54,018 nt of DNA from Candidatus Acidiferrales bacterium (GTDB lineage Bacteria; Acidobacteriota; Terriglobia; Acidiferrales; UBA7541), in assembly GCA_035264005.1 (NCBI GenBank), contig DATFQU010000349.1:1-54018 (forward strand), given 5' to 3'. Below, piece by piece: positions 1-54,018 of the stretch; position 1 is the stretch's first letter, and the number at the start of each line of letters is the position of its first letter. The translations under genes were made by a program, and so were the position numbers. Under the pieces are notes generated by a model. It was not told the origin of the DNA. It made no database searches and was given only the letters and a program-made list of their open reading frames with translations.

Positions 1-452
1 AGCGCGTTTCGCGCAGTCATTTCTTTGTGCGCCTGCGCGGTGCGCGCGATCGCTTCATCGAACGTATGCTTCATGGCGATGAAAGCTTTTCGCGCTTTCA
101 TCACGTGAGCGGCAATCGCTACGCCTTCGAGAAGCTGATACGGATTCCGCCGCATCAGCATTCTGTCTTTGAACGTGCCGGGCTCGCCTTCCGTGGCGTT
201 GCAGGCGACGTATTTTGTGGGGCAAGGATCGCTCGAGATGCTGTTCCACTTGATTGCGACGGGAAAGCCCGCGCCGCCACGGCCGCGCAATCCAGATTTC
301 TTGATTTCGCCAATTACCGCTTCGCGTGGCATCGAAACGGCTTTCTTGAGCGCCTGAAGGCCTCCGAGGGCGACGTATTCGTCGAGCGATTGAAGCATCC
401 TGTCGGGCAGGAGATAATTCTTGCCGTTTTGCGAGGCCTGGCTGGTTTCCAT
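1..452 (-). CDS. NADH dehydrogenase 51-kDa flavoprotein-family subunit (NuoF/HoxF-like), N-terminal part; the gene continues beyond the window start
   Basis: Absent from the ORF track because it is open at the window edge. Reverse-strand translation from ATG 452..450 gives METSQASQNGKNYLLPDRMLQSLDEYVALGGLQALKKAVSMPREAVIGEIKKSGLRGRGGAGFPVAIKWNS...YVACNATEGEPGTFKDRMLMRRNPYQLLEG. GLRGRGGAGFP and EPGTFKDR are the NuoF-family NADH/FMN-site motifs. The track ORFs 27..482(+) and 55..519(-) are other frames of this gene. Confidence 0.75.
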   Translation of the reverse strand, partial: METSQASQNGKNYLLPDRMLQSLDEYVALGGLQALKKAVSMPREAVIGEIKKSGLRGRGGAGFPVAIKWNSISSDPCPTKYVACNATEGEPGTFKDRMLMRRNPYQLLEGVAIAAHVMKARKAFIAMKHTFDEAIARTAQAHKEMTARNA

Positions 453-824
453 CCGCTTTCTTTCTCCTGTAGGATCGTATGAATGCAAGCGGGTACGATA
501 ATACGAGCCGCACGGGCATTCAACCGAATGCCAACGGACGGGCGTGACATCGAATCGTAACATAGACAGGTGAACGCGGCGAGCTTCGAAGAAAAATTCG
601 AGGTCGTTCTGCAACGGGATGACCGCGTTAAACGTCAGATGTATATTAGAGAGAAGCAGTGCCGGCCGATTCTTCAGAATGGGCCGGTGGAGGAGCCTCA
701 GCAGGCATCTCGCAGTATTCCCCGTGATTAAGTCAGGGGTGTTGGCTGCGACATATGACAGTTGAGATTGCGGGACTATCGCGCGATAGAGCGAAGAAGG
801 AGCGGAGTCTACGTCCAAGGGAAA

Positions 825-1928
825 ATGAACCTATCCTCGAAGCTGATAACCGTTGTTTGTTCATTAGCGCTGTTGAGTTTGGCGGGCTGCACAGAGCATG
901 CCGCGCCTCCTCCTGCTGTTCCGGTGGTTCCTGTGATGGTGGCGAAGGCGGTAGAAAAGACGATGCCGGTGGAACTGCATGCGATTGGCAGCGGCCAGGC
1001 GCATTCCACTGTTTCGATTGAGTCGCAAGTGGCAGGAATTGTGAGCGGTGTGCATTACACCCAAGGGCAGTTCGTGAAGAAGGGCGATTTGCTAGTCAGC
1101 CTCGACGACCGGCCGTATCAGGCGGCGTTGCAACTCGCACAGGCGAATTTGACCAAGGACAAGGCCAACGCGGCGCTCGCCGATGTGCAGGCGGAGAGGT
1201 ATCAGAAGCTGTATGCGTCTGGCGTAGTGCCCAAGGAGCAATTGGACCAGCAGACTGCGACCGCTGCGGCGGACAAAGCGGCGGTGCAGGCGGACGAAGC
1301 TGCGGTGGAGACGGCGAGATTGAACGTTTCGTTTTGTTCAATCTATGCGCCGATCAACGGACGAACGGGAGCGCAGCTGGTTTATCCCGGAACTGTGGTG
1401 AAAGCGGATGATGTTCCTGTGCTGGTGGTGATTAATGAGATTTCACCGATATTCGTGAATTTTTCGGTGGCGCAACAATACCTCGCGGAGATCAAAAATC
1501 GAATGGCGAGGGAAAAGCTGGCAGTGCAAGCGGTCCCCTCGGACAACTCAGCGCCGGAAAGCGGTTTTCTTAGTTTTGTGAACAATACTGTGGATGCGAA
1601 CACGGGAACAATTCAATTGATCGGGACGTTTCAGAACACCGATATGCGATTGTGGCCGGGAGAATTCGTCACGGTGAGCCTGCGTTTGTCCGAGCAACAG
1701 AACGCGACAGTGGTGCCGTCACAAGCGGTGATGACCGGACAGCAGGGAGATTATCTGTTTGTCGTGACTCCACAAATGACTGTCAATCTGCGGGATGTGA
1801 AAGTGACGCGAACAGACGAGGGACAGTCGGTGATTGCCGCGGGAGTGAAACCGGGAGAAACCGTAGTGACGGATGGGCAAGTGCGATTGATTGACGGCTC
1901 CAAAATCTCAATCAGGACTGCGCTCTAG
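825..1928 (+). CDS. RND efflux periplasmic adaptor (membrane fusion protein, HlyD/AcrA family), probable lipoprotein
   Basis: Track ORF 762..1928. I prefer ATG 825 (aaggga just upstream), which gives MNLSSKLITVVCSLALLSLAGC with a lipobox. The body has MFP hallmarks: a barrel-sandwich segment VAGIVSGVHYTQGQFVKKGDLLVSLD, a coiled-coil hairpin, and IYAPINGRTG. It ends 17 nt before the RND pump gene. Confidence 0.9.
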   Translation: MNLSSKLITVVCSLALLSLAGCTEHAAPPPAVPVVPVMVAKAVEKTMPVELHAIGSGQAHSTVSIESQVAGIVSGVHYTQGQFVKKGDLLVSLDDRPYQAALQLAQANLTKDKANAALADVQAERYQKLYASGVVPKEQLDQQTATAAADKAAVQADEAAVETARLNVSFCSIYAPINGRTGAQLVYPGTVVKADDVPVLVVINEISPIFVNFSVAQQYLAEIKNRMAREKLAVQAVPSDNSAPESGFLSFVNNTVDANTGTIQLIGTFQNTDMRLWPGEFVTVSLRLSEQQNATVVPSQAVMTGQQGDYLFVVTPQMTVNLRDVKVTRTDEGQSVIAAGVKPGETVVTDGQVRLIDGSKISIRTAL

Positions 1929-1945
1929 GAAAGAACAAGACAGAA

Positions 1946-4900
1946 ATGCAGATCGCAGAAAACTTCATCAAGCGGCCGGTGATGACGTGCCTGGTCATGG
2001 CGGCGGTGCTGATTTTTGGCGTGGTCGCTTATCGTAATTTGGCGGTGAGCGATTTGCCGAACGTGGATTTCCCGTCGATCACGGTTTCCGCCAATCTGGC
2101 TGGCGCCAGTCCGGAAACAATGGCGTCATCGATCGCAACGCCCCTCGAGAAGCAATTCACCACGATTCCCGGCCTGGATTCGATGAACTCGACCAGCGCG
2201 CTCGGCAGCACGCAAATTACACTGCAATTCGATTTGAGCCGCAACATCGATGGCGCAGCGCAAGATGTGCAAGCGGCAATCACGGCAGCAGCGAACCAAC
2301 TGCCGCCGAACATGCCGACGCCGCCGACTTTTCGCAAAGTGAATCCCGCCGATCAGCCGGTTCTGTTTCTGGGCGCAACTTCGCCGACCCTTCCGCTTTC
2401 GGAAGTGGATCAGTATGCGGAGACGCTGCTGGGCAATCAGATCTCGATGGTGAGCGGCGTCGCGCAAGTATCGGTTTACGGCTCCACGCCGTATGCGGTG
2501 CGAATCCAACTCGACCCGAAGGAACTGGCGAGCCGGCAGATTGGCATCGACGAAGCAGCGGCGGCGGTGCAGAGCGCGAACGTGAATATGCCTACGGGCA
2601 CGCTCTATGGGGCGCATAAAGCGTTTACGGTTCACGCCAACGGCCAAATGATGAGCGCGGCACCGTATCGCCAGCTCATCGTAGCGTATCGCAACGGAGC
2701 GCCGGTGAGGCTGGATGAGATCGGGCACGTGTACGACAGCATTCAGGACACAAAGCTGGCGAATTGGATCAACAGCGTTCCCGGGGTGATCCTGGCAATC
2801 CAGAAGCAACCGGGAACAAACACGATCGAAATCGACAACGCAATCAAGAAACTGCTCCCAGGTTTTAAGGCGATCATGCCGCCATCGATGATTCTGACGA
2901 TCGAGCATGACCGGTCGATTTCCATTAACGAGTCAGTGAACGACGTTAAGTTCACCTTGCTGCTCGCAATTTTCCTGGTCATTTTGGTGATTTTTCTTTT
3001 TCTGCGGAACGCGTGGGCGACCATTATTCCCAGCCTAGCTCTGCCGATGTCGATCGTCGGCACGTTTGCGGTGATGTATCTGCTGGATTACACGGTTGAC
3101 AACTTATCGCTGCTTGCGTTGACGCTCTCGGTGGGCTTCGTGGTGGACGATGCCATTGTGATGCTGGAAAACATTGTCCGGCACATCGAAAACGGCGAAG
3201 GAGTGCTGGAAGCGTCGCTCCGCGGCTCGCGCGAAATTGGATTCACGATTGTTTCCATGACGCTGTCGCTGGCGGCGGTGTTTTTGCCGGTGTTCTTCAT
3301 GGCGGGAATTCTGGGACGGCTGCTGCATGAATTTGCGGTGGTGATCATCTCGGCGATTCTGGTTTCGGGATTCGTGTCGCTCACGCTGACGCCGATGCTT
3401 TGCAGCCGCTTCCTGCGGCCGCACGCCGGCGAAGTAAAGCACGGAAGGATGTACAACGCGCTGGAGCGAATGTTTGACGCCTCGTTGCGCGGATACGAAG
3501 TGACGCTGCGCTGGTCGATGAGGCACCGCGTGACGGTGATGGTAATCGGCGGATTGCTGCTGGTTGCAACGGCATGGCAATTCATAGTGATTCCCAAGGG
3601 ATTTTTGCCGGATGAAGATCAGGACGAAGTGGCTGGGTTTGCCGAAGCGATTCAGGGCATTTCGTTCGACGCCATGAAAGCGCATCAAGAAAAGCTGAAC
3701 GAGATCGTGAAGGCGGATCCGAACAGCAAGCAGTTCTTCTCAAGCATTCAAGCGTCCGGCACTTCCGGATTGAATATCGGAAGGTTCTACGATCATTTGT
3801 ATGATCGGCCTGACCGGCCGTGGACAGATAGTCCGACGTACGACCATCTCAACGAGAAATACGGCAATGTAACGGTCCTCGGCGCTCTGGTGCATAAGAT
3901 TCGCCCGATTTTCGAGCACCACATGACGATTGCCGACGTGATTCAGGAGATGGAGCCGAAACTGAACAACATTCCTGGCCTGAAAGTTTACTTGCAGAAC
4001 CCGCCATCCATACGCATCGGCGGACAATTAACGAAGAGTTTGTATCAGTACACACTGGTGAGTCCGGATACAGACTCGCTTTATAAGTATGCGCAGATCA
4101 TGAGCGACAAGATGAAAACGCTGCCCAGCGTGACGGACGTGACGACGGATCTGCAAATCAAGAGCCCGCAGGTGGATATTCACATTGATCGCGACAAGGC
4201 TCTGGCGCTCGGCGTGACTCCGCAGCAAATCGAAAATGCGCTGAACACGGCTTACGGGCAGAGGTGGATTTCGACGATCTACGCTCCTACGAACGAATAC
4301 TGGGTGATCATGGAGCTTGAGCCGCAGTATCAGGAAGACCCGCAGATGCTTTCGTATTTGTACGTTCGTTCGTCGGGCGGGCAACTGGTTCCGCTGAACG
4401 CGGTTTCGAGCGTGAGCACGAGCCTGGGTCCGCTGACCGTGAATCATTTGGGGCAAATGCCCTCGGTGACGGTTTCGTTTGATTTGGCTTCGGGAGTTGC
4501 GTTGGGGCAGGCGGTGTCGGAGATTCAGAATTTAGCTTCGAATATCCTGCCACCGACGATCGTCGGAAGTTTTGAGGGAACAGCGCAGGCTTTCCAACAG
4601 TCGCTGACTGGGCTCGGATTGTTGCTGGTGATGGCGATTCTGGTGATTTACATCGTGCTCGGTGTTTTGTACGAGAGCTTCATTCATCCGATTACGATTC
4701 TCTCGGGATTGCCAGCGGCGGCGTTTGGCGCGCTGGGTACGCTGATGCTGTTTCACATGCAACTGGATCTGTTCGGGTTCGTAGGAATCATCATGCTGAT
4801 CGGCATCGTGAAGAAAAACGCGATCATGATGGTGGACTTCGCGATTGAGTTGGAAAAGGCGGGACACATTTTGCCGGCGGAAGCGGCGGTGCAAGGCTGC

Positions 4901-5206
4901 CTGATCAGGTTCCGGCCGATTATGATGACCACGATGGCGGCGATCATGGGGACGGCGCCGATCGCGCTGGGCACTGGCGCGGGCGCGGATTCGAGGCGGC
5001 CGCTGGGTATGTGCGTGGTCGGCGGCTTGGTTTTCGCGCAGATTGTGACGCTGTACCTGACGCCGGTGTTCTATACGTACATGGATTCGTTCCAGAGTTG
5101 GCTGGGACGGAAGGGGCACGAGCACGAACTCACCGAGGGCGAGCGGCGGCGGTTGGCGCAAGAGGGTTTGCTGGTGCCGCATGCGAAGCGCGTGAGCGAG
5201 AGTTAG
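1946..5206 (+). CDS. RND family multidrug/hydrophobe efflux transporter permease (AcrB/MdtB-like, HAE1 type)
   Basis: 1086 aa. The N-terminus is typical: FIKRPVMTCLVMAAVLIFGVVAYRNLAVSDLPNVDFPSITVSANLAGASPETMASSIATPLEKQF. There are two large periplasmic loops and a duplicated 6-TM architecture (..VGFVVDDAIVMLENI.. and ..IGIVKKNAIMMVDFA..). Confidence 0.95.
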   Translation: MQIAENFIKRPVMTCLVMAAVLIFGVVAYRNLAVSDLPNVDFPSITVSANLAGASPETMASSIATPLEKQFTTIPGLDSMNSTSALGSTQITLQFDLSRNIDGAAQDVQAAITAAANQLPPNMPTPPTFRKVNPADQPVLFLGATSPTLPLSEVDQYAETLLGNQISMVSGVAQVSVYGSTPYAVRIQLDPKELASRQIGIDEAAAAVQSANVNMPTGTLYGAHKAFTVHANGQMMSAAPYRQLIVAYRNGAPVRLDEIGHVYDSIQDTKLANWINSVPGVILAIQKQPGTNTIEIDNAIKKLLPGFKAIMPPSMILTIEHDRSISINESVNDVKFTLLLAIFLVILVIFLFLRNAWATIIPSLALPMSIVGTFAVMYLLDYTVDNLSLLALTLSVGFVVDDAIVMLENIVRHIENGEGVLEASLRGSREIGFTIVSMTLSLAAVFLPVFFMAGILGRLLHEFAVVIISAILVSGFVSLTLTPMLCSRFLRPHAGEVKHGRMYNALERMFDASLRGYEVTLRWSMRHRVTVMVIGGLLLVATAWQFIVIPKGFLPDEDQDEVAGFAEAIQGISFDAMKAHQEKLNEIVKADPNSKQFFSSIQASGTSGLNIGRFYDHLYDRPDRPWTDSPTYDHLNEKYGNVTVLGALVHKIRPIFEHHMTIADVIQEMEPKLNNIPGLKVYLQNPPSIRIGGQLTKSLYQYTLVSPDTDSLYKYAQIMSDKMKTLPSVTDVTTDLQIKSPQVDIHIDRDKALALGVTPQQIENALNTAYGQRWISTIYAPTNEYWVIMELEPQYQEDPQMLSYLYVRSSGGQLVPLNAVSSVSTSLGPLTVNHLGQMPSVTVSFDLASGVALGQAVSEIQNLASNILPPTIVGSFEGTAQAFQQSLTGLGLLLVMAILVIYIVLGVLYESFIHPITILSGLPAAAFGALGTLMLFHMQLDLFGFVGIIMLIGIVKKNAIMMVDFAIELEKAGHILPAEAAVQGCLIRFRPIMMTTMAAIMGTAPIALGTGAGADSRRPLGMCVVGGLVFAQIVTLYLTPVFYTYMDSFQSWLGRKGHEHELTEGERRRLAQEGLLVPHAKRVSES

Positions 5207-5422
5207 GGATCTCTCCTCGTTGTTGAAGACGATTCGAATTGTCCTGCCTGCTTGAAAAGCGTTCCAAAAAGAGACTCGGAGGTTGTGCCAATTTCAGACT
5301 GAGTACCATTGACGCGGGCGATGGTGGGTACTAGTATTGAGTGGCGAATCGTAGGTGTTAGCGGGGGAGCTGAACCTAAGATTCACGTTATGTGTTGGTT
5401 AGAGAATTATGAGGGACTCCCC

Positions 5423-5776
5423 ATGACCATCGACAATCAGGATCCCGCCGTTATCCCGTTGGACAACAGAATGCATACAAGACGACGCGCGCCGCGGCTG
5501 AACTCGCGCGTGCCGGTGGCGATTGAATGGCGAGACGGTCTGATGAACCGAGAGTGCCAAGCGGAAGCGCGAACGCGCGTTGTGAATTTCTATGGATGCC
5601 TGTTGGTGGCAGAGCGGCCGATGGTCAAGGAGCAGAAGCTCGTGCTGACCAATCTGACGACGCGGCAAAAAATCGGGGGAACGGTAGTGTTCCGGGGCAA
5701 CAAAGGGCCGGAAGGTTGGGAGATGGGCGTGGAGCTGACAAGTCCGGAAACGGATTTTTGGGGAGTGGAATTGTAA
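5423..5776 (+). CDS. PilZ-domain-like small protein (degenerate second motif)
   Basis: Track ORF 5309..5776 starts at TTG. I prefer ATG 5423, preceded by gaggga. It has an RRRAPR (RxxxR) motif followed by RVPVAIEW and a beta-rich core. The second c-di-GMP motif position reads VVNFYG. It is a paralogue of the next gene. Confidence 0.5.
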   Translation: MTIDNQDPAVIPLDNRMHTRRRAPRLNSRVPVAIEWRDGLMNRECQAEARTRVVNFYGCLLVAERPMVKEQKLVLTNLTTRQKIGGTVVFRGNKGPEGWEMGVELTSPETDFWGVEL

Positions 5777-5890
5777 GAGCATTAGCGACTGCACGGGCGA
5801 CTGCACGTTCACCTTCCATCGTAGGAAGTTCCGCAGAACGAAATTTTCGATCATCCTCAATTCGATTCCGTTTTGAAAAAGAGCGTGGAA

Positions 5891-6262
5891 ATGGGCGCTG
5901 GTAACATGGCGACGGGCGCGCAAGCGATTCCGCATGACGAGCGAAGGCGCAGCCAGCGCGTGGTGCTGCGCGTTTCTGTGAAACTGCATCTCGCGATTGA
6001 AGGGAAGCCGGATCTGATCGCGGCGTTTACGGCGAATGTGAACGTTCACGGGGCGCTGCTGCTATGTCCCGAAAATTTTCTTCCGGGCCAGCGGTTCATT
6101 CTGGAGCATGGAATGTCGCGCGAGCGAATCGGATGCCGCGTGACTCGAAAACCGCAGAGTGGCACCGGGGGATTTCAGGTGCCAGTGGAGTTCGATCAGG
6201 CTGCGCCGGGATTCTGGCACATCACATTTCCGCCCATCGATTGGAAAGTGGAAGAAAACTAG
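5891..6262 (+). CDS. PilZ-domain-like small protein
   Basis: ERRRSQRVVLRVSVKL (RRxxxR) plus NVNVHGALL, which is close to the (D/N)xSxxG motif. The start is ambiguous (GTG/ATG candidates at 5873, 5891 and 5906). The C-terminal G(W/F)..V(E)...FW segment is shared with the upstream paralogue. Confidence 0.55.
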   Translation: MGAGNMATGAQAIPHDERRRSQRVVLRVSVKLHLAIEGKPDLIAAFTANVNVHGALLLCPENFLPGQRFILEHGMSRERIGCRVTRKPQSGTGGFQVPVEFDQAAPGFWHITFPPIDWKVEEN

Positions 6263-6272
6263 AGACGCCGAT

Positions 6273-7265
6273 TTATTTTGCGGCGCGCGCGAAAGGAATC
6301 TGATCGAGGTCGAGATTTCCACCGGAAAGAATTATGCCGATGCGTTTGCCGCGCGCGGAAATTTTGTTGTGAAGAATGATGCCCGCGGAGACCGCACCGG
6401 AGGGCTCGACGATGAGCTTCAGACGTTCCCACAGCAGGCGCATGGTGGCGAGAATTTCTTCCTCGGTGACCAGCGCGATTTCGTCGACGTGCTGGCGGAG
6501 TATCGAAAAAGTGAGCGGGCAGAGAACAGCGCGAAGGCCGTCGGCGATGGTCTGCGTTTTCGCGGCGGGTTCAATTTGCCCGGCGGCGAGCGAGCGATAA
6601 GCGTCGTCGGCGTTTTTTGGTTCGGCGCCGATGACGCGAAGCTGCGGACGCAAAGACTTCGAAGCGATGGCCGTGCCGCTTAGAAGGCCGCCGCCACTGA
6701 CAGGACTGATGACGATGTCGAGATCGAGGATGTCTTCGATGAGTTCGAGCGCGGCGGTGCCTTGTCCGGCGATGACGCGCGGGTTGTTATATGGATGAAT
6801 GAGAATCGCGCCGGTTTTTTCCTGCAGCATTTTGCAGGTGGCGTCGCGCGAAGCCATATCGTATTCGCATTCGGTGACGCGGCCGCCGTAGGCTTCGACG
6901 GCCTGGCGCTTGGCGCGCGGCGCTGCGCCGGGCATGACGATCCACGCAGGAATCCCGCGGCGGCGCGCTGCTAGTGAAAGCGCGGCTCCATGATTGCCGG
7001 AAGAGACGGTGACGACGCCGCGCTTGGCTTCTTCGTCGGTGAGGGAAAAAACGGCGTTGGTCGCGCCACGAAATTTGAATGAGCCGGTCTTCTGCAGATT
7101 TTCGCACTTGAAGAAAAGATGCGCGCCGGTCATGGCGTCGAGCGACTCGGAAGTGAACACCGGCGTGCGATGAATCTGCGGGCGGATGCGTTCGTGCGCT
7201 GCGCGAATGGTTTGTAAATCGGGCGCGGGCGTTGCGGCTGTCTGTTCTGTTTGTGTCGTGGTCAT
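6273..7265 (-). CDS. PLP-dependent threonine/serine ammonia-lyase (threonine dehydratase / serine racemase family, fold type II)
   Basis: 330 aa. It carries the PLP-lysine motif ENLQKTGSFKFRGA, SSGNHGAA, and the phosphate-binding loop SPVSGGGLLSG. There is no C-terminal ACT-like regulatory domain, so it is the short catabolic or racemase-like form. Confidence 0.85.
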   Translation of the reverse strand: MTTTQTEQTAATPAPDLQTIRAAHERIRPQIHRTPVFTSESLDAMTGAHLFFKCENLQKTGSFKFRGATNAVFSLTDEEAKRGVVTVSSGNHGAALSLAARRRGIPAWIVMPGAAPRAKRQAVEAYGGRVTECEYDMASRDATCKMLQEKTGAILIHPYNNPRVIAGQGTAALELIEDILDLDIVISPVSGGGLLSGTAIASKSLRPQLRVIGAEPKNADDAYRSLAAGQIEPAAKTQTIADGLRAVLCPLTFSILRQHVDEIALVTEEEILATMRLLWERLKLIVEPSGAVSAGIILHNKISARGKRIGIILSGGNLDLDQIPFARAAK

Positions 7266-7347
7266 GAGAAGAATTATTGCACGATTGCGAGGCGGCGGCG
7301 AATCGGCTTGAAATGTCGGAAACGAGCAGATTGCACAACGGGATCGG

Positions 7348-7761
7348 CTAGCGGATTGTTTCGATGTAGTGTGCAGGCAACTTCAACCGGAGCGCAAGCG
7401 CGCGCAGCTTCGCGGCGTATTCAGGGTTGCTTTCGCCGGGCGCGGGCGGGACGACGAGATCAAAACACAGTGCGGGCAGATAGGAACCATCCTCCAACTG
7501 GACCAAGACGGCTTCGGGGCGATAGGCCTGGACGCTTGGTTCGGAATACAGTTGCTCAATCTCCGCATGTGTAAGCTGCATCACGACGCCATACGCACAG
7601 TCACTGCCGCTGCGAAGAAGAGTTGCGCGTTGGCCAATGCGAAGTGCGAATCCTGGCAAACAGGCCCGGCGAATGTTGGCCGGCTCTGCTTTTTTCGAGC
7701 GCAGCAGATCTGCGTCCATGAATAAACCGTAGAAGAACACGTCAATGCTGCGTGCTGACAT
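7348..7761 (-). CDS. gamma-glutamylcyclotransferase-like (AIG2/GGACT fold) protein
   Basis: I prefer ATG 7761 (MSARSIDVFFYGLFMD...). The N-terminal hhYG(S/T/L)hM motif and the ~135-aa size fit the GGCT-like family. The assignment rests on motif and size only. Confidence 0.5.
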   Translation of the reverse strand: MSARSIDVFFYGLFMDADLLRSKKAEPANIRRACLPGFALRIGQRATLLRSGSDCAYGVVMQLTHAEIEQLYSEPSVQAYRPEAVLVQLEDGSYLPALCFDLVVPPAPGESNPEYAAKLRALALRLKLPAHYIETIR

Positions 7762-7849
7762 AAGGGTGACCACGATAGCCCAGGCGCGAGAGGCGGTCAA
7801 TGCAGCCACCCGGACAAGTTGCGCATCCTAGTCGGCGAGTAAATACAGG

Positions 7850-9037
7850 ATGCCGCGTTTAGCGCAGGTCTTCGGCTGCGGGATGTTGCTTGCGATTAGT
7901 AGCGCGGCAGCGCTGAGCGCGCGAGCTGGACAACCAGCGCTCAAGCGAGCGCATGCTACAAAAGAGAAAGCGCAACCGCTGACTTCGCCATCCTCGCAGG
8001 GTACAGCTCCCAAGCAGAATCCACAGCAGCAGAACAGCAAACCGTCATTGCCTCCAGGGACGATTCACACGCAAGTGAACGAAATCACGACGCCGGTGAC
8101 GGTGGAGGACAAGAAAGGGAATTTTCTCCTTGGCCTGGAACAAAGCGATTTTCACGTGTTCGACAACGGAGTGGAGCAGCACATCAACCGCTGGGGGATG
8201 GACGATCATCAACTGGCGCTGGCGCTTGTGATCGAGACCAATTCGCACGTCGGCATGATGGCGAAACAGATTCACGGCGCGGGGATTGTGTTCACGGACA
8301 TGGTGATGGCGCTGAGCGGGGAAGCCGCAGTGATCAGCTATGGCGATACGGTGGACGTGCGGCAGCCATTCACGAACGACCATGACGCTGTCGAAAAGGC
8401 GGTGGAAGGATTGAAGTTCAAAGACGACGGGATGCGCTTGTATGACGGGATGTTGCAGGGAACACAAATGCTCGAAAAGCAGCCGGACGATTCCCATCGC
8501 GTGCTGCTGGTGATTGGGGAGGCGCAGGATGGCGGAAGCAAGCACAGGCTCAACGACATCCTGGCGCAGGCGCAAAAAGCGAACATCACGATCTACACCA
8601 TCGGCCTGAGCACTACAGCGGCTGACTTGCGGGCCGATCCGGTGCCGCACAGTCCGGATGATGATCTGGGTGTCAGTTCGGGAGGCAATCCAGTGCCGCA
8701 GGCCTCGACGACGACACCACTGGGAGTGGGCGGCGATGCGTGCTTTTTGTGCGTGGCGGTGTTTCTTGTTCAGCGCGTGACGCACCAGAGGAAAAATCAT
8801 GCGATGGCGGCTGCAGTGCAATCCACCGGGGGCGCGTACTATCATCCGTTTAAGGACAACAATATTCAGTACGCGCTCAACGCGATCGGCAACGAGCTAC
8901 ATTCGCAATATGTCTTGAGCTATCAACTCCAAGGAGTACCGAAGCCAGGAATTCATGAAATTGAAGTGAGGGTTGACCGTGCGCATGTCACAGTCCGCGC
9001 GCGGCTAGGCTACTATTTGGCGCCTCCGCAACCGTAG
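7850..9037 (+). CDS. VWA domain protein of the acidobacterial VWFA-related type (TIGR03436-like), exported
   Basis: It has a signal peptide (MPRLAQVFGCGMLLAISSAAALSARA). The family-typical N-terminal module is present: VNEITTPVTVEDKKGNFLLGLEQSDFHVFDNGVEQ. The VWA core is ALALVIETNSHV...VLLVIGEAQDGGS...ITIYTIG, and the C-terminus is YVLSYQL...GIHEIEVRV. Confidence 0.8.
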   Translation: MPRLAQVFGCGMLLAISSAAALSARAGQPALKRAHATKEKAQPLTSPSSQGTAPKQNPQQQNSKPSLPPGTIHTQVNEITTPVTVEDKKGNFLLGLEQSDFHVFDNGVEQHINRWGMDDHQLALALVIETNSHVGMMAKQIHGAGIVFTDMVMALSGEAAVISYGDTVDVRQPFTNDHDAVEKAVEGLKFKDDGMRLYDGMLQGTQMLEKQPDDSHRVLLVIGEAQDGGSKHRLNDILAQAQKANITIYTIGLSTTAADLRADPVPHSPDDDLGVSSGGNPVPQASTTTPLGVGGDACFLCVAVFLVQRVTHQRKNHAMAAAVQSTGGAYYHPFKDNNIQYALNAIGNELHSQYVLSYQLQGVPKPGIHEIEVRVDRAHVTVRARLGYYLAPPQP

Positions 9038-9052
9038 CAATTCTTCCGAAAA

Positions 9053-11440
9053 CTAGTGCGCGGTTACAAAGTTGAAGGTGACTTTGCCGGCGGCGGTGTT
9101 TTCGAATTGGTCGAAGACGCGCACAGTAACGGTGTGCTCGCCCGGCTTCACGTCGTGGAGCGCGACGTCATAATTCTCCGAAGGCGAGTCGGTGAGTTCA
9201 CCGACGGGAAATACCGCTTGCCATGGGCCCGCGTCGAGGCTGTAAGAAACGCGCGCGATCGCACTACCTGCATCGCGGGCGGTGAAGCGGACGTGCCATT
9301 CGCCCACATTCTCGGCGCGGATGTTTTCGACAGTGGGCGGCGTGTTATCCACCAGGAAGCGGTCGCTTACCATCTCTGTGGTGAGCGCCTCGTCGTCCGG
9401 CGTGTTCGGAGAAGTGTGGTTCACCATAGATTGGACGCGTTGCAGCTGCGCGGTGAGCTGATCCTGCGCCGCGGGATTGGAAGGCGCGTCTGAGGCGACG
9501 AGCTTCAGATAATACGCGCCGTCGGGCATTGACGTGGTATCCCAGGAGTAGAAGGTTTCGTCAATCTTGTCCTTGAGCAGCTTCCAGTCCTTTTCGCCTT
9601 CGCCGCGATAGTAGAGCGAATAGACGAGTTCGTCGTCGTTGTCGTCGTGCGCGGTCCAAACAACGGTTTGGTAACCCTTGGCAAGAAAACCTTGGGGCGG
9701 GGCGGAGAAGTGCTGACCGCGCTGCTGTGCCTGCGCGAAAACGGCGAACGGTTCTGCCTCTTCGCGCGGGCTGCGCGGTTCATGCAGCGGAACGACCGAT
9801 GGCGTTTGCGGTTGGCCGCCGTTGTTTCCGCCAAAACTTTGGGCGCGAATGCCGGGGTCCTGCACGGCGATGCCGTCAATGACGGGAGCGACGTTCTTGC
9901 GCAAGTATGCGAGTTTTACCCAGGAAAGAGTGGGCTGATTCTGGCTGCCGGAGACATGGAAGACAGCCTTCCATTGCGCGAATCGCGCGGGAGGGCAATC
10001 GACGCTCTTTGCTCCGCTTGCAGTGTACGGGCCGGACCATGGGCTCCAGTAATCGTCGGGCTCTGAAGTGTTGCCGGAGCGAACGTAAAATTCGATTTTG
10101 CCCGCGCCGCCGTTTTCGCCCCACCAAGTGAGGCTGCCCCAGCGGGAGTAAATCTTGGCGTCGAATGGATCGGATTCGAATGTGCCTTCCGAGGCGTAAG
10201 CCGGGCCGAGGGCGAAGATTTTGCCGGGATTTGCGGTTGCCGCGTAGACGGTGCGGTCAGGCCCTGGAATCAGAGCGGTGACTTGCGCGGCATCTGATCC
10301 AGCGAGAGAAGAAAACAGGCGCTGGTCGTCGAGCTGGATGATATCGCCGTGATTTCCGGTGCCGAGCAGCAGGTGATGCTGCGGCGAAAAACCGAGCGCG
10401 TAAACTACATCCTGCGAAGAGGACCAAAGAGATTCAGGCGAGCCGTCGGGAGCGATGCGATAAACCTCGCTGCCTCCTGTTGGGTTCAAGAATGTGGGGA
10501 AGGAGATGGTGTTCGCTGATGCTGCGGCGGCAGCAATTGCCGCGTTGGGTGTCGGCTGCTCGTTTCCTCCGCGAGTTGAGGCGCGGGCGGCCAGCACGGC
10601 GGCTAATTCGTTCGCGTTGACGTTCTGTTGCCCGCCAGGGCGCGGTGCGCGTGGTGTTTTGTTCCCAACGGAGGCGGCGTAGATGCTGCCGTCAGGGTCC
10701 GTGGAAATGGCAGTGACTTCTTTTTTGTCAGTTTCGTAAATGACAAAGGCTTTGCCAGCTTCGGGAATGCCGGCGCGGCGCGAATTTACAGGGACGCGAA
10801 TGATCAGGCCGCTGGGATCCGTGCCAATGAGCAAATTGCCGTGCGAATCGAATGCGAGAGAGCGGGCATGGGTTTCGTCGCTCTTATAAAAAAGCTTTCC
10901 GGTGCCGTCTGGCGCGACGGCGAAGACCTGTCCGGTGTCGCCGGTGGCTACGAATAGAGTGCCTTCGGAATCAAAAACGAGGGCCCAAATGTATTTTGCT
11001 TTGGGATCGAAGAAAACAGTGTGCTTGCCGTCCGAAGTGACTTTGTAGACTTTGCCGTCGGGAGAAGTTCCCACATACAAATTATCTTGCTTGTCGATGG
11101 CGAGGGCTTGAGCTTCGAGTTCGCTCGATTCAAAGACTGTGACGGGCTTCTCGCTGGAATTGACGCGCACGACTTTTGCATCGGAGCCGCCAGCGGCGTA
11201 CAGGCGTCCGTGAGAGTCGATGGCCATAGTCCAGACGTAGGCGAGGGCGGGATCGGCGAAGGCCTTGAATTCGGGAGCGGGCATGAGCGTTCCGTCGCTG
11301 CGAAGTGCGACGCCTTTGTGCGTGCCCTTGTCGAATTCGTCGAAGGTTGACTGCTGCCAGAAGCGAGTGTGCTCGGCGCGGGCCGCGACGGCGCAGAGCA
11401 GCAGGGTTGAGAGAATGCACAGAAATGTAAATCGCCGCAT
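9053..11440 (-). CDS. exported beta-propeller repeat protein with C-terminal Ig-like region (function unknown)
   Basis: Track ORF 9053..11668. I trim to ATG 11440, giving the signal peptide MRRFTFLCILSTLLLCAVAARA. The longer version would overlap the upstream gene. It has repeated blade-like segments (DSHGRLYAAG, DKQDNLYVGT, DSEGTLFVAT, DSHGNLLIGT, DPDGSIYAAS). It lies 32 nt downstream of the S55-like peptidase gene. Confidence 0.6.
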   Translation of the reverse strand: MRRFTFLCILSTLLLCAVAARAEHTRFWQQSTFDEFDKGTHKGVALRSDGTLMPAPEFKAFADPALAYVWTMAIDSHGRLYAAGGSDAKVVRVNSSEKPVTVFESSELEAQALAIDKQDNLYVGTSPDGKVYKVTSDGKHTVFFDPKAKYIWALVFDSEGTLFVATGDTGQVFAVAPDGTGKLFYKSDETHARSLAFDSHGNLLIGTDPSGLIIRVPVNSRRAGIPEAGKAFVIYETDKKEVTAISTDPDGSIYAASVGNKTPRAPRPGGQQNVNANELAAVLAARASTRGGNEQPTPNAAIAAAAASANTISFPTFLNPTGGSEVYRIAPDGSPESLWSSSQDVVYALGFSPQHHLLLGTGNHGDIIQLDDQRLFSSLAGSDAAQVTALIPGPDRTVYAATANPGKIFALGPAYASEGTFESDPFDAKIYSRWGSLTWWGENGGAGKIEFYVRSGNTSEPDDYWSPWSGPYTASGAKSVDCPPARFAQWKAVFHVSGSQNQPTLSWVKLAYLRKNVAPVIDGIAVQDPGIRAQSFGGNNGGQPQTPSVVPLHEPRSPREEAEPFAVFAQAQQRGQHFSAPPQGFLAKGYQTVVWTAHDDNDDELVYSLYYRGEGEKDWKLLKDKIDETFYSWDTTSMPDGAYYLKLVASDAPSNPAAQDQLTAQLQRVQSMVNHTSPNTPDDEALTTEMVSDRFLVDNTPPTVENIRAENVGEWHVRFTARDAGSAIARVSYSLDAGPWQAVFPVGELTDSPSENYDVALHDVKPGEHTVTVRVFDQFENTAAGKVTFNFVTAH

Positions 11441-11472
11441 GGAGTGTCTCGCAATCTTTTTGAAAGTTGGGA

Positions 11473-13269
11473 TCACTTGACCGTGATAGACAAATATTGT
11501 TGGCCTGCAATGACCTGACTCATCGGAACGGAGTGCTCGCCAATTTCGGATTGGTACATCAACTGCGCGCCACCGGGCATGCGATGCTGATCCAGGACGT
11601 TGATTTCCGACGCGGGAACATTTGGAAGCTCCTTGTCTTCGACGAGAAGCGTGGGAGCGTTTTCCCATAGGGTCACGTAAAGCCTGTCGTTCTGGCGTTC
11701 GCGATTGATGATGCGAATCAGTTCGTCCAGCCCTTGCAGCTTCCCTTCGTTCTGGCCGGGGAAAAGCTCGCGCATGCGATTGAGCGCCTCGGCGTCGCTC
11801 ACAAGTACTTGCAGGTTGCCGCGCGCGGCCTGGGCGGGAATGGTGACAGGCACTTCCTGAATGAACGGAGAGCCGCGATACGGATGAAGCAGGACTTTGA
11901 TGTTGATGGTTTGTCCTGGATGGACTTCGCTGCTATCGGCCCATGCGCCATCGATGGCGGACCAGCGGCTTTGGGGCAAGCTGTTTATGTTGACGGTCAC
12001 GTTCTGGACCTTGGGAATTTCGTAGGGGTTCGTGTAGATGCGCGCGAAAGCGGACTCGATGGCGACAGCGGGCGCATAGCCGTCGGGAACCGGAGTGTTC
12101 GACGGGACGAACATGCCGCGCAGGTCCACAGAAGGATGTCCGGCGATGTCAATTTTGCCGTCGAGTTGAAGTGTCGTGCCGTCAGTGAACGCAGTGTTGG
12201 TGACAAGACCGTTGTAGGCTGCAACGGCCACGAGCAAAGGTGTGAGCTTCGGGTCCTCGACAACATTGAAATGAAAATGGCGCTGCTCGGTTGCCGTGGT
12301 GACGTTCACAGTTACAGGCAGCATTTTCGGGCCGGAGCCTAGCTGTCCCACAACACCGGTGACGGTGTCTTGCGTGAAGGTTCCAATCACGCCGCCGGTG
12401 TTCATGATTTTTGTGGATTCCAGATCGGAGGCCAGCGTGGTGACAACGTATGCGCGAGTCATGGGTATCGAGACGGAGCCAAAACCGTTGAATGGATGGC
12501 CGCATACAAACACGCGCCCCTTAATGATGGCCGTTACGGTGCAGCCGGCGTATGCCGACATATCTCCGGAGACAAGCTGCATGCCGACCATGTCGCCGGG
12601 TTTGAGTTGCGCGTCTTCAGAGCTGGGCGGCACGGTTCCGCCTGCCATCGCGGAGAGGCCATAGGCTTGCAAGTCTGAAGAAAAACGCGACAGCGTTTGC
12701 GGAAAAACGCCCGACAAAACGAGAGGAGTCTCGATCGGAACGAGGAATTGATTGCCGCCGAGCGCGACCTTCTGTGGCAAGTTGAACGACGCGTTTCCGG
12801 CGGCTGTTGGCATGGCGCCGGGGAGGGAATTACTGGCCTCGACGACGGGCTCCATCGCTTTTTGAATGTCGAGCATGCTCTGGATCGGAGTGACGCCTGC
12901 GATGGCGTCTTTTGTAAAGGTGCCGATCTTGAGGGAGATTGCCCCGGCAAGTTTGCCATCGAAATAGACCGGGCTGCCGCTCATGCCGGCAACGACACCG
13001 GTTTTAGCAACATCGGCACCGGAGAGTTCAACGAGGATGATGTCTTGCTTCGGGCCCATCGCGTTGTCGAGGACTCCGAGGACGGTGACCTGCATCTGCT
13101 GGATCTGGTCGCCGCTGAAAATCGTATAGGCGACGCCTTTCATGCCGGGACGGACGTCGCTGAGCGGGAAAATTTCGGGATTGTCGGCGGCTTTGACGGG
13201 CAAGGCGAAGAACAGAGTCAGAGCCGCTATGAACAGAAGGCTGGATCGAAGACGCATAAGACTTTTCAT
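11473..13269 (-). CDS. exported serine peptidase-like protein, SpoIVB/S55-like
   Basis: ATG 13269 or 13257 gives the signal peptide MKSLMRLRSSLLFIAALTLFFALPVKA. The segment GMKGVAYTIFSGDQIQQMQVTVLGVL...TGVVAGMSGSPVYFDGKLAGAI matches my recollection of the SpoIVB Ser-378 region ([22 protein letters not shown]). GMSGSP is encoded at 12970..12987. Confidence 0.6.
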   Translation of the reverse strand: MKSLMRLRSSLLFIAALTLFFALPVKAADNPEIFPLSDVRPGMKGVAYTIFSGDQIQQMQVTVLGVLDNAMGPKQDIILVELSGADVAKTGVVAGMSGSPVYFDGKLAGAISLKIGTFTKDAIAGVTPIQSMLDIQKAMEPVVEASNSLPGAMPTAAGNASFNLPQKVALGGNQFLVPIETPLVLSGVFPQTLSRFSSDLQAYGLSAMAGGTVPPSSEDAQLKPGDMVGMQLVSGDMSAYAGCTVTAIIKGRVFVCGHPFNGFGSVSIPMTRAYVVTTLASDLESTKIMNTGGVIGTFTQDTVTGVVGQLGSGPKMLPVTVNVTTATEQRHFHFNVVEDPKLTPLLVAVAAYNGLVTNTAFTDGTTLQLDGKIDIAGHPSVDLRGMFVPSNTPVPDGYAPAVAIESAFARIYTNPYEIPKVQNVTVNINSLPQSRWSAIDGAWADSSEVHPGQTINIKVLLHPYRGSPFIQEVPVTIPAQAARGNLQVLVSDAEALNRMRELFPGQNEGKLQGLDELIRIINRERQNDRLYVTLWENAPTLLVEDKELPNVPASEINVLDQHRMPGGAQLMYQSEIGEHSVPMSQVIAGQQYLSITVK

Positions 13270-13424
13270 ATTAACCTGCACAATTGCGCGGCGCAATGCC
13301 CGTTACGCCGCCTTGATTCCAAGGCAACGACTGGCTTGCACGATAACGCCTGGCGGGGGCGTATCTATTTGACACCGAAGCGGGGTGCAAGGTTGTTTCC
13401 GGCGGGCGTGCTAAGATTTTAGTC

Positions 13425-14717
13425 ATGGCAAAAAAGCGCATCCAGCCGGCACAGGCTTTTCGGGGCGTTTTGACGTTGCCGGGCGACAAGTCAATCTCGC
13501 ACCGGAGCGCCATTTTGGCTGCGTTGGCCGAAGGAAAGAGCGAGATTTTCAATTATTCGCCTGCTGCGGACTGCGAAAGCACGCTGCGATGCCTGCGAGG
13601 GCTTGGAGTAAGCATCGAGGAGAAGGGGAGCAGCGTCATCGTCGAAGGCAAGGGCCTGGCGGGCTGGGCGAAGCCGCGCAAGGTGCTCGATGCAGGGAAT
13701 AGCGGGACGACGATGCGGCTGCTAGCGGGCGCACTTGCAGGGCAGAAATTCGCGTCGGAGCTGACGGGAGATAGTTCGCTGCGACGGCGGCCGATGCGGC
13801 GCGTCATGGAGCCGCTGAGGCAAATGGGCGCGAAGATCGAAGCGCGCGAGGACGAGTTCGCGCCGCTGAAACTCGAAGGCGGCGTGCTCCGGGGCATTGA
13901 ATACGCGCCGAAGGTCGCGAGCGCGCAGGTGAAGTCGGCAGTGTTGCTGGCAGGACTGTTCGCGGAGGGCGAAACAGTTGTGCGTGAGCCTGTGCACACG
14001 CGGGACCACACGGAACTGGCGCTACGCGAAATGGGCGCGGCAATCACGCGAAAAGACGGCGCAGTGCGGCTCGAAGGCAGACCAAAACTCAAGGCGCGGC
14101 AAGTGATTGTACCGGGCGATCTTTCTGCGGCAACGTTCTTTATGGCGGCGACGCTTATCGTGCCGGACTCAGAGCTGATTCTCCAAGGCGTGGGGCTCAA
14201 CCCAACACGCACGGCGGTGCTTGATTTTCTGGCGTCGATGGGGGCTCCGGTGTCTGTGGTTGCGCTAGGGACGCGCGATGGCGAACTGGCGGGCGACATT
14301 AACGTGCACCATGCTGCGATCAAAGGCGGGAAAATTTCAGGCTCACTGACGGCGCGGCTGATCGACGAGCTGCCTATGCTGGCCGCACTCGGACCGTATA
14401 CAGAAGAGGGGATTGAGATTCGGGACGCCAAGGAATTGCGCGTGAAAGAGAGCGACCGCATCGCGACGATGGCGGAGAATCTTCGCAAGATGGGAGCTGA
14501 AGTTGAAGAGTTTCCTGACGGGTTGCGCGTCGGCGGGCGCAGTGCAGGGCGGCTTCACGGCGCCACGATTGATCCGCACGAAGATCATCGCATCGCCATG
14601 GCGTTCGCGATCGCCGCGCTGGGGGCGGAAGGAGAGACGATCATCCGCGATCCGCACTGCGTAGCGATTTCGTTCCCGAATTTCTTCGAGCTTCTGGAAA
14701 GCCTGCTGAAACCGTAG
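13425..14717 (+). CDS. aroA: 3-phosphoshikimate 1-carboxyvinyltransferase (EPSP synthase), class II type
   Basis: 430 aa. It has LPGDKSISHRSAILAALAEG, GNSGTTMRLL, RRRPMRRV, SAQVKSAVLLAGL, RDHTE and NPTR. It is full length with a canonical domain order. Confidence 0.97.
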   Translation: MAKKRIQPAQAFRGVLTLPGDKSISHRSAILAALAEGKSEIFNYSPAADCESTLRCLRGLGVSIEEKGSSVIVEGKGLAGWAKPRKVLDAGNSGTTMRLLAGALAGQKFASELTGDSSLRRRPMRRVMEPLRQMGAKIEAREDEFAPLKLEGGVLRGIEYAPKVASAQVKSAVLLAGLFAEGETVVREPVHTRDHTELALREMGAAITRKDGAVRLEGRPKLKARQVIVPGDLSAATFFMAATLIVPDSELILQGVGLNPTRTAVLDFLASMGAPVSVVALGTRDGELAGDINVHHAAIKGGKISGSLTARLIDELPMLAALGPYTEEGIEIRDAKELRVKESDRIATMAENLRKMGAEVEEFPDGLRVGGRSAGRLHGATIDPHEDHRIAMAFAIAALGAEGETIIRDPHCVAISFPNFFELLESLLKP

Positions 14718-14764
14718 AGGGAAGAGTAAGCCAGCTTGGGTGACTGGGCTTCGACTCCGTTCCT

Positions 14765-15064
14765 TCACTCGAAGAGTTCGTAGTGCGTCACCGTAGGCTC
14801 GAATTCCAGCAGATACTTCTTGTCCTCCGGGTAGTACTTGGCGGTTTCGACGTCCGCACCGGCAAAGGCCGTAATTGCGTTGCGTGATTCCCAAAAACTG
14901 AGCGTGAGGAAGTGTGCTGTGTCGCCGTCGATCTTACGCAGAACCCACGCCCCTTTATTGCCCGGCGTTGTTCGGTAGGCGGGAATCCCGGACTCGAACA
15001 GATACTCAAGATATGCGTCTGCATTGCTCGCTTTTGTTTTACCGCGCCAGATTCTGGCGATCAT
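14765..15064 (-). CDS. antibiotic-biosynthesis-monooxygenase (ABM/Dabb)-like small protein
   Basis: 99 aa: MIARIWRGKT...FLTLSFWESRNAITAFAGADVETAKYYPEDKKYLLEFEPTVTHYE. This is the typical ferredoxin-like ABM pattern and size. Confidence 0.55.
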   Translation of the reverse strand: MIARIWRGKTKASNADAYLEYLFESGIPAYRTTPGNKGAWVLRKIDGDTAHFLTLSFWESRNAITAFAGADVETAKYYPEDKKYLLEFEPTVTHYELFE

Positions 15065-15188
15065 TTGACCTCCGTGTGTGGCTCAGAAAACATCGAATAT
15101 TGAGCCAACTGTGCACGTCGCAAGTGATGCGCCGAGCATGGCATCGGATTCCGATGTCCAAGTGGCCCGCTCGCTCGGCTGCGGGTTC

Positions 15189-16556
15189 TTATTCCGCGCG
15201 GTGGATGGAGATGGTTCCGTAGCTGGTGCTCAGAGTGATGTGTGGGCCCTGATTTCCGTAGGTGCCGTTCAGAATTGTCGTCTCGCCCGAAGTGGAAGAT
15301 TTCAAGCCGGAAGCTTCAAAGCCATTCTGGATGTCGCCGTTGCGCGAGATTGCGGAGATCGTGAAATTGGAGTGGGCCGGCAGAGTGATGTCGATGTTGC
15401 CGGAATCGTCCGCGATGCGAACGTCGTCGCGCGGCGCCTGAGCAAAGTGCAGGCTGATTTCACCGCGTTTGTCGGTCAAATCGATCCGGCCGCCAATGTT
15501 GTCGAGGGTGACATCTTTGTTCGCGGTAGTAAGCGTCAAGCTGCCGTTGACATCAGAGACGCTCAAGTCGCCAGGGTCCATTTCCATTTGGCCGGAGAGA
15601 CCGCTGATCGTCAGATTGCTGCGCGAAGAAGTGTAGCGAGTGGTTTTTTGAACGCCGCGCGCGCGAATGGGCCCGTAAAAATCGCCTTCAATCGTTGCGT
15701 CGCCACTCACATTGGACAAGTCGACTTCGCCGCCGTGGCCGTCGAGGCGCACGTTTCCTTTTACCGCATCCATGTGCGTGTCGCCGTGATTCATCGTGGC
15801 GGTAACGTCGCCAGTGACGTCGTGCAAATCCAAGTCACCGCTTTGCGAGGTTATCGTGACCGGCCCGCTCATGCCGGCGAGCTTGATGTCACCGTGCGTG
15901 GTCTGCGCCGTGATATTCGATTTGGCCGGCAAGCGAATGTCGAGATCGGTCTGAACGTCCGAATCTTCGACATGCGCACCGCCCGTCTCGGGCTCGATGT
16001 CGAAGCCGCCGCCTGTGGGCGTGATTTTCACCTGAATGTTGTCCGCGCTCTTTCGAGCATCATCTTCGGAATCTGCATGGGCGGTTTTGTCGATGCTGAC
16101 GTGAAGCTGAGAGTCGTTCGTGGGGTTGATGGTGATGTCGCCGCGATTGGTCGTGATCGATATTGGCGCGTTTGGTTTTGCAGAGACGGCGGGCAAATCG
16201 GTCTTCCATGAATAGGGATGGTTGAACATGTCACCCATGTCGAAATTGAAGTCGGAGTTGTGCCGATGCGCCCAGTCGAGCCCGGCAAGGCCGGCCACGA
16301 CAACGAGCAGGACGACAATCAGCGCGACTTCGCTTCCCGCGACGACGGGCGCGTGCGTGCCTCCCAACCGTGGCGTAAAAAGGTAATCAATCAGCAGGGC
16401 AACGCCCCAGAGGACAAGCAGCAGCGGCCAATACCTTTCGAATATCGGCCCGATGCCGATTTCCGGGTGGAACTGATGCAGCAAGAGAAGAATGCCGATC
16501 AGGATTAAGATCAACCCACCGAAGATCGAGCGCCGATGGTGGTAGTAGTAGGCCAT
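15189..16556 (-). CDS. membrane-anchored DUF4097-type (putative adhesin) beta-strand repeat protein
   Basis: I prefer ATG 16556 (MAYYYHHRRSIFGG...), which overlaps the upstream stop by 1 nt (TAATG). It has an N-terminal 2-TM hairpin. After that there are many G(D/N)hxh repeats (GDITI, GDIKL, GDLDL, GNVRL, GEVDL, GDATI, GEISL, GNIDI, GDIQN) typical of DUF4097. Confidence 0.7.
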   Translation of the reverse strand: MAYYYHHRRSIFGGLILILIGILLLLHQFHPEIGIGPIFERYWPLLLVLWGVALLIDYLFTPRLGGTHAPVVAGSEVALIVVLLVVVAGLAGLDWAHRHNSDFNFDMGDMFNHPYSWKTDLPAVSAKPNAPISITTNRGDITINPTNDSQLHVSIDKTAHADSEDDARKSADNIQVKITPTGGGFDIEPETGGAHVEDSDVQTDLDIRLPAKSNITAQTTHGDIKLAGMSGPVTITSQSGDLDLHDVTGDVTATMNHGDTHMDAVKGNVRLDGHGGEVDLSNVSGDATIEGDFYGPIRARGVQKTTRYTSSRSNLTISGLSGQMEMDPGDLSVSDVNGSLTLTTANKDVTLDNIGGRIDLTDKRGEISLHFAQAPRDDVRIADDSGNIDITLPAHSNFTISAISRNGDIQNGFEASGLKSSTSGETTILNGTYGNQGPHITLSTSYGTISIHRAE

Positions 16557-16846
16557 TAAGCTACCGGTGGCGGCGGAGCTACGGGAGGCGGCGGTGGCGG
16601 TGGCTGGCCTGGCGGCGTTGTTTGCCATGCGGTTCTTGCATCAATGTGGCCTTCGGTCGAAGCGGTGTCTCCGACGAGCTTCACCACGCCGATGACGATG
16701 AGAATTACCGGCCAAGTTTCGCCGAACGAATACCGCCAGCTGTATTGCCCGATGAAAAACAGCACACCAACCGTGATGAGTATCGCCGGCCCCATCAGGC
16801 CGCGCGTCCGGCAGTAGGCACAGCCGCAATTTCGCCAACGTCCCAT
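16556..16846 (-). CDS. small 2-TM membrane protein (LiaF/DUF5668-like hairpin) with polyproline C-terminus
   Basis: ATG 16846 is preceded by aggagg. The protein reads MGRWRNCGCAYCRTRGLMGPAILITVGVLFFIGQYSWRYSFGETWPVILIVIGVVKLV...PPGQPPPPPPPVAPPPPVA. Confidence 0.55.
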   Translation of the reverse strand: MGRWRNCGCAYCRTRGLMGPAILITVGVLFFIGQYSWRYSFGETWPVILIVIGVVKLVGDTASTEGHIDARTAWQTTPPGQPPPPPPPVAPPPPVA

Positions 16847-16856
16847 TTCATTCCTC

Positions 16857-17564
16857 CTAAGAAGTGGCCCGGCGCTTGACAAGCAGGGCTACGCCGACTG
16901 CGACGAGAATCAGCGGCCAGAGATTCCCGATCCAACGCGAATCGAGCACGCCCGTCGTCGCGAGCAGGCAAAGGATGCCCACGACGATCAAAATGAGTGC
17001 CCCAGTGTAATTGCGCGTCGCCGTTGGAGCGCCCCCCGCTGGAACTCCCTCTGCCGTCACCGGAGGCGCGGTTTCGCCAAAGAAACCTGTGACGGGAACG
17101 CCAAGGCGTTTTGCGCGCGCGGTGCGGTATGCCTCAATGGGCATGTAACAACAAAAGACGCCCAAAAAGACGCCGAGCAGGGCTTGAAGACCTTCCGGGG
17201 TCGAGTTACTGCTCAGGATGGCGATGATCCCGCCGAAAATGATGACGTGAATCAGTCCCTTGATGTACTCGCCGTTGTAGACTGCTCCAAGCCCAGGAAT
17301 GAAACCCAGCGCGCAGGCTGTGCCAGGATTCGGGCCGTGCTGCGCAATGGCCGGCGCGTAAACGTATCCGGGAGGCGCGATCGGCGTCACGGGCGTGGTG
17401 GCAAACTGAGCTGCGGTTCCCTGCGGCGGCGCCATCATGCTGGCGAGGCACTGTTCGCAATACAGGGCGCCACGGACTTCGCGAGCGCATTGCGGGCAAA
17501 GGGGCTTACCGCAGTTGCGACAATAGCCGGTGGCGTCAACATCGGTGTGAACAGCGCATTTCAT
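16857..17564 (-). CDS. B-box zinc-finger membrane protein
   Basis: The N-terminus MKCAVHTDVDATGYCRNCGKPLCPQCAREVRGALYCEQCL is a Cys/His B-box-type zinc ribbon. It is followed by several TM helices and a C-terminal LiaF-like hairpin. The start overlaps the anti-sigma stop (ATGA at 17561..17564). Confidence 0.7.
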   Translation of the reverse strand: MKCAVHTDVDATGYCRNCGKPLCPQCAREVRGALYCEQCLASMMAPPQGTAAQFATTPVTPIAPPGYVYAPAIAQHGPNPGTACALGFIPGLGAVYNGEYIKGLIHVIIFGGIIAILSSNSTPEGLQALLGVFLGVFCCYMPIEAYRTARAKRLGVPVTGFFGETAPPVTAEGVPAGGAPTATRNYTGALILIVVGILCLLATTGVLDSRWIGNLWPLILVAVGVALLVKRRATS

Positions 17565-18202
17565 GGATTGCTCCTGTCCAGCGCGGTCGCAAAAAACGAA
17601 GCAGCGACGGAATAGCGGTCGGTGCCAAAGCTACGCTGCGATTGGCGCGGGGGCTTGGGTTGCTGTTGAGATGGCGTTTCGGAAGGCGCCTGCTGGTTCG
17701 GCGGATTGGCGCCCGGCTGCAAACGGGATTGAATCTCGTAGACGACGCGCAGGTCGTTCACAAACTTTACGCTGCGCGCAAAGGCAAGGTGCGCATGGCG
17801 GTCCGCGGAATGGATGATGTTCACGGGATTGAAGTCTGCCGCAGTGAGTTGCGACGGCTTCACGCCAGCTGCGTGAAAGATGATCAGCAGAGTCGCCAGC
17901 ACGGTGACTGCACCGGTTGCAAAGCGAGGGTTCCATATAATCGGAATCCAGCTGAACCATTGCCGCTTGGCTTTGCGCGGGGCGATCGTCTGGTCGAGGA
18001 TTCTCGACACAAGCATCGGCGGAGCTGGCTCAAGCTCCAGTCCGCGAAGGCTCTCGGTGATGTGGCTGACCTGCGCGAGCAAGGGAGCGCAATGCGCACA
18101 GGAGTCGACGTGGGCGCGAAACTCGAGGCGCTCCGCTTCGGTGAGCGCGTTATCGAGATAGTCGCTCAGCCGCTCTTCGACTTGGACGCAGCTCCAGCTC
18201 AT
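17561..18202 (-). CDS. anti-sigma factor (zf-HC2 type), single-pass membrane protein
   Basis: MSWSCVQVEERLSDYLDNALTEAERLEFRAHVDSCAHCAPLL carries the H-x3-C-x2-C anti-sigma zinc motif. It has a central TM helix (AVTVLATLLIIF). It lies 16 nt downstream of the ECF sigma gene. Confidence 0.8.
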   Translation of the reverse strand: MSWSCVQVEERLSDYLDNALTEAERLEFRAHVDSCAHCAPLLAQVSHITESLRGLELEPAPPMLVSRILDQTIAPRKAKRQWFSWIPIIWNPRFATGAVTVLATLLIIFHAAGVKPSQLTAADFNPVNIIHSADRHAHLAFARSVKFVNDLRVVYEIQSRLQPGANPPNQQAPSETPSQQQPKPPRQSQRSFGTDRYSVAASFFATALDRSNP

Positions 18203-18218
18203 TTGCCAGCCTTGTTGG

Positions 18219-18788
18219 TTACGATGGCCCGACTCCCATGTCCTGCAAAATACGTGCTAATTCGATGCGCCCGCGATTGATTCGGGATTTTACCGTACCT
18301 TCGGGCACGGAAAGAACCTGCTGAATCTCGACGTATTCCAAGCCCTGCAAGTCGCGAAGAATGACCGCTTCGCGCAACTCCGGCGAAAGGCGCGAAAGCG
18401 CTGATTGAACTTGCGCGCTCAGTTCCCGCGCCATGGCTGCTTTGTCCGGCGTGCGCACCGGTGAATGCTTCTCCTCGACCACCGGTAAAACGTCCTCCAG
18501 CGCGTCGGTCATGCGGTCGCGGCGTGAGCGACGGTAATGATCCACCAGAAGATTGCGCGTAACGCTGGTCAGCCACGTCGGAAAGCCACCGTAGGCTGTG
18601 CGGTAGCTTGCGAGCGTCTTGTAAATGCGCAGGAAAACTTCCTGGCTGAGGTCTTCCGCTTCGGACGAATTGTTGGTGAAGCGATAGCATAAACTGTAGA
18701 CGCGCCGCGCGTGGCGCCGCACAAGCTCCTCCCAGGCCGGCCCATCGCCCCGGAGGCATCGCTGGACCAGTTGGGCGTCCGCTTCCAA
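18219..18788 (-). CDS. ECF-type RNA polymerase sigma-70 factor
   Basis: 189 aa with sigma region 2 (AEDLSQEVFLRIYKTLASYR..FPTWLTSVTRNLLVDHYR) and region 4 (REAVILRDLQGLEYVEIQQVLSVPEGTVKSRINRGR). The start is TTG 18788, with gagga 9-10 nt upstream. Confidence 0.9.
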   Translation of the reverse strand: MEADAQLVQRCLRGDGPAWEELVRRHARRVYSLCYRFTNNSSEAEDLSQEVFLRIYKTLASYRTAYGGFPTWLTSVTRNLLVDHYRRSRRDRMTDALEDVLPVVEEKHSPVRTPDKAAMARELSAQVQSALSRLSPELREAVILRDLQGLEYVEIQQVLSVPEGTVKSRINRGRIELARILQDMGVGPS

Positions 18789-18834
18789 TCGTCATTTTCC
18801 TCACAGGGAACATGGCGTTCGGCCTCAATCTATG

Positions 18835-18861
18835 AAACGAGAAAAGTGGCCGAAAAGTTCC
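18835..18861 (-). promoter_or_regulatory. candidate autoregulated ECF promoter (GGAAC-N17-CGTTT)
   Basis: The reverse strand reads tgcGGAACttttcggccacttttctCGTTTcat, about 45 nt upstream of the sigma start codon. It matches the general ECF -35 GGAAC / -10 CGT architecture. Confidence 0.4.
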
Positions 18862-18958
18862 GCACCGTTGCGGCATCTTAGCTGTGTCAGGGATGTAAGA
18901 CAAGCGACACCTCCGGCCGGGTGGCCTGGGAGGTGCTTTTCAAGAATGGAGATGCAAG

Positions 18959-19471
18959 TCAGATAAACAGTTCTTCGTCGGGTTGCGTCACGGCCGCATT
19001 TCGTGCGCCGCGCTCTCCGCGTATGAAATCGATGCCTGTACGGATGCCCTTGAGGACTGCCGAGGCTTGCTGCAGCGGGCCAAAGACCGTCCGACGGAGG
19101 CGCAAGCCGGCATCCTCGACGGCCTCCAAGGTGCCCGTAATTATAGTGTCCGCGCGAATGATTTGGCTGCGCATGCGATCGAGCGAGTCCGTAACGACGC
19201 GGTCGATTTTCTGCGCCTGGTCACGCGCGAGACGGGTCATCTCCGCGGCATCGCTGACAATGCTGCCGATTTTCTCTTCGGAAGTTTCGAGGATTCGTCC
19301 AAACCGGAAAAGAAGAGGATCCATCTTTCTCTGCATTTCGTGGATCGCTTCATGGACTTCCTTGCTGGTTTGCCGAAATTGCAAAAACAGACCGCCCAGA
19401 ATGAGCATCTGCATTATGACCGCGATGGTGATGACGATGAAAATCGCGATCAACCAGCCGTTCACGAGCAT
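18959..19471 (-). CDS. DUF948-like membrane-anchored coiled-coil protein
   Basis: It has an N-terminal TM helix (LIAIFIVITIAVIMQMLILGGLFL) followed by a long helical region. It sits directly downstream of a YtxH-like gene, a pairing known from Firmicutes ytxG/ytxH loci. Confidence 0.45.
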   Translation of the reverse strand: MLVNGWLIAIFIVITIAVIMQMLILGGLFLQFRQTSKEVHEAIHEMQRKMDPLLFRFGRILETSEEKIGSIVSDAAEMTRLARDQAQKIDRVVTDSLDRMRSQIIRADTIITGTLEAVEDAGLRLRRTVFGPLQQASAVLKGIRTGIDFIRGERGARNAAVTQPDEELFI

Positions 19472-19495
19472 GAGCTTTTCTCGATTCTCGCAGCG

Positions 19496-19789
19496 TTACT
19501 GCGCTTTGGACCTCTCGCGCTGGTAGGTCTCCTTGCCGGCTTCCACCGCGGCGGCAATCGAACCCTTTTCGCGGTTCACGATTTCCTTGCTACGCTCGAT
19601 CAGATCCTCGGCGCGTTCGCGCAGTTCGCGCGCTTTCTTTTGAGCGTACTCCCGGCCTTCGTCGGCCTTTTGGGTCAAAAATTCGCGCGTCTCTTCGCCG
19701 GACTTCGGTGCGAACAGTATGCCCACCAGAGTTCCAATTCCCAGGCCCACGATGAAGTAGCTGATTTTCGCCCCAACGTTCTCTGCCAT
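19496..19789 (-). CDS. YtxH domain protein (general-stress-type small membrane protein)
   Basis: ATG 19789 is preceded by aggaggtg. The protein reads MAENVGAKISYFIVGLGIGTLVGILFAPKSGEETREFLTQKADE.... The LFAPKSG-ETR motif is the YtxH signature. Confidence 0.7.
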   Translation of the reverse strand: MAENVGAKISYFIVGLGIGTLVGILFAPKSGEETREFLTQKADEGREYAQKKARELRERAEDLIERSKEIVNREKGSIAAAVEAGKETYQRERSKAQ

Positions 19790-19921
19790 CTCGCACCTCC
19801 TAGCCAGCCAACGTAGCACACACACCCGAGGCAGGCAAGAAGGCTAAACTGTACATGCCCAAAGAATTTCGCTGTATCCATACGCTGCCGCATGGATGCA
19901 CGCGCTGCAAGCCCGAATTGC

Positions 19922-21805
19922 TCAGGACGCTGAGTTGCCCGCCGTGATGTTCTCGTGGAAAAAACTGTGGAGCCTTTCAGCCTTCGAACGCGGCAGTGCG
20001 GCGGCGAGTTCGTCCACGCTCATTTGCCTGAGGCGCGCGACGCTGCCAAATTTCTTCAATAATTTACGGGCGGTATGCTGGCCGATGCCGGGAACGCTGG
20101 TGAGCGAGGTGGCTACGCGGCTTTTGCTCCGGCGCTGGCGGTGAAACGTCACGGCGAAGCGGTGCGTTTCGTCGCGAATCTGCTGGATCACATGCAAGAT
20201 GGGCGAATGGTGGTCCAGGCGAATGGGATCGTTCTCGCGGCCCGCAACGTAGAGAATCTCTTCCTTTTTGGCGATGCTGGCGAGCGGTTGTTCAGGCAAT
20301 CCCAGGGTGTTCAGCGCTTCGGCCGCGGCGTGCAGTTGGCCAATTCCGCCGTCAATCAGAACCAGCGAGGGAAGCGAGGTTTTTTCTTCGATCAGTCTTC
20401 GGTAGCGCCGCGTTACGGCCTCGCGCATGCTGGCGAAATCGTCGCGCAAAAGTGAGTCTTCGGTTTCGCGAAGCTCGCCCGCCATGGCGGCATGTGCAGG
20501 CTGGTCCGTGGCACGGCCGCGAATGATGAACTTGCGATAGTCGGACTTCTTCATCTTTCCGTTTTCCCAAACGACCATGGATGCGACGGCATCCGATCCC
20601 TGAATGTGCGAAATGTCGAAGCTTTCGATGCGCTTGGGAGGCTCGGGCAGTCCGAGCGCCGCTGCCAGCGCTTCTGCTATCACTTCCGACGCGGGTTTCA
20701 TCACGCGAAAACGCTGATTGAAAGAATGCTTTGCGTTCGTCTCGACCAAATCGACGAGCGCGCGCTTTGCTCCCCGTTGCGGTGCGATGATTTCCACGCG
20801 ATGGCCGCTGTCTTCGGAAAATACTTCCTGCAGCAGTTCGCATTCCTCGAAGTTCACTGGCACGTGAATGAAGCGCGGAATGTATTTCGAGCCGAGGTAA
20901 ATCTGTTTGAGCAGAGAAGTGAGAAACTCCACAGGCTCGAATTCATCCAGGTCTTCCCAATAAAACTCTCGCCGGTCGACGACTCTCCCACTGCGAACGT
21001 GAAATAGATTCGCCGCGACCTGCGGAGGCTCGGCGTACCACGCCAGCACGTCGATATCTTCTCCGGCGGCGGCGGCGATCTTTTGACGCTCGTCCATGTC
21101 ATCGAGCGTGCGAATCAGGTTCCGGTAGCCAGTGGCGGCCTCAAATCGTTCGTCGTCAGAGGCGCGGTGCATGCGCCCTTCGAGGCTCTTCACCAGGTCT
21201 TTGCGGCGCCCTTCGAGAAACGTCCGCGTGTCATGCGCGGCCTCGGCGTAACGTTCTTCGAGCGTCTGGTTAGTTTCGGCCGGACCCAAGCTGCGGCTCA
21301 GATAGAATTCAATCCATGCGCGAGAGTGCGGCCGGTTCATCTCCATTTTTTCGGAAGGGATGCCAAAATAGCGGTTGATAAAGTGAACGATGCGATGTGC
21401 CAGGCTTGCCGGAAAGTAAGGGCCGAAGAAGAGCGAGCCGTTCTTTTCGAGCCGCCGCGTGACAAATACGCGCGGAAACTCTTCCGCGGCCGTGAAGCAA
21501 ATGTAAGGATACGTTTTGTCGTCGCGCAGCAGAACATTGAATTTTGGCTTGTTCTGCTTGATCAGATTGTTTTCGAGCGCCAGCGCCTCGCGCTCGTTGT
21601 CTACGACGATGTATTCGGCATCCGCTATTTCGCGGACCAGCGAGCCGGTTTTCGCATCGGATTGGCGCACCGCGAGAAAATAGGACTTCACGCGATGCCG
21701 TAGCGACTTCGCCTTGCCGACGTAAATGATCTTCTCCGCCGCGTCCTTGAAGAGATAGACGCCGGGCTCGAGCGGGAATTCAGCAACCTTTTCGCGCGGA
21801 TCCAT
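19922..21805 (-). CDS. uvrC: excinuclease ABC subunit C
   Basis: 627 aa. It has the GIY-YIG N-terminus (PGVYLFKDAAEKIIYVGKAKSLRHRVKSYF), a UVR domain, an RNase H-like endonuclease domain, and a C-terminal (HhH)2 (LTSVPGIGQHTARKLLKKFGS). Confidence 0.97.
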   Translation of the reverse strand: MDPREKVAEFPLEPGVYLFKDAAEKIIYVGKAKSLRHRVKSYFLAVRQSDAKTGSLVREIADAEYIVVDNEREALALENNLIKQNKPKFNVLLRDDKTYPYICFTAAEEFPRVFVTRRLEKNGSLFFGPYFPASLAHRIVHFINRYFGIPSEKMEMNRPHSRAWIEFYLSRSLGPAETNQTLEERYAEAAHDTRTFLEGRRKDLVKSLEGRMHRASDDERFEAATGYRNLIRTLDDMDERQKIAAAAGEDIDVLAWYAEPPQVAANLFHVRSGRVVDRREFYWEDLDEFEPVEFLTSLLKQIYLGSKYIPRFIHVPVNFEECELLQEVFSEDSGHRVEIIAPQRGAKRALVDLVETNAKHSFNQRFRVMKPASEVIAEALAAALGLPEPPKRIESFDISHIQGSDAVASMVVWENGKMKKSDYRKFIIRGRATDQPAHAAMAGELRETEDSLLRDDFASMREAVTRRYRRLIEEKTSLPSLVLIDGGIGQLHAAAEALNTLGLPEQPLASIAKKEEILYVAGRENDPIRLDHHSPILHVIQQIRDETHRFAVTFHRQRRSKSRVATSLTSVPGIGQHTARKLLKKFGSVARLRQMSVDELAAALPRSKAERLHSFFHENITAGNSAS

Positions 21806-21908
21806 AGGAAAGAGTTATGCTGTCCATAGCGCGAACTTCGCGCATTGATGCGGGACGTTTTATATTAGCAAAACGCGGCGTTTGCCGCTGCCGGAGGCTG
21901 GAATAGAG

Positions 21909-22337
21909 ATGCGTTTGTCGCTACAAAGTCCGTTGCTCGTCGCTGTTGTTTTGGCCTGTGCGTGTGTTTCTTTCGCGCAAACCAAGCCCGCCGCGCCTCA
22001 AACGGAAGCCCAGACTTCATCGTCGAATTACAGCCCAATGCTCGCGGCTCACGATGTGCAAGTCGGCAAGTTCTACGCGAAGCGTGGCGATTTGGATGGC
22101 GCAATCGCTCGTTACAAGGACGCATTGCTCCACAAGCCAAATTACGCCGAGCCGTGTTTGCTGCTCGGCCAAGCCTATGAGCAGAAAAACGACGCAGCCA
22201 CGGCAATCAATTATTACCAGCAGTATCTGAAAATCCTGCCGGACACTTCGGAATCGAAGAAGGTGCGCAAGCGCATCGACGAGCTGCAGGAAAAGGTGAA
22301 GAAAAATCCGGGCGGTTCGAGCCAGTCAAGCCGATAG
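21909..22337 (+). CDS. small exported TPR protein (possible lipoprotein)
   Basis: I prefer ATG 21909: MRLSLQSPLLVAVVLACACVSFAQ. TPR units are present: GKFYAKRGDLDGAIARYKDALLHKPNYAEPCLLLGQAYEQKNDAATAINYYQQYLKILP. Confidence 0.7.
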   Translation: MRLSLQSPLLVAVVLACACVSFAQTKPAAPQTEAQTSSSNYSPMLAAHDVQVGKFYAKRGDLDGAIARYKDALLHKPNYAEPCLLLGQAYEQKNDAATAINYYQQYLKILPDTSESKKVRKRIDELQEKVKKNPGGSSQSSR

Positions 22338-22343
22338 ACGTCT

Positions 22344-23060
22344 TCAGGAAAACCGTTTGAGAAATTTCATCGCACGGCGGTAATCCCGGAACTTTTTCTC
22401 TTCCACTCGAAATTCACGCGAATGCGCTTCCAGACGGCACCGTGCGACCTTGATTGGATGCTTGCGATGCAGCATCTCGTGGTAGAGAACATATGCGACG
22501 ACGTATTCGGGCACGTTCGGACGATCCAGCGCGACATTGATGGCGATCTGGTCGAGCGCGGGATCGAAAATTCCCAGTTGACTGCGCCATCGCCGCGTGC
22601 TCCAGCCGATTTTCGGCTTCGGCAGCTCACCGCGAAAATACGCCCCATTCAATTCGTCAAACATTCTCGTTAAATCAAAACGCTGGCCTTGCGCCTCGCG
22701 AATCTTGCGCCGAGCCCGTCTCCTTCGCACCGCATGCAGTTTTGTGCGCGTAGCGCGTGCCTGTGAGTACTCCCTGTATGCCTCCGCAAACTCGCGCGGC
22801 AATCGCCGCCGATACAAGCGTGTCAGCAAAATTGCTGCCACCGCTTCGATGACTTCCAGGGGCGCGTCTCGCAGCAAATCTGACAAGCGCACATACGCCG
22901 TCTCGTGCCGCAAGCGAATCGAATGCGTCAAATTGGCGTATGGGTAGAACTCGACGCTGAAATTTGGCGGGCGCCCCTCGCAATTGAGCCGGGTATAGAT
23001 TCGCTGGAAGAGCATCGCGCCGCCGGGAACGCTTCGCGATGCAGAGGGGCGCGTTTTCAC
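22344..23060 (-). CDS. zinc metallopeptidase-like protein (HEMLH; YgjP/DUF45-like or SprT-like zincin)
   Basis: ...IGWSTRRWRSQLGIFDPALDQIAINVALDRPNVPEYVVAYVLYHEMLHRKHP...HSREFRVEEKKF. This combines an HExxH with the W-x-x-R...G...I-x-hN pattern of DUF45/SprT zincins. The GTG start at 23060 overlaps the upstream stop (GTGA). Confidence 0.6.
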   Translation of the reverse strand: MKTRPSASRSVPGGAMLFQRIYTRLNCEGRPPNFSVEFYPYANLTHSIRLRHETAYVRLSDLLRDAPLEVIEAVAAILLTRLYRRRLPREFAEAYREYSQARATRTKLHAVRRRRARRKIREAQGQRFDLTRMFDELNGAYFRGELPKPKIGWSTRRWRSQLGIFDPALDQIAINVALDRPNVPEYVVAYVLYHEMLHRKHPIKVARCRLEAHSREFRVEEKKFRDYRRAMKFLKRFS

Positions 23061-23593
23061 TGCTTTCTCCGGATTGGCCCGGAGCCGTATTCCTTGGAAG
23101 CTTTCTCCGCGTCGGCCACTGCGTCCTGCGTCGACGAGATAGCATCATCGAGAGAGTCTTTATAAGAGGCAAGCTCAGGCCCGTTCGCTCCTTCAATGGC
23201 TTTCAGGGTTTCGAGATACCCTTTGGCGCGCTTTTCCATGTCTTTGATGGCAGGACGAATTTTCGCGGCGGCGTGCTGGCCTTCCTGAATGCGGTCGGCG
23301 GCTTCGTCCATGCAGCTGGAATATCCCTGAAGCAATCCCTTGAGCAATTGAGGCTTGTCGACCTGAGGGTTTGTTAGCTGCAGCTCGTATTGAACTTTCT
23401 TCAGCCGGTCCTGCGCAAAATCCAGGAACAGTTTGATGCGATCGCCAGCGTTGACCGCGTCGCGAACCTTATCCGCTTCGGCGGGACTCAGAAAATCGGG
23501 TTGGTCTTGCGCCCTCGCAGCCGCCGGAAGCAACAGGATTGCTCCCGCGAACGCCATTACCAAGGCTGCCGATAGACATCTGACTCTACTCAC
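23057..23593 (-). CDS. exported alpha-helical hypothetical protein
   Basis: GTG 23593 is preceded by AGGAG that overlaps the upstream TAG stop. It has the signal peptide MSRVRCLSAALVMAFAGAILLLPAAARA. The rest is charged and helical, with no motif I recognise. Confidence 0.5.
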   Translation of the reverse strand: MSRVRCLSAALVMAFAGAILLLPAAARAQDQPDFLSPAEADKVRDAVNAGDRIKLFLDFAQDRLKKVQYELQLTNPQVDKPQLLKGLLQGYSSCMDEAADRIQEGQHAAAKIRPAIKDMEKRAKGYLETLKAIEGANGPELASYKDSLDDAISSTQDAVADAEKASKEYGSGPIRRKQ

Positions 23594-23602
23594 AGATCGC
23601 TC

Positions 23603-24106
23603 CTAGGGGTTGTTCTGCCGGCCGCTTTGCTTGTTTGGCGCGCGCCGCGGAAACAGTTCCAGAATCAATTTCTGATTGAGTTCGTCCAAAGCGTTTCCCA
23701 GTTCATCGAACGGCTGACGCTGCCCAAATCCGACGCGGTTGATCAGTTCCCTCAAGTCGCGCTCGCGTTCGCGCACGGAAATTTGCAGCTGCCGGAAGCC
23801 GTTCGAGTGCTTCACCGGATCAGCGCCTGTTTTGACGAGCGCGTCGTGAGTCTCGGTCACTTGATGGTTATAGTCTTTCAGGAATTGCAGCGCTTCGTCG
23901 ATTTTGCCTTCGCTGAATGCTTGTCGCGCGGCTACGTATTCCTCATGGCCCAGTTTTTCGATTGCTTTGGCGCGGGCGATGGGATCGGTTGCATGATCGT
24001 AATTCAATTTGTCCTTCGCAAGGTCATCTTGCACACGAGCCTTTTGCGCCGGAGAGACGAGCAACAAGCCAAGAACGCATGCGTGCGCAAAGCGAGGCCC
24101 GCCCAC
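23603..24106 (-). CDS. exported alpha-helical hypothetical protein
   Basis: The GTG start lies 1 nt after the upstream stop. It has a short hydrophobic N-terminus (ACVLGLLLVSPAQ). Composition is charged and helical, with no motif I recognise. Confidence 0.5.
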   Translation of the reverse strand: MGGPRFAHACVLGLLLVSPAQKARVQDDLAKDKLNYDHATDPIARAKAIEKLGHEEYVAARQAFSEGKIDEALQFLKDYNHQVTETHDALVKTGADPVKHSNGFRQLQISVRERERDLRELINRVGFGQRQPFDELGNALDELNQKLILELFPRRAPNKQSGRQNNP

Positions 24107-24107
24107 G

Positions 24108-25439
24108 TCAGTGCCCCTTCTTCTTGATCAGGAGTTGCAGAAACCTCACGCGTTCGGTCGCCTGAAAATACTGGTCGCTGTTCTTGTTCGTGTTCATCGC
24201 CAAAAATTTCTGATAGGCGGCGAGCGCCTGTTCGGGCTGATTACCGTGATCGTAACACAACGCGCGCACAAACCAGTCTCCGGCGGTTGGCGGCTGGTGC
24301 TGGGCAAGAGCGTCCAAAGCCGCGAGCGTGGCCGAAAAATTGTTTTGCAGATATTCGGCGCTAACCAGATCGCGAAGCGTGCCCGTTGAACTCGGATCCA
24401 AGCGAAGCGCCTCGCTTAATTCCCGCGCGGCATTGGGATAGTTTTTGGTCTCGAGCAGCGCGTGTCCGAGGCTGGCGTGAATTGACGCGTCGCTCGGCGC
24501 CATCGGCTCTGCCTTCTGCAAGGCAGTGACCGCGTCTGCGAACTTCTTCTTTCGGTAGTCGATTGCGGAACGCAGTTTGAGGGCGTCTATAGTTTCAGGT
24601 GCGTCCTTCGCGGCGCGGTCCAGCGCTGCCAGCGCCTCGTCATTTTTGCCAAGATCGGCCAGCACCGATGCTTGCATGAATCGCGCCTTGCCGTCATTCG
24701 GATCGGCGTTCAGGTAAGTCGTCAGCGCATCCGCGGCAGCGGCATTCTTTTTCTGACGAAGCAAACTTTCCGCCAAGCCAAGCTCAGCTTGCTGGTCGTC
24801 TTTCTGGTCGTTGGGCTTCAATCGCAGCACTTGGCGAAATTCGTCCTCGGCATCGGCGGCTTTTCCTGCGGCGAGATAGATTCTGCCGAGCGCCTCGTGA
24901 GCATCTGTGTCATTGGGATCCAGCTTGATTGCAGCGCTGAATTCTTTGTCAGCATCGGCGGCGTTCCCAGCGCGCTCCTCTGCAACTCCCAGCAGAAAAT
25001 GCCCGCGCTCGAACGAATCATTCAGCATAATGACATTCTGCAGCGGCTCAATTGCATCTTTCGGGTCATCGGAAAGCAAGCTGAGGCCCAGATTCAACTG
25101 TGCGTCCATCATTTTGGGATCGAGCTGTACAGCCTTGCGGTATTCGGCGATAGCTTTGTCTTTTTCTTTTTGCGCGGTGAAAACGTAGCCCAGATCGAAA
25201 TGCGCCGCAGCGTCACTGGGGCGTTGCGCCAAATACTTTTCGTAGTCAGTTTGTGCGTCTGCGTAGTTGTTGGCGTCGGTTTCGGCTTTCGCTTTGACCA
25301 ACAAGTCGTGGAGCGCCTGATCTTCCGCCGACACGTAGCGCATATGCGTTCGCGATTCGGATTGGGATAGGGCGGCACGCGGCGCCAGCGCAAAAACCGC
25401 TAAAGCGCACAGCGCGCCAGCTCGCGTTGTCCATTTCAT
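24108..25439 (-). CDS. exported tetratricopeptide (TPR) repeat protein
   Basis: ATG 25439 overlaps the uvrA stop (ATGA). It has the signal peptide [25 protein letters not shown]. At least 9 consecutive TPR units follow (e.g. AHFDLGYVFTAQKEKDKAIAEYRKAVQLDPK). Confidence 0.8.
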   Translation of the reverse strand: MKWTTRAGALCALAVFALAPRAALSQSESRTHMRYVSAEDQALHDLLVKAKAETDANNYADAQTDYEKYLAQRPSDAAAHFDLGYVFTAQKEKDKAIAEYRKAVQLDPKMMDAQLNLGLSLLSDDPKDAIEPLQNVIMLNDSFERGHFLLGVAEERAGNAADADKEFSAAIKLDPNDTDAHEALGRIYLAAGKAADAEDEFRQVLRLKPNDQKDDQQAELGLAESLLRQKKNAAAADALTTYLNADPNDGKARFMQASVLADLGKNDEALAALDRAAKDAPETIDALKLRSAIDYRKKKFADAVTALQKAEPMAPSDASIHASLGHALLETKNYPNAARELSEALRLDPSSTGTLRDLVSAEYLQNNFSATLAALDALAQHQPPTAGDWFVRALCYDHGNQPEQALAAYQKFLAMNTNKNSDQYFQATERVRFLQLLIKKKGH

Positions 25440-28400
25440 GGGGTGTGATTGCGATGATTCGAGTGATTCGCCGAATTGTTGCCGCGCCCGTTGTGATTCA
25501 GCACGTGCGCCAGGAATTTGCCGGTGTATGACTGGTTGTTTCGCGCGATTTGTTCCGGAGTTCCGCATCCCACCAGTTGCCCGCCGCGCTCTCCGCCTTC
25601 AGGACCCAAATCAATCACCCAATCCGCCGATTTGATCACGTCCAAATTGTGCTCGATAATCAGCACGGACGCGCCACCTTCCAGTAATTTGCGAAATGCC
25701 GCCAGCAGCTTGGCAATATCGTCAAAATGCAACCCGGTTGTCGGCTCATCGAAAATGTACAGCACGCCGGTATTCTCTTGCCGCGTGAGATGCGCGGCGA
25801 GTTTCAAGCGTTGCGCCTCGCCTCCCGAAAGCGTCGATGCCGACTGGCCCAGCCGCAAATATCCGAGCCCGACTTCGTCCAGGACTTTCAGCTTCGAAGT
25901 GACTTTTGGCGCTCCGGCGAAAAACGCGAGCGACTCGTGCACCGTCATTTGCAGCACGTCATGCACGTTTTTCCCGTGATAACGCACGTCCAGAATGCCG
26001 CTCTTGTACCGCGTCCCTTTGCATTCCTCGCAAATCAGTTCCACGTCCGCGAGAAAACGCATTTCCACGGTGACCGTTCCGTCGCCCTGGCACGCCTCGC
26101 AGCGCCCGCCGGGAATGTTGAACGAAAAATGCCCCGCGGTGTAGCCGCGCTTTTTTGCGTCGGGCGTCGCCGCGAAGATTTCACGAATCGCATCAAACGC
26201 CTTCAAATACGTCGCCGGATTTGACCTCGGCGTGCGCCCAATCGGCGACTGGTCAACAAGCTCCACCGCCGTCAGCGCTGTGTCGCCTTCGATGTTGTCG
26301 CACGCATCGCGCCAGTTGCCGCCATTTCGTTTCGCTTGCAGCGTTTTGTACAGCACTTCGTAAACCAGCGTCGACTTTCCCGAGCCGGAGACGCCGGTAA
26401 TGGCCACAATCATGCTCAACGGAATCATCAAGTCGATTTCTTTCAGATTGTGACTTCGCGCCTTTAAAACCCGAAGAAACTTTCCGTGTGGCTTTCGCCG
26501 CGCCGAAGGGACCGGAATGCGCAGCTCGCCGCTCAAATAACGCGCGGTCAGCGAATGCGTGTCCGCCTCAAGTTCCTTTTGCGTGCCCGCGAACATCATT
26601 TTGCCGCCGTGCTCGCCCGCGCCCGGACCCAAGTCCATCACGTAGTCCGCTGCGCGAATCGTCTCCGCGTCGTGCTCCACCACGAGCAGTGTGTTCCCGA
26701 GTTCGCGCAAACTTTTGAGGATCGCAATCAATCGGTGTGTGTCTCGCGGATGGAGCCCAATCGACGGTTCATCCAGCACGTAAAGCGCTCCGGCTAAGTG
26801 TGAACCGAGCGAAGTAGCCAGCTGAATTCTCTGCGATTCGCCGCCGGATAATGTCGAAGTCAGCCGGTCAAGCGTCAGGTAATCGAGTCCCACTTCGTCC
26901 AAAAATCTCAGGCGCTGCTGAATTTCTTCCAGCACTTTTCCGGCAATCACTGCTTCGCCTGGGCTCAATTCCAGCGACGAGAAGAACTTCCGCGCTTCAG
27001 CCACGGTCATCTCGCACGCCTCTGTGATCGATTTTCCGGCCACGCGCACCGCGCGCGCTTCCTGCCGCAGCCGCGTGCCCCGGCAATCCGGGCACGTTGC
27101 ATATCCGCGATACCGGCTCAGGAACACCCGTACATGCAGCTTGTATTTCTTGCGCTCCAACCATGCGAAAAATCCCTTCACTCCGGCGAACTTTTCCTTG
27201 GAATCTCCCTCGATGATTTTTTCGCGCTGCGCTTCGGTCAAATTGCGGAATGGAACATCAAGCGAAATTCCTTTTTTCTTTGCGTACTGCTTCATTTCCT
27301 GAAACTCTTCGCGGTAGCGCGGTTTCGTCCAAGGCTCGATCGCGCCGCCTGCGAGGCTCAAGCTCTTATCGGGAATCACGCGGTCGATGTCGAAGTCAAT
27401 CGTGTTGCCGAAGCCCTGGCATCGCGGGCACGCGCCATAAGGATTGTTGAACGAAAACAGCCGCGGCTCCGGCTCCTGATACGTGATCCGGCACTTCTTG
27501 CATTCGAAGCGCTCGGTGAAAACCATCCGCTCCGGCGCTGCCTCGGCCCCATCCGGCGCGCGTTCCGGCACGAATTCCAGAATCGCCTCGCTGTGTCCTT
27601 CGCGATAGCAAATCTCAATCGAATCCATCAACCTTGAACGAATTTCCGGCCCCACTGCCAGCCGGTCTACGATCACATAGACAGGTTTGCTGAAATCCAT
27701 ATCGAGCAGCGTTTCGGGAGAAGAGAATTCGTACATTCGCCCCAACTGATACAGCCGGTTGAATCCGCGCTTTTGCAAACTCGTGAGGGTTTGCTTGACC
27801 GCGTCCGCTGCGGGGGCCGGCTTTCTTGCTCGGGCCTTCAACGGCGGAGCGAGTTCTGCCTGCAGCACGAGCTGATACAGCACGTAAAACCTGCGCCCTT
27901 CGGGCAGTTTCAACACGCGCTCCGCAATTTCGTCGACCGTGTCCTTCTTGACCTCTTCTCCGCACACCACGCAGAATGTGTGTCCCACGCGCGCAAACAG
28001 CAACCGCATGTAATCGTAAATCTCCGTCGACGTGGCCACCGTCGAGCGCGGGTTCCGCGTCGAATTTTTTTGCCGTATCGCAATCGCCGGCGCGATGCCG
28101 GTCATTTCGTCCACGTCCGGCTTTTCGATGCGTTCCAGAAACTGCCGCGCGTACGCCGAGAGCGACTCGATGTAGCGCCGCTGCCCCTCGGCATAAATTG
28201 TGTCGAACGCGAGGCTCGATTTGCCTGAACCCGATACGCCCGTTACCACCGTGATTGCATTGTGCGGAATTTCGAAGTCGATGTTCTTCAGATTGTGTAC
28301 GCGCGCGCCGCGCACACGAATCGCATCCTGCCCCAAATCGCTGGCCGGCGCGCCGCCGTTCGTCGCCCCGGCTGGCGCTGGCCTTTCCGCGCGCAATTCC

Positions 28401-28495
28401 GTCTGAGTGGCCGCCTCCTTGGCCGGGAGTTCTTGCTTGTTGTTCTTCTTGGTAGACAAGTCCGAGCCAGCTTGCTCTGTGGGTTTCGTCGCCAT
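25436..28495 (-). CDS. uvrA: excinuclease ABC subunit A
   Basis: 1019 aa. It has [52 protein letters not shown], two ABC modules ([24 protein letters not shown]) and zinc-finger cysteine clusters. The first ~55 aa are low complexity, so an internal TTG start cannot be excluded. The C-terminus is an Asn/His-rich tail. Confidence 0.97.
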
Positions 28496-28642
28496 AAGCC
28501 TAAACTAAAAATTATACTTCTTTGCGCAATCCCGCCGCAATCCGGTCCCTGAGTGACACTCGATTTACGGAATTTTCACCGTCGGTTAACCTCCGCTCTC
28601 CTGCGATGTGAGATTTCTTCCGCCCTCAAGGAGAACAACTAC

Positions 28643-30325
28643 ATGAGGAAAATCCTCGTTTCGGCAGGACTTGTTTTGGCAATTGCACTTGCATTGACCG
28701 TGAGCGCATTCCAATCGAAATTGGCGTCCGCAGATGACCAGGGCAATTTTCAATTCGTCCCTGACACGCTCGTATTGAGCCGCAGCGTTTACGCCGGCAA
28801 CAGTGGAACCGTGACAGTAAATCAAGTCCTTCCGCCGGGCTGCATACCAATCACCATCACCCTGCCAGTGATAGGAGGAGGAACGACGACGGTGACCGTT
28901 CCCGCCAACAGCTCCTCCGGCTGCACAAACGCAATTGCCGATGGCACCTATCCCACGGTTTTTAACAACTCTAATTTCAACGGCAACGCCGTGGACGGTA
29001 GTTTCGGCCTCACTTCGCCCATTTTTCTAGACAACATCACCACCGATGGCCGCTTGCTGGGCACACTTTCCGTTCCGAGCGATCAGATCGACACGAGTTT
29101 CAGCTCCAAATCGGAACTAGCGCTTAATCTCTCAACGGATGGACGATCGATAACATTTATGGGCTACCGTGGTGGCACGGGTTTTGTTACATCTCCAAAC
29201 CAGCTGGACGTTTCCAATTCCAACACGCCCGGCGTGGTCGATCCGAGCAATCCGGTCGTTTCCCAGTACTTCCGGTCGGTCGCGGAAGTCGACGCTCATG
29301 GCCATCTTCAGATCACCGAAGGCAACGCCTACAGCGGCAATAACGGGCGCGCCGCAATCAAGGCCAATGGCATGTATTACACAACCGGAAACGACAATAA
29401 CGGCGGCCTTTCGAAGACGCAACTCACCGATACACAGGACGGCCTCAACCTCATCAATGCGACGGGCGTCGAACTCTTCACCCTGGGCCAGACGAACCCT
29501 GCGACTACGAACGAGATTGGCGACTTTGAAGTGACCCAGGTCGGCTTCACCAAGGCCGACAAGCCCGGAAAGGATAATAATTTCCGCGGCCTGACTATTT
29601 TTAACAACACGCTCTACGTCACAAAGGGCAGCGGCGGCAACGGCATCAACACCGTCTATCAGGTGGGAGACGCCGGCACTTTGCCGACTCTGGCGAATGC
29701 TCCGGGCGGCAACCTCCGAAGCGTACCCATCACAATCCTTCCCGGTTTTCCGATGACTGAGGCGAACGGCAACGGCGCTGATGGCAGCATGAACAACCCA
29801 GTCGCTTTTCCGTTCGGCATTTGGTTCGCCAACGCTAACACGCTCTACGTTTGTGACGAGGGCGACGGCAATCTCGTCTCCCCGCCAGTGAACGGAAACG
29901 TCGCTGACGCTTCAGCTCAGGCCACCGCTGGCTTGCAGAAGTGGAGCAAGGGCATGGACGGGACTTGGACGATGGACTATGTGCTGCAGGATGGCCTAGA
30001 TATTGGCGTCCCGTACAGCGTCGCCAATCTTTCCACATCGCTTGATCCCGCAACGGACGGTTGCCGCAATCTCACTGGCCGGGTCAATCAGGACGGCACG
30101 GTGACGATCTACGCGGTAACGTCAACGGTCAGCGCCAGCGGAGACCAGGGTGCGGATCCCAACAAGCTCGTGAAGATCACTGACGTTTTGAGCGCGAGCA
30201 CTCTGCCGAATCCGATGGAGCGCTTCGTCACGATTCGCGCCGCGGGCTTCGGCGAAGTCCTTCGCGGCGTGGCTTTCGCCCCCCAAGACCAAGGGGCGCA
30301 GGGCAACCAAGACAGCCAGCACTAA
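28643..30325 (+). CDS. exported hypothetical protein (Gly/Asn/Thr-rich, probably beta-propeller-like)
   Basis: ATG 28643 is preceded by aaggaga. It has the signal peptide MRKILVSAGLVLAIALALTVSAF. I recognise no catalytic motif. A strong intrinsic terminator follows. Confidence 0.6.
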   Translation: MRKILVSAGLVLAIALALTVSAFQSKLASADDQGNFQFVPDTLVLSRSVYAGNSGTVTVNQVLPPGCIPITITLPVIGGGTTTVTVPANSSSGCTNAIADGTYPTVFNNSNFNGNAVDGSFGLTSPIFLDNITTDGRLLGTLSVPSDQIDTSFSSKSELALNLSTDGRSITFMGYRGGTGFVTSPNQLDVSNSNTPGVVDPSNPVVSQYFRSVAEVDAHGHLQITEGNAYSGNNGRAAIKANGMYYTTGNDNNGGLSKTQLTDTQDGLNLINATGVELFTLGQTNPATTNEIGDFEVTQVGFTKADKPGKDNNFRGLTIFNNTLYVTKGSGGNGINTVYQVGDAGTLPTLANAPGGNLRSVPITILPGFPMTEANGNGADGSMNNPVAFPFGIWFANANTLYVCDEGDGNLVSPPVNGNVADASAQATAGLQKWSKGMDGTWTMDYVLQDGLDIGVPYSVANLSTSLDPATDGCRNLTGRVNQDGTVTIYAVTSTVSASGDQGADPNKLVKITDVLSASTLPNPMERFVTIRAAGFGEVLRGVAFAPQDQGAQGNQDSQH

Positions 30326-30356
30326 GACAAACGCTGCATCCAATCGAACGAAGGCT

Positions 30357-30392
30357 AAGGCCGGGGCTGCATCGCTCCGGCCTTTCTTTTTT
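30357..30392 (+). terminator. rho-independent terminator
   Basis: ggccgggg-ctgcatcg-ctccggcc forms an 8-bp GC-rich stem with an 8-nt loop. It is followed by tttcttttttg and begins 32 nt after the stop at 30325. Confidence 0.7.
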
Positions 30393-31698
30393 GTGCGTGC
30401 GTTTCGCTATAATCGGCGCGAGGAATCGAACAATTTCGGTCGGCACCCCATTCTCCCGCATCATCTGGATCGTCCTCGATAGCGTCGGCATTGGCGAGCT
30501 TCCCGACGCTGCCGACTACGGCGACGTTGGCCGCGACACGCTCGGACACATCGCCCGCTCGCGCCCGTTACATCTTCCAAATCTCGTTCGCCTCGGCCTC
30601 GCCAACATCAAACCGCTCGCGCATCTGACTCCGCCCGCTCATCCAGCCGGCGCGTTCGGGAAGGGAATCACCGTTTCGCCCGGCAAGGACACCACAACCG
30701 GCCACTGGGAAATGGCCGGCGTCTGGCTCGATCAAGCTTTTCCTGTTTACAAAAACGGCTTCCCGCGCGACCTCATCGAAGAATTCGAACGCGCCATCGG
30801 CCGCAAGACCCTCGGCAACAAGCCCGCGTCTGGTACGGAAATCATCAAGGAACTCGGCGAAGAGCATCAGCGCACCGGCTTTCCTATCGTTTACACGTCC
30901 GGTGACAGCGTTTTCCAAATCGCCGCGCACGAAGAAACGATTCCAATCGCCGAGCTGTACAAAATGTGCGAAATTGCGCGCAAACTTCTCGACGGCCCGA
31001 ATCGCGTCGGACGCGTCATCGCCCGCCCGTTCACCGGCACGCCCGGAAGTTACCGCCGCACCGAACGCCGCCACGATTACGCCGTTGAGCCGCCTCGCCC
31101 GATGCTTCTCGACGTTCTCGCGGATGCGAAGATTCCCGTCTTCGGCGTCGGCAAAATTCACGACATCTATAACGGTCGCGGCGTCTCAAATTACGTCACC
31201 ACGAAAAACAACGCCGACGGCATGGCTAAGCTCAGCGAATCGCTCGTGCGCCAGCCAAGCGGCCTCATCTTCGCGAATCTCGTGGATTTCGATATGCTAT
31301 ACGGCCATCGCAAAGACGTCGAGGGATTCGCGCGCTCCCTCGAGGAATTTGACGCGCTTCTCGGGCCCTTCCTTTCCGCGATGCAAAATTCCGACCTGCT
31401 CCTCATCACTGCCGACCACGGCTGCGACCCTGATCCTGTCAATCCCACCACGGACCATTCGCGCGAATACGTACCTATCCTTTGCTATTCGTCGCGAATG
31501 GCATCCGCGACCGCTACGACTTCGGCCACTAACCAGGCTGCTGGCGAAGGTGGCTCATCACTCGTCGCTCGTCACTTGTCACTGCCTTTGAATCTCGGCA
31601 TTCGCCCAACCCTCGCCGACATGGGCCAGACCGTCGCAGAGAATTTCTCCGCCGCAAAGCTCCTCCACGGCTCCAGCTTCCTGCTGCTGTTGCAGTGA
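30391..31698 (+). CDS. deoB: phosphopentomutase
   Basis: RIIWIVLDSVGIGELPDAADYGDVGRDTLGHIA, ...VYTSGDSVFQIAAHE..., ...NLVDFDMLYGHRKD..., LLLITADHGCDPDP..TDHSREYVPIL. The start codon is uncertain (TTG 30391, GTG 30397 or ATT 30433). There is a ~25-aa low-complexity insertion near the C-terminus. Confidence 0.9.
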   Translation: MCVRFAIIGARNRTISVGTPFSRIIWIVLDSVGIGELPDAADYGDVGRDTLGHIARSRPLHLPNLVRLGLANIKPLAHLTPPAHPAGAFGKGITVSPGKDTTTGHWEMAGVWLDQAFPVYKNGFPRDLIEEFERAIGRKTLGNKPASGTEIIKELGEEHQRTGFPIVYTSGDSVFQIAAHEETIPIAELYKMCEIARKLLDGPNRVGRVIARPFTGTPGSYRRTERRHDYAVEPPRPMLLDVLADAKIPVFGVGKIHDIYNGRGVSNYVTTKNNADGMAKLSESLVRQPSGLIFANLVDFDMLYGHRKDVEGFARSLEEFDALLGPFLSAMQNSDLLLITADHGCDPDPVNPTTDHSREYVPILCYSSRMASATATTSATNQAAGEGGSSLVARHLSLPLNLGIRPTLADMGQTVAENFSAAKLLHGSSFLLLLQ

Positions 31699-31735
31699 TT
31701 TTGGCTGTTTGGAACTCGCGGCTTGTGGGCTGGGC

Positions 31736-32086
31736 CTAGTTTTCCTGACCTTCGGGTGGTTGTCGAAAATGACCACGGCGCAGAACAGCAAAGGTACAGA
31801 TGCCGGCGAAAAGAGTTAGAAGAAGGGGCCCCACGTAAGCGTGGGTATCCCAAAAATTGCGCGGTACAGAATAGCCGCCAACCGCTGAGAAACCTATGGC
31901 TGTGGTCCCCATCCCAACGATCCGGACGTTGACATTTTTCAGTTGTCCCGGCAACAGTCGCAACAGCAGGCCGCCTCCGAAAAATCTACTCAGTTTCTCC
32001 TCGGGGTGAAGGAACGCCCATCGCCCAGTCAACACAAACAGAAGGCCGATTGCCACGCCGATCACATGGTCTAGATATCGATGCAT
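31736..32086 (-). CDS. small hydrophobic membrane protein (hypothetical)
   Basis: 116 aa with about 4 predicted TM segments (HVIGVAIGLLFVL..., VGMGTTAIGFSAVGG..., VGPLLLTLFAGICTFAVL). It is divergent from the PadR gene. I recognise no family. Confidence 0.4.
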   Translation of the reverse strand: MHRYLDHVIGVAIGLLFVLTGRWAFLHPEEKLSRFFGGGLLLRLLPGQLKNVNVRIVGMGTTAIGFSAVGGYSVPRNFWDTHAYVGPLLLTLFAGICTFAVLRRGHFRQPPEGQEN

Positions 32087-32138
32087 GTGTCCACCATTCT
32101 ACTCGCCTTTCGCTTGCTGACCGCTCATCACTTTCTTA

Positions 32139-32180
32139 TTGACACCTAGGTGTTCTAGGCGTATATGTCGAAGTCCTAGG
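32139..32180 (+). promoter_or_regulatory. candidate sigma70-type promoter with palindromic operator upstream of the PadR gene
   Basis: TTGACA lies at 32139..32144, followed by a 17-nt spacer and TATATG at 32162..32167. A perfect 12-bp palindrome ACACCTAGGTGT (32142..32153) overlaps the -35. Further CTAGG/CCTAGG copies are at 32155..32159 and 32175..32180. Confidence 0.45.
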
Positions 32181-32200
32181 GGTGAAAGGCGAATCGCACA

Positions 32201-32548
32201 ATGACCCGTCCCGTAACTGATGACCGTTCCGAATTCCTCAAGGGCACGCTCGACATGCTTATTCTCAAAATCGTCGCGCTCGGCCCAATTCACGGCTACG
32301 CCATCTCGCAGCGCATCCAGCAAATCTCGCGCGATTTTTTTCAGGTGCAGCAGGGCTCGCTCTATCCCGCGCTGCACCGTCTGGAGAATCGCGGCTGGCT
32401 CGGCGCTGAGTGGCGGGCCACAGATACGGGGCGCGAAGCGAAGTTTTACTCGCTGACGAAAAAGGGTCGCAAGCAGCTCGAAGCCGAAATGGCCAATTGG
32501 GAACGTATCTCCGACGCCGTCGCGCTCATTTTGCGCACAGCCGAGTAG
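32201..32548 (+). CDS. PadR family transcriptional regulator (acidobacterial type)
   Basis: LKGTLDMLILKIVALGPIHGYAISQRIQQISRDFFQVQQGSLYPALHRLENRGWLGAEW...KFYSLTKKGRKQL. This is the canonical PadR winged helix. It sits directly upstream of the ADOP permeases, as described for TIGR03433/TIGR03434 pairs. Confidence 0.9.
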   Translation: MTRPVTDDRSEFLKGTLDMLILKIVALGPIHGYAISQRIQQISRDFFQVQQGSLYPALHRLENRGWLGAEWRATDTGREAKFYSLTKKGRKQLEAEMANWERISDAVALILRTAE

Positions 32549-32580
32549 GGAATCTCATTGTCGAGGCTTAGGGAGGCAAC

Positions 32581-35271
32581 ATGACTTGGCTCTCTCGTTT
32601 ACTTCGCAAAGGCAAGCAGGATGCCCAACTCGACTCCGAACTGCGCTTCCACGTCGAGCAGCAGACCGCTGACAACATAGCCGCTGGCATGTCTCCCGAG
32701 GAAGCGCGCCGTCGTACCCTCGCGCAATTCGGCGGCCTCGAATCCCGCAAAGAAGAAGCTCGCGAAGCCCGCGGCACCCAGTTCTTCGACTCGCTGATTC
32801 AAGATATTCGTTTCGCCTTTCGCATCCTGCGCAAAACGCCGGTTGTCACCGCGATCGCGCTGCTTTCTCTCGCTCTCGGCATTGGCGCAAACACCGCCAT
32901 CTTCAGTCTCATCGACGCGGTCATGCTCCGCATGTTGCCCGTACAAAACCCCGAGCAACTGGCGCAGATCACGTTTCTTTCCCCGACTTCATCCCGGCCC
33001 CGGGCCAGCGTCACCAACCCCATCTGGGAGCAGGTCCGCGACCATCAGGATGCATTTTCCGGCGTATTCGCGTGGTCGCCGGAAATGTTCGACCTCGCCG
33101 AGGGAGGCGAAGTAAACAACATCAACGGCATTTACGCCAGCGGCGACTATTTCGACGTGCTCGGCGTGCATCCTGCGGCGGGGCGTTTACTCACCGCTTC
33201 CGACGACGTTCGCAACTGCCCCGGCGTCGCCATCCTCGGCTACGGTTTTTGGCAATCGCACTATGGCGGCGCACAATCCGCCATCGGCAGCTCAATTCGC
33301 CTGAATGGTCACTATTTTCCAATCGTCGGCGTCGCGCAGCGCGGTTTCTTCGGCACAGATGTTGGCGAAAATCTGGATGTGGTGATACCGATTTGCGCGG
33401 AAGCGACTTTGGCCGGCAAGGATTCGGCGCTGGATATACGCGACGATTGGTGGCTGATGATGATGGGGCGTCTCAAGCCCGGAGTGACCGTCGAGCAGGC
33501 CGAAGCGCGCATGAAAGTTTTATCCCAGCCGCTCTTCAGCGCAGTGGTGCCGCAGGATTGGCCTGCTAAGGACCAGGACAGGTTTCGAAAATTCACATTT
33601 GGCATTCTCCCGGGCGCTACGGGCACAGCCGGCAGGTACGGCTTGCGTATACAGTACAGCGCTCCGCTGAAGATTCTTATGTTTGTGGTCGGGCTGGTGC
33701 TGCTGATTGCCTGCGCAAACATCGCCAGCCTGCTGCTCGCCCGCTCCGCTGCGCGTCAAAAGGAAATCGCCGTGCGTCTTTCGCTCGGAGCTTCGCGTGC
33801 CCGTCTGATTCGCCAGGTTCTCACAGAGAGCATCGTCCTCTCGGCCGCGGGCGCAATTCTCGGAGTGCTCTTCGCGCGTTGGGGCAGTGCGCTGCTCGTT
33901 CGTTTCGTCTCCACGCAGAAGAATCAGGTCTTTCTCGACTTGAAAATGGACGGCCGCGTCCTCGCGTTCACGATTGGCATCGCTGTTCTCTGCGGCTTGC
34001 TGTTCGGCATTTTGCCCGCGCTGCGCGGTACGCGCATTGACGCCATCTCCGCAATGAAAGAAGGGCAGTCGCAATCCAGCGGTGGGCGTTCGCACTCCTC
34101 TGCCGCGCGCTGGATTGTCGCTGCCCAAGTCGCCCTCTCGCTGATTCTTGTCGTCGAAGCCGGCATTTTCATTCGCATATTCGCGAATCTCATGACCGTC
34201 GACGCGGGCTTTGACCGAAACAATGTCCTCATGGTCGAAGCCAACATTCACAATGCGGGAATCGCCGAACCTGCCCGCGCCCCGCTGTATGGCCAGATGC
34301 TGGCGAAGTTGCAGGCTCTCCCCGGCGTTGTTTCCGCCAGCCAGTGCTGGATGACACCGCTCTCTGGCGGTCAATGGGATAACAACGTGACTATCGCGGG
34401 ACATCCGCTCCCATCTGGCGTAGATCCAGACACTTTGTTGAACTGGGTGACGCCTGGATATTTTGAGACGATGCGGACGCCACTGCTGGAAGGACGCATG
34501 TTTGACGCGCGAGATACTGCAACTTCGACGCCTGTCGTCATCGTCAATCAGTTGCTAGCCCGCCGTTACTTCGGTGCACAAAGCGCCATTGGTGAGCATC
34601 TGACGGGCGGTAGCCAAGGAATGCTGAGGCAGCCGATGGAAATCATCGGCGTCGTGCAGAACGCGAAGTACACGTCATTGCAGGAGGTTTTCCAGCCCGA
34701 AGCCTATTTCCCGCTGTCCCAGATTAAAGGTGTAGGCGAGGGCACCGCCTTTGAGATTCGCACTGCCATCCGGCCTTCCTCGCTGATCCCCGCCGTGCGC
34801 GACACGATGGCCAGCGTGAACAATCTAGCGTCGCTACAATTCACCACGCTGAAACAGAAGGCCGATGACTCCGTCGCAATGGAGCATTTAATGGCCGTTC
34901 TCTCCGGGTTTTTCGGCGGACTCGCGCTCTTGCTCACCGCCATCGGCCTCTACGGGGTGATGGCCTACGTAGTCACGCAGCGCACGCATGAAATCGGCAT
35001 TCGCATCGCCCTCGGCGCGCAGCACAGCTCGATTTTGCGCCTCGTGTTGCGCGATGCTCTCATCGTACTCGCTGCCGGAATTGCTGCGGGCCTCGGCGTC
35101 ACGTGGATCATGCGTCTGGTTATGCAGGCTTTGTATGGCATAAAGTCCCAGGACGTGTGGGCCATCTCACTTGCGGTCGTTGTAATGGCGTGCGTCGCTC
35201 TCGTCGCCACCTACATTCCCGCGCGCCGCGCTATGAAGGTCGATCCTATGGTCGCCCTTCGTTACGAATAG
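32581..35271 (+). CDS. ADOP-family duplicated FtsX/MacB-like permease (orphan ABC permease)
   Basis: 896 aa. It has the family-typical N-terminus MTWLSRLLRKGKQDAQLDSELRFHVEQQTADNIAAGMSPEEARRRTLAQFGGLESRKEEAREARG. Two MacB-like periplasmic domains are each followed by an FtsX 3-TM bundle. There is no ATPase gene nearby. Confidence 0.9.
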   Translation: MTWLSRLLRKGKQDAQLDSELRFHVEQQTADNIAAGMSPEEARRRTLAQFGGLESRKEEAREARGTQFFDSLIQDIRFAFRILRKTPVVTAIALLSLALGIGANTAIFSLIDAVMLRMLPVQNPEQLAQITFLSPTSSRPRASVTNPIWEQVRDHQDAFSGVFAWSPEMFDLAEGGEVNNINGIYASGDYFDVLGVHPAAGRLLTASDDVRNCPGVAILGYGFWQSHYGGAQSAIGSSIRLNGHYFPIVGVAQRGFFGTDVGENLDVVIPICAEATLAGKDSALDIRDDWWLMMMGRLKPGVTVEQAEARMKVLSQPLFSAVVPQDWPAKDQDRFRKFTFGILPGATGTAGRYGLRIQYSAPLKILMFVVGLVLLIACANIASLLLARSAARQKEIAVRLSLGASRARLIRQVLTESIVLSAAGAILGVLFARWGSALLVRFVSTQKNQVFLDLKMDGRVLAFTIGIAVLCGLLFGILPALRGTRIDAISAMKEGQSQSSGGRSHSSAARWIVAAQVALSLILVVEAGIFIRIFANLMTVDAGFDRNNVLMVEANIHNAGIAEPARAPLYGQMLAKLQALPGVVSASQCWMTPLSGGQWDNNVTIAGHPLPSGVDPDTLLNWVTPGYFETMRTPLLEGRMFDARDTATSTPVVIVNQLLARRYFGAQSAIGEHLTGGSQGMLRQPMEIIGVVQNAKYTSLQEVFQPEAYFPLSQIKGVGEGTAFEIRTAIRPSSLIPAVRDTMASVNNLASLQFTTLKQKADDSVAMEHLMAVLSGFFGGLALLLTAIGLYGVMAYVVTQRTHEIGIRIALGAQHSSILRLVLRDALIVLAAGIAAGLGVTWIMRLVMQALYGIKSQDVWAISLAVVVMACVALVATYIPARRAMKVDPMVALRYE

Positions 35272-35280
35272 GGGCTTTAC

Positions 35281-37926
35281 ATGACCTGGCTTTCTCGTTT
35301 ACTTCGCAAAGGCAAGCAAGATGCTCAACTCGACTCGGAACTCCACTTCCACATTGAACAGCAGACTGCCGACAATATCGGCGCTGGGATGTCTTCTGGC
35401 GAAGCTCGCCGCCGCGCTCTCGCGCAGTTCGGCGGCTTGGAATCCCGCAAAGAAGAGACCCGCGACGCCCGCGGCACTCACTTCATCGACGCGCTTCTCC
35501 AGGACCTTCGCTACGCCCTCCGCATGCTCGCCAAGTCTCCCGGCTTCACCGCCGTCGCCATTCTCTGCCTGACGCTCGCCATCGGCGCAAACGCTGCTGT
35601 CTTCAGTTGGATTGAAGGCCTCCTGATTCGACCCTATCCCGCCGTCAGCCATCAGGAACGCATGTACGCGCTCGTCGGCTCCGTGCCCGGCGGTACTTAC
35701 GACCCCGATCTCTCTTGGCCCGATTTTCTTGACCTGCAGCGCAACTGCAAGTTCGTCGACTCGTTCATAGCGGACGAAATCACTGGCGCTTCGCTCGGCA
35801 TCGGCAACCACTCGGAAACCGCGGTCGGCAGCATCGTTTCTGCGAATTATTTTGACGCCCTCGGCGTCCGCCCATTTCTTGGCCGCGGCTTCCAACCCGG
35901 CGAGGACACTGGCCGCAACGCCCATCCCATCGTCGTAATCAGCTACCGGATGTGGCAGAACTTCTTCAAAGGCGATCCCGCAATCGTTGGCAAAACGCAA
36001 AGCTTCAATCGAGTTCCCTTCACCATCGTCGGCGTCGCGCCTGAGAATTTTCACGGAACCTTCGTCGGCCGCGACATCCAGTTCTGGGTTCCTGCCTCCA
36101 TGAAGCAAGTTCTCGGGCGCGGCAATTACACACTCGACGACCGCAGCGCCCGCTGGGTTGAAGGCTTCGTAAAACTGAAGCCCGGCGTCACTCGCGCCGA
36201 GGCGCAGGCAGAAATCTCGTCGGTGACTGCTCATCTTGCTTCCATTTATCCCCAAACCAACAGCGGCCACGAAGTTCGCATTTTTCCTCTGTGGCTCACT
36301 CCGTTCAATCACGCGGGAGAACTGCTCCCCACGCTGGAAGTCATGTCCGCCGTTGTGGCCTTTGTGCTTCTGATCGCCTGCGCAAATGTTGGCAACTTGC
36401 TGCTCGTTCGCTTCTTTCTGCGCCGGCATGAAATGATGGTTCGCCTCGCTCTCGGAGCGGCGCGCTTGCGGCTCGTGAGGCAACTTCTCACCGAAAGCCT
36501 CATTCTTTCGGTCTTTGCCGCCGGCGGTGGATTGCTCGTCGCGCGCTGGTGCCGCAATGCGCTAGTTTTATTTTATCCGCGTGACTTGCTTGTCGCTTAC
36601 CTGCCCGGCGAAATTGACTGGCGTGTTTTGGCTCTGAGCATCGGAGTCTGCGTGCTCGCCACAGTCCTCTTCGGACTGATTCCTGCGGCTCAAGCCAGCA
36701 AACTTGATTTGGCTGCTGCTCTGAAATCCGAAATGGGCGGCTTGGTCAGCGGCCAGAGCCGCTCGCGCTTGCGTTCCGGCTTGGTGCTGGTGCAGGTATG
36801 CCTGAGCTTTGTGCTGCTCGTCGGCGCGGGCTTGCTTTTGCGCAGCCTGCGCGCCATGCAGGGCAGCAATCCCGGCTTCTCCACTCATAACGTCCTCTTT
36901 AGATACGTTGATCTATTCGGTTCCGGTTACGATGCGCAACGCGCTGAGACTTTTCAGAAACAATTGATTGCGCGTTTGCAATCGGCACCGGGCATCGAGT
37001 CGGCCGCGTTTTCAAGCTTTATTCCGCTCGACCTTGCTGGTCCCTCGTCCGGCCCCATCAAAGTAGACGGCTACGTCCCGCCCCCGAACCAGCAGCCCAT
37101 CGTTCCGTACAGCAAAGTTGGCCCCGGCTATTTCTCGACCGCCGGCATCCCGCTCATTTCCGGACGCGAATTCGCTCTCACCGACGACAAGACCGCCGGT
37201 CCCGTCGCTGTGGTGAACCAGCAAATGGTCACGCAATTCTGGAACGGCAAGGATCCCATCGGCCAGCGCCTTCAAGTCGGTAATCTTTCCATGCAGGTCG
37301 TCGGCGTTGTCGGAACATCCAAGTACCAATACATTTCCGAATCGCCCATGCCGTTCTTTTTCGTGCCCCTTTTGCAGAATCCCGAATCGGGCTCCTACTT
37401 GAACGTTCGCACATCCATGCCGGCGCAAACCGTCGCTTCCATCCTGTCGAACGACATCCGCTCGATGGATCCCAATCTTACGAATGATGAACTCCTGACC
37501 ACGCAAGAAGAAGTCAACCGCGCCACTTCATCGCAAAGAGCGGCGGTAAGTATGCTCTTCGTGCTTGGCGGACTGGCGCTCATCCTCGCCACCATCGGAC
37601 TCTACGGGGTTATGTCCTACAGCGTCTCGCAAAGCCGCCGCGAACTCGGCCTGCGCATGGCCCTCGGCGCCAATTCGTCAAACCTTCTCTGGCACGTAAT
37701 GGCGCGCGGTCTCCTACTGACGGCTGGCGGCGTGGCGCTCGGCGGCATCGCTTCTCTTGCGCTAGCGCGACTCGCCGGCGGCTTGCTCTACCACGTCAGC
37801 CCCTACGATCCGCTCGCGCTTGGCGTGGCTCTTGTCATCATGCTGCTCGCTTCCATGGCCGCCTGCTTCTTCCCCGCATGGCGCGCATCCCGCAGCGACC
37901 CCATGACCGCCCTTCGCCACGAGTAA
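35281..37926 (+). CDS. ADOP-family duplicated FtsX/MacB-like permease (second tandem paralogue)
   Basis: 881 aa with the same architecture. The N-terminus is MTWLSRLLRKGKQDAQLDSELHFHIEQQTADNIGAGMSSGEARRRALAQFGGLESRKEETRDARG. It starts 9 nt after the previous stop. Confidence 0.9.
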   Translation: MTWLSRLLRKGKQDAQLDSELHFHIEQQTADNIGAGMSSGEARRRALAQFGGLESRKEETRDARGTHFIDALLQDLRYALRMLAKSPGFTAVAILCLTLAIGANAAVFSWIEGLLIRPYPAVSHQERMYALVGSVPGGTYDPDLSWPDFLDLQRNCKFVDSFIADEITGASLGIGNHSETAVGSIVSANYFDALGVRPFLGRGFQPGEDTGRNAHPIVVISYRMWQNFFKGDPAIVGKTQSFNRVPFTIVGVAPENFHGTFVGRDIQFWVPASMKQVLGRGNYTLDDRSARWVEGFVKLKPGVTRAEAQAEISSVTAHLASIYPQTNSGHEVRIFPLWLTPFNHAGELLPTLEVMSAVVAFVLLIACANVGNLLLVRFFLRRHEMMVRLALGAARLRLVRQLLTESLILSVFAAGGGLLVARWCRNALVLFYPRDLLVAYLPGEIDWRVLALSIGVCVLATVLFGLIPAAQASKLDLAAALKSEMGGLVSGQSRSRLRSGLVLVQVCLSFVLLVGAGLLLRSLRAMQGSNPGFSTHNVLFRYVDLFGSGYDAQRAETFQKQLIARLQSAPGIESAAFSSFIPLDLAGPSSGPIKVDGYVPPPNQQPIVPYSKVGPGYFSTAGIPLISGREFALTDDKTAGPVAVVNQQMVTQFWNGKDPIGQRLQVGNLSMQVVGVVGTSKYQYISESPMPFFFVPLLQNPESGSYLNVRTSMPAQTVASILSNDIRSMDPNLTNDELLTTQEEVNRATSSQRAAVSMLFVLGGLALILATIGLYGVMSYSVSQSRRELGLRMALGANSSNLLWHVMARGLLLTAGGVALGGIASLALARLAGGLLYHVSPYDPLALGVALVIMLLASMAACFFPAWRASRSDPMTALRHE

Positions 37927-38001
37927 GGTCTCTGTTCTGGCACCGATCCCCTCGTGGGAGCGTTTGCCGAAAATTCACAAAACTGCGATACACTTTGCCC
38001 C

Positions 38002-39594
38002 ATGCCCGTGGCGGACATGCCCAGATCGAGCGTTGCGATTACCGCGGACAACAGCCGAACAGGCGAATCTCTTCCACCGCTCGCCCTCGGCGTTCTAATC
38101 GCCCTTTGCGCCGCCAAGCTCTTGCTCCACCTTTTTACTAGTGTCCGTGGCTACGGCTACTTCCGCGACGAACTTTACCTACTCGACTGCGGACGCCATC
38201 TTTATTGGGGCTACGTCGACCTCGCGCCTCTCTCCGCCGTCTACGCGCGCGTCGCGCTCCTCATGGGAGGCTCGCTGCCCGCCTTGCGCATTATTCCCGC
38301 GCTCGCTGGGACAGGTTTGATCGCGCTCGTCATTGCTATCACTCGCCAACTTGGCGGCAACCGTTTCGCTCAAGCCCTCGCTGGCCTCTGTGTTTTCTTG
38401 GTTCCCGTAAACATCGTCATGGACGACTTCCTCTCCATGAACGCCTTCGAGCCGCTTTTCTGGATGGGCTGCGTTTACGTCCTGATTCGCATTATTCGCA
38501 CCGGCAACTCGAAACTGTGGCTCTGGTTCGGCCTTCTTGCGGGACTCGGTATCGAAAACAAGCACTCGACTTTGTTCTTCGGTCTCGCGGTCTTTCTCGC
38601 CGTCTTGCTTACTGGCCTGCGCCGCGAGTTTGCCAAGCCCTGGATTTGGCTCGGCGGGCTGATCGCTTTGCTTATCTTCTTACCCAATCTCGTTTGGCAG
38701 ATTCATCGGAATTTCCCAACTGTTCAGGACCTTGAGAACGTACGCCGCACCGGCAAAAACATCGTCCTCGGTCCGTTCGCCTTCATCGGCCAGCAAATCA
38801 TGATGGAGCAGCCGATCCTCGCCATCTTTTGGATCACCGGTTTGGTTTCGTTCCTCTGGGGCAGCGGCAAACGCTTCCGTGTTCTCGGAGTCACGTTTTT
38901 GATTTTTTTCACGGAGCTTTTCATTCTTCGCGGCAAGGATTATTACGTCGCTCCCATTTATCCGATGATGTTCGCTGGAGGCGCTGTCGCTGTCGAACGC
39001 TGGCTAGCACGCCGCAGTTGGGCTGGCGCGCGCGCGTGGCCCAAAGCCGCGATTGCCACAGCCATCATCATCCTTGGAGGAATTCTCGTCCCGCTCTTCA
39101 CGCCCATGCTGTCACCGGAACGCTATCTCGCCTACCAACATGCGTTGCACATTCAGCTTACGAAAACCGAAGTCGCCACTAGCGGAGCGCTTCCCCAGTT
39201 TCTGGGTGATCAAATCGGCTGGGACAGTCTTGTCCGCCAGATCGCGGACATTTACAACTCGCTGCCGCCCGATGAGCGCGCCAAAACAGGCATCTGGGCC
39301 GGAAATTATGGCGAAGCGGGTGCCGTCAACCTCTTTGGGCCCGCGTATGGCCTGCCGCGCGCATATTCGCGCCATCAGAACTATTGGTATTGGGGTCCGC
39401 CGCCGGTGGTGTACACAAATCTTATCGTCGTGCAGTGGAGCCTGGACGACGTCAGGGACAGTTGCACGTCATTCCAAGCCTTTGACCATTACTCTCAATT
39501 TGGAATGTCAGAGGAAAATACGCCGATCTATCTCTGCCGTGGCGCCAAATTCGACATACAAAAAATCTGGTGGCACTCTCACCATTGGAATTAA
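38002..39594 (+). CDS. glycosyltransferase family 39/83-like (ArnT/PMT-type) polytopic membrane protein
   Basis: The track ORF starts at GTG 37954. I prefer ATG 38002 (38017 is also possible). The first-loop motif YFRDELYLLDCGRHLYWGYVDLAPL has the acidic D/E pair typical of GT-C enzymes. It has many TM helices and a soluble C-terminal domain. Confidence 0.75.
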   Translation: MPVADMPRSSVAITADNSRTGESLPPLALGVLIALCAAKLLLHLFTSVRGYGYFRDELYLLDCGRHLYWGYVDLAPLSAVYARVALLMGGSLPALRIIPALAGTGLIALVIAITRQLGGNRFAQALAGLCVFLVPVNIVMDDFLSMNAFEPLFWMGCVYVLIRIIRTGNSKLWLWFGLLAGLGIENKHSTLFFGLAVFLAVLLTGLRREFAKPWIWLGGLIALLIFLPNLVWQIHRNFPTVQDLENVRRTGKNIVLGPFAFIGQQIMMEQPILAIFWITGLVSFLWGSGKRFRVLGVTFLIFFTELFILRGKDYYVAPIYPMMFAGGAVAVERWLARRSWAGARAWPKAAIATAIIILGGILVPLFTPMLSPERYLAYQHALHIQLTKTEVATSGALPQFLGDQIGWDSLVRQIADIYNSLPPDERAKTGIWAGNYGEAGAVNLFGPAYGLPRAYSRHQNYWYWGPPPVVYTNLIVVQWSLDDVRDSCTSFQAFDHYSQFGMSEENTPIYLCRGAKFDIQKIWWHSHHWN

Positions 39595-39654
39595 CAAATC
39601 GGAGCGCAGTAAGAAAGGAAATCGCTTCGAGGCACCAAAAAATGCTTCTCTGAA

Positions 39655-40056
39655 CTAGCCGTGCTCGACGCGCGCCTTTATATCCGAGTACGCCAAATCG
39701 ATGAGCTTGCTTAGAGCCTCAGTGTTTGTCGCCGCTCTCGGTTTCAGCTTCACATGACGCATGCGCTTGCCGCTGCCTTGCAGTAAGCGATCCGGATCCG
39801 GCAGTCCTGCGCCGTGAAAGAACCCCACGTTTACGTGCGAGGTGAATACGTTGACATACCCGAAAGGCGCATCTCCCAAACATGCTGTCGGACAACCGTC
39901 ATGCAGAACTTCCCGGACTTCGTCCCCGCATTTTCGCATCACATCAAACCATTCGCGTGCGATAGCTCCCAATTCACCGGCATGATTTTTCATCCACGCA
40001 TCGATCGAAGGATCCCGTTCGACAGCGCCGTTGAATCGCAGCAATTCGGCCCTCAT
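39655..40056 (-). CDS. DUF1801 (YdhG-like) domain protein
   Basis: 133 aa: ...FGYVNVFTSHVNVGFFHGAGLPDPDRLLQGSGKRMRHVKLK.... This pattern is typical of DUF1801. Confidence 0.6.
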   Translation of the reverse strand: MRAELLRFNGAVERDPSIDAWMKNHAGELGAIAREWFDVMRKCGDEVREVLHDGCPTACLGDAPFGYVNVFTSHVNVGFFHGAGLPDPDRLLQGSGKRMRHVKLKPRAATNTEALSKLIDLAYSDIKARVEHG

Positions 40057-40137
40057 CGCTGCTCCATTTTCTGTTTTTGGAATGTATAGTTACGTCCGGT
40101 GCAGGCAATGCGCCGGGAATACGAGACGAGCTCTAAT

Positions 40138-41190
40138 CTAATTTCCTGAAACAGCCTGCGCGGTCGCCGTTGCACCAGGCGCATAGTATCCCGGCCGCGT
40201 GCGCACCGTGAGTTTTCCCTTGCCACCCACGCCCGTAAGTTCCACTTTCACGGTCCGGAAAGTCCCATTCCGCGCGTCATTCGACGGGTAGTAACCGACC
40301 ATGTATTGCGACCGGATATCCTGCGCGATGCGCGTGCAGATCGAGTCCACATCGTCGACCGTCTTTGGGAAAAACGCTTCGCCGCCGGAAGCATCGGTCA
40401 GCGCGAGCAAAGCCTTCTTGCCTTGCCGCATCTCCTCCCGTGAATCGTCATTTTTCGTGAACAGCCCCACGGCGTAAATCACCACGTTCGATTGCTCCAG
40501 CTTTTCCACCGTGTACGAAAGCGTATGCGCCTGAGCGCTGTCATGGTCCACGCCGTCCGTGACCACAAGCAGCACTTTTTTCTCGCGCGTGCCTTTTTTC
40601 AAATGATTCATCGACCCCAAAATCGCGTCGTACAGCGCCGTCCCGCCCCGCGAATCAATCCGCTCAAGCGCCGCCTTCAGTACCTTCGGATCGTTGGAAA
40701 AATCTTCATCCATGTCCAGATAATATTCGTCGTTGAAATTCACCACAAACATTTGGTCCTGTGGATTGCTGGTCTGCACAAAAGTCATCGCCGCCGCATT
40801 CACACGCGCGCGCTTCGACCTCATGCTGCCGCTGTTGTCGATCACCAGTCCCACGCTGATCGGAATGTCCGAGTGTGTGAATTGTGAGATTTTCTGCGGC
40901 GCTTTGTCTTCGAGCACTCGAAAATTGCCTTCCGTCAGCCCGCTTACGAAATTCCCGTCCTTGTCCACGATCGTCACCGGCAGCCGCACCATGTCCACAT
41001 TTTTCTTCATTGTGTACGGCGTGCTTTGGTTGGTTCCGTATGGCGGAGGGATTTGCGGGATCTGCGGATTTTGCGCGAACGCGCTGGTGCCGCCAAAGGC
41101 AATCATCGACAGCAACGCGACACTAACGGCTAAGAAGGGAAGGGGCCCTTTTCGTTCAACTGTGCGGCGCAAAATATCCGTAGCGTGCAT
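40138..41190 (-). CDS. VWA domain protein, acidobacterial VWFA-related type (TIGR03436-like), exported
   Basis: I prefer ATG 41190 (TTG 41172 is also possible); both overlap the end of the upstream paralogue. It has a signal peptide (PLPFLAVSVALLSMIAFGGTSAFA). It also has VDMVRLPVTIVDKDGNFVSGLTEGNFRVLEDKAPQ, the MIDAS-type segment VGLVIDNSGSM, and the C-terminal YMVGYYP...FRTVKVEL. Confidence 0.8.
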   Translation of the reverse strand: MHATDILRRTVERKGPLPFLAVSVALLSMIAFGGTSAFAQNPQIPQIPPPYGTNQSTPYTMKKNVDMVRLPVTIVDKDGNFVSGLTEGNFRVLEDKAPQKISQFTHSDIPISVGLVIDNSGSMRSKRARVNAAAMTFVQTSNPQDQMFVVNFNDEYYLDMDEDFSNDPKVLKAALERIDSRGGTALYDAILGSMNHLKKGTREKKVLLVVTDGVDHDSAQAHTLSYTVEKLEQSNVVIYAVGLFTKNDDSREEMRQGKKALLALTDASGGEAFFPKTVDDVDSICTRIAQDIRSQYMVGYYPSNDARNGTFRTVKVELTGVGGKGKLTVRTRPGYYAPGATATAQAVSGN

Positions 41191-42160
41191 AAACTGTGAG
41201 CGGAGGGAGTCCGCGCGGCGGGCGCAGCTTGACCTTGATTTTTCGCCATTTTCCATCGGTTTTTCGATCGCTCGGTCTGTATCCCAGCACATACTGGTTT
41301 CTCAGCTCCATGCTGATCTTCGTCGCCACATCACCCAAATCATCGAGATTGCGGACGATGAATGATCGGCCGCCCGTCATATCCGCCAGCCCTTGCAGGA
41401 AAGTGGGTCCGGCGCATTCTTCAGCAGTCCGGTCACAAGCGTCTGGGTCTACGATTCCAACCGCGTAAATCTGCACGTCCGACTCGCGCAGGAAGCGCTT
41501 GATATCTTCTTCATCGTACCTGCTGTGATTATCGCCTCCATCCGATATGATGAGCAAAGCTTTTCTCGCGTTGCGTGCTCCTTTCATCTCGCTCATTCCG
41601 AGATACACTGCATCAAGCAGTGCCGTCATTCCGCCCGGCGCGCTGAAGAGCAATTGATTTTGCAATTCCTCGACGCTCGTTGTGAAGGGCGTCGCGAGTT
41701 CTGCGCGGTCCGCGAAATCCACGAGGAAAAATTCATCTGCGGGATTCGCTGTCTTGAAAAATTGCACTGCGGCCATGCGCGATTTCGAAATCTTGTCCGA
41801 CATGCTGCCGCTGACGTCGAAGACCACGCCGATCGATATCGGAATATCGTCTTCCTCGAAGCGCATCAGTTGCTGTTCTTTTCCGTCTTCATACACGCGG
41901 AAGTTTTCGCGGTCGAGCCCCGTCACCAGCCGCCCGTACGGGTCCGTTACCGTCACGTCGACTGTGACCAGATTTACATCTTTTCTTACCGTATCTTCTT
42001 TGGAAACGTCACTCTTCGGAGGAGGTTTATAGATGAGAGGTCCCGATGTCGCGGGCACTTGCGCACACGCCGGGCCGCAAACCAGCATCAGAGCCGCCAG
42101 CGCTAGGCTCATCGCCCCTGCGGCCATCCATCTCGCATCCACTCTGCTGGCTGCGTTCAT
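41156..42160 (-). CDS. VWA domain protein, acidobacterial VWFA-related type (TIGR03436-like), exported
   Basis: It has a signal peptide (MSLALAALMLVCGPACA). It also has VNLVTVDVTVTDPYGRLVTGLDRENFRVYEDGKEQ, the MIDAS segment IGVVFDVSGSMS, and the C-terminal YVLGYRP...WRKIKVKL. Confidence 0.85.
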   Translation of the reverse strand: MNAASRVDARWMAAGAMSLALAALMLVCGPACAQVPATSGPLIYKPPPKSDVSKEDTVRKDVNLVTVDVTVTDPYGRLVTGLDRENFRVYEDGKEQQLMRFEEDDIPISIGVVFDVSGSMSDKISKSRMAAVQFFKTANPADEFFLVDFADRAELATPFTTSVEELQNQLLFSAPGGMTALLDAVYLGMSEMKGARNARKALLIISDGGDNHSRYDEEDIKRFLRESDVQIYAVGIVDPDACDRTAEECAGPTFLQGLADMTGGRSFIVRNLDDLGDVATKISMELRNQYVLGYRPSDRKTDGKWRKIKVKLRPPRGLPPLTVYARYGYFAPHS

Positions 42161-42400
42161 TCAAACCTCCTGAGGCTAGAGGGCGGCAGCCGAAAAAAAC
42201 GCTGGCTGAATCTTACCACCGTCAGTTGACAAATCAAGGAGGCAAAGCACGGATTCCGCAATAGTGAAGCACTGTAAATCTCCGGTGCGTACCACAACTT
42301 TAGTACCGCATCAGCCTATTACCTTGAACGCCCGCAATGCCTCGCAGGCTTCTTGTCCAAACGAGCGTGGTAATATATGCGCGAACTCGGAAGCTTCTCA

Positions 42401-43171
42401 ATGACGCAAAGCCCTGAACCATCCGTCATCGTCGTTATTCCTGCTCGCCACGCGTCTTCGCGCTTTCCCGGAAAGCCTCTTGCGCCCATCGCCGGACGCC
42501 CCATGATCCAGCACGTTTTCGAACGTGCTAAGCAAAGCCGCCGCGCCTCCCGCGTTGTTGTCGCCACCGACGACACCCGCATCCGCGACGCCGTCCAATC
42601 CTTTCAAGGTGCCGTCGTCATGACTCGCTCCGAGCATCGCACCGGCACCGACCGCATCGCCGAAGTCGCCATCCACATGCCCGCAGACGTTTACGTGAAC
42701 GTCCAGGGCGATCTCCCGCTTATTCGCCACGAAGTGATCGATGCTGCTGTCGATGCGCTCCTCTCCGCCGAAGGCGACGCTCACGTTTCCACGCTTTGCG
42801 TCCCGATCACTACGCCCGAAGACATCATGAATCCCAACATCGTCAAAGTCGTTTCCGACTTCGACGGCAACGCTCTCTATTTCTCTCGCGCGCCGATTCC
42901 TTGGGTTCGCGATGCCGGCGAACGCGTCGCCGCCCGCCACTTCAAACACATCGGTCTGTACGCATTTCGCCGTGACGCTCTTCTCGAATTCCCCGCGCTT
43001 CCGCCCGGCGAGCTCGAACGCGTCGAACAGCTCGAACAGCTCCGTTGGATGGAAAACGGCTATCGCATCGCTGTCAGCGAAATCGAAGCCTACGAAGGCG
43101 TCGAAGTGGACGTGCCCGAGGACGTCGCGCGCGTCGAAGAACTTCTTCGCGCTCGCGCCGCAAAACGATAG
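42401..43171 (+). CDS. kdsB: 3-deoxy-manno-octulosonate cytidylyltransferase (CMP-Kdo synthetase)
   Basis: I prefer ATG 42401: MTQSPEPSVIVVIPARHASSRFPGKPLAPIAGRPMIQHV.... It has VVVATDD..I, NVQGDLPL, and EQLEQLRWMENGYRI. Confidence 0.93.
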   Translation: MTQSPEPSVIVVIPARHASSRFPGKPLAPIAGRPMIQHVFERAKQSRRASRVVVATDDTRIRDAVQSFQGAVVMTRSEHRTGTDRIAEVAIHMPADVYVNVQGDLPLIRHEVIDAAVDALLSAEGDAHVSTLCVPITTPEDIMNPNIVKVVSDFDGNALYFSRAPIPWVRDAGERVAARHFKHIGLYAFRRDALLEFPALPPGELERVEQLEQLRWMENGYRIAVSEIEAYEGVEVDVPEDVARVEELLRARAAKR

Positions 43172-43420
43172 CGCCTTACAATCGTCGTATTTATTTCTTT
43201 CTACACGCACGACAAGAAAGCCGCACTTTCTTACACTCGGACCCATTGCCCGCTCTTGGGAATTTTTATTCCATAAAATGTAACTGTCACGATCTAAATG
43301 CCTGGCGTTGTCAGGTTTTTACCCTCAGTCGAATGGCTCACCGCATGCTCCGCATTTCTCCGTCCCGTGCCCTCGCTAGAAATGCGCTCAGCTACAAACT
43401 AAGTACAGGAGACAAGGGGA

Positions 43421-44125
43421 ATGAAACAAAAGACGTTTATAGGCATCGCAGTTGCCGCTCTCTTCCTGTTAATTATCGGCGCCGCTTCCCCAGCTAAGGC
43501 CGATTCCGTCAGTTTTAATTTTTCCGGAAACGTCTCAGGAGGAGCAGTAGCAGGGACGATCATGTTCGACGTAACTTCTGCGGGCGCTCTTACTGTCGCG
43601 ATCACCGACACCGAGGCGAATCCGGGTAATGTTGGGCAGTTGATCAGCGACCTCATGTTCAACGTATCAGGAATGACCGGAGCCGCAACCATGACGTCCA
43701 GCTCAGGTCAGGAAGTGAACATCGACGGGAGCGGAAATGCAACTCTAGGATCGATGGGCAACACCATGTGGGGAATTAACTCCAGTTCGAGCACCATCAT
43801 TCTTTCTGCGCTTCTTTCCGGTCCTTCGAATCTCATTATTGGCCCGGGCGGCGCCGGTGGGGTCTACACCAACGCCAACGGTTCCATCGCCGGCAACGGG
43901 CCTCACAATCCGTTTCTCTCAGGAACCGTCGACTTCAACTTGACAGTTCCGGGACTAACCTCGGTTAGTCAGCTTAGCAACATCATCGTTAGCTTTGGCA
44001 CCACTCCGGGAAGCAATCTGTCTGTAACTTCAACAACCACGCCTGAGCCGTCTTCTCTCCTTCTCCTGGGAACGGGACTGCTTGGTCTTGGATTCCTTGT
44101 GCGTCGCCGCACCGCCGTCTCATAA
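43421..44125 (+). CDS. PEP-CTERM sorting-domain protein (exported, function unknown)
   Basis: It has the signal peptide MKQKTFIGIAVAALFLLIIGAASPAKA. The C-terminus TTTPEPSSLLLLGTGLLGLGFLVRRR is a canonical PEP-CTERM anchor. No exosortase gene is in the window. Confidence 0.85.
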   Translation: MKQKTFIGIAVAALFLLIIGAASPAKADSVSFNFSGNVSGGAVAGTIMFDVTSAGALTVAITDTEANPGNVGQLISDLMFNVSGMTGAATMTSSSGQEVNIDGSGNATLGSMGNTMWGINSSSSTIILSALLSGPSNLIIGPGGAGGVYTNANGSIAGNGPHNPFLSGTVDFNLTVPGLTSVSQLSNIIVSFGTTPGSNLSVTSTTTPEPSSLLLLGTGLLGLGFLVRRRTAVS

Positions 44126-44165
44126 GATGGCAGCGAGCAACGACACGTCATTTTGTATGTAGTCG

Positions 44166-44217
44166 GGCCTGCTCTTCCCCCCGAGTTAGCTTTCTCGAGG
44201 AGCAGGCCTTCTTTTTT
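44166..44217 (+). terminator. probable rho-independent terminator after the PEP-CTERM gene
   Basis: ggcctgctc (44166..44174) pairs with gagcaggcc (44200..44208) and is followed by ttcttttttg. The loop is long and partly self-pairing. Confidence 0.6.
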
Positions 44218-44258
44218 GCTCAACTCGCCAAGCTCGCCTCCTTGGGCTCAAAAAAGGA

Positions 44259-44304
44259 ACTACGAAGATTTTCGTTGACAATACGAAAAGCTTCGTAGTA
44301 TAAG
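44259..44304 (+). promoter_or_regulatory. candidate BlaI operator (17-bp inverted repeat) overlapping a promoter; transcript probably leaderless
   Basis: ACTACGAAGATTTTCGT (44259..44275), then tgacaat, then ACGAAAAGCTTCGTAGT (44283..44299). The arms are complementary at 16 of 17 positions. TTGACA lies at 44275..44280, then an 18-nt spacer and TATAAG at 44299..44304. The ATG is at 44312 with no Shine-Dalgarno in between. Confidence 0.5.
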
Positions 44305-44311
44305 CGTCTTC

Positions 44312-44710
44312 ATGACACAGGCCACTCAATCGCATCATCTGAAGCCCACCGCCTCCGAACTGGAAATTCTCCGAATTCTGTGGACGCGCGGTCCTTCCAC
44401 GGTTCGTGAAGTTCACGAGGCTCTGCGCACGAAAAAAGATATTGGCTACACAAGCGTCCTCAAACTGCTTCAAATCATGACCGAGAAGGGAACTGTCCGC
44501 CGCGACGAAAATCAGCGCGCCCATGTCTATGAAGCCTGCGAACCTGCCGAAAAAACCAAGCGCGATCTCGCTGGCGATGTTTTGCAGCGCGTCTTCGAAG
44601 GTTCTGCCAGCCAGTTGATGCTTCACGCTCTCGCCGGCCATCCGACTTCTCGCCAAGAGATTAAGGAACTCCGCCGCATGCTCGACGAACACGAAAGGCA
44701 AATGCGATGA
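44312..44710 (+). CDS. BlaI/MecI/CopY family transcriptional repressor
   Basis: LKPTASELEILRILWTRGPSTVREVHEALRTKKDIGYTSVLKLLQIMTEKGTVRRDENQRAHVYEA. This is the winged-helix penicillinase-repressor fold pattern. The stop overlaps the start of the M56 gene (ATGA at 44707..44710). Confidence 0.9.
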   Translation: MTQATQSHHLKPTASELEILRILWTRGPSTVREVHEALRTKKDIGYTSVLKLLQIMTEKGTVRRDENQRAHVYEACEPAEKTKRDLAGDVLQRVFEGSASQLMLHALAGHPTSRQEIKELRRMLDEHERQMR

Positions 44711-47235
44711 CTCACATCTCCTCGTGGATTTCGCCGCAACTCGCTCACACTCTCGGCTGGGCGCTGCTGCATTTCATTTGGCAGGGAGTCGCTCTGGCCG
44801 CCATTTGCTACGCCCTCACGAGCGCTTACCGCACCGCGCTCGCGCGCTACGTGATTGCTCTCTCCACTCTTGTGCTGATGCTCGCCGCGCCGGTCGTCAC
44901 CTTCGTTGTTCTCCAGCAGGGCGCCGCATCCACTTCAACTTTTTCGACGGCTTTTCACGCTGGCAACAGCTCCGCAGCCGTGCCGCCCAGCGCATCGAAC
45001 TCCGCAGTTTCAGCCCCCGCTGCGAAAGTCTTCGACGCTCTCACTCTCTACAACGCTGCTTCAAATCGGCCTTTTCGGCCGGACACTCTGCTGTGGCTCG
45101 TTGAAGCTTGGTTCGCCGGAGTCGTTTTCTTCAGCCTTCGCACCGCTGGCGGCCTCGTCGTTGTCCATCGCATGCGCCGCAATCACACCCGTCCCGTTAC
45201 TGACGCCCTGCTCGCAAAATGCCTCGCGCTCCAGCGCCGCATACGCGTCTCGCGCGCGGTTCGTTACTGTGAATGCCTCGCTTTGGAAGCGCCCGCCGTT
45301 ATCGGCTGGTTCCGTCCCGTAGTTCTGCTTCCCGTCACCGCGCTCAGCGGCCTTTCTGAAGATCAGCTCTCTGCGGTCATCTCTCACGAACTCGCGCACA
45401 TTCGCCGTCTCGATTGCTTCGTCAATCTTTTTCAGATCGCTACCGAAACGCTGCTTTTCTATCATCCCGCTGTTTGGTGGCTGAACAAGCGCATCCGTAA
45501 CGAACGCGAAAATTGCTGCGATGACGCCGCGCTCGCCGTTTGCGGCAATCCCATCGAATACGCCCGCGCTCTCACGCTCATGGAAGAGTGGCGCCAGCGT
45601 CCCGCGCTCGCTATGGCCGCAAATCGCAGCCCGCTCGTCGAACGCGTCGCGCGCTTGCTCGGCATCGCCTCTCCGCGCAGTGGAATTCGCAGCGCAGGCG
45701 TCGCCGCCAGCATCCTCTGCCTCGCCGGAGCGCTTCTCGCCGCCAACGGCCTCATGGCTGCAGGGCATTCTTCATCAACCCTCATTGGCAATCTGTACGC
45801 CTCAGCGCAAGACTCCGGGTCTTCGTCCCACCATCAACAGGAGGGACCTTTCGTTGCCGCTTCACGTCTCACAGTTTCTACAGCGTCGCGCGTGACCAAG
45901 TCCATCGTGTCTCGTCTAGTCGCTGCCGCCGCTCCTGCGCGCGCGTATGTTCCTCAGACCAATGGTGCCGACATGCAATCTCAGGAAGGCCAGGGGCAGG
46001 GCGAGGGTCACGGCGTCGGCCAGGGCGAAGGCCAATCCACATCCTCCTCTTCTTACGTCGACCAACTCAAATCCCAAGGCTATGACAATCTCACCGCCGA
46101 CGAACTCATCAGCCTCAAAGTCCAGGGCGTCACTCCCGAATACATCAGCCAAATCAAAGCCCTCGGCCTCCATCCCACGATCAGCCAACTCATCTCCATG
46201 CGCGTCCAGGGCATCACTCCCCAATATGTCAAAGAGATGCGCGACGCTGGCTTCAACTCCGACATCAATCAGCTCATTTCGATGCGCGTTCAGGGCATCA
46301 CTCCTGACTATGTCCGCGAAATGCGCGCGGCCGGTGTCAACGGCGATGCAAACGAATTCATCAGCATGAAGGTCCAGGGCCTCGACGCCGGATACATTAA
46401 AGACATGAAGGCCGCCGGCGTTGACGCCAGCACTCGTCAACTCATCGGCATGAAGGTTCAAGGCCTTACGCCGGAATACGTAAAAGAAATGAAGGCCGCC
46501 GGAGTCACCGTCGACACGAATCAATTGATCGGAATGAAAGTGCAGGGCCTAGATCCCGAATATGTAAAGGATATGAAGGCGGCCGGAATCAACGCCAGCG
46601 CGAATCAGCTCATCGGCATGAAGGTTCAAGGTCTCACTCCGGAATACGTCAAGGAAATGAAAGCCGCCGGCATCGATGCCGATGCGAATCAATTGATCGG
46701 TATGCGAGTTCAAGGCCTCGATCCCGAATATGTTAAAGACATGAAAGCCGTAGGCGTGAACGCTGACGCTGGGCAGCTCATTGGCATGAAAGTCCAGGGA
46801 CTGACGCCCGACTACGTGAAGGAAATGCGCGCGGTGGGTGTCACCGCCGACACCAATCAACTGATCGGTATGAAAGTGCAGGGCCTCGATGCCGAATATG
46901 TGAAAGACATGAAGGCTGCCGGCGTCACTGCCGATACCAGTCAGCTCATCGGTATGAAAGTCCAGGGCCTCGATGCTGAGTATGTCAAGGGAATCAAAGC
47001 CACGGGCATCAACGCCAGCACCAATCAGCTCATCGGCATGCGCGTCCAAGGCGTCACGCCCGAATACATCAAGTCCTTGCAGAGCGCCGGCCTGCAGAAT
47101 CTAAGTGCCGAAGATTGCATTCGCGCCCGCGTTCAGGGTGTTACGCCTGAGTTCATCAACGAAGCGCGCAGTCACGGCTTCAAGGACTTGACGCTCGACA
47201 AGCTCATCGATCTCAAAAACGCCGGCGTCTTTTAG
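44707..47235 (+). CDS. BlaR1/MecR1-like M56 family membrane metalloprotease with a non-canonical C-terminal repeat-array domain
   Basis: It has the N-terminal LLHFIWQG motif, HELAH (45385..45399) followed by IRRLD, and FYHPAVWWLNKRIRNERENCCD, all M56 hallmarks. A further TM helix follows (ASILCLAGALLAANGLMAAG), then a Ser/Gly/Gln-rich linker, then about 13 tandem 28-aa units. Confidence 0.9.
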   Translation: MTHISSWISPQLAHTLGWALLHFIWQGVALAAICYALTSAYRTALARYVIALSTLVLMLAAPVVTFVVLQQGAASTSTFSTAFHAGNSSAAVPPSASNSAVSAPAAKVFDALTLYNAASNRPFRPDTLLWLVEAWFAGVVFFSLRTAGGLVVVHRMRRNHTRPVTDALLAKCLALQRRIRVSRAVRYCECLALEAPAVIGWFRPVVLLPVTALSGLSEDQLSAVISHELAHIRRLDCFVNLFQIATETLLFYHPAVWWLNKRIRNERENCCDDAALAVCGNPIEYARALTLMEEWRQRPALAMAANRSPLVERVARLLGIASPRSGIRSAGVAASILCLAGALLAANGLMAAGHSSSTLIGNLYASAQDSGSSSHHQQEGPFVAASRLTVSTASRVTKSIVSRLVAAAAPARAYVPQTNGADMQSQEGQGQGEGHGVGQGEGQSTSSSSYVDQLKSQGYDNLTADELISLKVQGVTPEYISQIKALGLHPTISQLISMRVQGITPQYVKEMRDAGFNSDINQLISMRVQGITPDYVREMRAAGVNGDANEFISMKVQGLDAGYIKDMKAAGVDASTRQLIGMKVQGLTPEYVKEMKAAGVTVDTNQLIGMKVQGLDPEYVKDMKAAGINASANQLIGMKVQGLTPEYVKEMKAAGIDADANQLIGMRVQGLDPEYVKDMKAVGVNADAGQLIGMKVQGLTPDYVKEMRAVGVTADTNQLIGMKVQGLDAEYVKDMKAAGVTADTSQLIGMKVQGLDAEYVKGIKATGINASTNQLIGMRVQGVTPEYIKSLQSAGLQNLSAEDCIRARVQGVTPEFINEARSHGFKDLTLDKLIDLKNAGVF
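46102..47232 (+). repeat. in-frame tandem repeat array, 84-bp (28-aa) period, about 13 units, inside the M56 gene
   Basis: The unit consensus is QLIGMKVQGLTPEYVKEMKAAGVxxDxN. Units start at 46102, 46186, 46270, 46354, 46438, 46522, 46606, 46690, 46774, 46858, 46942 and 47026. The last units have a 29-aa period. Confidence 0.9.
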
Positions 47236-47455
47236 TTTTAGTAGCGCAGAGCTGCGCCTTTCTGCAGTTCTGCGGCTTTCGTTGTTGCTTTTCCGGGTGC
47301 CCCATCCTTCGCGGCCGGGCTGCGGCAAGCAGCCCAAAGTGAAGGAGTCACGAAAGGTGGGATCTTCGCCCTTGAATTCGGACTCAGGAAGGCTTCTCGT
47401 TCTTTTTGTTTCGCTGTTTTTCTCGGACCAACTGCCTTTGAAAGGAGTATCCGTC

Positions 47456-48604
47456 ATGGGATCGAAAATCCGCATTCTCAGCCCAAGGTCAATCACCACC
47501 GCGCTCGCAGCTTGCGCCGCAGCCGTCTGCCTGCTTCTCGTCGGCGCAAGAACTCTCCGCGCTCAAACGCCCAACGGCACTTGGGCGATGACTAGCTCCG
47601 ACCGCCCCGGCTACGTCCAATTCTCCCTGACCGTCTCGCGCCCCGGCCATCACATGCAGGAAGAATCCGACTGGCCTCTCATCTCCTTCCAAGGCCTCGA
47701 CACCTCCAACAAAGCGCGCCACGACGTCAAATTCAACGTCACCCGCGATGCCGGCCGTCTCGATTTCGACGGCTTCCTCGAAAACGGCGAAGGCGCCGGC
47801 GTCTTCCACTTCTTCGCCGACTCAAAATATCCTCAGGAAATGTCCTCGCTCGGCTTCGACGGCATCGACGCCGAAAAGCAATTCGCCATGGCCATGCATG
47901 ACGTTAGCCTCGACTTCGCGCGTCAAATGAAAGCCGAACACATCTCCGGCCTCGACACAGACAAACTCATCGCCTTCCGGATTTTCGGTGTCGACAAAAA
48001 ATTCATCGACGACCTCCGCTCGTCCGGCCTCAACATCACCGACAGTGACAAGCTCGTCGCCTTCCGCATCCACGGAGTCACGCCCGAAATGGTCCGCGCC
48101 CTTCACCAGCAGGGATACTCGCCCGATGAAGACACTCTCATCGCTCTCCGCATCCACGGCGCAACTTCCGACTGGATCCAGCAAATGTCCCAGGCCGGCT
48201 ATTCCCACGTCGACCTCGAGAAACTCATCGCCTTCCGGATTCACGGTGTTTCACCCGACTTCGTCGCGCAACTCAGTCACTTCGGTTATACGCATCTTGA
48301 TCCCGACGAGCTCATCGCTTTTCGCATCCATGGAGTGTCTCCCGATTTCGTCGCGCAACTCGACCATTACGGCTACTCGCGTCTCGACGCCGACACGCTC
48401 GTTAACTTCCGCATTCACGGCGTCTCGCCCGAATTCGTCGCCGCTCTCGACAAGCTCGGCTACCATCATCCTGAGCCCGACCAGCTCGTAGACATGTGCA
48501 TACACGGCGTCACAGCACAATACATCTCCGGCCTGCGCTCCCGTGGCATGCAAAACCTCACCATCGATCAGCTCGTCAACATGCGCATCCACGGCATCGA
48601 CTGA
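47456..48604 (+). CDS. exported protein with N-terminal unknown domain and 8-9 copies of a 29-aa variant of the BlaR1-array repeat
   Basis: ATG 47456 is preceded by aaaggag. It has the signal peptide MGSKIRILSPRSITTALAACAAAVCLLLVGARTLRA. The repeats include DKLVAFRIHGVTPEMVRALHQQGY..., EKLIAFRIHGVSPDFVAQLSHFGYTHLDP, DELIAFRIHGVSPDFVAQLDHYGYSRLDA, and others. Confidence 0.75.
   Translation: MGSKIRILSPRSITTALAACAAAVCLLLVGARTLRAQTPNGTWAMTSSDRPGYVQFSLTVSRPGHHMQEESDWPLISFQGLDTSNKARHDVKFNVTRDAGRLDFDGFLENGEGAGVFHFFADSKYPQEMSSLGFDGIDAEKQFAMAMHDVSLDFARQMKAEHISGLDTDKLIAFRIFGVDKKFIDDLRSSGLNITDSDKLVAFRIHGVTPEMVRALHQQGYSPDEDTLIALRIHGATSDWIQQMSQAGYSHVDLEKLIAFRIHGVSPDFVAQLSHFGYTHLDPDELIAFRIHGVSPDFVAQLDHYGYSRLDADTLVNFRIHGVSPEFVAALDKLGYHHPEPDQLVDMCIHGVTAQYISGLRSRGMQNLTIDQLVNMRIHGID
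47876..48601 (+). repeat. in-frame tandem repeat array, about 87-bp (29-aa) period, 8-9 units
   Basis: The unit consensus is (D/E)xL(I/V)xFRIHGV(S/T)P(D/E)FVxxLxxxGYxxhxx. The first unit (KQFAMAMHDVSLDFARQMKAEHISGLDTD) is degenerate and the last is truncated (DQLVNMRIHGID). Confidence 0.8.
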
Positions 48605-48662
48605 TTTGCAGTCCTCAAGTGTTAAGTGCCTTTCACAAGGTAGAAGTGGTATTCTTTACTGG

Positions 48663-48983
48663 ATGTTTCGTCGGGCCTCGCAACTCGTCGCCGCCGTCTC
48701 TTTGCTGATTTGTTTGCTTTGCCCCATTCTTGAAACGTTCGATCACTGGGACCACACCGCCAAAACCGGAAGCGACACCGAATACACTTTCGTTGTCCTC
48801 GGCTTGTGCATCGGCGCGACGTACGCATTTGCCCGGGCCGTATGCAGGTTGCTCGCCTGCAGGCCTGCCGCAAACCATGCATCGTGTTTCCGCTCCGGCG
48901 CATGCATTCGCTCAGCTCTGCATGGGCTGTCATTCGTCTTCTCCATTCCGATTAGCCCGCCGCCGCTCGCGCTTCGTATTTAA
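48663..48983 (+). CDS. small Cys-rich hydrophobic hypothetical protein
   Basis: ATG 48663: MFRRASQLVAAVSLLICLLCPILETFDHWDHTAKTGSDTEYTFVVLGLCIGATYAF...PPPLALRI. It has two hydrophobic segments and no family I can name. The coding status is uncertain. Confidence 0.35.
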   Translation: MFRRASQLVAAVSLLICLLCPILETFDHWDHTAKTGSDTEYTFVVLGLCIGATYAFARAVCRLLACRPAANHASCFRSGACIRSALHGLSFVFSIPISPPPLALRI

Positions 48984-49078
48984 CTCCATCCAGACCTTCC
49001 ACTAACTCCGAAGCGAACGAGTTCTCCTTCGCTTTACAGAGACACGTCTACTCAAACCGCAACTTTTTTCGCGTCTCC

Positions 49079-52009
49079 ATGAAAGGAACAGGACCAATTC
49101 GCATGTTCAAGAATCTGGTTTCATTTTGCATAATTGCATTCATCGCAGCATTTTTTGCTCTTATCGGCCAATCCACCACGAGCGCCCAAACTTCGAGGAT
49201 TGGCGCAACCATCGAGGGAACTGTCACCGACAACACTGGTGCAGTCGTGCCGCAGGCCATCATCGTCATCCGCAACATCCCAACGGGCCAGTCCCGCACT
49301 CTCAGGGCCGACGACCGCGGCTTTTTTCGCGCCGAGCAGCTTCCTGTGAGCACTTACGAGGTCAGCGTCAACCATTCCGGGTTCGCTTCCTATCGGCAAA
49401 GCAGTTTTGACTTGACCCTCGGACAGGTCGTCCACCTGAGCATCGTTCTCGCGCTCGCGTCCGCATCACAACAAGTGACCGTCAACGCCCAGCCGTCCGC
49501 CATCGACACCACTCAAACCTCCGTCGTTTCTTCAGTCGACCAGGAACGCATCGAAGAGCTTCCCGTGCGCAGCCGCAACTACCTCGACTTTGTCCTTCTC
49601 GCGCCCGGCGTTTCCAACGCGCCATCCTCATCGCTTCCAAGCGGTTCCACTCTGCCGAGCAGCGGCTTCACCTTCGGCGGCCTCCGCTCGCAAAGCAACA
49701 ACGTCTCCATCGACGGCCTCGACAACAATGACGAATACACCGGCTCCAGTCGCACAGAACTTTCCCCGGAAATCGTCCAGGAATTCCAGGTCGTCAACAA
49801 CGGGCTTTCCGCGGAATCAGGCGGAGCTTCAGGCGGCTCGATTAACGTCATCACGCGCTCCGGCGCAAACGTTATTCATGGCGACGCATTCATCTTCGCT
49901 CAAGACAGCGCCGTCAATGCGCGTGACCCCTTCGAGACCGAGCCGGAGAAGCCGTCCTTTCGTCGTTTTCGCGCGGGTTTCGCTTTGGGCGGGCCAATCG
50001 TGAAGGACCGAACCTTTTACTATGTCGCCGGCGAACAGGAGCACAACCGCGGACAGATCGGCTCAGACATCGACCCTGCCGTCGCAGCCGCAATCAATCC
50101 GTTCCTCGCCTCCGGAGCGTTTCCCGGCTTACCTACGCGCCAGATCACAACCGCATTTTCGCCCATCGCTCGCGCGGAGACTGAGGCCGCAGGCAAGCTC
50201 GACCACCAGCTTACTAAGAACACCGCGCTCATGCTTCGCTACGCCTTTACCAACAATAAAGAAGCAGGCGACGCATTCAACACCGGCGGTCTGATGGACG
50301 CCAGTTCGCGCGGCAGCAGCTTCACAAGTGACAACTCTCTTTCTGGCTCACTGACAACCGTGCTCGCCTCGCAAGCAGTCAGCGACCTCCGCTTTCAAGC
50401 AGCTACGCGCCGCGCTGTCTTGCGAACGAACCAGCCCTTCGGCTCCGAAATCGACATCGCCGGCCTGGCCACCTTTGGCCGTCCTTACGCCGGAAATAAC
50501 GACCGTCGCGAAAATCACTATCAGCTCGTCTACTCCTATGCTCGCACGAAAAACAAGCACCTTTGGAAAGTGGGCGCAACCATCAACCGTGTCAGGCTCC
50601 GCGCGGACGTGCCCGACGGCTTTGGCGGCGCGTATCTCTTCGGCTCCGTTGCCGATTTTCTTGCCGCCAATCCTGACCAATTCCGCCAGAGCTTTGGAAG
50701 TTCGCACCTGGATTTCCCCGTCACGAGCCTTGGCGGCTTCGCGCAAGATCATTGGTCGCTCTCGCATCAGCTCACGCTCGACATCGGCATGCGCTACGAT
50801 TTCGAGCATTTGCCCTCCGGATTCAACGAGGACACCAACAACTTCAGCCCGCGCATCGGTCTCGCGTGGAGTCCTTCAGCCAAGTGGGTTTTCCGTGGAG
50901 GATACGGAGTCTTCTTCGATCGCTTCGTGTTGGCCAACCTGACGCGCGCAATTGAAAAAAATGGCGTGCAGGCGTTCGAGCAGGTTGCTGACGGAAGTAC
51001 GGCCGCAGGTCTCTTCACGTCAGCGCAAGGCGGCCCATTACTCGCGCCAGCGATCGGAATCGCGCCGTCCATTTTCAGCCCCGACCCTGCGATGGCCACA
51101 CCCTATAGCCAGCAAGCCAGTGCCGGTGCTGAGTATCTCCTTGCCAAAAATCTCACCGTTCGCGCCGATTATCTCTTCGTTCACGGCGTCAAGCTGCCTC
51201 GCACGCTCAACGCGAACCTGCTGCCTCCGATAATTCTGGCGCCCGCAAACGCTGCCGGCCTCGGCGTTCCGAATCCCACGGCGCAACAACTCGGCAGGGA
51301 AGTTTTCTCTCCGGCTCGGCTCAATCCGCAATTCGACGGCGTCTATCAATTGCAGGATTCCGCCGATTCCACCTACAACGGCGTTTCATTCACCCTCAGC
51401 CGCACCATGAATGAGGAATTGGAATTTTCCGCGAGTTATACGCTTTCGAAAACTTACGATAACGCTTCTAACTACGACGAGCAGCCGCAGAATCCTTTCG
51501 ACCTTTCCGCCGAACGCGCTCTCTCGCTCCAGGACCAGCAGCAGCGCTTCGTGTTCAACGCGCTGTGGGATTTGCCCATCGGCCCCGACGAAGACAGTCC
51601 CCAACAATCAACCAAGAATAGCGGCTGGCTGACCAAGACTTTCAGTCACATCGAAGTCGCGCCGATTTTCACCGCGGAGAGCGGCCGTCCCGTCAATCCG
51701 CTGACGGGCCTTGACTCGAACGAGAGCCACGCCTTTCCGCTATCGGGCCGCCCGCTCGCTTTCGGACGCGACTCGTTAATGACACCCGCAACGGTGACCA
51801 TGGATCTTCGCGTGTTGAAATATTTTCCCTTCGGCGAATATAAGCATCTGGACGTTGTCGCCGAGTCATTCAATCTCTTGAACCACGCAAACGTTGCTCA
51901 AATCAATCCCGTGTTCGGTTCAGCTCTCATGCCGATGGCGGGATTCCGCGAACCCATCGAAGGCACCGGCGCCCGCCAAATCCAATTCTCTTTGGACTTC
52001 GAGTTCTGA
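49079..52009 (+). CDS. TonB-dependent outer-membrane receptor with N-terminal carboxypeptidase-regulatory-like domain
   Basis: It has a signal peptide (start ATG 49079 or 49103). The CarboxypepD_reg-like module is GATIEGTVTDNTGAVVPQAIIVIRNIPTGQSRTLRADDRGFFRAEQLPVSTYEVSVNHSGF. The plug motifs are RSRNYLDFVLLAPGV and FGGLRSQSNNVSIDGLDNND. The beta-barrel ends in a C-terminal aromatic residue (...FSLDFEF). Confidence 0.9.
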   Translation: MKGTGPIRMFKNLVSFCIIAFIAAFFALIGQSTTSAQTSRIGATIEGTVTDNTGAVVPQAIIVIRNIPTGQSRTLRADDRGFFRAEQLPVSTYEVSVNHSGFASYRQSSFDLTLGQVVHLSIVLALASASQQVTVNAQPSAIDTTQTSVVSSVDQERIEELPVRSRNYLDFVLLAPGVSNAPSSSLPSGSTLPSSGFTFGGLRSQSNNVSIDGLDNNDEYTGSSRTELSPEIVQEFQVVNNGLSAESGGASGGSINVITRSGANVIHGDAFIFAQDSAVNARDPFETEPEKPSFRRFRAGFALGGPIVKDRTFYYVAGEQEHNRGQIGSDIDPAVAAAINPFLASGAFPGLPTRQITTAFSPIARAETEAAGKLDHQLTKNTALMLRYAFTNNKEAGDAFNTGGLMDASSRGSSFTSDNSLSGSLTTVLASQAVSDLRFQAATRRAVLRTNQPFGSEIDIAGLATFGRPYAGNNDRRENHYQLVYSYARTKNKHLWKVGATINRVRLRADVPDGFGGAYLFGSVADFLAANPDQFRQSFGSSHLDFPVTSLGGFAQDHWSLSHQLTLDIGMRYDFEHLPSGFNEDTNNFSPRIGLAWSPSAKWVFRGGYGVFFDRFVLANLTRAIEKNGVQAFEQVADGSTAAGLFTSAQGGPLLAPAIGIAPSIFSPDPAMATPYSQQASAGAEYLLAKNLTVRADYLFVHGVKLPRTLNANLLPPIILAPANAAGLGVPNPTAQQLGREVFSPARLNPQFDGVYQLQDSADSTYNGVSFTLSRTMNEELEFSASYTLSKTYDNASNYDEQPQNPFDLSAERALSLQDQQQRFVFNALWDLPIGPDEDSPQQSTKNSGWLTKTFSHIEVAPIFTAESGRPVNPLTGLDSNESHAFPLSGRPLAFGRDSLMTPATVTMDLRVLKYFPFGEYKHLDVVAESFNLLNHANVAQINPVFGSALMPMAGFREPIEGTGARQIQFSLDFEF

Positions 52010-52114
52010 GGGACAGTAACGGCATGGGTAATTGTTCCTCCTGGTCGTACTGTAAGCGTGTGACTCACACCTGAGCGCATAAATCGCATACGAACAGAGC
52101 GAAGAAGATGTACA

Positions 52115-53146
52115 GTGGCATCTGATATGCACATTGCTGCGAAGCGAAGACCATCCGTTGAGGCTCCCACAACTTCCAAGATGGACCTTCTACAATTCGT
52201 TCCCGAGCGGTTACGTGACCTGAAGGATCCACAGACGGCCATTCCTCGTTTGGCGAAAGAGGAACACTCTGTCCGGCTCATCGAACAGGCGGTTAGGACC
52301 GTTCCTACGTCACACCGCCTGTATGGACATGACGCTAGGGACATGTCTGGCCTTGAGCCTGAAAGCGTTCACTTGGTTCTTACGTCGCCGCCATACTGGA
52401 CGCTGAAAGAATACAGACACTCGCCAGCGCAGCTGGGTCATATCGAGAATTATGACGAATTCCTTCATGAACTAGACAAGGTCTGGAAGCATTGCTTCGA
52501 AGCCCTCGTGCCGGGTGGCCGGTTGATCTGCGTCGTGGGTGATGTTTGCCTTTCCCGCCGCGAGAACGGCGGTCGCCACACAGTTGTCCCTCTGCACGCC
52601 TCCATTCAGGACCATTGCCGGAAATTTGGCTTCGACAACCTCGCGCCGATCATTTGGCACAAAATCTCGAACGCGGCCTATGAAGTCGAAGGGGGCGGCT
52701 TTCTTGGAAAGCCCTACGAACCCAACGCCGTCATCAAGAATGACATCGAGTTTATATTGATGCAGCGCAAGCCCGGCGGCTATCGTTCGCCGGATATTCC
52801 AAGAAAAATTCTTAGCATCATCTCCGCCGAAAATCACGCGAGGTGGTTCCAGCAGATTTGGACGGGCATTACTGGTGCTTCGACGAAACAGCATCCTGCA
52901 CCTTACCCTGTCGAGTTAGCTGAAAGGCTCGTCCGTATGTTCAGCTTCGTTGGTGACACGGTTCTCGATCCGTTCCTGGGGACAGGCACCACGACAGTTG
53001 CTGCGGCAAAATGGGGCCGCAACAGCATCGGATTCGAAGTAGACGATCATTATTTCGACCTCGCTCACGGACGCATCGCGCACGAAACATCCTCTCTTTT
53101 CAGTCAAGCAGATATTGCTGTCTTTCCGAGGGGCGACTCCGCATGA
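52115..53146 (+). CDS. DNA methyltransferase, N4/N6 family, beta-class order (motif IV SPPY before motif I)
   Basis: VHLVLTSPPYW is motif IV, and the SPPY variant is typical of N4-cytosine enzymes. DTVLDPFLGTGTTTVAAAKWGRNSIGFEVD is motif I/FxGxG. Start candidates are GTG 52115, ATG 52127 and ATG 52169. The stop overlaps the next start (ATGA at 53143..53146). Confidence 0.88.
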   Translation: MASDMHIAAKRRPSVEAPTTSKMDLLQFVPERLRDLKDPQTAIPRLAKEEHSVRLIEQAVRTVPTSHRLYGHDARDMSGLEPESVHLVLTSPPYWTLKEYRHSPAQLGHIENYDEFLHELDKVWKHCFEALVPGGRLICVVGDVCLSRRENGGRHTVVPLHASIQDHCRKFGFDNLAPIIWHKISNAAYEVEGGGFLGKPYEPNAVIKNDIEFILMQRKPGGYRSPDIPRKILSIISAENHARWFQQIWTGITGASTKQHPAPYPVELAERLVRMFSFVGDTVLDPFLGTGTTTVAAAKWGRNSIGFEVDDHYFDLAHGRIAHETSSLFSQADIAVFPRGDSA

Positions 53147-53871
53147 GTCGTGCCTTTTTGCTCGACAAGAGACTGCGGGAAGCAATCAAGCATTTCTGGT
53201 CAACGCGTGAGACCCAAGCACAAACGCAAGGCTCGACCACCGGCTTACGAGATGCCGGCACTCGCACGGCAGTTACCGGCGGCCGTCAGATGGATGGCTT
53301 CGTATCGCTTGTGCAAGATTTCCTTTGCCACAACGGTCTTGTTAAGACGGACGTTCATTGCGAGACCCGGCTCGAACTGCCGGGATGGTATCGGCCGGAG
53401 AAGAAGTGGGATCTATTGGTCGTATCTGACGGACAACTAATGGCCGGAATCGAATTCAAGTCTCAAGTCGGTTCTTTCGGGAACAACTATAACAATCGCA
53501 CTGAGGAAGCGATTGGCAGCGCCGTTGATATATGGGCAGCATATCGCGAGGGAGCGTTCAAACCCTCGGCCCGCCCATGGCTCGGCTACCTGATGCTTCT
53601 GGAGGATGCGCCAGGCTCGACTCGTCCGGTTCGCGCGCAGCAGCCGCACTTCAAGGTTTTTCCTGAATTCAAATTCGCGTCTTATGCCAAACGTTACGAA
53701 ATCCTACTCATGAAACTCGTCCGTGAACGGCTCTATGACTCAGCATGCTTCCTGATGTCGAATGCCGCAAGCGGGCCAAAGGGCCGCTATAGTGAGCCCA
53801 TATCCGAACTGTGCTTCAAGAACTTTATGTCGTCACTACTCGCGCGTGCCATCTCTATTGCTAAGACATAA
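53143..53871 (+). CDS. type II restriction endonuclease, probably PaeR7I/XhoI family
   Basis: Track ORF 53011..53871. I prefer ATG 53143 (MSRAFLLDKRLREAIKHFW...), which is coupled to the methylase. The candidate PD-(D/E)xK core is KKWDLLVV...AGIEFKSQVGSFGNNYNNRTEEAIGSA. Overall size (242 aa) and the GGRQMDGF / WLGYLMLLED segments match my recollection of the PaeR7I/XhoI family. This is not verified by search. Confidence 0.65.
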   Translation: MSRAFLLDKRLREAIKHFWSTRETQAQTQGSTTGLRDAGTRTAVTGGRQMDGFVSLVQDFLCHNGLVKTDVHCETRLELPGWYRPEKKWDLLVVSDGQLMAGIEFKSQVGSFGNNYNNRTEEAIGSAVDIWAAYREGAFKPSARPWLGYLMLLEDAPGSTRPVRAQQPHFKVFPEFKFASYAKRYEILLMKLVRERLYDSACFLMSNAASGPKGRYSEPISELCFKNFMSSLLARAISIAKT

Positions 53872-54018
53872 AGATTGACGGGACCCCCTTACTCATCTCT
53901 CCTACCCCGAGCGATTCCTCCTTTTTCCCTCTATAATCCCTTCACTACGGAACCGGCTTCGCTGAACGGCGCCCACGTCATTCAGCGCTTCGGGGTGTGA
54001 ACGGAAACTATGTCATCG

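Follow-up and report, generated by a model that had tools for sequence, protein, structure and literature searches.

The locus described here lies in a 54,018-nt stretch of DNA (hereafter the window) and consists of three genes on the forward strand, as are the promoter elements and the hairpin mentioned below. The first, blaI (44312..44710), encodes a 132-aa winged-helix repressor of the BlaI/MecI type. PF03965 (Penicillinase_R) matches it over profile positions 2-115 of 115 in a Pfam scan (E=8.2e-27), and the solved structures nearest to it are those of M. tuberculosis BlaI (2g9w, E=4e-11) and MecI (1okr, E=1e-7), so that the assignment to the BlaI/MecI/CopY type made in an earlier note on this DNA is borne out. 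CopY copper repressors carry a C-terminal Cys-rich metal site, CxCxxxxCxC; the C-terminus of the window protein, ...RRMLDEHERQMR, is without Cys and TIGR02698 scores 55 bits for a cut-off of 122, and a CopY-type copper repressor was rejected.

As had been noted, blaI overlaps by ATGA with the second gene (44707-47235), which encodes an M56 protein. Its first part (44707..45762) is a BlaR1-type zinc-protease core with four transmembrane segments, located by hydropathy at residues ~16-37, 49-67, 135-153 and 332-350. The BlaR1 hallmarks previously read in it, LLHFIWQG, HELAH (codons 227-231, 45385-45399) and ENCCD (codons 268-272, 45508-45522), are all present, and PF05569 matches residues 27-315 (E=3.5e-29). 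A PDB sequence search with the core gave nothing at E<=1e-3, and an exact-sequence look-up found no identical entry on record for the whole protein. The last transmembrane segment is followed by a Ser/Gly/Gln-rich low-complexity extracytoplasmic linker (residues 353-464, 45763..46098), not conserved among homologues, and then by the repeat array (residues 465-842, 46099..47235). The count of about 13 tandem units given before agrees with the 13 in-register two-helix units of 28 aa and a terminal partial unit found here. The array is of a Gln type (KVQG) with a two-unit super-period (168 nt), and TRF detects periods of 84 and 168 nt in the DNA. These periods and the alignment with the array of the third gene (BLASTP, E=1e-43) place the repeat array far from chance and establish the homology of both arrays.

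A gap of 220 nt separates the M56 gene from the third gene (47456-48604), whose product will be called the partner. The gap contains a GC-rich hairpin with a weak T tail (47245..47274), which was considered as a conserved attenuator 3′ of the M56 stop codon and discarded, the same hairpin being present in only one related locus, L001. The partner gene, preceded by AAAGGAG 8 nt upstream of its start, opens with a Sec-type signal peptide (residues 1-35, ending LRA|QT; 47456..47560). The earlier description of a secreted paralogue of the repeat holds for the signal peptide, the 29-aa units and the homology; the claim that the protein is built of repeats only does not, since a beta domain occupies residues ~40-122 (47573..47821). 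In an AlphaFold2 model computed with an alignment (pLDDT 92), these 85 N-terminal residues form six strands in two three-stranded meanders, and the alignment reveals an invariant motif, RDAG...G.GEGAG. No curated family match was found for the beta domain, and Foldseek of the model returned no convincing PDB neighbour. The rest of the protein (47822..48604) is an array of the His type (RIHGV), with two degenerate and about seven regular units of 29 aa (8 by HMM), modelled with pLDDT 85-94 as two helices per unit. The window arrays are longer than the usual form of the family, with 13 instead of ~8 units in the M56 protein and 8 instead of ~6 in the partner. Both arrays are predicted to be periplasmic, because that of the M56 protein is located past the last transmembrane segment, like the sensor domain of BlaR1, and the partner is made with a signal peptide.

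The unit is composed of a helix, a Gly-containing hairpin (G-h-[TSD]-P) and a second helix, in ~28 aa. That it could be assigned to no characterised family, as stated in the earlier note, was confirmed with Pfam, NCBIfam, a PDB sequence search and Foldseek. TPR, Sel1, ankyrin, LRR and other named solenoid repeats gave no Pfam or NCBIfam match, the PDB sequence search with the array returned nothing even at E<=10, and Foldseek of both models against the PDB found no natural neighbour with a meaningful TM-score. For the array, a designed helical repeat comes out on top (E=2.7e-4, TM 0.32), while TALE-like BurrH and mTERF remain at E>=1. Scattered sub-threshold matches of DUF2639, Decapeptide, LYTB, DUF732 and HHH_5 on the arrays were taken as repeat-summation noise. 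PF25859 (MT0599) gives only 'faint' precomputed matches, on many homologues, and a literature search on this architecture, on PF25859, or on M56/BlaI in Acidobacteria found nothing specific.

The promoter indicated earlier at 44275..44304 was recovered, with the −35 hexamer TTGACA at 44275..44280 and a −10 region, TAGTAT / TATAAG, at 44296..44304 (TATAAG, 44299-44304) whose spacing is conserved. The −35 hexamer is kept across related loci with a single exception, TTGGCA. The distance from TAGTA(T/G) to the ATG is 9-11 nt in all related loci. In the window, the end of the −10 region lies 7-10 nt from the blaI ATG and no Shine-Dalgarno sequence is found between them; hence, the blaI transcript probably has little or no leader. 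Two palindromic operators surrounding the promoter, absent from the earlier note, were located by inverted-repeat analysis and pattern search. Operator 1, TACGAAGATTTTCGTT (44261..44276), is a TACGAA-N4-TTCGT palindrome overlapping the −35 element, and is invariant in 10 of 10 related loci; operator 2, TACGAAAAGCTTCGTA (44282..44297), is a perfect TACGAA-N4-TTCGTA palindrome within the promoter spacer. They are the sole sites with <=1 mismatch in the 54-kb window. The 40-nt promoter block that holds both palindromes is almost invariant in 10/10 loci with unrelated flanks, and a search of metagenomic contigs gave at least 120 with the exact promoter/operator pattern. The fetched DNA, 793 kb in total, contains 131 exact single operators, every one of them at a blaI promoter; base composition would predict 0.02. 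Hence, predicted palindromic operators of the TAC...GTA type overlap the promoter of BlaI's own operon. No further operators were found near the cassette, either in the window or in the fetched flanks, which are short, and the window gave no match in Rfam and tRNA scans. A polysaccharide deacetylase domain is present in other M56 proteins encoded downstream of this operator.

Linkage was analysed in contigs chosen solely by the operator DNA pattern. In 105/105 contigs it is followed by BlaI; the M56 core was detected in 61/63 by a single-sequence HMM with a position filter, and reading of the ORFs showed that the two misses, L091 and L110, are real M56 genes. Repeat units were present in 41/43 contigs and the partner beta domain in 31/31 with enough DNA. 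Thus, where an M56 gene with this array occurs elsewhere, a BlaI gene and a gene for the secreted paralogue accompany it practically always. With this linkage, and with no characterised family matching the unit, neither of the two outcomes that the earlier note had named as refuting was observed, and its reading of the locus as a putative BlaI/BlaR1-type proteolytic switch for a non-beta-lactam signal is supported. The neighbouring genes differ at every locus, and the trio is a self-contained cassette, widespread in soil Acidobacteriota. M56-to-partner gaps in related loci are mostly 2-84 nt, fitting co-transcription and stoichiometric production of both proteins. A word-indexed homologue search with the partner beta domain returned 35 matches, mostly fragments; its homologues were collected by exhaustive profile search and the partners counted by HMMs, and the profile of beta domain plus array by itself retrieves ~3,200 representatives of clusters formed at 50% identity.

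The cassette shares with BlaI/BlaR1 and MecI/MecR1 of S. aureus and B. licheniformis a PF03965 repressor encoded directly upstream of, and translationally coupled to, the M56 gene, a four-TM M56 zinc protease with HExxH and ExxxD motifs, and an autoregulated operon with palindromic TAC...GTA-type operators over the promoter. Its operator is the 16-bp TACGAA-N4-TTCGTA rather than the BlaI-family consensus TACANNTGTA of those systems (PMC7253601). The new element of the cassette is the sensor: its ectodomain is a linker followed by 28-aa helical repeats instead of a penicillin-binding sensor domain, a third, secreted gene is obligatory, and no resistance gene is linked. Non-beta-lactam BlaIR systems are already known to make up most of the BlaI/BlaR1-type switches (PMC13492132). 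Thus C. difficile CenIR, M. tuberculosis/M. abscessus BlaIR and P. aeruginosa PvmSR pair BlaI with an M56 protein lacking a transpeptidase domain, as does the cassette, and respond to non-beta-lactam signals (PMC13492132; bioRxiv 10.64898/2026.08.03.742534). Those M56 proteins have a short ectodomain, none at all or one predicted to be disordered, whereas the ectodomain in the cassette is a large, confidently folded repeat solenoid. The gene just downstream of CenIR codes for its main and most strongly induced target, the small exported protein CDR_0474 (PMC13492132); in the cassette, however, the exported product of the downstream gene is paralogous to the sensor ectodomain, with which it forms a single protein in other lineages. 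A penicillin-binding domain is found in only ~6% of ~15,000 M56 proteins, whose largest class is the one with 'no identifiable domain' (PMC13492132). Sensor and signal are understood for almost none of the non-beta-lactam BlaI/BlaR1-type switches. To one large part of the 'no identifiable domain' class the cassette gives a defined structure, namely a new repeat fold and a conserved secreted partner, with a fusion in other phyla that argues for a split receptor. With a near-invariant operator/promoter that can be used directly as a reporter, it would be a tractable entry into signal perception in Acidobacteriota, a dominant yet poorly studied soil phylum.

In other lineages, beta domain and array follow directly on the last transmembrane segment of M56 proteins 680-1125 aa long. 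This fused arrangement was read in P0222 (Zixibacteria), P0163 and P0211, and found by Pfam and HMM in P0205 and others; in one such locus BlaI is present together with the palindrome of the cassette, and no partner gene lies downstream. The beta domain is missing from 120/120 of the M56 proteins most similar to the window array. The two arrangements also differ at unit position 9, which is His in 90-94% of the units of partner and fused-sensor arrays and Gln in 96% of those of split-type M56 arrays. A strict rule assigning Gln to the M56 protein and His to the partner was rejected, being broken by four split-type loci with His-type M56 arrays in the operator-selected sample. The window M56 array is classed as a derived Gln type and the partner as the His type of the fused sensors. 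Since it is the partner, and not the M56 protein, that has the fused-sensor array, the partner looks more like the ligand-recognising part than does the M56 array; and because beta domain and array are fused to M56 in other bacteria, it most likely acts in trans as one half of a split sensor. The earlier note had left open whether the partner is a co-sensor, a decoy or a target; the fused ectodomains narrow this towards a co-sensor.

We propose, with moderate confidence and from sequences and structural models, that the locus is an autoregulated three-gene cassette of the BlaIR family in which the partner completes a split receptor. What the analysis shows is the order of the genes, their homologies, the conservation of the operators, the existence of fused forms and the folds as predicted. 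By homology with BlaI/BlaR1 we infer DNA binding, BlaI cleavage and the direction of regulation, and to these we add a proposed contact between partner and M56 protein. In the model: (i) BlaI dimers on the two TACGAA-N4-TTCGTA operators over the −35 element and the spacer of the single promoter would repress blaI, the M56 gene and the partner gene; (ii) the M56 ectodomain would be a periplasmic alpha-solenoid of 28-aa helix-hairpin-helix-like units replacing the penicillin-binding domain; (iii) the partner would dock array-to-array on it, bringing in trans a ligand-recognising beta domain and a ladder of histidines; (iv) an extracytoplasmic signal would switch on the M56 zinc-protease domain in the cytoplasm, and (v) the active protease would cut BlaI and derepress the operon. 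The role of the partner may thus resemble that of the periplasmic binding proteins serving some sensor kinases. In LuxP-LuxQ, TorT-TorS and CpxP-CpxA a membrane transducer has an adjacently encoded soluble periplasmic partner that delivers the ligand or inhibits. LuxQ, TorS and CpxA are, however, histidine kinases whose partners are unrelated to the kinase ectodomain, while the cassette combines a protease with a paralogue of its own ectodomain. If true, this would be the first BlaR-type protease requiring a soluble co-receptor.

Several observations temper the split receptor. The Asn-Phe cleavage residues of S. aureus BlaI are not conserved in the window repressor, where alignment with MecI places His-Ala. 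The Gln/His distinction is not absolute. Array-to-array docking cannot be the only mode of interaction, because two loci, L023 and L088, have kept a partner that has lost its array. The covariation by clade of the unit numbers of M56 protein and partner (11-14 / 7-8, 7-9 / 5-6 and 0-2 / 0) speaks for the model, yet reflects just two or three independent events. Finally, a gene fusion denotes a functional link and is mute on whether the free partner activates or inhibits. By analogy with CpxP acting on CpxA, the partner might be a periplasmic feedback inhibitor that binds the M56 array and holds the protease off until the signal removes or destroys it; fresh partner made on induction would reset the switch. 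The partner gene is predicted to be under the same BlaI-controlled promoter, and its level would rise on induction; the protein shares homology with the M56 ectodomain, to which it is linked everywhere, and Gln and His array types would suit a heterotypic complex. The fused forms, however, hold the same module covalently, an arrangement easier to reconcile with sensing than with a titratable inhibitor, and we regard inhibition as unlikely.

The partner could also be the output of the switch, either as a periplasmic effector made on induction or as a decoy for the molecule detected by the M56 array, which it would bind or buffer. It is the only conserved non-regulatory gene, with no other operator found near the cassette; one locus, L035, carries two partner paralogues, and CenIR sets a precedent for a non-canonical BlaIR pair followed by the gene of an exported protein (PMC13492132). 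Nevertheless, the fused M56-beta-array proteins present the module as a sensor ectodomain, tight gene spacing suggests stoichiometric co-production and the fold gives no enzymatic or transport hint, which makes this role, itself drawn by analogy, rather improbable.

Returning to the split receptor, a bolder form of it can be envisaged, for which the chances seem slim. Unit and six-stranded beta domain would be a new extracytoplasmic sensor module, used fused or split, in which a secreted His-ladder solenoid and the Gln-ladder solenoid on the protease associate reversibly according to the state of the histidines, that is, protonation at low pH or metal binding. If this were so, the cassette would be a pH or metal sensor of acid-soil Acidobacteriota signalling by repressor proteolysis.

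The arrays could, alternatively, be polymer-binding or spacer modules that report damage to the envelope or matrix, by holding extracellular DNA through hairpins like those of helix-hairpin-helix (HhH) proteins, peptidoglycan or exopolysaccharide. The units do resemble HhH repeats: they form a helix-hairpin-helix of ~28 aa, the weak profile similarity spans the hairpin and the second helix, and the two-unit super-period recalls (HhH)2 domains. PF14520 (HHH_5) reaches 20.8 bits on the window protein for a cut-off of 27, and 28-35 bits on relatives through summed weak unit matches graded 'faint'; the array length is variable, and the deacetylase domain of other M56 proteins behind the same operator points the same way. 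Membership of the HhH family is not established, however, given that no single unit or stretch is significant against PF14520 and that the second glycine of the canonical hairpin is replaced. Moreover, there is no PDB fold match to HhH arrays, and the arrays are periplasmic, have no DNA-related context and are acidic overall (pI ~5.4-5.7), which is unfavourable for DNA binding. We consider polymer binding very unlikely. The likelihood of a classical beta-lactam-sensing BlaR1/BlaI resistance module is practically nil: transferred annotation such as 'beta-lactamase regulating signal transducer' is all that favours it, whereas the M56 protein has no penicillin-binding/transpeptidase domain (PF00905, no match), no locus has a linked beta-lactamase or PBP gene, the MecR1 model scores 22.8 bits for a cut-off of 1200 and NF000326 (BlaR1) 77.6 bits for a cut-off of 400, over residues 57-281 only, so that beta-lactam sensing is refuted at the level of domain content and the predicted signal of the cassette is not a beta-lactam.

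The cassette comprises three genes of the plus strand: blaI (44312-44710), the gene of an M56 protease that ends in a repeat array (44707-47235) and the gene of a secreted repeat protein, the partner (47456-48604). All three open reading frames described in the earlier note were found, and its proposed check of conservation gave the same gene order in all nine genome loci, four of them reached via the partner and five via diverse M56 homologues. Because this order is constant while the flanking genes are wholly different among those loci, the trio is a self-contained cassette. A search with the array matched more than 3,578 cluster representatives; among the matches listed, nearly all are Acidobacteriota M56 proteins with a length of about 650-680 aa; Sulfotelmatobacter, Acidoferrum and Acidiferrales are among the sources. 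In its usual form the family has an M56 protein with ~8 units and a partner of ~314 aa with 5-6 units, and the arrays are enlarged in the window and its close relatives, loci L001-L003 (11-14 units in the M56 protein, 7-8 in the partner). The gap between the M56 and partner genes, 2-84 nt in most loci, is unusually long in the window, 220 nt. Just past the M56 stop codon, at 47245-47274, there are GC-rich palindromes, GCGCAGAGCTGCGC and CTGCAGTTCTGCGG, also present in L001 and absent in L002 and L003, and these may represent a partial terminator or REP-like element.

The DNA upstream of blaI reads TACGAAGATTTTCGT-TGACA-A-TACGAAAAGCTTCGTA-GTATAAG, with a -35 TTGACA hexamer at 44275-44280 and the -10 region at 44296-44304. 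Two TACGAA-N4-TTCGTA palindromes, putative operators located at 44261-44276 and 44282-44297, cover the -35 hexamer and the spacer. The known operator of the family is TACANNTGTA (PMC7253601); it has the outer TAC/GTA in common with the operator of the cassette, which spans 16 bp. The -10 region is 7-10 nt from the blaI ATG, a spacing kept in all loci, with no Shine-Dalgarno sequence between them, which suggests that the blaI transcript is probably leaderless. The 40-nt promoter/operator block is near-invariant in ten loci with unrelated flanks and proteins only ~50-80% identical, and the exact dual-operator pattern occurs in at least 120 metagenome contigs. When loci were picked by this DNA pattern alone, and each component was counted where sufficient downstream sequence was available, BlaI followed the operator in 105 of 105 loci, the M56 core in 61 of 63 by filter (the remaining two also have real M56 genes, undetected by it), repeat units in 41 of 43 and the partner beta domain in 31 of 31. 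The fetched DNA, 793 kb in total, has 131 exact single operators, every one of them at a blaI promoter (0.02 expected from base composition), and the only window sites with at most one mismatch are the two at the blaI promoter. Since a separate operator for the partner or the neighbouring genes is absent, the partner is predicted to be transcribed from the promoter under putative BlaI control.

The blaI product (132 aa) matches PF03965 with E=8e-27, in agreement with its reading as a BlaI/MecI-type repressor, and the nearest relatives with a solved structure are M. tuberculosis BlaI (2g9w, E=4e-11) and MecI. Identity as CopY was rejected, the CopY equivalog score being far under the cut-off; the Cys-rich CopY metal site is absent from the protein. 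The blaI stop codon does overlap the start of the M56 gene in an ATGA. In the 842-aa M56 protein, residues 27-315 correspond to Peptidase_M56 (E=3.5e-29) and carry the BlaR1 hallmarks claimed for it, HELAH at 227 and ENCCD at 268; the hydropathy is compatible with the four-TM layout of BlaR1, the last segment being 332-350. Beta-lactam sensing is ruled out by the domain content of the protein (Pfam, NCBIfam), and at that level the claim of a different signal stands. After the last TM segment, a low-complexity linker (residues 353-464) leads to 13 in-register units of 28 aa and a terminal partial unit, where about 13 had been counted. The array DNA has periods of 84 and 168 nt (TRF), and its units are 53-79% identical, more so at even lags (2 and 4) than at odd ones (1 and 3); the array is thus old and has expanded by blocks of two units.

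The failure to assign the unit to a named repeat family was borne out, all Pfam and NCBIfam matches being sub-threshold, and a PDB sequence search with the array gave no match even at E<=10. The only recurrent signal was PF14520 (helix-hairpin-helix, HhH), at 20.8 bits for the window M56 protein, where the cut-off is 27, and some relatives score 28-35 bits; these scores are always sums of weak unit matches, none of them individually significant. The pattern of the unit, a helix, a G-h-[TSD]-P hairpin and a helix, makes a distant HhH-like origin plausible, family membership not being established. PF25859 ('MT0599'), a newer Pfam accession listed for many homologues, gave a 'faint' match only, and the source annotations of the homologues read solely 'M56 family metallopeptidase', 'beta-lactamase regulating signal transducer' or 'hypothetical protein'.

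The partner (382 aa, with AAAGGAG 8 nt upstream of its gene) had been described as a signal-peptide protein built of repeats. It does have a signal peptide, of Sec type, and eight 29-aa units, the latter a diverged form of the M56 unit as proposed (BLASTP E=1e-43, ~25% identity), but residues ~40-122 are non-repeat. For this region AlphaFold2 gave a confident model from an alignment of 26 sequences (mean pLDDT 92, pTM 0.83), in which six predicted beta strands form two three-stranded meanders that lead straight into the helical units; an RDAG...G.GEGAG motif is invariant in the alignment. The structure prediction suggested for the array yielded a single-sequence model with pLDDT 85-94 and two helices per unit. 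Foldseek against the PDB found a natural neighbour for neither the array nor the beta domain. The best match of the array was a designed helical repeat protein (E=2.7e-4, TM 0.32), TALE-like BurrH and mTERF giving E>=1, and the beta domain matched CBF-beta, lipocalin and PilB-N only weakly (TM<0.35).

Among 1.84 billion representatives, 3,182 proteins matched a profile of the beta domain and first units at E<=1e-3. Most are stand-alone and secreted; a sizeable minority are M56 proteins, 680-1125 aa long, in which the last TM helix is followed by the beta domain and an array of His type, so called after unit position 9. Among these fused sensors the sequences of P0222, P0163 and P0211 were inspected directly; the assignment of P0205 and others is by Pfam and HMM. 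P0222, from candidate division Zixibacteria, has a blaI gene at its locus, with TACGAATATATTCGTA upstream, and no partner gene downstream. The beta domain was found in 0 of the 120 M56 proteins best matching the window array. Given the fused forms and the lack of the domain in split-type M56 proteins, the partner is the stand-alone counterpart of an entire sensor ectodomain that exists elsewhere, and by the usual gene-fusion argument partner and M56 protein are predicted to function together.

When units were aligned per class (745, 191 and 55 units in the three classes), a single position discriminated between them, the residue that ends the first helix, directly before the hairpin glycine. 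This position 9 is Gln in 96% of units in split-type M56 arrays and His in 90% of those in stand-alone partners and 94% of those in fused sensors. In the operator-selected sample, the M56 arrays of 54 loci are Gln-type, 5 His-type (split L024, L035, L074 and L089 and fused L131) and 1 mixed, and partner units have His in 183 of 218 and Phe in 35 of 218. The rule is hence strong, not absolute; the window obeys it perfectly, position 9 being Gln in 13 units of the M56 array and, in the partner, Phe once and His in the 6 units after it. At L035 (contig Ga0209027_1000457) the His-type M56 array, of RDHGVS units, precedes two tandem partner paralogues of 380 and 308 aa. P0170, a secreted protein of 569 aa, has two tandem beta-domain-plus-array modules, the first Gln-type and the second His-type, and thus both flavours within one chain. 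L023 and L088 have a partner that consists of a beta domain alone (148-149 aa) and an M56 protein whose 0-2 recognisable, degenerate units come after a long Pro/Lys-rich (PKEPK-type) linker, so the beta domain is kept even without the array. The same dual operator and BlaI type recur in L041 (metagenome contig Ga0066699_10039012) and L091 with other M56 ectodomains, in L041 a polysaccharide deacetylase domain (PF01522, E=5e-13) and in L091 a Pro-rich region, which indicates that operator and repressor type are common to sensors of different specificity.

By homology with BlaI/BlaR1, the cassette would be an autoregulated proteolytic switch. BlaI would occupy both operators until the M56 protein, in response to an event in the periplasm, becomes active at its cytoplasmic zinc site, and cleavage of BlaI would derepress the operon. 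Taking into account (i) the fusions, (ii) the obligatory linkage, (iii) the short gaps, (iv) the common periplasmic location and (v) the clade-wise co-variation of unit numbers, we propose a bipartite sensor in which partner and M56 array physically work together and the partner is most likely the half that recognises the ligand; we give this about an even chance. That the partner acts instead as a CpxP-like feedback inhibitor is unlikely, and somewhat less probable still is an induced effector or decoy, comparable to CDR_0474 downstream of C. difficile cenIR (PMC13492132). Tethering of the system by the arrays to an envelope or matrix polymer is the least probable of these alternatives, and quite improbable. 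The partner array of the window is acidic and contains 16 His; pH or metal sensing by the bipartite sensor through this His ladder is a speculation.

Most BlaIR systems are not beta-lactam sensors and their ectodomains are diverse: among ~15,000 M56 proteins, ~96% have a BlaI gene nearby, just ~6% have a transpeptidase domain and the largest class has no identifiable domain (PMC13492132). A preprint on P. aeruginosa PvmSR also bears on BlaIR systems beyond beta-lactam sensing. As such systems are already published, the cassette is not categorically new. A literature search found no published description of the repeat unit or beta domain, of the conserved secreted paralogue or the fused and split forms, or of the TACGAA-N4-TTCGTA dual operator. 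The cassette is abundant, sharply defined and open to experiment.

Directly upstream of the cassette, 43421-44125 (plus strand) encodes a PEP-CTERM / XDD4-like exosortase-dependent surface protein, a neighbour common to the window and L003 only; the hairpin with a 12-bp stem and T run that follows it (44166-44218) is probably its terminator. Further upstream, at 40138-42160 on the minus strand, there are two tandem paralogous secreted proteins, von Willebrand factor A-like as judged from their translations only, with common motifs including DxSGSM and a C-terminal ...GYYAP. Downstream, 49079-52009 (plus strand) encodes a 976-aa protein, a neighbour not kept in other loci, whose translation alone suggests a carboxypeptidase-regulatory-like N-terminus and a TonB-dependent-receptor-like barrel at the C-terminus. 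The cumulative GC skew of the window (1-54018) rises up to ~18 kb, with its peak near 16000-20000, and then falls steadily, a turn that may mark a change in gene orientation or a landmark of replication.
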